Positions 1 to 32,000 of a stretch of 32,000 bases of DNA are shown one piece after another. A model generated the notes under the pieces. It ran no database searches. It was not told the origin of the DNA and saw only the letters and a program-made list of their open reading frames with translations. The stretch spans positions 51,876 to 83,875 of the forward strand of contig BEHE01000008.1 of the NCBI GenBank assembly GCA_002898395.1. Direction: 5' to 3'. The translations under genes were made by a program, and so were the position numbers. Numbering within the stretch: position 1 is the first letter of the stretch; every line of letters starts with the position of its first letter. This DNA is from Candidatus Calditenuaceae archaeon HR02. GTDB taxonomy: Archaea > Thermoproteota > Nitrososphaeria_A > Caldarchaeales > Calditenuaceae.

Positions 1-1
1 G

Positions 2-517
2 TGGTCTGAATGCATGGAGCTTTTAGGCAGGGGTAGAGCCGCTATGTGGGCTGGCTCATGGGCTTCCACTTTCATAGACTTCATCGAAAAGGCTAAGGAG
101 AACTATCCTGAGACGGCCGGCAAGATCTGGGTTTCTCCAGCCCCAGGAGTCCCGATTGACGGTACATGGCAGATAGGTGTTAGCAGGTACTCTAAGAATC
201 CGCGCGAAGCATGGCTCTTCACGCAGTTCCTAGTATTGCCTGACTCCGCTGTGAAGCAGTGGAATGTAGCCTCCTCCTTCCCAGGAAGGAAGAGCGTGAT
301 AGAGACTTTAGCCCCGAGGTATCCTGGAATATTCAAGGAGGTCTTCCTCGACTCGCTGTTAAAGGCAGGATTCAGAAACTATGTACCCGAGAACCCCATG
401 TTGGAAGACTCTATTGCCAAGTGGATTACCGAGTATGTAGCAGGAAATGTTGACGAGGTGACCGCAACTACAGAGCTAACGAAGGAATGGAAGAGCATAC
501 TGAAACTGAGCTACTAA
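2..517 (+). CDS. ABC-transporter extracellular solute-binding protein, C-terminal part (5' end lies outside the window)
   Basis: The frame is open from the window edge (WSEC precedes the listed Met at 14) to TAA at 515-517. The sequence WQIGVSRYSKNPREAWLFTQFL...AKWITEYVAG resembles the C-terminal lobe of family-1 sugar/solute-binding proteins. Assignment is by recall only. Confidence 0.65.
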   Translation, partial: WSECMELLGRGRAAMWAGSWASTFIDFIEKAKENYPETAGKIWVSPAPGVPIDGTWQIGVSRYSKNPREAWLFTQFLVLPDSAVKQWNVASSFPGRKSVIETLAPRYPGIFKEVFLDSLLKAGFRNYVPENPMLEDSIAKWITEYVAGNVDEVTATTELTKEWKSILKLSY

Positions 518-536
518 ACCCTTACACAGCAATTTT

Positions 537-1502
537 TTATCCCTTCTTTGTAAACGCTTTCAGGCACAGGAAATTATAGATTATATTCGCCGCTAAATAT
601 GCCGTTATCTCTCCGTGATCATATGGTGGGGCGACCTCCACCAGGTCAAAGCCCACGAAACCCAGGCCTGCCAGTCCATGTAAGAGCTTTAGAGCTTCCC
701 GTGAAGTTAGGCCACCCACCTCTGGCGTACCAGTACCGGGCGCGCATGAAGGGTCGCAGGCATCTATGTCGAATGAGAGATATACTGGCCCTCCGCCAGC
801 AATCCTCTTGATCTCGCTGCAGACGGCCTCTATTCCCATCTCCTCGACCGACATCATGGCAATAACCCGGAACCCGAGAGACTCTACCGAGCTTATCTCA
901 TCCTCAGAGTAGAGACTGCCCCTTACACCCACGTGGACCGACTTGTACGGGTCAATGAGGCCCTCTTCATAAGCCCTTCTAAAAACCGTTCCATGCGTAT
1001 ATTTCTGAGAGAAGTGCTGCTCAACCATGTCGAGGTGGGCATCGACGTGTATAAGGGACAGCCTACCATACACCTTTGACGCTTCCCTGAGTAGCGGGAG
1101 AGTAATAGAGTGATCACCGCCACAGACCAGTGGAGTAATACCCCTCGCATGAATAGGCCCCAGCTCGCGGGAAATGCTTTGATATGTCGCCTCTATGTTG
1201 CCGGGAACTGTGTCTATGTCACCGTAATCTGCCACGTTTAAGGCATCAAAAGGCCTTACCCTGAGATATGGATTATAGAGACGTAGAAGTAGCGAGGCCT
1301 GCCTAACAGATGCAGGCCCAAACCTCGCACCCGACCTAAAGATAACGCCACCGTCAAAAGGAATTCCAATAAAAAGCGCATCAACTCCCTCCAAGTCCCG
1401 CGTATGAGGTAGCCTCGCAAAAGTGTAGGGGCCAGTGAAGCGCGGAGACTTTAGAGAGTCTGCCGGATAAAATCTCCTAGCTATACCCGTGTCCTTGGAC
1501 AT
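537..1502 (-). CDS. speB: Agmatinase (arginase/ureohydrolase family)
   Basis: Ureohydrolase Mn-binding signatures are present: GGDHSITLPLL, HVDAHLDM and SFDIDACDP. The start is trimmed from the ORF-track 1610 to the ATG at 1500-1502 (MSKDTG...). That ATG lies about 24 nt downstream of a TTTATATTT box (forward 1522-1530). Confidence 0.85.
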   Translation of the reverse strand: MSKDTGIARRFYPADSLKSPRFTGPYTFARLPHTRDLEGVDALFIGIPFDGGVIFRSGARFGPASVRQASLLLRLYNPYLRVRPFDALNVADYGDIDTVPGNIEATYQSISRELGPIHARGITPLVCGGDHSITLPLLREASKVYGRLSLIHVDAHLDMVEQHFSQKYTHGTVFRRAYEEGLIDPYKSVHVGVRGSLYSEDEISSVESLGFRVIAMMSVEEMGIEAVCSEIKRIAGGGPVYLSFDIDACDPSCAPGTGTPEVGGLTSREALKLLHGLAGLGFVGFDLVEVAPPYDHGEITAYLAANIIYNFLCLKAFTKKG

Positions 1503-1621
1503 GTATCGAGACCGTCTCGGCAAATATAAATAAATTAGTATCCGGCAACAGCCTGTAGGTTTGTAAACCGCGATCAGAATGGTATGGATTTTTATAAGGG
1601 TGCAAATCAAAACAGCTTTAG
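1503..1621. promoter_or_regulatory. Divergent promoter region for agmatinase and G1P dehydrogenase, with two TATA-like boxes
   Basis: AAATATAAA at 1522-1530 reads as a TATA box for the minus-strand gene. TTTATAA at 1591-1597 is centred about 28 nt upstream of the ATG at 1622. The spacing is typical of archaeal leaderless promoters. Confidence 0.4.
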
Positions 1622-2656
1622 ATGGAAAAGCATGAAATGGAGCTGCCGAGCTATATTGTTATTGGCAGCAATCTAGTGGATGTAATAATAGAGAGGTTGA
1701 GAAGACACGGCTTCAAATACTGCATCATGATAACGAGCAAGACACCCTATAGGTTTTACGGCTCGAAGATTATTGAAAGAGCTGAGAAAGCAGTGGTTTT
1801 TAGTGTGTGGGATATTAATGAGGCGCCCGATGAACTAGACAGGTTTGTCGGAGAGGCTAGGGCTGCAGATGTTGTTCTTGGGGTAGGCGGTGGAAGGGTT
1901 GTTGATATATCGAAGGTTATTGCAGAACTTTCCGGGAAACCGTTCTTCAGCATTCCAACAATAGCATCCCATGATGGAATAGCGAGTCCCATGACTTCTT
2001 ATCGCAGAGATGGCCGAGCTTATTCACGCAAATCGGTAATGCCTAGCGAGATTTTTGCAGACATGGATGTAATCAGCATAGCACCTCGCAGATATTTATT
2101 GAGCGGTTGCGGAGACCTAGTCGCTAAAAAAAGCGCGGTGAGAGATTGGTGGCTGGCCCACAAATTGACAGGAGAGTATTATGGTAGATACGCCGCACAC
2201 CTTGCTTACCTGAGCGCCTCGGTCGTGATAAAGTCTCGGAAACTGATAGCAAATAATTCGTTGGAAGGTATTAGGACTGTTGTCGAAGCGCTAATAAGCG
2301 CTGGCGTGGCCATGGGCGTGGCTGGAAGTAGCAGGCCTTGCAGTGGAAGCGAACACTTAATAGCCCACGCGCTGGAGACCCTGTCTGAAAAACCGGCCCT
2401 CCACGGGGAGAGGTGTGGCGTAGCAACAATCTTCACCCTATACCTACATCGAGGAAACTGGAGAAAAATCAAGAATAGTCTAGCCGCCATGGGAGCTCCC
2501 CACAGGATTGAACACATAAACACTGACACTGACCTATTCGTCGAAGCCGTGAAAAAAGCGCCCGAAATCAGGCCCGACCGCCTCACAATACTCCATAAAA
2601 TGAATCTAACTAGGAGCGAGATAGTAAACATTCTAGAAACCACAAGTCTCGCCTAA
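1622..2656 (+). CDS. egsA: sn-glycerol-1-phosphate dehydrogenase (archaeal lipid backbone enzyme)
   Basis: 344 aa with the iron-alcohol/glycerol dehydrogenase fold. Motifs are GVGGGRVVDISKVIA (NAD binding), PTIASHDGIASP and SGSEHLIAHALE (metal His), as in archaeal G1PDH. Confidence 0.85.
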   Translation: MEKHEMELPSYIVIGSNLVDVIIERLRRHGFKYCIMITSKTPYRFYGSKIIERAEKAVVFSVWDINEAPDELDRFVGEARAADVVLGVGGGRVVDISKVIAELSGKPFFSIPTIASHDGIASPMTSYRRDGRAYSRKSVMPSEIFADMDVISIAPRRYLLSGCGDLVAKKSAVRDWWLAHKLTGEYYGRYAAHLAYLSASVVIKSRKLIANNSLEGIRTVVEALISAGVAMGVAGSSRPCSGSEHLIAHALETLSEKPALHGERCGVATIFTLYLHRGNWRKIKNSLAAMGAPHRIEHINTDTDLFVEAVKKAPEIRPDRLTILHKMNLTRSEIVNILETTSLA

Positions 2657-2920
2657 TTTAAACCGGAATGGAAAGAACTACATGCTTCTGGTTTACGACC
2701 AATATGTATTCATTCGTGACGTGGAGGTCGAGTCGAGTGCAAAAATCGCCTCTTATAGATGCACTGATTTCCAAAAATGCATGCTAGCTCAGGCACAGGG
2801 CTTCTAAGAACCTTGGAATGGTGGAGGAGTTGTTAGAGGCCCTCAGCCATGCAGGGGGTTAGAAGGAGCTTGTATCCGAATAGTCGGCACGGCGATGGCT
2901 TTATCAGTTGGTAAAATAAT

Positions 2921-3727
2921 GTGGTGGAAGAGTTGCATCTTACAGTTGTGTATAGAGGAGATAAGATGGGTGCTGAAAGCAAGGCGTTGGAACTCAAGAG
3001 AATCATTGCTGAACATGGATGTGAGTATGATTTGTATGAGGTGGGTGAGGAGGGAGTAAAGGGTCCTCTGAGCTGCGACTACTTGATAGTCCTTGGAGGT
3101 GACGGCACAATACTCGCCTCCATCCACTCATTAGAGGAGCCTGAAACCCCGGTGCTGGCGATATCGTATGGGAGAGGGGGGTATCTCGCAGATGCAACAC
3201 CTGATGAAGCAAATCATGCCGTGAAATCGCTACTCATCGGAAACTATAGGCTTGAGAGGCTCATGAGACTTGACATATCAATCGACGGGGAATTCATTTC
3301 CAACGCCGTTAACGAGGCTTATGTCTCAAACTCCTCACCGGGTAAAGTGGTTGAGTTCGACTTGGAAGTCGAGAGGCTAAGGCTTCAAAACATAGTTGCC
3401 GACGGCATGGTCTTCTCAACACCTGTCGGATCTACAGGCTACAACTCCTCACTCGGCGGCCCACTCGTCGACGAGGAGTTGGAACTAATCATCACGACAC
3501 CAGTAGCCCCGATCACGAACATCAAGCCACTTGTCTTTTCGCCCCTCAGGAAGATTGTGATGAAGTGTCGGCGAGGACCATTCAGCGTCCTAATAGATGG
3601 ACTCGTGAGGCGGGAGTTTGAGGGAGGAGAGGTCGAGGTCACGAAGTCTAGGCATAGCACAGTCCTAGTGAGGACCTCGGGGGTAACGCTCTGTGAACGG
3701 AGATTCAAGAGGCGTCTCGGTATATAA
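2921..3727 (+). CDS. nadK: NAD kinase
   Basis: Motifs are GGDGTIL, NEAYV and STPVGSTGYNSSLGGP (NAD kinase signature). GTG start at 2921. The N-terminal LHLTVVYRGDK fits the first beta-strand of the family, so the internal ATG at 2966 is less likely. Confidence 0.85.
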   Translation: MVEELHLTVVYRGDKMGAESKALELKRIIAEHGCEYDLYEVGEEGVKGPLSCDYLIVLGGDGTILASIHSLEEPETPVLAISYGRGGYLADATPDEANHAVKSLLIGNYRLERLMRLDISIDGEFISNAVNEAYVSNSSPGKVVEFDLEVERLRLQNIVADGMVFSTPVGSTGYNSSLGGPLVDEELELIITTPVAPITNIKPLVFSPLRKIVMKCRRGPFSVLIDGLVRREFEGGEVEVTKSRHSTVLVRTSGVTLCERRFKRRLGI

Positions 3728-4124
3728 TAGGGCGTTTGTTTTAGACACCGCCGCCCTGCTTTTGGGATTCACAGCAGAAGAAGACACATATACGACGGAA
3801 GAAAATATTAAGGAGGTTAAGCACGACGAGTTAAAAGTCGCCAGGCTACAAGCCATGCTAGACTCAGGTGCTATAAAAACCATAAAACCAACCCTCGCGT
3901 CACTCAACACCGTCCAGCAAAAATCAAGAACACTTAAAATCAATCTCTCACGAGCAGACACTACTTTGCTAGCAGCGGCACTAGACCTCAGAGTAAAATA
4001 CGAAAGTTTAACCGTCGTGACCGATGACTACGCCGTACAGCGACTAGCAGCAGAACTCGGGCTAAACTATATTCCACTAAAACTGCCCGGAATCAGGAAA
4101 AATAGACACCGACCAATAAAATGA
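3693..4124 (+). CDS. Nob1-like PIN-domain endonuclease, without a Zn-ribbon
   Basis: The pattern FVLDTAALL...TTEENIKEVK...LSRADTTLLAAALDL...VVTDDYAVQRLAAELGLNYIPL matches the archaeal Nob1/COG1439 PIN pattern. No Cys residues are present, so the usual Zn-ribbon is absent. GTG start overlaps the nadK 3' end by 35 nt, so the start is uncertain. Confidence 0.6.
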   Translation: MNGDSRGVSVYNRAFVLDTAALLLGFTAEEDTYTTEENIKEVKHDELKVARLQAMLDSGAIKTIKPTLASLNTVQQKSRTLKINLSRADTTLLAAALDLRVKYESLTVVTDDYAVQRLAAELGLNYIPLKLPGIRKNRHRPIK

Positions 4125-4454
4125 CTGGGCACTTATAGGCTATGTCTTGAGCATTATAGAAACCCTTACATGCAATTTCATGGCCTATCCTCAAATAAGT
4201 CATTATCAATACCGGTTATCCCCTTTCTAGACACTTTTCTAGTCAAAACGAAACGCTCACGCCGTTGGGATATGTAGACTTATAGGACCGGCTGGCAATG
4301 GTGGATCAGGACAGGCTCTTCAAGTTGCTGGGGGGAGGCCTTGAGCTATTCGTTCAACGGATAAGGAGGCACAATTAACTCACCGATCGCTTGAGGAGCT
4401 ACGCATTGGAGCTCGGTGAGGTAGCCCGACGCGTCTCAGTTCACCGACCATGGG

Positions 4455-4462
4455 TTTATAAG
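4455..4462 (+). promoter_or_regulatory. TATA-like box for the flavoprotein gene
   Basis: TTTATAAG is centred about 27 nt upstream of the ATG at 4485. Confidence 0.4.
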
Positions 4463-4484
4463 TAGTGGCCGAGTCGTTAGAAAC

Positions 4485-5840
4485 ATGAGCAGTAGAGTAA
4501 TTGTCATAGGAGGGGGCGCGGCCGGAGCTTCAGCGGCCGCGAGGGCCAGGAGGATGGACCCAGAGGCCGAGGTGACCCTGATCGAAAGGACTGGGATGAT
4601 AACCCACGCTCCTTGCGGCATCCCTTTCGCGATATCGGGACTCGTCCAGAGCTACAGGATGCTCAGGACCTACTCTCCTGAGAGGTTCGCCTCCGAGAGG
4701 AGGATAAGGGTCCTGACGAACGCGACGGTGACCTCGATCGACGTCGACGGCAAACGAGTCGAGGTCTCGCTCGGAGACGGCAGGACGGAGAAGCTCTCAT
4801 GGGACTCGCTGGTGATAGCGACGGGCGCTAAGCCGCTGATACCTCGTGGACTCGAGGGGGTGGAGGAGGCGAGGCCAGTTCTACTGAGGCACCCGGAGGA
4901 CGTGGTGGAGGCGCAGCGGAGGCTCTCCGGCGCTTCTAAGGTCGCGGTCCTCGGAGGGGGGTACATCGGCGTCGAGGCTGCGGAGGCCCTTATCGACCTC
5001 GGGAAGAAGGTGACGCTGTACGAGATGATGGACAGGCTTCTGCCAACGGCGATCGACGGTGACGTCTCGAGGGTCCTCGAGGAGTCGGTGCGGCGTGCGG
5101 GCGTTGACCTGAGGCTCGGCCAGCCGGTTAGGGCCCTGAGGAGGAGGTCAGATGGGATAGCCGTGATCACCGACGCCGGCGAGGAGGTTTTCGACGAGGT
5201 GGTGATGGGGCTGGGCGTGAGGGCAAACGCGGACCTCGCGGTCTCGGCCGGCGTGAAGCTCGGAGCGACCGGGGCTGTGGAGACCGACGAGTTCATGCGG
5301 ACGAACCTCGAGGGCGTCTTCGCGGCCGGTGATCTGGTAGAGAAGCACCACCTCCTGCTCGGTAAAAGGGTCTGGATACCTCTGGCACCTGCGGCGAACA
5401 AGGAGGGGCAGGTGGCCGGTGCGAACGCCGTGGTCCCGGGATCGCTCAAGATGAGGGGCATCGTGGGAACGGCCGTGACGAAGTTCAGGAACACGTACGT
5501 TGCCAGGACTGGCCTGTCGGAGACGGAGGCCAGGGCCAACGGGTTCAACGTAGAGTCGACCCTGATCAAGGCCAGGACCAAGGCCGGGTACTATCCCGGA
5601 GGGGTTGAGGTGACGGTGAAGATGGTGGCCCAGTCCGGAAGCGGAAGGTTGCTCGGGGTGCAGGTGGTGGGGGACGATCCGGTCGTCGCGGGGTACGCCG
5701 ACGTCGCTGCGACTGCGATAACCGCGGGCTTCACGATCGAGGACCTCTTCTTCACCGACATAGGTTACATGCCGGCCACCGCGCCCGTCTGGCACCCGCT
5801 GATCGTGGCTGCCAGGACCCTCTCGGGAGGAAGGTTCTGA
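4485..5840 (+). CDS. CoA-disulfide reductase / NADH oxidase family FAD-dependent pyridine nucleotide-disulfide oxidoreductase
   Basis: N-terminal VIVIGGGAAGASAA Rossmann motif. A single redox Cys sits in THAPCGIPF, like the SFxNC motif of Nox/CoADR. A second dinucleotide motif is VLGGGYIGVEAAEA, plus GDLV. The gene is strikingly GC-rich compared with its neighbours. Confidence 0.8.
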   Translation: MSSRVIVIGGGAAGASAAARARRMDPEAEVTLIERTGMITHAPCGIPFAISGLVQSYRMLRTYSPERFASERRIRVLTNATVTSIDVDGKRVEVSLGDGRTEKLSWDSLVIATGAKPLIPRGLEGVEEARPVLLRHPEDVVEAQRRLSGASKVAVLGGGYIGVEAAEALIDLGKKVTLYEMMDRLLPTAIDGDVSRVLEESVRRAGVDLRLGQPVRALRRRSDGIAVITDAGEEVFDEVVMGLGVRANADLAVSAGVKLGATGAVETDEFMRTNLEGVFAAGDLVEKHHLLLGKRVWIPLAPAANKEGQVAGANAVVPGSLKMRGIVGTAVTKFRNTYVARTGLSETEARANGFNVESTLIKARTKAGYYPGGVEVTVKMVAQSGSGRLLGVQVVGDDPVVAGYADVAATAITAGFTIEDLFFTDIGYMPATAPVWHPLIVAARTLSGGRF

Positions 5841-6149
5841 GGTAAGGAATAGAGGAGGCGGGGTGGGCGATAGGTTTATGAGCGGTTGAGGGCCTCACCA
5901 AATCCGCTGACTTAAGGACCAAGAGGGGGATGGACCTCTGCCCCCCCCCCGATGGGAGAGGTAGTCGCATGGACCTCGCATACAAACCTCGCGCCAATAG
6001 CTCTCGCATACCTTAGGGCTACGGGCCCTGTCCGGATGGTTAGCTTTTGAGCTACCCAGCGTTCTCTACACGTGCCTATAATATGCTCAGATGAGCAGTG
6101 TTCCTCCTGCAAGGAGGGTTGAGAATAGTCACGGGGCGATGATGTAAGC

Positions 6150-7577
6150 TTATTCCACACAGCAGCTCATCTTCTGCAATGGTCTGAGGAAGGCCTGTGC
6201 ACTTAACTTCAGGGCCTCTGCGTATGTGGGGAACACGTGTATGGTGTTGACGATGTCCATGAATGTCTTGCCATATTTGATGTATAGGGCTGCCTCGGTT
6301 ATGTATTCGGCTGCGTTGTGTGAGACGATGTGCGCCCCCAACACCCTGCCATCGTCGGGCGCTATCACCAGCTTGGCCAGGCCAAGTGCACCCATCATTC
6401 TAGCCTTTGCGACGTTCTCCAAGGAAACTATCCTGCACGAGCATGCACCGAACCTCTTCACCACCTCCCTCTCAGTCAAACCCACTGAAGCCGCCTGCGG
6501 CTCAGTGAATACCACAAATGGAACGGCATCATAATCCATAGAAGCCGAACCCTCTTCGACGATGTTGGAAGCAGCCACCACACCCTCACGAGCAGACAGT
6601 GTCTCAAGCATTAGAGGCTTGGCTACACAGTCACCCGCGGAGTATATGTTGGGTGCACTTGTTCGCATCATCTCGTCCACCTTTATGAAGCCTCGCCCGT
6701 CGACGGCTACGCCACATTTTTCCAGCCCGATTCCATCCGTGTTTGGTTTTCTGCCTGTCGCTACCAGTATGGCGTCAGACTCTATGGTCTGCCTGCCCTC
6801 GTTGGTCACAACCACGGCGTGACTGTGACCTCCATGCTTCGAGAACTCTACAATCCTAGCCTTCATGATAATCCTCATCCCCTCGTCAGCCAATATATTG
6901 GCCAGTGTGGAGGATATCTCAGGCTCCATGTTGGGCAGAATCCTGTCAAGCACCTCGACCAGCGTCACTTGACAGCCCAGTCTCTGCATAGCCTGACCTA
7001 TCTCAAGCCCCACGGCACCCCCGCCCACCAGGAGCATGCTCTCGGGGAGGCTCTCTATCCCCCATATCGTGTCGGTGGTGTAGTATCCCACCTCCTCCAA
7101 CCCAGGTATGCTGGGCACGGATGGACGTGAGCCAGTTGCTATGAGGGCCTTTTGGAACCGTACCTCGCGTACTCCCTCACTTGTCTCCACCGCGATGGTA
7201 TGGGTTGAGGTGAATGAGGCCCTGCCCTCCACATGCTCCACGTTCGGATAATGCTTCAGGACATCAACATATTTCTCGCTACGCATAGAATCTACAAAAC
7301 TGCGGAGAGAGCCCATTAACCTGCCGAAGTCGAGGTCCGCGCCTTTGGGCGTGACTCCGTCGAACAAGGCCATGTGGCTGCTGTGATAGTGTTTGGCAGC
7401 CTCTATCAGGTATTTAGAGGGCACGCAGCCTACGTTGACACATGTTCCACCAAGCCTCCCAGCGGAAACCATCAAGATACTCATCCTACCCCCTGTTAGC
7501 TCGCTAGCCTTTATCGCAGCACTGAAAGCGGCAGCTCCTCCGCCGATTATAATCAAGTCGTATTTGGTATTTCTCAT
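6150..7577 (-). CDS. merA: Mercuric reductase (core enzyme, no N-terminal HMA/NmerA domain)
   Basis: DLIIIGGGAAAFSAA FAD motif and the redox-active GGTCVNVGCVPSK motif. The C-terminal vicinal Cys pair ...QKMSCCVE is diagnostic of MerA versus other class I disulfide reductases. HVFPTYAEALKLSAQAF precedes it. A GAGG lies 9 nt upstream of the ATG. Confidence 0.85.
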   Translation of the reverse strand: MRNTKYDLIIIGGGAAAFSAAIKASELTGGRMSILMVSAGRLGGTCVNVGCVPSKYLIEAAKHYHSSHMALFDGVTPKGADLDFGRLMGSLRSFVDSMRSEKYVDVLKHYPNVEHVEGRASFTSTHTIAVETSEGVREVRFQKALIATGSRPSVPSIPGLEEVGYYTTDTIWGIESLPESMLLVGGGAVGLEIGQAMQRLGCQVTLVEVLDRILPNMEPEISSTLANILADEGMRIIMKARIVEFSKHGGHSHAVVVTNEGRQTIESDAILVATGRKPNTDGIGLEKCGVAVDGRGFIKVDEMMRTSAPNIYSAGDCVAKPLMLETLSAREGVVAASNIVEEGSASMDYDAVPFVVFTEPQAASVGLTEREVVKRFGACSCRIVSLENVAKARMMGALGLAKLVIAPDDGRVLGAHIVSHNAAEYITEAALYIKYGKTFMDIVNTIHVFPTYAEALKLSAQAFLRPLQKMSCCVE

Positions 7578-7617
7578 TTCATTTCCCTCGGTTAAACTGA
7601 ATTCCTGGGTAGATAGT

Positions 7618-7737
7618 TCATAGACCAGGCATCACCTTCTTTTTTCTTTCCCGCTTAATTCCTTCCGGCATCTCTTCTACTTTCTTTTCCGCGGTCCTTG
7701 CTTCTTCACCCATTCCGCCGCAGCAACACTCACACAT
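7618..7737 (-). CDS. 39-codon Cys-rich micro-ORF immediately upstream of merA (MCECCCGGMGEEARTAEKKVEEMPEGIKRERKKKVMPGL)
   Basis: Hand translation: ATG at 7735-7737, TGA at 7618-7620. It is too short for the ORF track. A TATA-like box lies about 27 nt upstream. No TATA box is visible between it and merA, which starts 40 nt downstream, so co-transcription with merA is likely. Confidence 0.35.
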   Translation of the reverse strand: MCECCCGGMGEEARTAEKKVEEMPEGIKRERKKKVMPGL

Positions 7738-7758
7738 CGATAATAACCCCTATAGAAT

Positions 7759-7769
7759 GGTATATAAGT
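7759..7769 (-). promoter_or_regulatory. TATA-like box (minus strand ACTTATATACC) for the micro-ORF/merA unit, embedded in a GTATA-N5-TATAC inverted repeat
   Basis: Centred about 27 nt upstream of the ATG at 7737. The inverted repeat GTATA(7760-7764)/TATAC(7770-7774) overlaps the box and could be an operator. Confidence 0.35.
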
Positions 7770-7854
7770 TATACGGTTTGTAATCATATAGTAACTATAA
7801 TAGAGAAAAGTTTATCAAGGAAGCGGTCGATAAAACTTCGGGAGACCCTGTTTA

Positions 7855-9453
7855 TCAGCCAAACATTAACTTATCCATGGTTGACATGATAATTCCTCTC
7901 TTTTCGTCAGGAAGCCTCGCCACACATTCTATCATACTCTTTCTAACTATAGCTCGAAGGTTGCTTGGCAGTGTTTCCAGACCATCCATCATGTATTTCA
8001 CATGTTCCAGCCTCTGCCGGCCTGGACAAGTCGCCAAAAAGTCGAGCCTCTTATACATGACTACTAGTCTCTTTTCTTCCGATAGTGCAGCAAGCATGCC
8101 GGGCATTATCCTAAGTAAAGCTCTGAACTCGTTTCTTAGTGCTAGAGGTCTCACTACCAGCATCAGGATGGCTCCTAAAACAAAGAGAAAAATTCCTATG
8201 GAAAAATCTAGAGGATTGTTGGCATAGTTCAGGCTGTTTGTGAATACATGGATTTTTGTTCTAAAGGCAAATGCAAAGCTATAGATCAGAAGTACCACCC
8301 CCACCCAAAGAAGCAATTGCTTAAGGAATAGCTGTCGTCTTGTTTCTAAGCCTTCCAATAATCGTGACTTATACATCATCCTCACTGGAACCAAGATGAT
8401 GAAAGATATGACAACCGGAATTATGGCTGGCCAGTCTTCAGAACTTGGCACTAGAACGGTGAATGGTACTACCGCCCGAAAGGCATTAAGAAATCCATAG
8501 AGAAGGATCAATAGACCGAAGAACAGTAAGGATTCTTTGGCAAAATTTATTTTGTTTTTGAGTACTCCGCTGTTTCCAAGCAACCTCTCTCTTCTCAAAA
8601 TCATTTTGAATATTCCTCTTATGGGAATGAGAAACATTATTCCCCAGAAGGCCAGAATAAACCCCCACCAATTCCATCGTGGCAGAGTAGGATCGATGTG
8701 AAGCATCAGGATAAGCCCCATTCCGGTGAGCAAAACACCCTTGACAAGATTTACCCCACCAGGCAAAATCAGGTCAGGTCTGAAGGCAAACATTTCCCCC
8801 AATTCCAAGCCACTAACATACTGACCATGTGTCTTGCTGGATCCAAGCCATGCGGCAGAAGCCCAGAATCCAATTAGTAATCCGATAAGGACGAACGCAG
8901 GCAAGCTTAATTTTGTAGTTGCCGTTAAAAAGAATTGCTCCATGGAGAGCTTGCCAGATTCCTCCAACTGGTGTAGTTCATGCAATAAAGGTATAGCAAC
9001 TGTTAATCCAAAGGTAGCAATGGCGATGAACAATGGCATGAAAATTACCCCAGCAATAAACAAAACCGGTTTGTACTTGAAGTAATGCTGAAGCTCGGTA
9101 ATCGGATAGAGCATTATGCTCATAACCGCAGCAACTAGGCCGATTCCAATGATGGCTTCTGGCAAAAATAGTGGAACCTTTCTTTGTGTAAGGGAAACCG
9201 ACATGATAAGATATAGAATCCCCAAAAAAGGCAATGAGAGAAAGTGCAGGATCGGGATAGATTTTCTAACTTTTCCAACGTAAGCTGTGAATGTAAATGT
9301 TACGGGAAGAGAATACGCAACCAAAAGGCCCTCTAAAAATTTTTCATTACTAAATAGGTTTCCCATCAGCCAGTACCATGACAAGAATGTAAAAAGGAAT
9401 AGCAAAAAGAGTGGAACAACGCCCACTATGAAAGGAATACTTCTCATACTCAT
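7855..9453 (-). CDS. Polytopic membrane protein (>=12 predicted TM segments) with a C-terminal 4 x 19-aa Met-rich LPxEKR repeat domain
   Basis: 532-aa ORF that is hydrophobic throughout. The last 76 aa form four exact 19-residue units. It starts 7 nt after the stop of the upstream 130-aa repeat protein gene, so the two are probably an operon. Confidence 0.7.
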   Translation of the reverse strand: MSMRSIPFIVGVVPLFLLFLFTFLSWYWLMGNLFSNEKFLEGLLVAYSLPVTFTFTAYVGKVRKSIPILHFLSLPFLGILYLIMSVSLTQRKVPLFLPEAIIGIGLVAAVMSIMLYPITELQHYFKYKPVLFIAGVIFMPLFIAIATFGLTVAIPLLHELHQLEESGKLSMEQFFLTATTKLSLPAFVLIGLLIGFWASAAWLGSSKTHGQYVSGLELGEMFAFRPDLILPGGVNLVKGVLLTGMGLILMLHIDPTLPRWNWWGFILAFWGIMFLIPIRGIFKMILRRERLLGNSGVLKNKINFAKESLLFFGLLILLYGFLNAFRAVVPFTVLVPSSEDWPAIIPVVISFIILVPVRMMYKSRLLEGLETRRQLFLKQLLLWVGVVLLIYSFAFAFRTKIHVFTNSLNYANNPLDFSIGIFLFVLGAILMLVVRPLALRNEFRALLRIMPGMLAALSEEKRLVVMYKRLDFLATCPGRQRLEHVKYMMDGLETLPSNLRAIVRKSMIECVARLPDEKRGIIMSTMDKLMFG

Positions 9454-9460
9454 ATGAGCT

Positions 9461-9853
9461 TTACATCTTTATCCCTAGCTCCCTCATCATCTTAAGCATC
9501 ATTTCGCGACTTTCTGCGGGCAGTCCCATTAGAATAGCTTTTACTACCCGCATCTCTTTTAACTGTTTTTCAGAAGACAATTCCTGAAGCGCTGCAATAT
9601 GTGTTTTCATCAACTTTACCTGGTCTGACTCTGGAAATCCCATTAGGACCTGAAGACGCGTTCTTGCCAGCTTCTCATATTTTTCTTCGGGCAAATCAAG
9701 TGCAACGTCAAGCATCATCTTCATCGCATCTTTTCTCTTGTCATCAGGCATCTCTGCAAAGCTTTTCAGCCGCGTTTCCATCATAGCTTTCCTTGTATCC
9801 TCGGAAACAGTAGCAAGGCTCTCAACCATTTCTTTCACAGGATTGCTTGCCAT
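9461..9853 (-). CDS. Soluble all-repeat protein made of 19-aa Met-rich LPxEKR-type units, 13% Met
   Basis: 130 aa with no TM segment or signal peptide. It has five clean 19-20 aa units plus one degenerate unit, and 17 Met residues. A CTTAAATACT box lies about 35 nt upstream of the ATG. Confidence 0.7.
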   Translation of the reverse strand: MASNPVKEMVESLATVSEDTRKAMMETRLKSFAEMPDDKRKDAMKMMLDVALDLPEEKYEKLARTRLQVLMGFPESDQVKLMKTHIAALQELSSEKQLKEMRVVKAILMGLPAESREMMLKMMRELGIKM

Positions 9854-9966
9854 ATTCCATCAATGATAACTATCCATTATGTAGTATTTAAGCCACCTAG
9901 TTTATACCGTTATAGTGGCTATGCTATTCCATAGTAAGCATTGTATCAAGCCGGTTCACTCTCGCT

Positions 9967-10161
9967 TCATCTTCTTCTTTTCGAACTTGAGAACATCACA
10001 GCAGCTCTGACCTCTTCTTTTTGCGAATCTTTTTTCAAAAGACGGAATATCTTGATATCTACAGCAAGTCCTGCTCCAGCCCCTGCAATACCAAGAATGT
10101 ATGGTACTCCAAAATAGCCGCCGATTATAAATCCAGCGAACAGGCCGATACAGCAGAACAA
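9967..10161 (-). CDS. Small hydrophobic protein with an N-terminal vicinal Cys pair (MFCCIGLFAGFIIGGYFGVPYILGIAGAGAGL...) and a basic tail
   Basis: 64 codons with a TTG start. A TTAAATAT box lies about 27 nt upstream. There are one or two Gly-rich TM segments. The short length and non-ATG start keep confidence low. Confidence 0.35.
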   Translation of the reverse strand: MFCCIGLFAGFIIGGYFGVPYILGIAGAGAGLAVDIKIFRLLKKDSQKEEVRAAVMFSSSKRRR

Positions 10162-10258
10162 CTCATGATAAAAAACGGAAGGAAATATTTAAGCACTAAA
10201 GTATAAAAATGCATAGCCAATATCGTTGAGAAAAGTTAGAAAACTCATTCGACGAATG

Positions 10259-10295
10259 AAAAATTAGGGGAACTGATTAGGGTAGGGTGTTCCCC
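10259..10295 (-). terminator. Hairpin plus T5 tract directly after the hxlR-type gene stop
   Basis: GGGGAAC (10267-10273) pairs with GTTCCCC (10289-10295) as a 7-bp stem with a 15-nt loop. It begins 1 nt after the TAG at 10297-10299 and is followed on the minus strand by TAATTTTTC (T5 at 10259-10263). Confidence 0.35.
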
Positions 10296-10296
10296 T

Positions 10297-10686
10297 CTAT
10301 TTTTTATCCTTTTCTATCAATGTACAGGAGCAATGGGCGACGACCGTCCCTTTCTGTTTCAGCGCCCACTGAAGGATTGGAATTATAGCTGCCCTGAGCC
10401 CCTCCCCCTCTTTAGTGAGCGTATATTCAACTCTTGGAGGGATTTCGTTGAATGTCTCTCTTTTTACCAGGTTGTGTTTCGCCAGGTCTTTTAGTGTGTC
10501 TGCAAGTATCTTTGGACTGATTCCCTGTAGCTCCTTCATCAATTCGTTGTAGCGTATCCTCCCGTGGTTGCCTATTTCATTCACTACCAGGAGAGTCCAT
10601 TTTTTGCCGATTAGGTCGATCACACCTTCTAGTGGGCAAAGGCATATAACACGGCTATCAGCTTTGCTACTTTTCTTGGTCGCCAC
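10297..10686 (-). CDS. HxlR-family winged-helix transcriptional regulator with N- and C-terminal CxC motifs
   Basis: CPLEGVIDLIGKKWTLLVVNEI...IRYNELMKELQGISPKILADTLKDLAKHNLVKRE...PPRVEYTLTKEG is the canonical HxlR/DUF24 core. GTG start. Cys15-x-Cys17 and Cys119-x-Cys121 are present. Confidence 0.85.
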   Translation of the reverse strand: MATKKSSKADSRVICLCPLEGVIDLIGKKWTLLVVNEIGNHGRIRYNELMKELQGISPKILADTLKDLAKHNLVKRETFNEIPPRVEYTLTKEGEGLRAAIIPILQWALKQKGTVVAHCSCTLIEKDKK

Positions 10687-11415
10687 AATGTTCGTACAAA
10701 CCAGATAGCATAAATACTTTATTGTGAGATTTGGTAACCGTCGTTTCTTTACTTATCTCACAAATTATTCTCAGCGTAGCTCAATTCTGGACAGGACACG
10801 GGTCTAAGAGTAATTAGATATGAAGATCGTACTGTTACGAGAGACCAAAAGGGTGGATAATTGGGCGTGAGTGATGTAGCTGTAGCTAAGATATCCGGAA
10901 AATTGTGCAAGATGCTGGCAGGTCAGGGACATTTTTGATGTATGGGACAGCAGGAACCCGTGAAGGAGTTCTACGCGTTTGGCAAAATGCTCAGGCAAAT
11001 ACTGAGGAGCACCATAAGGTCAGACAAGAATTATCGTAAAGTGGAAGACAGGCTAAGTTAAGGTTTGGAAATGAGTATCAAAGTTCTGATATCGTTACAC
11101 TACCACTAAGGGGACTGTCTCCAGCAGGCGGCTGAAGATAGAGAAGAGAGGCTTTTTATGTTCCTTGAAAAAGAAAGGGTGCGATAGGGCAACAAAGTAG
11201 GTGAAAAATCTTCCAACTGTGTGTCGTTGGGGGCAAGGGGTCTGCGGTGCGACAGATGCAGACTACGCGGACCGATTCTCTATGACCATGCGCTGGAGTA
11301 TCTAGCAATCCTTTTAAAAAGATAAACAATTAATTTTCATAAAATATTTCAAGCCCCTCTTCAAGTCTGGGATATTCTACAGTTTATTCTTTCGCCATAT
11401 TCATCATGATAAACC

Positions 11416-12531
11416 TCACCAGTAAAGAAGCCAAGGAAAGAATCGTTCAACTATTAGGTAGCCAGGACTCGCAGAGGAGGCTGCCGCTGGCATGAAATAC
11501 AAGGCACATATTGCCAATGGAACTATCATTGCAATATGTGCCATGAACGGAAAAATGAAAAACCGAGGATAGTTGAATCGTATAGCGGGCATCATAGTTG
11601 GCATTACAGCCATCATAACAGCAAAGACAAAAATGCCCCATAGTATCGCCAGAGTCCACGAACCTCGCCCAAAGAGCATCGTATACGCAATTCCATATGT
11701 TGCGCCGTTGATGAAATGCCACAGATATCCCAGAAACAATATCCGAGCAGCAGAAATTTTCTCTTCCTTTAAAGTCATAGAGAAAGCAGCGGGGAAAAGC
11801 CTGAAAAAATCTTGGACGCTAATTTTAGGCATTTTCTTATGACCGCCGGGTGTGGCCATCCTCAGCTTTGCAGGTATGACTCCACGGTTTTCACGTATGT
11901 TTTCAGATGATGCAGAAAATACGAGTTCGTCCATGGTTCTCATTAATACAGATCTCTTTTCCGCAGGTAGAGTGGATAGAGCTTCGATTTGAGACTTTAC
12001 AAAGACTTCTCTCTTATCATCAGGTAGCATTTCTATTCCTCTCATCATTGCTAGCATCATCATCTTTCTCGCATCGTCTGGCAGGTTGCTTAACCATTGA
12101 ACTCTTTCGGCGATCATGCGATTTCTCTGCTGTTCTGGCATGTTGGCTATTTCTTTCACCAAATTCGCGATCACATTGCCCATGAATTTTGCCGCGACCC
12201 CAGACCACATCATACCAAATATCTTAGGCATATCTGCAGGAAACTCACCAAGTCTGACTCCGGTTAGTCTCACTATGTCGAGAGCTATTGTACCCAAAAG
12301 ACCACCAACGGCGCCCCATAAGATTAACTGTAGAATAGAACTGTTGACTGCAATTGACGATGTCAGCGTGATAACGAATACTGCCAAGGACACTATACCT
12401 ATCGTTTTAAAGAATTTGGGTGCAGGAAACGCCAGGATTCTGTCGGCCATGAGCCCTGCAGTAGGCGCACCCAGTGTAAGCATTATCGGAATCCATAAAG
12501 ACCAATCTACATTACTGAGTTCAATAGGCAT
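11416..12531 (-). CDS. Membrane protein with a central 4 x 19-aa Met-rich LPxEKR repeat domain between N- and C-terminal TM bundles
   Basis: 371 aa. About 3 TM segments, then residues 131-206 form four exact 19-aa units, then about 4 TM segments (WHFINGATYGIAYTMLFG...). It is Met-rich throughout. Confidence 0.7.
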   Translation of the reverse strand: MPIELSNVDWSLWIPIMLTLGAPTAGLMADRILAFPAPKFFKTIGIVSLAVFVITLTSSIAVNSSILQLILWGAVGGLLGTIALDIVRLTGVRLGEFPADMPKIFGMMWSGVAAKFMGNVIANLVKEIANMPEQQRNRMIAERVQWLSNLPDDARKMMMLAMMRGIEMLPDDKREVFVKSQIEALSTLPAEKRSVLMRTMDELVFSASSENIRENRGVIPAKLRMATPGGHKKMPKISVQDFFRLFPAAFSMTLKEEKISAARILFLGYLWHFINGATYGIAYTMLFGRGSWTLAILWGIFVFAVMMAVMPTMMPAIRFNYPRFFIFPFMAHIAMIVPLAICALYFMPAAASSASPGYLIVERFFPWLLYW

Positions 12532-12869
12532 GAGTAAAAGTGTGGAAAGCCATGCTATAAGTTGTCAAGTTTTTCAAAGCATTGTAGCTATTACATACAA
12601 TAGTTAGGAAGGACAATCGTTGCCTGCTAAGAATCTACAGTCTATTATAACGGGTTCCTTTTTCAGGTCCTGACCACCACTAATGCTACAACAGTGGTCA
12701 TTGATATTGTGTCGGTTATCGATCTAATTGTAAATTTAGATGAGCTTTGGTATCGATACAGATTCGGAATTAGTCGGCATAACGCTTATGCCACAAACTA
12801 TGATCCGAATATAGTCATCAAATAGAAAAAGTTAGGATCACAGAACCATACAACCAAACGCACTTGCAA

Positions 12870-13388
12870 CTAGTCGTCTCTTCTCTTCTCCGTATGGGCT
12901 GTTGTTGTCTTACGGCTTTCAAGTACGCTGACAGCATTAAGCGTCTTGAAGCCGCCTAGCTTGTATATAGAGAAGAACACGATACTAATCGATATCACTG
13001 TGAATATCGGCGAATAATATGTGAGGAAAAGGATAAGTCCGAGCGGAAGTAGAATACCTATGAACGAGAAACAGGCAGGGCAAATGCCAAACATTAATCC
13101 AATAACAGACCCTACAAACCCCATCCTTGTACTTTTTTCAGACTTGCAGTCCAGACACATGTTTCTTGTAAAAGAATAGAGTGAGATAAACATGCCAAAC
13201 AGGATGGAAAAGGCTATGTATAGTACCGAGTTAAGTGGCTTTTGCTGCAGGTCAAGCAACCATATTCTGAAAGCTAGTGGCGTGTTTATCAGCTGAATTA
13301 TCGGAAGTAGAGAGAAAATGCATGCTGCTGCCACTGCAATAACAGGCTTATTCTTTACAGCATAAAAGAGCAGTATGTGTGCTGCCAT
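12870..13388 (-). CDS. Four-TM membrane protein with a loop CxxC (CLDC) and an intramembrane CPAC motif; paralog of 14005..14604
   Basis: 172 aa. The segment ...YSFTRNMCLDCKSEKSTRMGFVGSVIGLMFGICPACFSFIGILLPLGL... carries both motifs. It is the last gene of a tight three-gene operon. A T5 tract (12826-12830 on the minus strand) lies about 40 nt after the stop. Confidence 0.65.
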   Translation of the reverse strand: MAAHILLFYAVKNKPVIAVAAACIFSLLPIIQLINTPLAFRIWLLDLQQKPLNSVLYIAFSILFGMFISLYSFTRNMCLDCKSEKSTRMGFVGSVIGLMFGICPACFSFIGILLPLGLILFLTYYSPIFTVISISIVFFSIYKLGGFKTLNAVSVLESRKTTTAHTEKRRDD

Positions 13389-13397
13389 TTCCCATCA

Positions 13398-14018
13398 TCA
13401 CTTTTGTGTTAAAAGAGGTGCAAGCACCTGCTTTATCTTCGAATATTCAAGTGGATATACATCCACCCACCGGATTATGCCATCCTTATCTAGTACGTAT
13501 TTTGTATCAAGATACCGCACCTTATATTGCGCTACCATATCTACGCCTGCTGCCACATACCAGTCCTCCCTGCCATACTTATTCTTCCAGTCTAAAAACT
13601 GGCTCTCAGTCTCCCTTGGGTCTACAAATACAATTAATACGTTGAAAGCATTGCCTCCAGTCTCGTCATCATATCTGGCCAGATTCTGAGCGCCTATCTG
13701 GCAGGGTGTGCACCAGGTGGTTGTAAAGAAGATCACAAGCGGCTTTCCATGGAATGTTGCTTTTGAGATAGGCCCCTTCAGAGGGTCTATGAGTCTGAAG
13801 TCGGGTGCCAACTGTCCCACTTCTAACCCTTCTACGACGACTGTTCCGGGGGCGACCGTAAGATTCCGACCACCAACGCTCGATGACGCTTGTGAATTAG
13901 ACAGGGTCATAAAAACCGCGCCTACTATTACAGCAATTCCTATTACACCTATAATAGTGGCAAAAAACTTAGCTGTGGATTTCTTTGGTTGTGACCCTCT
14001 TTTCTTACCCTTTCCCAC
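13398..14018 (-). CDS. Membrane-anchored TlpA/ResA-like thioredoxin-fold thiol:disulfide oxidoreductase (WCTPC)
   Basis: Basic N-terminus plus one TM anchor (FFATIIGVIGIAVIVGAVFMTL). The redoxin domain has PLVIFFTTTWCTPCQ and DKDGII, consistent with an extracytoplasmic Trx-like protein. Confidence 0.85.
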   Translation of the reverse strand: MGKGKKRGSQPKKSTAKFFATIIGVIGIAVIVGAVFMTLSNSQASSSVGGRNLTVAPGTVVVEGLEVGQLAPDFRLIDPLKGPISKATFHGKPLVIFFTTTWCTPCQIGAQNLARYDDETGGNAFNVLIVFVDPRETESQFLDWKNKYGREDWYVAAGVDMVAQYKVRYLDTKYVLDKDGIIRWVDVYPLEYSKIKQVLAPLLTQK

Positions 14019-14604
14019 AACAACTCCCCTCCTTCATTTTACTGATTTTGTCTGAAATCGAGAAAGTGCCTAGAGCCAGAACTGCCACAGTTAAGGGAGC
14101 CATGTAGCGGCTGTAGAGGGATAGGGAAGAGAAAGCAATTGCCCCGATGACAGAAACCATCAACCCGCCTCCACAGCATGCAAAGCTTGTAAAGAATGCG
14201 GGTAGCAAGCCCAAAAACCCCTCCAACCCTGTCGGCTTTCTAACTCTGCATACAGCGGCTAGTCTTCTAGAATAAAATGTTAGAGCAACATTAAGCCCAA
14301 CAAAGAACGACGACACTATCACGAAGGCGAGAGCATCATAAAAGATGAAGAAAAATACGTCTGGCGCAGGAATAACCAAGATTCCTATTGAGTATAACCT
14401 TATCATGGGGTAGTTGTCTGTGAAGGAGGTTAAACCAGGTCCGTATCTTATTACTCCAACAGCAACCATGTAGAATGAAGCGTAGGCTAGTCCAGACGCC
14501 AACAGTATTCCTAAATAACTTTTTGATTTTATGACATGAAAAATAGGTGCTAACATTCTCCTCTCTAAAAGGATGCTCTGCATGTATCCGCATGTTACTG
14601 TCAA
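14005..14604 (-). CDS. Membrane protein with an intramembrane vicinal Cys pair (FACCGGG) and a C-terminal SCCGKG tail; paralog of 12870..13388
   Basis: It overlaps the Trx-like gene by 14 nt. The segment ...FYSRRLAAVCRVRKPTGLEGFLGLLPAFFTSFACCGGGLMVSV... aligns with the CLDC/CPAC region of the 172-aa protein. The start is uncertain. The ATG at 14583 sits about 27 nt downstream of the TATA-like 14611-14632 and may be the true start. Confidence 0.65.
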   Translation of the reverse strand: MTVTCGYMQSILLERRMLAPIFHVIKSKSYLGILLASGLAYASFYMVAVGVIRYGPGLTSFTDNYPMIRLYSIGILVIPAPDVFFFIFYDALAFVIVSSFFVGLNVALTFYSRRLAAVCRVRKPTGLEGFLGLLPAFFTSFACCGGGLMVSVIGAIAFSSLSLYSRYMAPLTVAVLALGTFSISDKISKMKEGSCCGKG

Positions 14605-14965
14605 ACCGAGTATTTAAAGAATATTTTTATACCATAGTAGTTACTATCCTAATTGATAGTATTACAGCTTAGGCGACAAAGACTAACGTAAAAACCTCAG
14701 TAGATGTTTGATGTTGCAACATTATCCTTTCTTGAAGTAGCTTGGCATCTTTAACAATGTCTTTGAAGATAGCCAAGTACAAAACATCTGCATGCATAAT
14801 GCTATTACCCCAGCCAGCACATCCAAATCAAGCGTAACCTGAAAGAATACCACACCACACAACCACGCGTTAATCTGCTTGCTCAACTGTTTACCCAATC
14901 CGCTATACTCGCGCCACGTCTCATACCCAACTATCTTCTCACAATCCTCTCAGACACATAACGTT

Positions 14966-15224
14966 TCACACAAGTTGCCAACCCGCTTTAACAATCACAA
15001 CTTCTTCTCCATAAAATTTCGACGACGTCCTCGAAGAGTTATCTCCACGTTTCTCCACCTCGTTTACTGCGGGGCCTCAAGCAGCTCCTTCTGAGGTAGA
15101 TTTTAATATGTGCTATCTTTACGAATGCGATAAACACCTCAGCAAGTCATCCGAAGAGCTTCTCGTGAACATGCTCTAAACCTAGCCTCTCCAGCGCCCG
15201 GCTATACCATGGGCATTTATCACC
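14966..15224 (-). mobile_element. Decayed DDE transposase remnant, same type as 22501..22983 and 26761..27180
   Basis: Minus-strand fragments GDKCPWYSRALERLGLEHVHEKLFG* and NEVEKRGDNSSRTSSKFYGEE lie in different frames. They match the TDG..Y..A...LGLEH and (I/V)ER....LK.RT.RFYN blocks seen in the other remnants. No intact ORF exists across 14605-15589. Confidence 0.4.
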
Positions 15225-15589
15225 TAACTATCGCTTATCTTGATGAATCATGAATGCTAGAGCATATGGTATAGACGACCAGAATCTCCCCGGGACACAT
15301 GTCCACGGCCGACCATTAGTAGCATCCATAACCATTTTTCTTTCACTAGCTTTCACTAGTCAGTCAACGGTCCCCAGCTCCAACGGAGGTAACCGAAGAG
15401 AGAAGACATAAACTCGACTAAACAATTAAAGAGGTGCACGGCGTTGGATTAACGAATCAGGCCATAGGCCCAACCTAGAAAAGATTAACAGTATCAAGAC
15501 ACGCATAAAGATTGACAAATCAGGAAAAAGATGGGGGAGTTAAGAGAAGTATTCGTAAGCGTAGAACCCCCGCAGTATGACCAGCATTA

Positions 15590-15883
15590 TTATAACCGAG
15601 ACCGCAAGTAACGCCACCAGCCTCGTGAGTGCCCGTTCCTGTAGACCTTTTTACGGTAGATCTGTAGTGTAGCCAGCGAGAGCACTATGAAGAGGACCAG
15701 GAGGATTACGCCGTGTCCCACCCAGTGGTGTCCGAAGGTAGCTTTTAGTACACCCTTTAAAGGTGTCAGCTCCTTGACTACGGTGAGTGGGCCATTTAGG
15801 AGTGTGATGATTATCGATGATGTGAGTAGTGAGAAGGCCCATGCCTTTCTATGCTCGAGCCGTGTCTCAGCATCTACCCTCAC
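15590..15883 (-). CDS. Hypothetical small membrane protein (two TM segments)
   Basis: 97-aa ORF with two hydrophobic segments and a basic tail. No recognisable family. Confidence 0.3.
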   Translation of the reverse strand: MRVDAETRLEHRKAWAFSLLTSSIIITLLNGPLTVVKELTPLKGVLKATFGHHWVGHGVILLVLFIVLSLATLQIYRKKVYRNGHSRGWWRYLRSRL

Positions 15884-16174
15884 CCCTTGGCTAGGGCGAC
15901 TCTGTAACCGATCGAGACTAGAAGGTTAAACATGCGGAGCTTCAGGGATTGCTAGAGAAGCTTAAGGAAGAGGTGGATAAAGGCCCCAGTCTACCTAAGA
16001 GGGTCGGTGTTGATATAATTCCGAGATGCGGGTTAGGTTGGAGCGGGTGGCCTTAACTCGTCGGACTCCTCATTCCGCAGCGACTTTGGAGAGATGGTAG
16101 ATTAACCGGTGGAGCTCCTCAGAAATTGGAAGTGTTTATATAGCTTATGTTTAATTTAGTTGTACTGAGGTTTA

Positions 16175-16369
16175 ATGACTGTTAGTCGGGTTAAGCGTAT
16201 GGGCGGGTCATTGATGGTTACTATTCCTAAGGAGCTGGCGGATGCTTTGGGAATAAAGGAGGGAGAGATCGTTAGTATCGAGGTAAAGAAGCTGCGGCGT
16301 GATTTCTTTGGCGCATTAAGGAATTTGTCGCCCATGGCTACTGAAGAGGAGCTGCATTCCCATGAGTAG
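16175..16369 (+). CDS. AbrB/SpoVT/MazE-type antitoxin (VapB-like)
   Basis: RVKRMGGSLMVTIPKELADALGIKEGEIVSIEV is a swapped-hairpin AbrB domain. A TTTATATAG box at 16134-16142 and a GAGG lie upstream. Confidence 0.75.
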   Translation: MTVSRVKRMGGSLMVTIPKELADALGIKEGEIVSIEVKKLRRDFFGALRNLSPMATEEELHSHE

Positions 16370-16478
16370 GGTCTATGTGGTCGATGCATATGCATGGATT
16401 GATTATCTACGTGGGAGTAAAAAGGGAGAGTATGTTCTGGAGTCGTTGATGGCTTATTGTTTTCGCATCTGTGTGTAG
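16362..16478 (+). pseudogene. Truncated PIN-domain (VapC) toxin remnant
   Basis: The ATG at 16362 overlaps the antitoxin stop. MSRVYVVDAYAWIDYLRGSKKGEYVLESL... is a PIN N-terminus, but the frame stops after 38 codons. No frame downstream shows the rest of a PIN domain. Confidence 0.5.
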
Positions 16479-16854
16479 GTTCCGAGTCTCCGTCCAGGCT
16501 TTGGTGGAGGGTTCGCAATCGGATGATGGGAGGACGGCAGAGTTGCTGGAGCTGGTGAAGGAGATTTTGTAGCAGTTGGAGGTCTCTAGGGATGCTAGGG
16601 TGGATGAGGTGGTGGAAAGGGTTCTAGAGAGCATGCCTAGGAGGCTGGATGAGGTGACTGTCAGGGCAGAGGAGAGCTATACCTAACGGATTCTTAGGCT
16701 GGCCGGCGGCGTGGAGTTTTGGTGAGGAAGAGCGGGGCTATCGCCGTCAGGTCCTACATCCCACTCAATGACATATCCATAGTCAAGAAAATCTGGTAGT
16801 CAATCTAGAATGCCTCACCACGCCTCTACATCGTTCTGGTTTAGCCGTCCACCT

Positions 16855-17469
16855 CTACCTCTCTACCACTTTGCCTTTCTCGAACTTTGATGTAGCCTCC
16901 CAAATCCTTTGATGGGGTTTCCTCAATCTATGTGTTTCAACCTCATAAACGTATCCTGTTATCGCTACGTCTCGTGGTATCAGAGGGCTGTTTCTGAGTG
17001 CTTCCACGTTCTTTATGACGATATCGTCAATATATTCAACTCCTAGGTCTGTGAAGAATTTGAACCAGTTGGCAAACTCTTTTTCACCTTTTAGCCCGAG
17101 GGCTGGGAGTAGTGGGTCTATCGCCAGCTCGGCCGGCTTTATCCCACGCCTCAGGAAGTAGTCAGCCACCTCTGCACCTTTGAAGCGAAGCATGCCGCAA
17201 TCGGTATGGTTAACCACAATTATTTCTCTTGTGCCAAAGAAGTTGGTGGTGAGGGCTGCCGACCTTATTACGTCGTCGGTTACAACGCCTCCGGCGTTTC
17301 TGAATATGTGGGCGTCGTCGGGTTCTAGTCCCAGGGCGGACTCTATGCGGATTCTTTCATCCATGCAGGTCAACACGAATAGTGACCTGTTGTTGGGTAT
17401 TCCTCTAACTCTTCTCAACGCGTAGTCTTCGAGTTGTTTTATCTGTGCTTCCAGTCTCTCTGCGTGCAT
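16855..17469 (-). CDS. Beta-class carbonic anhydrase family protein (possibly CS2/COS hydrolase-like)
   Basis: Zn ligand motifs are CMDER and HTDCGM, with RNAGG between them. The start is trimmed to the ATG at 17467-17469 (MHAERLEAQIKQLEDYALRR...), about 27 nt downstream of an ACATAAATAC box. Confidence 0.8.
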   Translation of the reverse strand: MHAERLEAQIKQLEDYALRRVRGIPNNRSLFVLTCMDERIRIESALGLEPDDAHIFRNAGGVVTDDVIRSAALTTNFFGTREIIVVNHTDCGMLRFKGAEVADYFLRRGIKPAELAIDPLLPALGLKGEKEFANWFKFFTDLGVEYIDDIVIKNVEALRNSPLIPRDVAITGYVYEVETHRLRKPHQRIWEATSKFEKGKVVER

Positions 17470-18006
17470 ACTGTTGACTGGTGTGGAGGGGTATTTATGT
17501 ATTAGCCTATTACAATAATATGATAATATTATTATATTTAAAGGCATATTTCAGGAATAGACGCATCCCACCCGTAACAGCCCTAATATCACCCAACCAA
17601 AACCCAAGCCATCTCCTTAAACCAGCCGCTGAGAGGTTGGAAGTAGCTCCCCCCTCTACCGTAGGCCCTTATATATCTCTGGGCCCCTCCTAAGCATCTC
17701 CAGCCACCCGACGCAGTAGGTCCTGCAGACATGGCAGACATCGTCGAACAGCGTTACCTAGTCCCGGAAGGGTGCAAAGGTCTCTGCTGACCTATACCCA
17801 ACCTATTACTATATGACGAGATTAACGGTTTTAACGGGTATGGTATAGTAGCCGATGTACAGAATCATACCTTAATCACAGATTACTGACCAAAATGCAA
17901 TATAAAAGTAAAAAGAGCCAAGAATAGATATAGAAGGGGACCCCTAATCTTTACTAGACTAGAGTAGAAAATATTTATGCCCGAAACCTGTTAAACAGCC
18001 ATTGAA

Positions 18007-18630
18007 GTGGAGCTGATGAGCGGAGCCGCAAATGATGTGGTGAGAATAGTCCTGGAAGCGTGGAGGCGGACTTTCTCTCTGAGAACACTCGGCGGCGGGG
18101 TGATAAGGTGTCTACTCGTCTTCTGCGAGAACAACCTTGTGGAGTTGGAGACAGATGAGGTACGGAGCGTTGCGCCAATCAGTGGGCCTGAATCAGATCG
18201 GTTCTACAGTAGAAGCGGCCGCGCTGAGGAAGATGTGTTTTGGAGCGTAGTAGGAGAGATATTTGCAGAGATTCGAGGCGCCGATGAGAAGGATAGAACG
18301 TGGTATGCGGAATTAGCGAGGCTTAGTGGCCTCAAATACACTCACGCAGTCCAGATCATCCAACAGTTGATGGAAAAGTACTGGAGGATCTCCCATGTAA
18401 GGGTGGGATATGAGACGGGTTACGGCGAGCTCGATGGGTTGAAGGTGAAATCAAGAGGGAACAGGGTAGATTTGCAGTTCAAGGTGGGTGGAGAGAAGAA
18501 GAGATACGAGATAGTCTTTCTATCTAACGAGCACGTCGAGAATGCCTATAAAACCTTAAAGGAAGTTCTTAGGTTGGGACAAGGCAACAGTGATATATCT
18601 CCCCGGGACAGCGGGGTGGACAAGCTATGA
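18007..18630 (+). CDS. Hypothetical protein
   Basis: 207-aa ORF with a GTG start and no motif I recognise. The coding-like composition is the only support. Confidence 0.4.
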   Translation: MELMSGAANDVVRIVLEAWRRTFSLRTLGGGVIRCLLVFCENNLVELETDEVRSVAPISGPESDRFYSRSGRAEEDVFWSVVGEIFAEIRGADEKDRTWYAELARLSGLKYTHAVQIIQQLMEKYWRISHVRVGYETGYGELDGLKVKSRGNRVDLQFKVGGEKKRYEIVFLSNEHVENAYKTLKEVLRLGQGNSDISPRDSGVDKL

Positions 18631-18978
18631 GGATGGTTTGGGGCTCTTGACGTCATAGTGAGGAAAGAAAACATAGCAATTATCATATCCAGTTTCTTCT
18701 ACCTAACCAAAATCTTCTCGAATCAAAGGAATTTAAATAAAATAATTATTTCTCGGAGGGATTCAACACTTTCCCCCGTTGCTACAGCATAAACAATATA
18801 GTAAAGCAAACTGTCGCCAAGATAGAGGAGTCTAGCAATGGTGTCAAGAACATATAAATCCCTTCCATCTAAAATCGAGCACTTCAAAACTCATACTACC
18901 CCTGTACCTCATCTTCGCAAGCCACGTATGTGGGTTAACGGTCTATAGAGGGGTGCTTTGGTGAAAACAATTACGATG

Positions 18979-19401
18979 CTACACTTCAGAGAGATGCTTT
19001 ATGTTTGTTAATGGGACTTTTGCTACAACCTCTTTATCGGCTGTATAGAGGGTTGCATTCTGTAACATGGCTAGGGAGACATAAACTGCATCATATAGCG
19101 TTATGCCGAACTTATATGCCAGTTCCACCGCTCTTTCACGCAGTTCCCCTTTAAACTCGTAGGTAGTTATGCTCATGTCTTCTAGGGCTTTGAGAGCTGT
19201 CTTGACATCCTCAATCCCAAATCTTGGATTATACCTTAAGGCGTTAGCCACCTCGTAGTGTAGAAGGACTGGCGCTATCAAGTCTATCTCACCGTTAGCA
19301 TACCTATTCCTTATTGTTAATGCCTCCTTCCTTAGTGGCTCGACGTTGAACCATTTCACTGCTACACTTGCGTCAAGTACGAGTATCTTCTCCTCCTCCA
19401 T
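18979..19401 (-). CDS. vapC: PIN-domain toxin VapC
   Basis: ILVLDASVAVKW (first acidic residue), ...LIAPVLLHYEVANAL, DAVYVSLA and LYTADKE give the full PIN acidic quartet pattern. Confidence 0.85.
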   Translation of the reverse strand: MEEEKILVLDASVAVKWFNVEPLRKEALTIRNRYANGEIDLIAPVLLHYEVANALRYNPRFGIEDVKTALKALEDMSITTYEFKGELRERAVELAYKFGITLYDAVYVSLAMLQNATLYTADKEVVAKVPLTNIKHLSEV

Positions 19402-19637
19402 CTGATCACCTCATCCTCAGCTATCCAGCCAGACCCCTCCGATAACTTCGCCAGCCTATCCATCTCCTCGATAGCACGCTTAATGGTTGTGGTGTCTTTA
19501 GTGGACCTCATTCTTCGCTCCTCCTGCTCCACAACAGTTTCAACATACCTCCTAAGGAGCTCGCTCCAGTTTATGTGGCGGAGCCTATCTATCCTAGCTT
19601 TAAGCCTCTTATCGACCCGGAAGCTGATGATGCTCAC
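19362..19637 (-). CDS. vapB: Ribbon-helix-helix antitoxin (VapB)
   Basis: From the GTG at 19635-19637: (M)SIISFRVDKRLKARIDRLRHINWSELLRRYVE... is an RHH N-terminus. An ATACTTATTAAA box lies about 25-30 nt upstream. The ORF-track start at 19871 is probably an over-extension. It overlaps vapC by 40 nt. Confidence 0.6.
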   Translation of the reverse strand: MSIISFRVDKRLKARIDRLRHINWSELLRRYVETVVEQEERRMRSTKDTTTIKRAIEEMDRLAKLSEGSGWIAEDEVIRWRRRRYSYLTQV

Positions 19638-19822
19638 ATGTCTTGTAATACATCGCTGTTTAATAAGTATTACAGTTCCCCACTCCGCAGCCCAACATAT
19701 ATAGCAGTTTTCCACCCCCTTATTAGAGAGAAGGATCTCAGCCTTAGGAGCTAGGTGGGGCGTGGTGAGCGGGGAAGCCTTCAGGGAGGGCATGAGATGC
19801 CTTATCGGGAAAGAGTTAGGAG

Positions 19823-20272
19823 ATGAATAGGCATAAGAGCGGGAAGGTGCTGATTGACGAGTGGGTCCCAACGGGAGAGGTAGGGGTAGAAAGCGTACAG
19901 GAGAGAATCGTTGGCCAAAATCCAGTTATAAATCGACTACATGTTTGGTTTGCGCGTCGTCCACCCGTGGCTTCTAGGGCTGCTGTTCTTGCCTCCATAC
20001 TCCATCCCGAGACCACTAGAGAGGAGTTTCTTAGGCTGTTGGGCATTCCTCACGACAGGAACGTGGTCGCGGCTGCCGAGAAACTAGCTAGGGCCAAGGC
20101 CAACAAGGTTAGGCTTAAGGAGAATCCGTTTACTTGGGAGAGGGCCTTCAAATATACTCCGCCCAAGCCTCAGCCAGATGAGCTAATGGAGAGTGTTAGG
20201 GAGTGGGGCCATAGGATATTGAGACTCTTCAATCCATCTAGGAAGTTTAGCTACAGACGAGACAGTGGCTAA
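19823..20272 (+). pseudogene. Truncated N-terminal DUF1156 domain of a defence-island DNA methylase-like protein
   Basis: GKVLIDEWVPTGEVGVES...NRLHVWFARRPPVASRAAVLASIL is the DUF1156 signature as I recall it. Full-length members are several-fold longer. This frame ends after 149 codons and runs into AT-rich sequence of a different character. Confidence 0.6.
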
Positions 20273-21240
20273 GAATAACAGTAACATGTAGAGAAGTTCT
20301 ATAACAATATGAACTCCAAGACTGTCAAAAGCATTAAGGAGATAGCGACTACGATGGCCCTAATACACAACATACTTCTCGAGAACAGAGAGGGAGCTGC
20401 AACACTTGATAGTGCAAAGGATAGAGTGTATGAAAGTAGCTTACCTTGCATAGCATAGAAGATATTTTTAGCTGTACGTGGATGTGTGGGTAGTCTGGGT
20501 AAAGTTGTCGGTATAGATTCATCTGAGCATCTGAATTTCATTGGTTTCGTTTCTGGAACATTAGATCCTATCTGCGCATATACTGGTATTAGTGATCTCA
20601 GATACGAGTTGAGCCGATCGACTAGAGTTCCCGCAAGCGCGCTAGAGGGCTCGCTTAAAAGGAATTTAGCGAAGTTGATATTGAAGATAGTCTTAGTAGA
20701 GAGTCTTGGAAAGGTCTACGCCGATGTTGAGATATCTCAACCACCAGGAAAACTTGGTAATTAGATCATCCCATGGGTTACCAATAAAATTGGCCGATAT
20801 AATTGCTTGGACGAACTTAAGAAGACCACACGACATAACACGAGGCGGCAAGTTTTCGGGGGCAGTTAAGTTAACTTGAAAGAGGAACCGGCAAAAATGG
20901 TAAGGTCAGAGTTTAGAATTTAACGTCGGGCTCACATCAGCCCCCGCCCCTATGCCTGTTCATTCATCCCCGAACTTTTTCAGGCATAGCATGAGGGGTT
21001 CGGACCCTCATCCAGTTATCACTCCCCTTTCCTTACCTTTAAGCCTTTCCTATAAATGGGTGGGGACTGTCAACTAGGTGTTACGCCTCCTCGGGTGTAA
21101 GGAAGGTGTTAGGTACTCAGGAGCGCGAATCGTCTGCAAGAGGTACCTGTAATACGCTCGTTGCTCCTAGCACCATTTAACCAACATGTCTACAAGGTGG
21201 TTAAGTGCGTTGTTATCCCTTACGATGCCCAGATGAGCGA

Positions 21241-22173
21241 TTATATTATCGATGCAATGTTGAGTTCTTGCATAACCCTGTTTATCGGATTCGCCAATGA
21301 AAATATATCACTTCCTGCAAAGAGGACCCCTATCGCCCTATTGTTCTCATCTACTACAAGGCTACCAGAGTCTCCTCCTTTACTAAATCCACCTGGCTGA
21401 ATAACAATTTGGTCATCAAATGTCAGATGTCCTAGGCTTAGGTAATTAACTTTAACATAAGCTCGTAGTATAACAATTACACCACGTGTCAAGCCAGTTG
21501 TCCTTCCACTCTTCTTTACATGTAAGCTCAATGTTGGCATTCCCACACCCCTCACCTTGCCAATGTAAAATATATCGGGACTAACATCTTGTATGTTTAT
21601 CGGCCTAGCTAGGGCGGCATCAACATAGTTAATGCCATTAGGATTCAAAAAAGTCCACGTCCATAATGTAGCAATTGTATCGTTAGGATTTCCCCCGTCA
21701 TAAGGACCAGGTTGGTATATAGGATCACCTATTCTGGCATTGTTAGAGTTTGCAAGCACATGATTATTGCTGAGAATGTATACATGACCTTCATTATCTC
21801 GAACCAGACATCCTAAGGTGCCAGCAGTGACCATATAGTGACCTATACTCACACCCCCCTGAGCTGGCCTAACCCTTTGTCTTGATACGTAAGGAATTGG
21901 TCTTGCACTTTGGAGCTCGCCAGCTACAATAGCTGTTACTGGTACGCCGAACTGATCCGCAATGGCTTGAGCTATTGGTTGAGCGTATTCGTTTCCCCGC
22001 CGAAGGAGGATAGCTAATGCTTGCCTACCGTTTGTGTAGGTTATCCCAATACCGTTCACATCATTTTCAAGCGTTCTTGATGAGACTCTCGCTGCAGCAA
22101 ATAACTTGTTTATATTAGCTCGCGAACCAAAGAAGCAGTCTATGCAATAACGTCGAGCCTGCTCAACGCTCAT
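21241..22173 (-). CDS. PA-clan (chymotrypsin/trypsin-fold) serine protease with an N-terminal pro-domain-like module
   Basis: The catalytic triad appears in the order H (ILSNNHVLA), D (YVDAALA), S (KGGDSGS). GRTTGLTRG precedes the Ser block. Confidence 0.75.
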   Translation of the reverse strand: MSVEQARRYCIDCFFGSRANINKLFAAARVSSRTLENDVNGIGITYTNGRQALAILLRRGNEYAQPIAQAIADQFGVPVTAIVAGELQSARPIPYVSRQRVRPAQGGVSIGHYMVTAGTLGCLVRDNEGHVYILSNNHVLANSNNARIGDPIYQPGPYDGGNPNDTIATLWTWTFLNPNGINYVDAALARPINIQDVSPDIFYIGKVRGVGMPTLSLHVKKSGRTTGLTRGVIVILRAYVKVNYLSLGHLTFDDQIVIQPGGFSKGGDSGSLVVDENNRAIGVLFAGSDIFSLANPINRVMQELNIASII

Positions 22174-22408
22174 GTATAACTCCTTTAAGCGGCTGAAACT
22201 CTCCTGAAACCAATATTCGATATGGAATAGGGATGTCTCTCATAAGACGCTCTATTTTAGCACAAGTATCTTTATCGTCCTCCCTAAGCATGACGATCAC
22301 ATACAGAGAGCCCTGATGCCCTCCTATACCAACTCCAGATACACCTTCTATCTCCATGAGGCGAGACTTCACTTCTCTTAAACGCTCCTCAAATTCATCT
22401 TGACTCAT
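22163..22408 (-). CDS. Small protein resembling the pro-domain-like module of the downstream protease
   Basis: 81 aa. IEGVSGVGIGGHQGSLYVIVML...IPIPYRILVSGEFQ aligns with NDVNGIGITYTNGRQALAILL...FGVPVTAIVAGELQ of the protease N-terminus. It overlaps the protease gene by 11 nt. Confidence 0.55.
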   Translation of the reverse strand: MSQDEFEERLREVKSRLMEIEGVSGVGIGGHQGSLYVIVMLREDDKDTCAKIERLMRDIPIPYRILVSGEFQPLKGVIHER

Positions 22409-22500
22409 TACACCTTATGTTTGATCGCACAGCTAATTAATCCTTTCGCATATTTGAGGGGCACCGTCAGCCAGGTATTACGACTCTTCCTTCCCATGGA

Positions 22501-22983
22501 TTAGGTCTTAGGTTGTGTATTTGTCGTTGCTATCTCCTCAATACTCCTCACCATCTCTGTGTTTATGTTGTTGTAGAGCCTCTTTGTTCTGTCTTTCAAT
22601 TCCCTGAAGAACCTCTCTATCCCGTTCCTCTCCCCGAACGTCTCATGAACATACTTAAGCCTCCCACGGATACCAAGGACCCCTATTATCGATGGCTTAT
22701 CATTATTCTTAACAACCGTCTCGTCTACAGCCACCACCTCCCTAAACATAATCCTAGATAGGTTAAGGAGCCTTGATATCCCAACGACCTCCCTAGATGA
22801 GAGACACAGGCTTAGACCCGCAACGTACAAGACGACGACATAAACCCTCTCGAAAAGAATCGTTATAGAACCTGAACTAGATACACGTTTGAAGACGTAT
22901 GTGGCAGCTGAGGGGGAAAAATGGTATTGCCCTAACGGAGGGAAAACCATATAAAAGATGACTGTGCCCAGATTTCTGAACAA
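22501..22983 (-). mobile_element. Internally shortened DDE transposase remnant (IS6-like, tentative)
   Basis: Blocks present are LYVAGLSLCLSSREV, VVAVDETVVK and NGIERFFRELKDRTKRLYNNI. The segment between the DE and the E blocks is far too short for an active enzyme. Confidence 0.55.
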
Positions 22984-23020
22984 ATTCTTTATTATTCGTT
23001 GTCTTCTTTTTTTTATCTAT

Positions 23021-23173
23021 GTGACCTTGGTTATTAAGAAGATTGACCCGGAGAAGGTTAGGTTATTTAAGGCCGAGGCTGTTAGGAGGGGGTTTCTTCT
23101 TAACCAGGCTTTGGAGGAGGCGATAACGCTCTGGCTTAACGCCAGCCACTCCGTAGTGGGGACCGAATTTTGA
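23021..23173 (+). CDS. Solo ribbon-helix-helix antitoxin-like protein, paralog of the frameshifted vapB at 27797
   Basis: From the GTG at 23021: (M)TLVIKKIDPEKVRLFKAEAVRRGFLLNQALEEAITLWL aligns with MNVTIRDVDEAVFRRFKARAL-KGMKLGEALTQAMEMWL. No PIN gene follows it. Confidence 0.45.
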   Translation: MTLVIKKIDPEKVRLFKAEAVRRGFLLNQALEEAITLWLNASHSVVGTEF

Positions 23174-23210
23174 GGCGAATAACAGGCTGTATGAGGCGAT
23201 AAAAGAGGAG

Positions 23211-23426
23211 TTGAGAAAGAATCATCTGGGAAAGTTCATGGTCATAGCCGAGGATAGGTTGGTTGGAGTTTTTGAGGAGAAGAAAGAGGCTTTAGAGGCC
23301 TTGCGTAGTCTTGGTAGTAGCGCGAGTCACGCGATACTAACCCAGGTAGGGGTAGATGAGGAGCGGGGGGCCGAGCTTGAATGGTGGGGCGGGTCTATAG
23401 GGTCTCAGAGTGCACAGAATACATAG
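23211..23426 (+). CDS. Hypothetical small protein (DUF5678-like flavour)
   Basis: The HLGKFMVIAEDRLVGVFEEKKEALEAL pattern recalls small archaeal proteins of the ...GKWVAI.dgkVv... type. The start is TTG. The frame is open further upstream without a start codon. Confidence 0.3.
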   Translation: MRKNHLGKFMVIAEDRLVGVFEEKKEALEALRSLGSSASHAILTQVGVDEERGAELEWWGGSIGSQSAQNT

Positions 23427-23737
23427 CCTCTAGAAGACATCCAGCACCCGCCTAAACAATAACTCTTCACAGCATAACCGGCGACAAAGTAGCGGAAAAT
23501 ACTAGGGTTCCAGTAGACGCAGGTTATGAAGGGCCAGTCATGCTGACCTCGGAGCTTTACAGTCCCTTCACAAAAGCGGGATTACCACGCCCTCCGTATC
23601 CAGCTACAGAAGCCGTATACCCTATGCCCCTGTATCCGGCCAAGTAATAACTCTCAGCAATATATACCAGATGTCTCCAGAATCTCCTGACATACTCTCA
23701 ACTACCTGCTAGACCCCAGCCCACAGACCATGAAGAA

Positions 23738-25097
23738 CTAAATCCTGTATCTAATTAAGTCCTTAAGGTCAAAAACAAGGTAACCTTTCTCGGTTAGTTC
23801 TGCCTTTCGCTCGAGACTTCTTGCGAGGATGCCGAAGTACTGCTTCCTCCTGCCCCTGTTCCATGCGAAACTGGATGATTTTTGTTTTAGTCTTTCAATT
23901 ATCTCGAGCGCCTCGTTGTAGCTTAACTCCTTCCATTTTGCCTCCAAGAACAATACTTTCCCGGATCCCCTGTTCACAGTCACAACATCTATCTCTACGT
24001 CCCTGGCCACCAGTTGCCAACGGTATCGACTCTAAACGGTGACAGGATAGGGATGTAATGGAGTGCCAATCTTTCAAATGCCTTGCCTAGTATCTCTTTT
24101 ATTTCATTCTCGTTATAGCTCGCGATTCCCAGTTCAATCTGAGATACTTTCCTGTAGCATAAGTTAAACCATGAGATGAGGGCATTCTCCCTTATGAAGT
24201 ATCTTCCCCTTTTCTCCCTTGTCATCAAAAGTACCTTTCTTTCGACGAGGCCAAGGAGTGACAGTTGCTCAAGATACGGGAATATCTTTCTCGTCTCCAT
24301 TCCAACGTAGTTCGCTATGCCGTTTGTGGTGGAGTTGCCGGACGCGATTGCGGCAAGTATTAAGAAATAATTTCTCGGTCCCCTTAGCTCCTCCGCCAGC
24401 AAGAAGTAAGGTTCTCTGTAAAAATAGCCATTCTGGTCTAAAAACTCACGTTCTACCAGCTCCCTTATAGATCTGTACCTTGCCGAAACCTGCAGGTATG
24501 AGGGCACCCCTCCAACCATCATATACGCCATGATCCCATATTACCTATCCTTGAAGAAGTCAAGGGCGTGCCAGGGCCTCAGCTCTTCAAGAAGTATATC
24601 CCTCGTCCTCCTGCCGTAAAGGGGGGGGGAGCCGCTTGACAGTACCTCTTCTCGCATGAGCACTAGCAAAGAGCCGGAGATGATGAGCATCACCCCTCTC
24701 TTTGACATGTTTCTGTCCCAAGCTCGTTGGAGGTCGCTCAGAATCCGGGGGTCGGTCTTTACCGCATAAGAAAACTCATATAGCACGACGATCTTTCCTT
24801 TCCCGAGCAACCTCGACACATAATCGAACAGATAGAGCCAAGAATCGGTTTCGAGCTTCTCTATGTAGGGATCGGCAAAATGTGCCGAAGCCTGCCTCTT
24901 GAATCCCCTCATTTGTACTTGCTTTGATGCATCGGGAAAAACAAGTAAAATGAGTCCTTTCCCGAGATGAACTCCTCGATTAGCCTACCCTTACCTATCC
25001 TCCTCCTTCCGTAAAGTACGGCAAAGGAGGGAGCTCTCTTGTACTCTTCTTGAAGAAGTTTCAGCTCAGCCTACCTGTTTATGAATTTACTAATCAC
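23738..25097 (-). pseudogene. Disrupted archaeal AAA ATPase (Arch_ATPase + DUF234 C-terminus)
   Basis: The pieces read (V)ISKFINR*AELKLLQEEYKRAPSFAVLYGRRRIGKGRLIEEF (Walker A), IVVLYEFSYAV...LQRAWD...LIISGS...SPPLYGRRT, VGGVPSYLQ...EPYFLLAEELR and IDVVTVNRGSGKVLFLEAKWKE (DUF234). Lesions are an in-frame TAG at 25071-25073, a frameshift near 24905-24930, an in-frame TAA at 24541-24543 and a frameshift near 23995-24010. Confidence 0.75.
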
Positions 25098-25782
25098 GAT
25101 TAGTATTTACCCGTTTCGAATGAACGACCGACTCCACTTCTGCCCTTTCGCGGATGTATCCGATGCCCAAGCCGAAAGTAACGAAAGCAAACAAGCTCAA
25201 TGGGTAGGAAGTGGGCATCAGGGACGAGATAGTCCACCCTCTTGTTACCTCCCTCTGTCCAGATCTGCGCTGCCTCAAAAGGGTCATCCATTCATAGGCG
25301 CTCAGCTCTCTAATTATCGGTTTGATCTCAGCCCCAAATTGGACCACTCAATTTTGAGCATCGTATAGTCTCCGGCGAAGGTAGACAACTGTCGCCGCAC
25401 AAACTCTCGTCGACCCTCTTCCAGTAGGAGGTCATCAAGAAAGAGAGGTACCGGTAGGCCATAGGCCTTACTTCTCATAAGGGACCTACCTGCAGGTCAG
25501 AGAGGTATTTGGACAGGAGCACGTTCAGAAACGCCGGACCCGAAAGGGAGTGGTGAGTTAAGCCATAAGGCAGGATTACTATTCACATGATATCACAATG
25601 ATGTGTCAACTTCTTTAATCATTATTCGCGGTTACAGTTCTCGTTCAGGATAAACTCAGCCGCCAAAAGCGAGTCAGTTATCTGTCGACTCGGCATGGTC
25701 AACGTGTGTAATTATCTAGGCGGAGGAACAGTTTGCTATACTGCCCGAGGAATTAAGCTGCAAGGCGTTACAGAACTCAGTT

Positions 25783-26175
25783 TTATTTCTGGTATGTTAT
25801 TATTTCTATGTCTGTTACTTTTTCTATTTCTAAGAAGTCTTTATCTCGTGTCGCTATCTTTTCTATTCCGTTGGCTACCGCTATTCCAACTATCAGTATA
25901 TCTAATGCGTTTACCTCTTTGCCACTTGCTAATAATCTTGCGGCTATCTCACTTGATTCCTCAGCCGCCCGTAAGTCATATTCAAATATTGGAATGGATG
26001 AAAAGAACCCCCTAAAGAATATCTCCTCACGCTTTGCTTTAGCACTTTTTAACCCGGTTGATATCTCATGATATGTAATTACTGTCGTGCTCACTTCCTG
26101 ATCCTTTACAATATCTCTCGTAGCCTCTACTCCTCTAAAGTAATCTATCAGAAATGACGTGTCTAATAGTATCAT
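25783..26175 (-). CDS. vapC: PIN-domain toxin VapC
   Basis: MILLDTSFLIDYFRG, ...VITYHEISTGL, NALDILIVGIAVANG and IATRDKDF. It has the typical 4-nt overlap with the upstream antitoxin. Confidence 0.85.
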   Translation of the reverse strand: MILLDTSFLIDYFRGVEATRDIVKDQEVSTTVITYHEISTGLKSAKAKREEIFFRGFFSSIPIFEYDLRAAEESSEIAARLLASGKEVNALDILIVGIAVANGIEKIATRDKDFLEIEKVTDIEIITYQK

Positions 26176-26384
26176 GTCCTAAACCTAGCCATCTCTCTTA
26201 AACGCTTAGTTGACAACTCAAGCTCCATTAATAGGGGACTGTCCTTCAAACATCCGAAATACTCGGCCATATCCACTCTAGACCGCTTCAAAAGCCTCTC
26301 TATCACGTCACTAAAACTCTCGCCATCCCGCTTACGCTTGACGAGCTCCATATACACCTCATCACGGATCATAATAGTCTTCAT
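26172..26384 (-). CDS. vapB: VapB antitoxin of the DUF217/UPF0330 type
   Basis: MKTIMIRDEVYMELVKRKRDGESFSDVIERLLKR matches the family signature (KTI.I.DEVY..L...K...ESFSDVI.RLL). The start is set at the second Met; the ORF track begins at 26396. Confidence 0.75.
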   Translation of the reverse strand: MKTIMIRDEVYMELVKRKRDGESFSDVIERLLKRSRVDMAEYFGCLKDSPLLMELELSTKRLREMARFRT

Positions 26385-26489
26385 GCACACATACATGATA
26401 ACATGAGTATTTAAAAATTTTTCTTAAAAAGAGCTATAGTGATGCGATGTGGGGTTAGGCTTAACTCTAGGGGCCGCTCATAGCATGTC

Positions 26490-26663
26490 ATGAGCGGGTT
26501 AGTGTGCGGTTTGGACGTTCATAAGAGATTCTGCGACGATACGTTGGTTGACTGGTTTGGTAATGTGGTGGAGTCTAGGAGGATGCCTAGGGATGGGGTC
26601 TACTCTTTCCTTTCTAGCAGAAATGTATCTCTAGTAGTTGTGGAGTCTTCTAGCTATGTATAG
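26490..26663 (+). mobile_element. IS110-family-like transposase N-terminal fragment
   Basis: MSGLVCGLDVHKRFCDDTLVDWFGNVVESRRMP...SLVVVESSSYV* has the G.DVHK and VV.ES blocks of DEDD transposase N-termini. Only 57 codons remain. Confidence 0.45.
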
Positions 26664-26760
26664 GGGGCTAGGGTTATGGGTCTTTTCATCCGGAGAGCCA
26701 CGCTGCTGTTTGGCTTTGGAAGAAGATGCTTGGGGGCTTTAGGGGTGTCTTCTCCTCTAG

Positions 26761-27180
26761 ATGATGTCGCTATTCCTCATAGACGATACCTAGGTGGGGA
26801 TAGGTGGTTCTAGCGCGTGGTTCTTCATAGCCTATGAGTCATTCGAAAAGTAGATACTAGACATGTGGCTCTCTAGGATCAAGAACCAGCTAGTAGTCGA
26901 GGCGTTCCTTAGGGAGTTGGTTAGGAGCTTTGGGAGGACCAGTATATGTCGATGGTGATAGCCACTACCTGGCCGCATGCAGTGGCCTAGGACTAGAGCA
27001 TAGGGTATACAGCTCCGGGAGATGGATATAGAGAGCGTTATCTTCACAAAGATAAAGTTCATGACTAGAGTTTTCGATAACTATTTCCCATACAGGAGGA
27101 AGCACTGCATCCAAGAACACGTATGGAGCCGGATGAAACTAAGAACACTATTCGAAAAAGAATTGACAAAAACATGCTAA
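26761..27180 (+). mobile_element. Decayed DDE transposase remnant with two in-frame TAGs and two compensating frameshifts
   Basis: LFLIDDT*VGIGGSSAWFFIAYESFEK*ILDMWLSRIKNQLVVEAFLRELVRSFGRTS, then in the +1 frame VYVDGDSHYLAACSGLGLEHRVYSSGRWI, then back to ESVIFTKIKFMTRVFDNYFPY. The TAGs are at 26791-26793 and 26851-26853. Confidence 0.5.
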
Positions 27181-27284
27181 AAAGATTAGTAGGGATGATC
27201 AAGATTGAGTAATACCAACTTAACAGACCCAACCTTGGATTTAGAATTGCTTATATTAGGGTTTTGGTATAGGTATGTGGGATT

Positions 27285-27491
27285 ATGCCCCGTGTAATGC
27301 TGGACGAACGTCAGATTGAACTGCTCAGACGTGCTAGGGACTTGATAGACGAGCTATTAGAGACTCTAGAAGTGGCAAGCGATGCCGAACTCATGCAAGG
27401 CATTAAAGAGGCTGAGGAAGACATAGGGGCTAGCAGAATAAGAGGCTACGACGAGATGATTAAGAAGCTGAAGGAAGTTAGAGAAATATAG
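27285..27491 (+). CDS. RelB-like antitoxin (helical, archaeal type)
   Basis: 68 aa. The pattern ...LIDELLETLEVASDAELMQGIKEAEEDIGASRIRGYDEMIKKL is typical of antitoxins paired with RelE/ParE toxins. Confidence 0.5.
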   Translation: MPRVMLDERQIELLRRARDLIDELLETLEVASDAELMQGIKEAEEDIGASRIRGYDEMIKKLKEVREI

Positions 27492-27645
27492 GCTAATAGC
27501 CACATCCAGGCTTGAGAGAAGTTTTCGCAGATTGGATAAGTAGACGAAGCTAAGGATAGATGAGCAGCTAAGAATCCTAGAAACAGAACCTTATGCTGGG
27601 CTAGAGAAAAGCCTGAACAATCCAAAGGTAATAGTCGATAGATGA
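27472..27645 (+). pseudogene. Decayed RelE/ParE-like toxin
   Basis: YRLIATSRLERSFRRLDK*TKLRIDEQLRILETEPYAGLEKSL follows the RelE pattern (Y.i..s..f.k.l.kLdk....ri...l..L...Py.g). It has no start codon, an in-frame TAG at 27541-27543, and a C-terminal half I cannot recognise. Confidence 0.4.
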
Positions 27646-27796
27646 CCCTTTGGTATGGATGGGCATCAGAGAGGCTTGTACTAGAATACGAGCATCAGAG
27701 ACTCGGTATGAGGAATAAAGGTTCTTCGATAACAGGTTTATAACTATGTGTGAAACTTTTAATACATGTTAGTAATGTATACACATGGTGAGTAGT

Positions 27797-28029
27797 ATGA
27801 ATGTAACCATCAGGGATGTGGATGAGGCGGTCTTTAGACGGTTTAAAGCTAGGGCGTTGAGAAGGGTATGAAGCTTGGGGAGGCGTTGACGCAGGCCATG
27901 GAGATGTGGCTTAAGCAGAAAAGTCTAAAACCTAAGGCGAAGCTTCTGGACATAAGACCCTTTAATTGGGGGGAGAAATCCAAGAGACTCAGCTCTGAAA
28001 TCGACCAGCTCATCTACGGAGAATCATAA
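27797..28029 (+). pseudogene. vapB: Frameshifted RHH antitoxin (vapB)
   Basis: MNVTIRDVDEAVFRRFKARAL continues only after a 1-nt shift near 27858-27860: (E)KGMKLGEALTQAMEMWLKQK...IDQLIYGES*. Confidence 0.6.
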
Positions 28030-28441
28030 TTCTCCTTGATTCAAGCTTCATAGTTGCATATCTTAATGAGGCCGATAAAAATCATTCAAAAGCCCTCCGA
28101 ATAGCAGATGACTTAGAGACAAGGGCAAATATGGAACACCGGTCATCACTGACTACATATTTGACGAAGTTATCACAGTAATGCTATTGAAGATAAAGAA
28201 CATAGCAAAGACATCTGAAGTGGGCGAGGCTCTCCTTAACTCAACACTACTTCTAAGAATCGATGAACACATATTCGATTTAGCATGGAGTATATTTAAA
28301 AAGCAGGATAAGCCCAGATTCAGCTTCACCGATTGCATAACCATAGCCGTATGCAGAGTAAAGGGAATAACGAAGATAGCAACCTTCGATAAGGAGTTCC
28401 AAAACCTAAAAGAATACACAATAATAGGGCCATCAGTATAA
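28023..28441 (+). pseudogene. vapC: Frameshifted PIN-domain toxin (vapC)
   Basis: IILLDSSFIVAYLNEADKNHSKALRIADDLE runs into a frameshift near 28120-28135. It then continues as KGKYGTPVITDYIFDEVITVMLLKI...FSFTDCITIAVCRVKGITKIATFDKEF. There is no canonical start codon. Confidence 0.65.
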
Positions 28442-28883
28442 TACACAGTTACGCCCATAGTTGTGGTAGGTATGTGTTTCTGTATTGGTTTTTGCTATTC
28501 CGTCCCTCTATCTGAGGGACCTCTTTAATAGTCTTGGCCTTTGATGGGTGTCGTTGTTTACCAGTGTCCTAGATGCGGGGCTCCTCACAGCGTCGGGGCG
28601 CGATGTACTATTACGGTATGAGAAAAGGAGGAGGATAATAGAGAGCTAATCCCGACACCTATGTGGGGCTTATTCTTCTATTTAAGGCATACACTATCAA
28701 AATCTCTGAAACAAGGGATAAATGAGTGCTGTTGAGGCCAAGTGATGGCTTTGGCTCTATCCTGGGTGTGAACCGCCAACCTTCTGAGCCGGCTGCGTCT
28801 ATCGATATAATGTAACGACCTACGGGTAGACTTCGAGAATGACTGGCAGGCCTCTTTTCACCAAGAACATGGAACAGACTCTT

Positions 28884-29297
28884 TCACGCGATGAGTACTT
28901 TCATCCCTAGTAGCTTTGATAATGTTTCAGATATTGATGCTATCTCTCTGTCTAGGGTGGCGAGCTTTTCTGCTTTTATCAGATGGCACGTAGCCACATG
29001 GAGCAGGTCTAGGGTTTTCAGCCGGAGTGTAGGCGCTAGCCTAAATGATTGCTTGAGGGTTTCGTTGAAATCTATCTCTACCAGCTCGGCTCCTATGAGC
29101 TCCACCGAATACATTGCCAGTTGTAGAGGTTTTTCGAGCCCTGCGCGAGAATAGACTGACGCCAGCTCGGTCAGGACTAAGGAGCTCACGACGAGCTTCT
29201 CTCCCCTGATGTCCTGCACGAGTTTCTCAGCCACGTTATGTTGAGGGTCCTTCTCATCCACATAAGATATTATGAGGCTTGTGTCGACATATATCAA
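28884..29297 (-). CDS. vapC: PIN-domain toxin VapC
   Basis: MIYVDTSLIISYVDE, ...SSLVLTELASVYSR, LDLLHVATCHL and LATLDREI. It has a 4-nt overlap with the upstream antitoxin. Confidence 0.85.
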   Translation of the reverse strand: MIYVDTSLIISYVDEKDPQHNVAEKLVQDIRGEKLVVSSLVLTELASVYSRAGLEKPLQLAMYSVELIGAELVEIDFNETLKQSFRLAPTLRLKTLDLLHVATCHLIKAEKLATLDREIASISETLSKLLGMKVLIA

Positions 29298-29548
29298 CGC
29301 TTGGCCCGCCCTTCTCTAAGAATCTCTCCTAGCCCACCATGCCTTATCCTATAGCCCGACCTCCTCAGCCTCTCAACACCATTGTGTAGGTCTTCCCAGA
29401 ACTTCACTTCGTCAACGGCCTTCTCCATCCCCCTCTCAATCATCAGGTTTATTGCATGAGACCTGCTTCTAGCAATGCCGTACCGTACCATCTTTTCCGC
29501 CAGCTCAAGAACCTCTGTTTTTACTTTGATAGTAATTGGGTGGGACAC
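29294..29548 (-). CDS. vapB: CopG/RHH-type antitoxin (VapB)
   Basis: From the GTG at 29546-29548: (M)SHPITIKVKTEVLELAEKMVRYGIARSRSHAINLMIERGME is a beta-strand followed by two helices. A TTTATTAATTA box lies about 38 nt upstream. The ORF-track start at 29593 is probably over-extended. Confidence 0.65.
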   Translation of the reverse strand: MSHPITIKVKTEVLELAEKMVRYGIARSRSHAINLMIERGMEKAVDEVKFWEDLHNGVERLRRSGYRIRHGGLGEILREGRAKR

Positions 29549-29577
29549 TATGGTATACCCACGAATACTATGGTATA
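29547..29577 (-). promoter_or_regulatory. Two perfect 11-bp direct repeats, 20-bp period, spanning the vapB start and promoter; candidate operator
   Basis: ACTATGGTATA occurs at 29547-29557 and again at 29567-29577 on the forward strand. On the minus strand this is TATACCATAGT, twice. The proximal copy overlaps the GTG start. Confidence 0.35.
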
Positions 29578-30076
29578 GGTAATTAATAAACATTCACTGC
29601 TCAACAGCTCACGTGTTGTGAATAATTCGATGTTTTTAGCCCATACGAAGAAACTTTCGACCACTGACAATCCTTTTGCAAGCCTTGCCACTCCTCTCTC
29701 CCAAGGTTCACAGGTATGTCATGATATTTTTGGCCTTCTGCCCTAGCTATTCGTATACAACCTCCTCCAGAAGGCGGCGTAAACCTAGAGAAAAGGAAGA
29801 CCAGCGGGAGAAAAGAATATGAACACTAGAGCCTATTAGCCCCAGGCTGTCTTACTGCCGTGGCAACTCCAAATTGACTATGTAGGTATGGGTTCTATCT
29901 TTTATGGTTGCTGAGGTGATTAGTATGAACTTGTTTCCCACGATTATCAAATTTACATAATCGGAAAGGCTGTAGGACCATGGGTCTTCCCCGGTGAAGA
30001 GCTCGGCCGCCAAGACATCTTTCAAGGATAAGATGCTATGGATTGCTCCGCCGAGGTCTATTCTCGCCAGTGTTAT

Positions 30077-31171
30077 CTATGTTCCCTGGCTTGTTGGGCC
30101 TATTAGCTGCTTCCCTGTGGGGATTAGTGCGTACAGGTATCCGTTGTACTCTCCTACCACGTTGATGTAGAATGGGAAATGGTTAGGAACGTAGTTGGAA
30201 GAGGCTACTAGTCTTCCTTCGGAGCTGTAGAAAGCTATCCTAACCCTCGTCTCGTATGCTTCATAGGTTGTGTTTGCTCTTACTTGATATGGGAAGCCCA
30301 CCAGCACGCCTTCTCCGAAGGGGTGAACAAGGATTCCGCCGGAGGAGAAGTCCAGCCTATACTCGCCGAGATCACTGCACCACCTGACATCCATTGCTAT
30401 TCCCAGCCGGCAGAGAAAGAGCCACCGCTCAAAAACCACGACGACAAAGTATCCATCTCCAGTAGCTACAGCCCATCCATGGAAACCCAGAACAGGCGCC
30501 GGCCCCACCTCTCCAGAGATGGTGGTCCTCTCGATATTCACTTCTCCTTTGGGACTCAGGGTCACTATAACTATGGTGGGTGTAGCGTACCATCCTCCAG
30601 ACCTCTCGACGAATCCATGCGCCTCGACAAGCAGAAACCTCAGGTTATCCTTGGCTGTGAAGAGGATGTACTGGTAGGGGTCTTCCAAGACGAGGGGCTC
30701 TTTCGGGGACCTCCACAGCTCCCTCCCAGCATGGTCCATGGCCACCAGCCATATGTCGCCGGCTGTGGCATCGTTGGCGTAGAGGATGCCCGAGCCAGCG
30801 CCCTCGAAGTATAGATAGGTGCCACGCTTGTCAACAGTTGATACCTCTCCACTCACCAAATCGATTATCTTTGCCAGCTGCCTGTTCTCCATCAGGAAGT
30901 AAGCCTTTCCCCCATCGAATATCGGCTGACCAACCGCCAGATGCAGATACACCTGGCCATGCCAGTCATCCCTAAGCGTCGCAACCCTACTCACAGTCCC
31001 GCTCCCAACATCAAGCTTCACCAAATCCACCCTACCACTATCCGGTCTCTCGATAACTCCATGGGCTAGGTATAGAACATTCCCATCAGACCAGAGAGGA
31101 ATAGCCACTCCCTCTAGCTTCGAAATAAGATTCAACCCCGCGGCGCCTTGAGACGGCATAGTCTGGGCCAC
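30077..31171 (-). CDS. Beta-rich (propeller-like) hypothetical protein; central segment of a longer frame interrupted by in-frame stops
   Basis: 364-aa ORF with recurring hydrophobic-strand/Gly-Asp turn patterns and no family recognised. The same frame continues upstream into a signal anchor and downstream for 74 more codons. See findings. Confidence 0.55.
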   Translation of the reverse strand: MAQTMPSQGAAGLNLISKLEGVAIPLWSDGNVLYLAHGVIERPDSGRVDLVKLDVGSGTVSRVATLRDDWHGQVYLHLAVGQPIFDGGKAYFLMENRQLAKIIDLVSGEVSTVDKRGTYLYFEGAGSGILYANDATAGDIWLVAMDHAGRELWRSPKEPLVLEDPYQYILFTAKDNLRFLLVEAHGFVERSGGWYATPTIVIVTLSPKGEVNIERTTISGEVGPAPVLGFHGWAVATGDGYFVVVVFERWLFLCRLGIAMDVRWCSDLGEYRLDFSSGGILVHPFGEGVLVGFPYQVRANTTYEAYETRVRIAFYSSEGRLVASSNYVPNHFPFYINVVGEYNGYLYALIPTGKQLIGPTSQGT

Positions 31172-31761
31172 AGTATTAGTAACCGTCTCCCTAGTCTCCG
31201 CCGCAGTTGTCCAGGGTTACTGGGTCTGATGAACTAGGAATGTAGCTAGGGAGCCAAGAACAAGAGCCGCGACGATGAGGAGAAAAATACCGGCCCTCAA
31301 GTACATGATCTGCTAAACTTTCATAAATTTAAAAATTGACCCAATCACACTGGCGGATATATCTTCCGGGATAGGTGGGGTGGCGTGTATCACTGCTCCG
31401 AAGCGCGGGTCATAGGGTGTAACGTAACGCCTCATGGATGACGCCTACAAGCTTTTTTGGTCATCAAGGTCGCCGCCAAGTTTATCTCCATTGCTCTTCT
31501 TGGCGGGGGATGGGCTGTGTTATGAGCCCGCAACCTTGGAGAAATTTAACATGCTATTACGTAGGAAAAGGGGAAGCCTGGGCGTCGAATAACGACTCAT
31601 GTTAGGTGGTTTAGTTTTCTTTACTATGTCTCGCACCCGTGGATGGCCGAGGGGAGATAAACCACAAGGCAGGCCACAAAGAAAACAATAAAAACAACTT
31701 AACAGACCACTCACAGTCCGCAGACTCCTATTTATATGGGAAATGGCTAGTATCAACTGGG

Positions 31762-32000
31762 TTGGGTTACGTTCGCGTAAAGTGCATGGTTAGAAACCCA
31801 GAGGATAATGTTTGCGAGGAGATTGAAATGCTAGCTGATACAGGTTCGTGGTACGTGGCTCTTCCAAGAATCGTTGCCAATAAGCTAAGACTCCGTATAA
31901 TAGGCAAGGAGAGAGTCACGCTAGCAGATAGTAAGGAGATCGAAGTAGAGCTGGCACCAATATACATAGAGGTTCTGGGGAGGGGGACCCACACTCTGGC
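31762..32000 (+). CDS. Retropepsin-like (clan AA) aspartyl protease, 5' part (continues beyond the window)
   Basis: (M)GYVRVKCMVRNPEDNVCEEIEMLADTGSWYVALPRIVANKLRL...VTLADSKEIEVELAPIYIEVLG contains the DTG active-site motif in the usual strand context. The TTG start at 31762 lies about 28 nt downstream of the TATA box TTTATAT (31731-31737). ATG 31786 is an alternative start. There is no stop before the window end. Confidence 0.55.
   Translation, partial: MGYVRVKCMVRNPEDNVCEEIEMLADTGSWYVALPRIVANKLRLRIIGKERVTLADSKEIEVELAPIYIEVLGRGTHTL

Follow-up and report, generated by a model that had tools for sequence, protein, structure and literature searches.

Three neighbouring proteins encoded in the window (the whole 32,000-nucleotide stretch of DNA that was analysed) share a repeat domain, here called REP, which is a discrete four-helix domain of about 76 residues that is rich in methionine, free of cysteine and previously undescribed. 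The three proteins form a trio composed of an m371-type protein, a stand-alone REP protein (s130 in the window) and an m532-type protein. This trio is a genetically linked module with merA and, because it recurs beside merA in many phyla, is probably a hitherto unrecognised part of mercury resistance. The features are collected in Table 1.

Table 1 Positions, in window coordinates, of the trio, its REP domains and the neighbouring features
Feature	Position	Strand	Remarks
merA, mercury(II) reductase	6150..7577	-	TIGR02053 541.8 bits vs cut-off 454.45
m532	7855..9453	-	532 aa, polytopic, about 12 TM helices
REP of m532	7858..8085	-	residues 457-532, four units, homolog-only HMM 86.4 bits
s130	9461..9853	-	130 aa, 17 Met, 0 Cys, no signal peptide
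Six 19-aa units of s130	9467-9808	-	residues 16-129, 19-residue register
CTAT-N8-ATAG palindrome	9919..9934		s130-m532 promoter region
HxlR-family regulator	10297..10686	-	PF01638 81.6 bits; N-terminal Cys
m371	11416..12531	-	371 aa, six-TM membrane protein
REP of m371	11914..12141	-	residues 131-206, four units, homolog-only HMM 78.2 bits
CTAT-N8-ATAG palindrome	12588..12603		upstream of m371
o199-trx206-o172 context operon	12870..14604	-	thioredoxin-like / Cys-rich membrane proteins
CTAT-N8-ATAG palindrome	14644..14659		upstream of o199-trx206-o172 operon

An earlier note had described three minus-strand reading frames with a strict 19-residue periodicity; the frames lie where it had placed them, all of the units it listed were reproduced, and its count of the s130 methionines was correct. 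A lag of 19 gave the top BLOSUM62 autocorrelation in all three regions (0.91, 0.63 and 1.37), with lag 38 second, and the lag-19 signal was matched by none of 2000 shuffles even when the maximum over lags 5-38 was taken. The 19-residue register runs through s130, m532 and m371 as 6+4+4 units with no indel. The repeat had been called exact, which holds for the period but not for the sequence, mean pairwise identity between units being 23% with a maximum of 58%. The first unit of s130, thought to be degenerate, is genuine: residues 14-84 align end to end with a domain HMM built from homologs only, the window copies being left out of the profile (53 bits, E 1e-17). The s130 protein has six units, of which units 1-4 are the counterpart of the four-unit domain found in m371 and m532 and are followed by two extra units.

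The suggestion that four units make up a discrete domain was borne out by the homologs, since a four-unit block of 78-79 residues is found at the same location in nearly all of the 41 m371 and about 105 m532 homologs. The homolog-only HMM gave scores of 74-87 bits for the window copies (86 for m532, 78 for m371 and 74 for s130), and an hhalign comparison of the s130 family with the domain from the membrane proteins gave 99.5% probability. AlphaFold2 models of the two membrane fusions, a check the note had proposed, gave an ordered domain with one helix per 19-residue unit (pLDDT 92.6 and 96.0; pTM 0.89 and 0.94), the helices being residues 133-147, 152-167, 171-186 and 190-206 in m371 and 457-473, 476-492, 495-511 and 514-529 in m532 (the latter in P0047 numbering, which is window numbering minus 2). 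Each helix begins with an L-P-[DE]-[DE]-x-R N-cap, and the units are non-equivalent with signatures of their own: M..G-L in unit 2, T-Q in unit 3 and M-x-[ST]-M-D in unit 4. A census of 1.84e9 representative proteins returned 293 REP clusters having the same few architectures. REP occurs as an insertion in m371, as the C-terminus of m532 and as the s130 protein of about six units (stand-alone or membrane-tethered, with s130 homologs in 29 other loci); further fusions are to SPW membrane domains and 2-TM anchors. Short m371 cores that lack REP have a separate REP gene adjoining (L008 and L041) and keep a Met-rich loop at the REP site. Two archaeal REP proteins end in HHGxPME...CxxC at the C-terminus.

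In m371 the insertion site is a predicted cytoplasmic loop between TM3 and TM4, and REP as a whole is predicted to be cytoplasmic, the positive-inside rule being the sole basis for the topology. The m371 TM core holds an invariant cluster of Met, His, Asp and Arg residues (D85, R88, D100, M101, M104, H272, M306, M307, M310, M313, M314, H332 and M335). Neither m371 nor m532 matched a PDB fold, and m532 matched no Pfam model.

In agreement with the note, whose author could not place the repeat in a family, it falls in no characterised one: a search of the Pfam and NCBIfam profiles gave no model at threshold for REP in the window proteins. Like the alpha-solenoids (HEAT, ARM, TPR and FliG/MgtE-N-like repeats) REP is built of tandem short helices, but its unit is a single 19-residue helix rather than two to three helices of 34-47 residues, and it has a constant four units (about six in the soluble protein). 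No alpha-solenoid family gave a significant match (FliG, E 0.18; MgtE_N in 2 of 43 members, E about 0.01). The nearest profile was PF11304 (DUF3106), an uncharacterised bacterial family with no known function, mentioned only in passing in the papers found, which is likewise built of repeated helices some 19-20 residues long that begin with an L-(s/p)-P-E-x-R-type cap. We consider it very unlikely that REP is a divergent, metal-unrelated branch of DUF3106 and its merA linkage incidental. DUF3106 is the only recurrent Pfam match (22 of 46 m371 members and 12 of 43 domains) and some relatives exceed its gathering score (P0156, 28.6 bits; P0162, 25.2; P0176, 35). However, with 21.4, 17.8 and 22.4 bits the window proteins fall short of the 24.3-bit cut-off, in keeping with the superficial likeness the note had remarked on, and the similarity lies mostly in a generic LPxxxR helix-cap motif that also attracts Sigma70_r4_2. 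Moreover, REP has four non-equivalent units, is extremely Met-rich and is tied to two specific membrane families, and its linkage to merA is too frequent, across too many phyla, for chance company.

That linkage was seen upon tabulating the neighbourhoods of the homologs. Synteny of the trio extends to about 38 loci, which represent more than 10 phyla of Archaea and Bacteria (among them Thermoproteota, Methanobacteriota, Heimdallarchaeota, Nitrospira, Chloroflexota, Deinococcota, Actinomycetota, Bipolaricaulia and Bacillota). In 21 of the 28 loci of at least 8 kb, a bona fide MerA is encoded no more than 10 kb from the trio, and all 10 of the neighbouring reductases tested exceeded the TIGR02053 cut-off. 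In L041 the order is merA, a 10-nt gap, m371 core, REP and m532 in one contiguous same-strand string, and in L040 an m371 core precedes merA by 38 nt, with merT, merF, merE and merB in the same locus. The MerA of the window is of the core type that lacks an N-terminal HMA domain but has the C-terminal SCCVE tail, and this tail together with the profile matches agrees with the neighbours named in the note (merA, an HxlR regulator and a Cys-rich thioredoxin operon). The soft-metal link it had drawn was upheld and much strengthened, and mercury specifically is indicated by the occurrence of the gene set beside MerA in many phyla.

Within the window, s130 and m532 are probably co-transcribed because only 7 nt separate the end of the first from the start of the second. 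The CTAT-N8-ATAG palindrome occurs three times in the 32 kb, each time at one of the upstream sites of Table 1, and from this common element we infer shared regulation of s130-m532, m371 and the thioredoxin operon; in the relative L037 palindromes of this type lie upstream of merA and the s130-like genes. The HxlR protein is a candidate regulator of the island, and its homologs adjoin the trio in L004, L007, L010, L014 and L037. In the operon, which is conserved in L037, o199 has CC motifs, o172 has CxxC motifs and trx206 is a membrane-anchored AhpC/TSA-thioredoxin-like protein with WCTPC. HxlR and thioredoxin-like genes recur among the homologs: HxlR or ArsR regulators and CcdA-like genes are often linked to the trio, and thioredoxin-like or AhpC/TSA-like genes accompany it in 15 loci. 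CMD, OsmC, glutaredoxin or thioredoxin and NADPH-supplying genes (G6PD/6PGD and NAD kinase) also lie nearby. Many HxlR-family regulators sense thiols or oxidants, and this company would suit a redox module whose Met-rich domains in the cytoplasm serve as a sacrificial sink or Met-sulfoxide switch in thiol-oxidative stress (Hg(II), HOCl or peroxides). We regard this as highly improbable: no locus listing contained a methionine sulfoxide reductase gene, the position-specific conservation of three methionines points to a specific site and not to a bulk sink, and the partner enzyme, with its C-terminal Cys pair, is a true MerA and of neither the RclA nor the Har type.

The composition of the proteins is unusual. 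The two membrane families contain 0.1-0.2% Cys and the REP proteins 0.34%, and Met accounts for 7.7% in m371 and 12.8% (up to 19%) in REP proteins, with MPMPAMA-type Met-rich linkers and tails outside the REP helices. Three REP columns are 88-97% Met with Leu, Ile and Val nearly absent: M34 (97%, with Ile at 3% the sole alternative), M72 (89%) and M75 (88%), followed by D76 (83% Asp). In the soluble paralogs the M75-equivalent column is His in 20 of 30 and Arg in 7 of 30, M81-x-x-H84 giving an MxxH helix spacing in s130 where m532 has M-S-T-M. Judged from the alignment columns, this pattern is best read as ligand-like rather than that of a generic hydrophobic core. It might instead belong to a pure scaffold, REP assembling m371, m532 and the soluble protein or docking on the TM domains to regulate them, with no metal involved and the methionines forming a plastic hydrophobic core or groove. 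The complex would still act in mercury or thiol stress, on a substrate such as a thiol conjugate, a lipid or another protein. The SRP54 M domain and calmodulin, to which REP has no detectable homology, likewise have a helical, flexible, Met-dominated hydrophobic surface, and although the analogy is functional only, these "methionine bristles" favour a scaffold or ligand groove over metal binding. A scaffold is a serious rival, if somewhat unlikely in our estimate. It would account for one domain being present in three co-encoded proteins with fusion and fission events, for rigid packing of REP on the TM domains (as the very high pLDDT and pTM of the models imply), for the position of the conserved methionines (unit positions 9, 10 and 13) on the same hydrophobic helical face as Leu14 and Leu17, for arginines (R8, R15, R27 and R68, 92-97%) being the most conserved residues, for Arg replacing the putative ligand His, and for the patatin-like lipases found near the trio in 8 loci. 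However, packing alone seldom yields a column with 97% Met and no Leu or Val among paralogs that share at most 50% identity, Met is also enriched in the disordered linkers and tails and in the loop of REP-less m371, the Met-to-His exchange is a ligand-like substitution, and the almost complete lack of Cys is suggestive of direct contact with a thiophilic agent.

The metal considered in the note was Hg, Cu or Ag; the evidence favours Hg. Met3(His) sites and MxM/MPM tracts are a hallmark of Cu(I)/Ag(I) proteins (CusF/CusB/CusA, CopC, Ctr1 and SilE/PcoE), and some loci (L005, L009 and L010) contain CsoR, CusF, zf_CopZ, HMA genes or Cu-type P-type ATPases. The trio could be a Met/His module for monovalent metals that merely shares metal-resistance islands with merA, which we think quite unlikely. 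Compared with the frequency of MerA, P-type ATPases are found in only about 3 loci and CusF or CsoR in 3-4, merA and the trio are contiguous with gaps of 10-40 nt in L041 and L040, and Met-rich Cu/Ag sites are typically extracytoplasmic. The analogy that had been drawn to SilE, PcoE and CusF extends to Met-richness, MxxM/MxxH helix spacings and association with soft-metal resistance genes, but fails on location, fold and homology. SilE and PcoE are intrinsically disordered periplasmic Met/His binders of Ag(I)/Cu(I) and CusF is a periplasmic beta-barrel, whereas REP is predicted to be a cytoplasmic, ordered all-alpha domain without a signal peptide whose gene partner is merA rather than sil, pco or cus, and no Pfam or NCBIfam match between them was found at E<=1. 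Overall, the interpretation given in the note is partly supported.

We tentatively propose, as a reading that falls a little short of an even chance, that REP is a cytoplasmic Met-based relay for a soft metal (most likely Hg) and at the same time the module by which a new membrane system associated with mer is assembled. All REP domains would lie at the cytoplasmic face of the membrane, where REP may serve as a common docking module by which the Met-rich soluble protein joins the two Cys-free membrane proteins. The near-invariant mid-helix layer (the unit-2 Met, the unit-4 Met-x-x-Met/His and the Asp) would transiently hold the metal, most likely Hg(II), although that these methionines converge in space is inferred solely from their mid-helix positions. 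Acting with the inner-leaflet-side Met/His cluster of m371, REP would pass the metal on, or buffer it, at the membrane so that it reaches MerA without the use of thiols, which would trap Hg(II). Several observations speak against such a relay. Since the conserved methionines share a helical face with leucines, they could simply form a Met-rich core or protein-binding groove, and the putative ligand column that is Arg in some stand-alone proteins fits a relay poorly. Cytoplasmic thioether sites are expected to lose Hg(II) to cellular thiols, which makes them chemically awkward, and the mer transporters and chaperones known to us all use Cys pairs. The islands already hold Cys-pair candidates for Hg handling (o64, o172, o199, trx206 and a 39-aa MCECCCGG peptide), L040 has MerT, MerE and MerF, and 7 of the 28 long loci have no merA within 10 kb.

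Like the canonical mer set (MerT, MerP, MerC, MerF, MerE, MerH and NmerA), the trio consists of small or polytopic membrane proteins and a soluble partner beside merA with a metal- or thiol-responsive regulator, and its proposed role is Hg(II) delivery to MerA. Unlike those Cys-pair proteins it is essentially Cys-free, and no homology to them was detected apart from one weak MerF match (E 0.086) among 46 members. If the relay proposal is true, the trio would serve the mer system as an accessory module (transport/hand-off) of a previously undescribed kind.

The three neighbouring minus-strand genes of the window that carry the Met-rich 19-residue repeat are those described in the earlier note, and all of its units were recovered in 19-residue register without insertions or deletions. 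The source genome is the Aigarchaeota/Caldarchaeales MAG 'Candidatus Calditenuaceae archaeon HR02', in which the 371-residue (m371) and 532-residue (m532) membrane proteins are annotated as hypothetical proteins HRbin02_00948 and HRbin02_00944 (100% identity to P0001 and P0047, respectively). In the repeat regions of these proteins and of the 130-residue stand-alone protein s130, lag 19 was the peak of the BLOSUM62 autocorrelation and lag 38 was second; none of 2000 composition-preserving shuffles reached the observed lag-19 value, not even with the highest score over lags 5–38 counted. The repeat had been called exact, which holds for the period but not for the sequence, the units being ~23% identical to each other around the consensus L-P-[ED]-[ED]-K-R-x-x-[ML]-M-[KR]-T-[MR]-[LI]-[ED]-x-L-x-x. 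Recent duplication of the units at the DNA level was rejected, as the copies share only weak similarity (61–71% over 41 nt; family D1).

The relatives that homolog searches gave, 46 for m371 and 109 for m532, are archaeal and bacterial, and none has a Pfam domain on record in the precomputed Pfam field. A four-unit block of 78–79 residues occupies a constant position in nearly all of them, which bears out the suggestion of a discrete four-unit domain (here called REP); five m371 relatives of 256–269 residues lack the block. The units are not equivalent, each having its own signature across the family (Table). A domain HMM built from homologs only, with the window copies left out, scored 86 bits for m532, 78 bits for m371 and 74 bits for s130. 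The first s130 unit, noted before as degenerate, is indeed present but is a true unit 1, since this HMM aligns s130 residues 14–84 end to end. Profile–profile comparison of the membrane-protein REP domain with 30 aligned stand-alone proteins gave 99.5% probability, with s130 itself as one of the 43 rows of the domain alignment, a circularity from which the homolog-only HMM is free. As a word-indexed homology search with s130 alone gave no match, s130 itself included, its homologs were taken from gene neighbourhoods and from a profile search run exhaustively against 1.84 billion representative proteins. The latter found 293 clusters, 125 of them at E<=1e-10, with few architectures: stand-alone proteins of ~120–170 residues, m371-type and m532-type proteins, tandem duplications and fusions to SPW-repeat membrane domains. 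Four long multi-repeat proteins matched by the domain profile (P0176, P0238, P0277 and P0280) were rejected as members, being look-alikes with LPxxxR caps and ~37-residue units, one with an F-box. REP is thus a new conserved four-helix domain that occurs in three co-encoded protein families, and the new domain family comprises about 300 clusters at 50% identity.

Repeat regions, REP unit signatures, palindromes and the Cys-rich operon
Feature	Location	Strand	Detail
s130 repeat	residues 16-129		six units
m532 repeat	residues 457-532		four units
m371 repeat	residues 131-206		four units
REP unit 1			LPExxRxxxMxxR
REP unit 2			PxxQRxx(H)xxxMxxGL
REP unit 3			LPEExRxxxxxTQ
REP unit 4			LPxExRxxxMx[ST]MD
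CTAT-N8-ATAG	window 9919-9934		upstream of s130-m532
CTAT-N8-ATAG	window 12588-12603		upstream of m371
CTAT-N8-ATAG	window 14644-14659		upstream of o199-trx206-o172 operon
L037 palindromes	L037 2677, 6465, 6496
o199-trx206-o172 operon	window 12870-14604	(-)

AlphaFold2 models of m371 (pLDDT 92.6, pTM 0.89) and m532 (pLDDT 96.0, pTM 0.94) were built with the family alignments. Each 19-residue unit forms one helix of 15–17 residues joined to its neighbours by turns of 2–4 residues, and the REP regions are among the highest-confidence parts of both models. Foldseek found no PDB analogue for either model (best E 0.33 and 0.16, TM-scores ~0.1), and PDB sequence-profile searches with the m371 family, the m532 family, the domain and the s130 family had no significant match; the top one, a TetR regulator (E 0.0095 over 42 residues), was judged motif-level and rejected. 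By the positive-inside rule, REP is preceded in m532 by cytoplasm-side basic segments (after TM8, TM10 and TM12) and in m371 by such a segment after TM3. Homologs that an N-terminal two-TM hairpin tethers likewise have a basic stretch before REP, and s130 has no signal peptide, its N-terminus (MASNPVKEMVESL...) not being hydrophobic. Hence, a cytoplasmic location near the membrane is predicted for REP.

The C-terminal half of m532 (~residues 228–455) resembles three copies of a TM hairpin, each with a terminal [IV]P[IV]R and then a basic amphipathic helix (FLIPIRGIFKMILRRERLL, ILVPVRMMYKSRLLEGLE and MLVVRPLALRNEFRALLR). Kinship of these hairpins to the SPW repeat domain that is fused to some REP proteins was rejected (hhalign probability 0.2%). 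Bacterial m532 homologs of ~400 residues lack the first ~100–130 residues.

Across 145 domain sequences the most conserved REP columns are four arginines (92–97%). M34 is Met in 97%, with Ile (3%) the sole alternative, followed by M72 (89%), M75 (88%), G37 (85%) and D76 (83%). These are all mid-helix at unit positions 10 and 13, and in a four-helix up-down arrangement they would form one layer. Of the 30 stand-alone proteins, 20 have His in the M75-equivalent column and seven have Arg.

Such a layer could be no metal site at all. The main rival to the mechanism we prefer holds that REP is purely structural or serves assembly, with a Met-lined core or groove, and we consider this rather unlikely. 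Against metal binding, the Met residues lie on the hydrophobic helical face, and a subset of proteins has Arg in the putative ligand column. Thioethers are also poor competitors of cytoplasmic thiols for Hg(II), and the same islands already have Cys-pair candidates for Hg handling.

The earlier note could place the repeat in no family, and this stood: Pfam, NCBIfam, PDB profile and Foldseek comparisons gave no accepted relative, and no family model reached its threshold for the window proteins. The sole recurrent match was DUF3106 (PF11304), against whose gathering cut-off of 24.3 bits s130 scored 17.8, m371 21.4 and the m371 domain alone 22.4; hmmscan gave no DUF3106 match to m532. The match recurs weakly in 22 of the 46 m371 members and 12 of 43 domains. 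Because a few relatives pass the cut-off (P0156 at 28.6 and P0162 at 25.2), a distant relationship of REP to DUF3106 is possible, and that REP is just an uninformative DUF3106 relative is one of the smaller rival explanations. A Pfam scan of all m371 members gave weak matches alone, to DUF3106, Sigma70_r4_2 and DUF6789 (3/46), of which those to Sigma70_r4_2 stem from the common LPxxxR helix-cap motif. The LTxxQ family (CpxP/Spy/ZraP, PF07813) gave no Pfam match at E<=1 and is periplasmic, whereas REP is predicted to be cytoplasmic. Units of HEAT, TPR and ARM repeats have two or three helices in 34–47 residues, in contrast to one helix per 19 residues in REP, and all matches to solenoid-type models were sub-threshold (TPR_LAA1_C, E 0.038; FliG, E 0.18). 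The searchable literature (merA with HxlR in archaea, DUF3106, Met-rich proteins with merA, and Calditenuaceae with mercury) held no description of these genes. The three genes together (m371-type, REP and m532-type; the trio) are without a curated family, an NCBIfam name or a structural analogue.

The analogy to SilE/PcoE/CusF drawn from the Met clusters fails on compartment, fold and homology. SilE and PcoE are secreted or periplasmic, whereas REP is predicted to be cytoplasmic and s130 lacks a signal peptide; no SilE/PcoE model was among the Pfam/NCBIfam matches at E<=1 for s130, m532 and m371. CusF-type proteins are small OB-like beta-barrels with a His/Met2/Trp site whereas the AlphaFold2 REP regions are all-helical, and Pfam/NCBIfam hits for the window proteins included no CusF model. 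As putative ligands, motifs of the HxxM, MxxH and MxxM type, which bind Ag(I)/Cu(I) in SilE/PcoE, are present and conserved in REP; the fusions have M-x-[ST]-M-D in unit 4, and most soluble proteins have M-x-T-H-[MI]. Another of the smaller rivals is a Cu/Ag system that hitch-hikes in metal islands; P-type ATPases are rare near the trio (~3 loci).

About 38 independent loci came from homolog neighbourhoods and from scanning a single genome per species. The archaeal loci are from Thermoproteota (Caldarchaeales, Geothermarchaeales and Nitrososphaeria-type), Methanobacteriota and Heimdallarchaeota, and the bacterial ones from Nitrospira, Chloroflexota/Anaerolineae, Trueperaceae, Acidimicrobiia and other Actinomycetota, Bipolaricaulia and Bacillota, the last represented by the cultured species Terrihalobacillus insolitus. 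Most loci have adjacent m532-type, stand-alone REP and m371-type genes, and where the m371 core lacks its REP insert a separate REP gene lies beside it (L008, L041). This pattern of fusion and fission suggests that the trio proteins act together.

Within the fetched flanks, 21 of the 28 loci of at least 8 kb encode a MerA homolog whose C-terminus bears the diagnostic Cys pair, and all ten reductases tested passed the TIGR02053 MerA equivalog cut-off (526–622 bits versus 454). The distance from the end of m532 to merA downstream is 277 nt in the window. In L041 a single strand carries merA, a 10-nt gap, the m371 core, REP, m532, PIG-L, thioredoxins and G6PD/6PGD, and in L040 an m371 core precedes merA by 38 nt, the locus further comprising MerF/MerT, MerE, MerB, HMA and thioredoxin genes. 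The trio is strongly linked to bona fide merA across phyla. The soft-metal reading is partly supported, strongly so in its mercury context but not in its SilE/PcoE/CusF analogy, and metal binding by REP stays putative. Tabulation of gene neighbourhoods, which the earlier note had proposed, placed homologs recurrently near merA, thioredoxin-like genes and HxlR/ArsR regulators: thioredoxin/AhpC-TSA-like proteins in 15 loci, CcdA/DsbD-like proteins in 11, and ArsR (9–12 loci) or HxlR regulators. A TM protein of 57–77 residues directly follows m532 in ten loci, and patatin-like lipases are near the trio in eight.

The patatin-like phospholipase loci are L016, L022, L025, L026, L028, L033, L034 and L037 (Acidimicrobiia, a Trueperaceae MAG and a Calditenuaceae relative). 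Genes that may supply NADPH recur at the mer/trio loci: G6PD with 6PGD (L008, L041), a GH15 glucoamylase/glucodextranase (L005, L007, L040) and an NAD kinase (window 2921–3727 and L008). The PIG-L deacetylase of L041 possibly serves synthesis of low-molecular-weight thiols.

A previously unlisted 39-residue ORF (MCECCCGGMGEEARTAEKKVEEMPEGIKRERKKKVMPGL; window 7618–7737, minus strand) stops 40 nt before merA. Small ORFs with an MCxCCG start and an acidic tail recur in L007 (21104), L010 (7304) and L030 (14787), L037 has a called 42-residue gene of this type directly upstream of merA, and L013 has such an ORF at 6231, just upstream of its m532 homolog. The 39-residue product may be a leader peptide or a small peptide that binds Hg(II). 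Between hxlR and s130 lies o64 (window 9967–10161, minus strand), which encodes 64 residues with two predicted TM helices and begins MFCC; a vicinal Cys pair opens its TM1 and recalls Hg(II) carriers of the MerF/MerT type by sequence, and no Pfam match was above threshold. Of the o199-trx206-o172 operon, o199 has FACCGGG and C-terminal SCCGKG motifs, trx206 is a membrane-anchored AhpC/TSA-thioredoxin-like protein with WCTPC, and o172 has CLDC and CPAC. The operon is kept in L037 (39–54% identity). Its two membrane proteins have no Pfam family, and in bacterial loci a CcdA/DsbD-like protein beside a Trx-like gene replaces them.

Window positions 4485–7577 form a compositional mosaic: the pyridine-nucleotide disulfide oxidoreductase gene (4485–5840) has 64.7% GC and merA 54.2%, versus 42–46% in the remaining island (7855–14604) and 45–51% in the flanks. 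Since merA is also only 52% identical to its L037 counterpart, compared with 68–70% for its neighbours, merA and the reductase gene may have been acquired or replaced separately. Positions 18979–31171, with plentiful PIN-domain genes (18979–19401, 25783–26175, 28884–29297) and apparently fragmentary genes (DUF1156, ATPase_2 and DUF234 pieces), look like a variable region.

The 32 kb contain exactly three copies of the palindrome CTAT-N8-ATAG (expected 0.65, for a pattern derived post hoc from two of the three regions), with the extended form (G)TTACTAT...ATAGTAAC. L037, a syntenic relative (identity 70% for s130, 69% for m532 and 68% for HxlR), has a like palindrome upstream of its merA operon (GTAACTATC-N6-GATAGTTAC) and upstream of its s130-like gene. 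In the window and L037 the sites are confined to promoter regions of island transcription units. As the palindrome is common to both sets of promoters, the units that bear it may form one regulon, plausibly under HxlR, with CTAT-N8-ATAG as a candidate HxlR operator. The shared palindrome is the sole, and indirect, pointer to a possible Hg(II)-inducible expression of the trio and a role in Hg resistance. A cross-phylum operator was rejected, as distant loci have none and only the window and its close relative L037 do, and the half-site TTACTAT alone was dropped as too unspecific. An Rfam scan of the window gave no match, and no tRNAs were found in it.

The composition of the trio sets it apart from the known mer transporters. 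MerT, MerC, MerF, MerE and MerH need Cys pairs in or near TM helices, whereas Cys makes up only 0.1% of the m371 family and 0.2% of the m532 family, and no alignment column of either has Cys at 20% or more. Pfam models for MerT, MerC, MerF and MerE gave a single match to the m371 members (MerF, 1/46, E 0.086). The m371 family is 7.7% Met and has an invariant or near-invariant cluster (D85, R88, D100, M101, M104, H272, M306, M307, M310, M313, M314, H332 and M335) at the inner-leaflet/cytoplasmic side of the TM bundle. The stand-alone REP proteins (29 loci) have 12.8% Met within REP (up to 19% in individual proteins), 0.34% Cys, and Met-Pro-rich linkers and tails. A Met-oxidation sink or switch is a further smaller rival explanation for such proteins.

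The tails of the stand-alone proteins vary (L004 1017–1757, L007 8832–9857, L013 7864–8340, L015 8307–9182, L021 2722–3195). Two archaeal proteins end HHG[KQ]PME...CxxC, possibly a Cys-based metal site, and several bacterial ones have a Trp-rich C-terminus, WW[EQK]FW[KR], possibly a membrane anchor.

The mechanism we prefer, though tentatively, combines docking with a Met-layer Hg(II) relay or buffer toward MerA. REP would be a common cytoplasmic module that docks a Met-rich soluble or tethered protein onto both membrane proteins. Transient binding of Hg(II), or less likely of Cu(I)/Ag(I), by its Met layer together with the m371 Met/His cluster would relay or buffer the metal toward MerA without thiols. 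It is distinctly unlikely, in our view, that the trio is a new Cys-free, Met/His-based mercury machinery that takes up Hg(II) or relays it to MerA at the cytoplasmic face of the membrane. Such a machinery would consist of two membrane folds without a solved analogue and a new four-helix Met-triad domain, and would serve Archaea and deep-branching Bacteria, whose mer loci are not known to have dedicated transporters.

Mercury resistance is among the best-studied detoxification systems. Archaea, and many Bacteria that are thermophilic or branch deeply, generally do not have the classical MerT/P/C/F/E proteins, which leaves the route of Hg(II) to MerA there an open question. The trio provides concrete candidates: a three-gene module in >10 phyla that repeatedly adjoins merA or shares an operon with it. 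REP residues M34, M72, M75 and D76 and m371 residues H272, H332 and the Met cluster can be tested, and T. insolitus, as a cultured host, gives a practical handle. If true, a Cys-free machinery would overturn the rule of cysteine pairs as the universal basis of Hg(II) trafficking in biology. Because the trio is nearly Cys-free and 8–19% Met, the opposite of what is expected of Hg(II) ligands, either outcome would be informative: a new thioether-based mode of trafficking, or a new accessory function in mercury stress.

Follow-up and report, generated by a model that had tools for sequence, protein, structure and literature searches.

What does a membrane-anchored thioredoxin do when its gene is packed between those of two small membrane proteins, each with a cysteine pair inside a transmembrane (TM) helix? 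An earlier note on the 32,000-nucleotide stretch of archaeal DNA analysed here (the window) suggested two answers for such a trio, a split relay of the CcdA/DsbD type or a metal relay of the MerT/MerC type. Among the known mer transporters are MerT, MerC and MerF (PMC8261052), while the archaeal mer operons surveyed often consist of merA only, those of Sulfolobus adding arsR and a TRASH-domain protein and no membrane components (PMC3466566); neither survey names an archaeal Hg transporter. A search of the literature returned no described thaumarchaeal mer transporter and no link between HxlR regulators and mer. The matter bears on the ammonia-oxidizing archaea, nitrifiers that abound in soils and waters; in both, Hg is a widespread pollutant. 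Here, we use comparisons of sequences, profiles and gene neighbourhoods to argue that the trio is most likely the membrane half of Hg resistance in soil ammonia-oxidizing archaea; that it works as a variant Hg(II) uptake relay, the membrane module of a Nitrososphaeria-type mer locus, we consider an evenly balanced proposition.

A compact operon around an anchored thioredoxin

The three genes, named A, Trx and C in the order of their reading, are as follows.

14005 to 14604, minus strand: gene A, 199 aa, four TM helices, with FACCGGG (C143/C144) in TM3, C119 in a cytoplasmic loop and a C-terminal SCCGKG
13398 to 14018, minus strand: Trx gene, 206 aa, with a K/R-rich N-terminus, one TM helix as anchor and, outside the cytoplasm, a Trx domain with the motif WCTPCQ
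12870 to 13388, minus strand: gene C, 172 aa, four TM helices, the third broken at CPAC (C103/C106), with a CxxC (C78/C81) in the K/R-rich loop between TM2 and TM3

These three co-directional open reading frames, of which A and Trx overlap by 14 nt and Trx and C lie 9 nt apart, form the tight operon around a membrane-anchored TlpA-like thioredoxin that had been described, with every coordinate holding. All are real genes, with homologs (43 for A, 94 for C and many for Trx) and conserved synteny. Gene A probably starts not with the TTG at 14604 but with an ATG at 14583, giving a protein of 192 aa; the TTG is doubtful because the homologs begin with MQS and because a TTTAAATA box at 14618-14611 would set the inferred transcription start downstream of it. 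No Rfam family or tRNA gene was detected in a scan of the window.

The central protein has what is expected of a TlpA/ResA-like thioredoxin, namely a Trx-fold domain above the gathering score (AhpC-TSA, 50.8 bits against a cutoff of 26, 2e-13; Redoxin, 35.3 bits against a cutoff of 26.6, 1.2e-8), a WCxxC and, at the N-terminus, a membrane anchor. Its scores against the NCBIfam equivalogs ResA and TlpA are weak and far below their cutoffs, and it is therefore an ortholog of neither. WC[TV][PS]C is found in 18 of the 19 aligned Trx sequences, the remaining one being a mis-called open reading frame, and the TM anchor is conserved among orthologs, with a lipobox-like GC at two loci (L021 and L031). 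The usual role of anchored WCxPC thioredoxins of this type is that of a reductase and not the carriage of metals, a point that speaks against Hg(II) uptake. Haft's SAO preprint deals with a different Trx-like protein and was set aside.

A small superfamily of four-helix membrane proteins

The two flanking proteins and a third family, X, are built to one design. Each has a predicted topology of four TM helices with both termini in the cytoplasm (from hydropathy and K/R counts under the positive-inside rule), a Cys pair in the middle of TM3, and Cys in a cytoplasmic loop or tail rich in K/R; distant relatives keep the CxxC of TM3 but have the cytoplasmic pair at the C-terminus instead of in the loop. 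All homologs of A are of Nitrososphaerales type, those of C are spread across Nitrososphaeria, and C accounts for only 71 clusters among 1.84 billion representatives. An AlphaFold2 model of C (pLDDT 76.6) has helices in agreement with four TM segments and a helix break at residues 102-105; that of A is poor (pLDDT 56.8).

Loss of the cysteines among orthologs was looked for, and the opposite was found. The motif F[AS]CC is present in all 43 A proteins and C119 is invariant among the 24 aligned; CPAC is present in 93 of 94 C proteins and the loop CxxC in 91 of 94, so that the intramembrane pairs noticed in the window are indeed a conserved property of both families. The predicted topology places the pairs in compatible compartments. 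The C-terminal SCCGKG of A, which had been likened to the tail of MerA, is real but unique to the window sequence (one of 43 members), a single C-terminal Cys being present in 32 of the 43.

On profile evidence, A and C are diverged paralogs within a small, mostly thaumarchaeal, four-TM superfamily. The relationship had been claimed from an alignment of the Cys regions, and by that direct route it is faint at best (BLASTP E=13, not detectable; profile-profile hhalign weak, at 18%), yet it emerges through family X and a superfamily profile (hhalign 97.1%, E 6e-11). No match to A or C was found in Pfam, NCBIfam or PDB sequences by single sequences, whole families or profiles, and a Foldseek search of the C model against the whole PDB gave no fold match (best E 7.8); confident homology to a family lacking a redox or metal role was likewise not encountered. 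Two apparent relatives were left out: P0167, in which a KAS-like N-terminus is joined to a C-like end, is likely chimeric or mis-called, and a Bacteroides clarus locus (L030) has a chance GICPACFS motif in a glycosyltransferase.

Remote resemblance to mer transporters

Homology to CcdA/DsbD, the first of the two precedents, finds no HMM or profile signal. There were no Pfam matches to DsbD_TM (PF02683) or DsbD_2 (PF13386) for 50 A and C members at E<=10, and hhalign against a DsbD_TM protein encoded near a distant relative (L034) gave a probability of at most 1.2%. VKOR/DsbB likewise gave no Pfam match for A or C and no PDB fold match for C, and the loop CxxC of C lies in a K/R-rich loop predicted to be cytoplasmic, whereas in VKOR/DsbB both pairs are extracytoplasmic.

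For the second precedent there is one local match. At the level of Pfam, the window proteins do not match MerC (PF03203) at E<=1, nor do 26 C and 24 A members at E<=10, and the same 50 members have no match to MerT (PF02411), MerF (PF11431) or MerE (PF05052) at E<=10; hhalign against single sequences of MerT, MerF, MerE and MerP (MerT and MerE from Tn21) gave probabilities of at most 17%. The superfamily profile, in contrast, aligns with a MerC profile at 85-87.5% (E 3.6e-6 to 6e-6), over only 41 columns and with a shallow, low-diversity MerC profile whose sequences are at least 73% identical to Tn21 MerC among the matches listed. The match covers one helix-loop and lays CPAC on the CAAC of the Hg-binding TM1 of MerC; its score of 39.3 compares with a maximum of 22.1 from 100 block shuffles and 19.2 from the reversed sequence. 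The lack of a Pfam match to any of MerT, MerC, MerF and MerE and the shortness of this likeness weigh against uptake. The MerT, MerC and MerF layout consists of a membrane Cys pair and a cytoplasmic Cys pair, and A and C have a layout of the MerT/MerF type, with a pair in a TM helix and Cys on the cytoplasmic side, in K/R-rich loops.

Linkage to MerA and MerB

Other genes of the mer neighbourhood in the window are the following.

6150 to 7577, minus strand: MerA, 475 aa, core only, without the NmerA domain
7618 to 7737, minus strand: 39-aa Cys-rich open reading frame (MCECCCGG...), directly upstream of MerA
7855 to 9453, minus strand: p532, with a DUF3106-like repeat in common with M371
9461 to 9853, minus strand: p130, with a DUF3106-like repeat in common with M371
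9967 to 10161, minus strand: s64, a small membrane protein starting MFCC
10297 to 10686, minus strand: HxlR-family regulator (Pfam HxlR, 3.7e-23), with an N-terminal CLCP and a C-terminal HCSC
11416 to 12531, minus strand: M371, a 371-aa membrane protein with Met-rich DUF3106-like repeats and a C-terminal DUF6789-like membrane domain

A genuine MerA is recognized by its redox-active CxxxxC, its C-terminal vicinal CC and a signature Tyr and (in archaea) Phe (PMC3466566). The window protein shows all of the features tested, scoring 541.8 bits against the TIGR02053 equivalog (cutoff 454.45) and having a CVNVGC active site (C45/C50), a C-terminal SCCVE (C472/C473), and Y103 and F449 aligned with the Tn21 MerA residues equivalent to the signature Tyr194 and Tyr535, with the archaeal Phe at the second.

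Across genomes, the invariant element is Trx directly upstream of C, an order seen in each of the 26 loci that encode a full-length C ortholog. Signature-complete MerA adjoins Trx-C in 14 loci, often directly upstream; it is directly upstream in at least eight, some with overlapping stop and start codons. These MerA-Trx-C loci belong to Nitrosotenuis, Nitrosotalea, Nitrosarchaeum, a Nitrososphaera MAG and other Nitrosopumilaceae and Thaumarchaeota MAGs, with two more distant examples (L021, labelled Aenigmatarchaeota, and L031), and MerA is divergent or nearby in six more loci, including L004/L005, L023, L038 and the window (L037 not counted). MerA-Trx-C in one operon is thus the most widespread arrangement. 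Among the linked MerA proteins, CVNVGC is present wherever the active-site region is readable and a C-terminal SCCxE is universal; MerB, for which we know of no role beyond organomercurial cleavage, occurs in four of the MerA-linked neighbourhoods. Some loci have Trx-C without an adjacent MerA, for instance L016 in 20 kb of context, a further point against uptake, and in L016 and L018 a cytoplasmic thioredoxin (WCPWC, with a C-terminal KCC) lies directly upstream of Trx-C in its place.

Protein A is far less widely distributed, being confined to Nitrososphaeraceae and Nitrosothermus with one distant copy in Nitrosotenuis; outside these lineages it is replaced by paralog X or absent. In L037 and L038, CbtB/CbtA, an s64-like CC protein and a CopC-CopD fusion of ~1000 aa are encoded next to A-Trx-C in divergent orientation, so that another thiophilic metal is possible.

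Other neighbours recur as well. The DUF6789-like domain of M371 is found beside MerA, MerB or HxlR in other mer loci; orthologs of s64 start MLCC, most with a second cytoplasmic CC; and small Cys-rich peptides, metallothionein-like or resembling FCS zinc fingers at sub-threshold scores, lie upstream of MerA in Nitrosopumilales loci. Vicinal CC pairs are suited to coordination of Hg(II) and ill-suited to disulfide exchange, and they recur throughout the locus, in A, s64, the MerA tail and the small Cys-rich peptides. We favour the MerT/MerC-like reading because the trio is strongly linked in genomes to genes for MerA, MerB and a Cys-rich HxlR regulator, and because of the local match to the MerC helix.

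A candidate regulator and operator

In most loci an HxlR gene lies beside Trx-C or MerA, an ArsR-type regulator taking its place in L031. The Cys motifs of the regulator are kept in thaumarchaeal orthologs, as an N-terminal CLCP (FCP in two second copies) and a C-terminal CxC. This regulator is a candidate for the sensing of Hg(II) or thiols in the locus; what HxlR-family proteins are mostly known to sense is electrophiles or oxidants, which counts against the uptake reading. Sites on which it might act are listed below.

14609 to 14661, minus strand: putative promoter/operator of A-Trx-C, with the palindrome TACTATC-N6-GATAGTA at 14642-14661
14637 to 14647, 14630 to 14621 and 14618 to 14609: elements of this promoter, respectively ATAGTAACTAC (overlapping the palindrome), ATAAAAATAT and TTTAAATACT
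9884 to 9905: promoter-like ATAAACT-N7-TTAAATAC, beside p130
7788 to 7798: palindrome ATAGTAACTAT, upstream of MerA

The exact TACTATC-N6-GATAGTA has one site in the window, which alone is not above chance. Its shorter core, ATAGT-N-ACTAT, recurs with four matches at no more than one mismatch against 0.59 expected, and two of the three distinct core sites lie upstream of A and of MerA. The layout of ATAGT-N-ACTAT, ATAAAxT and TTAAATAC is also present upstream of A in L004 and L009. The palindrome type shared by the two units counts in favour of the uptake reading and may well be the HxlR operator.

A proposed route for Hg(II) and its alternatives

Assigning a mer function to A-Trx-C because of its genomic context leads us to infer the following route. 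The anchored, outward-facing Trx would capture Hg(II) on its reduced WCTPC dithiol, in a role like that of MerP, and thiol ligand exchange would pass the ion to the CPAC at the broken TM3 of C and, in this lineage, also to the vicinal CC of paralog A. The ion would next reach the cysteines that C and A have in their cytoplasmic loops or tails, and then the C-terminal CC of MerA for reduction to Hg(0). The Cys-rich HxlR probably controls the A-Trx-C and MerA units through the shared palindromic operator.

The main rival is a relay of reductant, which we judge unlikely though the best placed of the alternatives. Here C (and A) would be non-homologous analogues of CcdA/DsbD, passing electrons from a cytoplasmic dithiol (a MerA-like flavoprotein or thioredoxin?) through the loop CxxC and the CPAC of TM3 to Trx, which would keep surface thiols reduced or repair mercurated or oxidised envelope proteins, guarding the envelope during Hg or thiol stress instead of importing Hg. 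A TlpA/ResA/AhpC-TSA-type Trx with a reductase-like WCTPC suits such a role, as do the two CxxC motifs of C, readily seen as successive cytoplasmic and intramembrane stations, the cytoplasmic thioredoxin gene that takes the place of merA in L016 and L018, and a distant relative (P0202) whose gene neighbours include DsbD_TM, thioredoxin and HxlR genes. Against this, there is the missing likeness in sequence or fold to CcdA, DsbD, VKOR and DsbB; the vicinal CC and single loop Cys of A are ill-suited to disulfide exchange; the best remote match, albeit local, is to the Hg-binding helix of MerC; and the presence of MerB and metallothionein-like peptides in these loci speaks for metal traffic. Genuine DsbD_TM genes, moreover, adjoin the distant relative in L034, which is therefore not needed as a conduit there. 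The two functions are not mutually exclusive, because binding of Hg(II) needs a reduced Trx.

Somewhat less probable still is a proposal about architecture, that A and C are the half-size paralogs of an obligatory heterodimer around Trx, forming a split pseudo-symmetric transporter. Their paralogy fits, as does the A-Trx-C synteny of six distinct loci (the window, L004, L009, L023, L037 and L038), and paralog X often follows C where A is missing (L001, L010, L011 and L019). However, C stands alone in several full-context loci (L015, L016, L025 and L031), and A-type paralogs occur as pairs without Trx or C (L037, 365-1585; L038, 7436-8651). It is with Trx that C always pairs, and the restricted distribution of A does not support making the heterodimer suggested for the window an obligatory one.

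A general, HxlR-controlled response to thiol stress, electrophiles or soft metals (Cu(I), Cd, Ag), not specific to Hg and with MerA as one neighbour among several, in which Trx-A-C would handle copper, another thiophilic ion or oxidant damage, is improbable: it draws on the CbtB/CbtA, s64-like and CopC-CopD genes of L037 and L038, a Trx score that equals the SCO1/SenC cutoff in a partial match to that model, the Met-rich repeats of M371, p130 and p532, and the fact that some MerA-named flavoproteins are oxidant reductases and not Hg reductases (NCBIfam NF041853; PMC6067689), but MerA-Trx-C and not CopCD is the arrangement most widely found, all linked MerA proteins have the Hg-specific C-terminal CC and that of the window the signature Tyr and Phe, MerB recurs, Trx has CxxC where Sco has CxxxC plus His, and genes for CopC, CopD and CbtA are absent from the window.

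Returning to Hg(II) uptake, we would go further only tentatively, at a little short of even confidence: the hitherto unrecognised A/C/X superfamily and its dedicated Trx may provide the step of Hg(II) uptake that archaeal mer systems have seemed to lack, the HxlR protein with its CLC and CSC motifs may be a new type of Hg sensor, and the helix with which MerC binds Hg may be distantly related to this fold or have branched off from it. If so, three unannotated protein families and a Trx-fold analogue of MerP would join the mer toolkit, and with them would come markers by which to gauge the capacity for Hg detoxification in thaumarchaeal metagenomes, an HxlR regulator and operator as candidates for a response to Hg, and a hint of an evolutionary link to bacterial MerC. 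Were the trio to relay reductant instead, it would represent CcdA-independent powering of extracytoplasmic thioredoxins in archaea, which would also be new.

Comparison with known systems

With the CcdA/DsbD and TlpA/ResA/CcmG systems, the trio shares a TlpA/ResA-type anchored WCxPC thioredoxin partnered with a Cys-bearing membrane protein, and predicted Cys stations both within the membrane and at its cytoplasmic face. It differs in having four TM helices, not the six of CcdA, with both cysteines in one helix instead of one in each pseudo-symmetric half, and in having MerA and MerB as genomic partners, not cytochrome-c maturation genes.

The logic of MerT/MerP (and of MerF and MerE) is alike, leading from an extracytoplasmic dithiol to a membrane pair, a cytoplasmic pair and the C-terminal CC of MerA, and the vicinal CC of MerT and MerF resembles that of protein A and s64. 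Unlike MerP, which is soluble and has an HMA ferredoxin-like fold, the outer partner here is membrane-anchored and of Trx fold, and MerA here is without the NmerA domain.

The resemblance to MerC extends to four predicted TM helices with the N- and C-termini inside in C, A and X, a CxxC within an in-to-out TM helix combined with cytoplasmic Cys, a setting in a mer locus with MerA and, for the C/X superfamily, the possible kinship of one helix-loop that is suggested by the local profile match to MerC residues 9-49 (GxxGS...C-A-A-C-F...L-x-x-Y). In contrast to MerC, the Cys helix is TM3 and not TM1, there are two additional TM helices at the N-terminus together with an amphipathic segment on the outer side that is conserved (NTPLAFDIW), the cytoplasmic Cys pair lies in the TM2-3 loop and not in a C-terminal tail, and pairing with a Trx-fold partner is obligatory.

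Closest among archaea is the mer locus of Sulfolobus (ArsR-type MerR, TRASH-domain MerH and MerA), with which the loci described here share a core-only MerA and a regulator outside the MerR family, even an ArsR-type one in place of HxlR at L031, as well as, in Nitrosopumilales, the small Cys-rich peptides encoded upstream of MerA, and to which they add Trx, C, A or X, s64 and the HxlR regulator.

A thioredoxin gene between two membrane protein genes

The three genes under study lie on the minus strand and encode a thioredoxin-fold protein, Trx, and two membrane proteins, A and C.

14005..14604, minus strand: A, ORF of 199 aa
13398..14018, minus strand: Trx, ORF of 206 aa
12870..13388, minus strand: C, ORF of 172 aa

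The ORFs are co-directional and as tightly packed as the earlier note had described, with an overlap of 14 nt and a separation of 9 nt. We regard A, Trx and C as genuine genes because database homologs exist for both membrane proteins (43 for A and 94 for C, 45-75% identical to the window proteins and annotated as hypothetical in the source database) and because the order A/Trx/C is kept in other genomes. The TTG start listed for A probably lies upstream of the true one; all A homologs begin with MQS, the window equivalent of which is the ATG at 14583, and transcription starting at the position predicted from the TTTAAATA box upstream of A (14618-14611) would begin after the TTG.

Trx is a thioredoxin-fold protein of the TlpA/ResA/AhpC-TSA type (Pfam AhpC-TSA 2e-13, Redoxin 1.2e-8), with only weak similarity to the NCBIfam ResA and TlpA models. 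Of 19 aligned sequences, 18 keep the WC[TV][PS]C motif, and the odd one is a mis-called ORF. Its N-terminus has a K/R-rich segment followed by one TM helix, replaced by a lipobox-like signal in two orthologs, which predicts an outward-facing thioredoxin domain.

Cysteines, topology and paralogy of the membrane proteins

Neither A nor C matched anything in Pfam, NCBIfam or PDB sequences, whether searched as single sequences, as profiles or with every member of the family alignments at E<=10. The C family is small, since an exhaustive profile search of 1.84 billion representative proteins returned only 71 clusters at E<=1e-3. The cysteines are nevertheless highly conserved: F[AS]CC is present in 43/43 A sequences and the loop cysteine C119 is invariant across 24 aligned sequences, while CPAC occurs in 93 and the loop CxxC in 91 of the 94 C sequences. 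The SCCGKG tail of A, previously put forward as a feature of the protein, is peculiar to the window copy, a CC tail being found in 1/43 family members; a single C-terminal Cys is common (32/43).

A third family of membrane proteins, X, is encoded directly 3' of C in several Nitrosopumilales loci; its members are about 166 aa long, carry GAGAGVCxxCGS in TM3 and have a Cys at the C-terminus. Hydropathy and K/R counts, averaged over each family, predict the same layout for A, C and X, namely four TMs with both termini inside and the Cys pair in the middle of TM3. Mean K/R counts per segment are 2-6 in the N-terminus, TM2-TM3 loop and C-tail vs 0-1.2 in the other loops, so the predicted location of the loop and tail cysteines is cytoplasmic. 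The AF2 model of C (pLDDT 76.6) shows four long helices and a helix break precisely at CPAC, and matched no PDB fold (best E 7.8); that of A is unreliable (pLDDT 56.8).

Direct comparison of A with C gave no detectable similarity by BLASTP (E 13) and a weak match by hhalign (18%). Profile comparison joined X to C (96.2%, E 2.3e-9, 135 columns) and to A (94.7%, E 6.1e-8, 125 columns), and a superfamily profile of 84 sequences, comprising C, its distant relatives and X, matched the A profile at 97.1% (E 6e-11, 141 columns; score 71 vs 13 for reversed A). Among the 1,261 ORFs of all fetched loci, cross-family HMM matches at E<=1 fell only on members of the other families, with the sole exception of a motif-selected Bacteroides ORF. 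A and C are thus paralogous through these bridges, as had been guessed from the sequence alone. In the distant relatives the cytoplasmic Cys pair is shifted from the loop to the C-terminus and the TM3 CxxC is retained.

A probable mercury-resistance locus

The decisive evidence for function is genomic context, for which 38 loci were mapped by tblastn and HMMs. In the window, one strand carries A-Trx-C, a 371-aa membrane protein, an HxlR regulator, a small membrane protein with MFCC, two genes of unknown function, a Cys-rich ORF of 39 aa and MerA.

11416..12531, minus strand: 371-aa protein, Met-rich DUF3106-like repeats (LPxxxR...MMM)
10297..10686, minus strand: HxlR regulator
9967..10161, minus strand: s64, small membrane protein starting MFCC, no Pfam family
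9461..9853 and 7855..9453, minus strand: Met-rich DUF3106-like repeat genes
7618..7737, minus strand: 39-aa ORF (MCECCCGGMGEE...), directly upstream of MerA, no Pfam match
6150..7577, minus strand: MerA
4485..5840, plus strand: second pyridine-nucleotide disulfide oxidoreductase, adjoining MerA on the opposite strand

The window MerA scores 541.8 bits on the TIGR02053 equivalog (cutoff 454.45), has the cysteines C45/C50 and C472/C473, and aligns Y103 and F449 with the Tn21 MerA residues corresponding to Tyr194/Tyr535, a Phe at the second position being typical of archaeal MerA; judged from its sequence, it passes every signature test (criteria in PMC3466566).

Elsewhere, Trx lies directly 5' of C in 26/26 loci with an orthologous full-length C. 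Loci from Nitrosotenuis, Nitrosotalea, Nitrosarchaeum, a Nitrososphaera MAG and other Nitrosopumilaceae/Thaumarchaeota MAGs have a MerA-type gene immediately 5' of Trx-C, the stop and start codons overlapping in some of them. The same arrangement is seen in L031 and in L021, which carries the label Aenigmatarchaeota. MerA is nearby or divergent in loci of the N. viennensis-like, Nitrosothermus and other Nitrososphaeraceae genomes. CVNVGC occurs in every linked MerA with a readable active-site region, and SCCxE is found at the C-terminus of all of the linked MerA. Four neighbourhoods contain MerB (PF03243), and most loci an HxlR-family regulator, with an ArsR-type regulator in its place in L031.

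The HxlR regulator of the window and its orthologs in L001-L026 have four conserved cysteines, in an N-terminal [IVL]CLCPL and a C-terminal HC[SAEQN]C; the thaumarchaeal regulators keep the N-terminal CLCP, with FCP in its place in two second copies, and a C-terminal CxC, e.g. HCSC. A and the MerA unit are each preceded by an ATAGT-N1-2-ACTAT-type palindrome and then ATAAAxT. The palindrome core occurs four times with up to 1 mismatch vs 0.59 expected, and a TTAAATAC box follows ATAAAxT upstream of A and the 9461..9853 gene. Promoter architecture is related in orthologous loci, and we infer that HxlR may co-regulate the A and MerA units. Divergent promoters of HxlR-containing loci have ACTAY/RTAGT half-sites around a TTAAATA box; HxlR and these half-sites are candidates for a new kind of Hg sensor and its operator.

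Neighbouring genes and variant loci

Several further features recur in other genomes.

L004 3914-4174; L019 371-595; L037 5021-5284; L038 4255-4533 and 12091-12354: s64 orthologs
L001 ~3880-4030; L015 ~2885-3035; L019 ~2850-2995; L025 ~7850-7995: ~48-aa peptide
L016 8898-9440; L018 ~575-1085: cytoplasmic thioredoxin, N-terminal DUF7128 zinc-ribbon-like domain, C-terminal KCC or GCC tail
L028 10055-10384; L029 5429-5686: truncated C-like ORFs, 85-109 aa, GVCPACFSF kept

The s64-like proteins (64-92 aa, one or two TMs, starting M[FL]CC) are encoded between HxlR and MerA or beside CbtAB/CopCD; four of five orthologs have a second CC in the cytoplasmic tail, a MerF-like layout that the window copy lacks. 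The 39-aa ORF, just upstream of which is a ATAGTAACTAT palindrome (7788-7798), may be a Cys-rich metal-binding peptide or spurious. Directly 5' of MerA in Nitrosopumilales mer loci is the ~48-aa peptide (CxxC-x17-FCSxxC, C-terminal CC or CCC), which is similar to prokaryotic metallothionein (PF02069, 27.5-28.4 bits, under the cutoff of 33) and to FCS zinc fingers, and has a TRASH-like layout; TRASH proteins in mer operons are reported only for Sulfolobus (PMC3466566). The DUF3106-like repeat genes appear to belong to the mer neighbourhood; the membrane domain at the C-terminus of the 371-aa protein is weakly DUF6789/CbtA-like and recurs beside MerA, MerB or HxlR in L011, L013, L015, L017 and L038.

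The 4485..5840 product is CoA-disulfide-reductase-like, below the equivalog cutoff, and its high-GC surroundings (0.64 at 5001-6000 vs 0.42-0.50 elsewhere) may be of foreign origin. Window 15000..32000 has a low coding density and the appearance of degraded or mobile-element-rich DNA; scans of the whole window for tRNA and Rfam families found no match.

18979-19401 and 28884-29297: PIN-domain genes
19823-20272: apparent gene fragment, DUF1156 N-terminal piece
24541-24912: apparent gene fragment, ATPase_2 piece

In L016 and L018 (Nitrosotenuis, without adjacent MerA), Trx-C is preceded by the cytoplasmic thioredoxin (WCPWC), which might serve C as an acceptor or donor on the cytoplasmic side. 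In two Nitrososphaeraceae loci (L037 1660-6411, L038 8728-13491), A-Trx-C is divergent from CbtB, CbtA, an s64-like protein and a ~1000 aa CopC-CopD-Vgb_lyase fusion, and the contigs carry extra A-type paralogs (A' with a QCQC loop, A'' of 225 aa), which looks like a larger metal island. The C-like ORFs of L028 and L029, just 3' of rhodanese-like genes and without a Trx partner, may be half-size paralogs with a sulfurtransferase partner, or pseudogenes. In L021 (6456-12396), MerA-X-Trx-C is accompanied by two more C/X-like paralogs, so that a single locus has four superfamily members, several with C-terminal CxxC tails; horizontal transfer or mis-binning may account for it.

A proposed relay for Hg(II) import

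That the operon belongs in some capacity to a mercury-resistance system we consider highly probable. The best-supported reading of its role, to which we give an even chance, is import by ligand exchange: the outward-facing Trx dithiol would be the first Hg(II) ligand, passing the ion to the Cys pair in TM3 of C (and A), next to the cytoplasmic loop or tail cysteines of C/A, and then to the C-terminal CC of MerA for reduction to Hg(0). We favour this because Trx-C is linked at operon level with MerA and MerB, because the layout of a membrane and a cytoplasmic pair is common to MerT, MerC and MerF, because the distant relatives move the cytoplasmic pair and keep the TM3 CxxC, because of the match to the MerC profile, and because vicinal CC, suited to Hg(II) and poorly to disulfide exchange, recurs in A, s64, MerA and the small peptides.

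Against it, anchored WCxPC thioredoxins are usually reductases, Trx-C in L016 is preceded by a KCC-tailed cytoplasmic thioredoxin rather than by MerA, and the L037/L038 operon adjoins CbtAB and the CopC-CopD fusion. In the main rival, C is a functional counterpart of CcdA that supplies Trx with reducing power; the Cys layout is compatible with this, as is a distant relative placed among DsbD_TM and thioredoxin genes, and such a role and Hg(II) hand-off are not exclusive. From the earlier note's interpretation, the paralogy and the Mer-like reading hold, whereas homology to CcdA and a conserved CC tail do not. An obligatory heterodimer of A and C is not supported: several loci with complete context have C alone, and pairs of A-type paralogs are found without Trx or C.

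Comparison with known mercury transporters

No A or C family member reached the MerT, MerC, MerF or MerE models, and profile comparisons were negative against MerT, MerP and MerE of Tn21, a MerF sequence and a CcdA from L034. MerC is the exception: its residues ~9-61 are matched by the C profile and by the X profile, each at about 50-63%, and the superfamily profile aligns with that of MerC at 85-87.5% (E 3.6e-6 to 6e-6, 41 columns), with CPAC placed on MerC's CAAC and a score of 39.3 vs a maximum of 22.1 in 100 block shuffles and 19.2 for the reversed control. The alignment is suggestive of local similarity to the Hg-binding helix rather than family membership. Archaeal mer operons often consist of merA only, Sulfolobus adding arsR and a TRASH protein (PMC3466566), and our literature search found nothing on a thaumarchaeal mer transporter or an HxlR-mer connection. 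MerT, MerC, MerF and A/C are alike in combining a membrane Cys pair with a cytoplasmic pair, and the position of MerP in the bacterial relay is taken here by a Trx-fold protein; the logic of the mer relay is familiar, while the membrane proteins are new, with at most a remote likeness to MerC.
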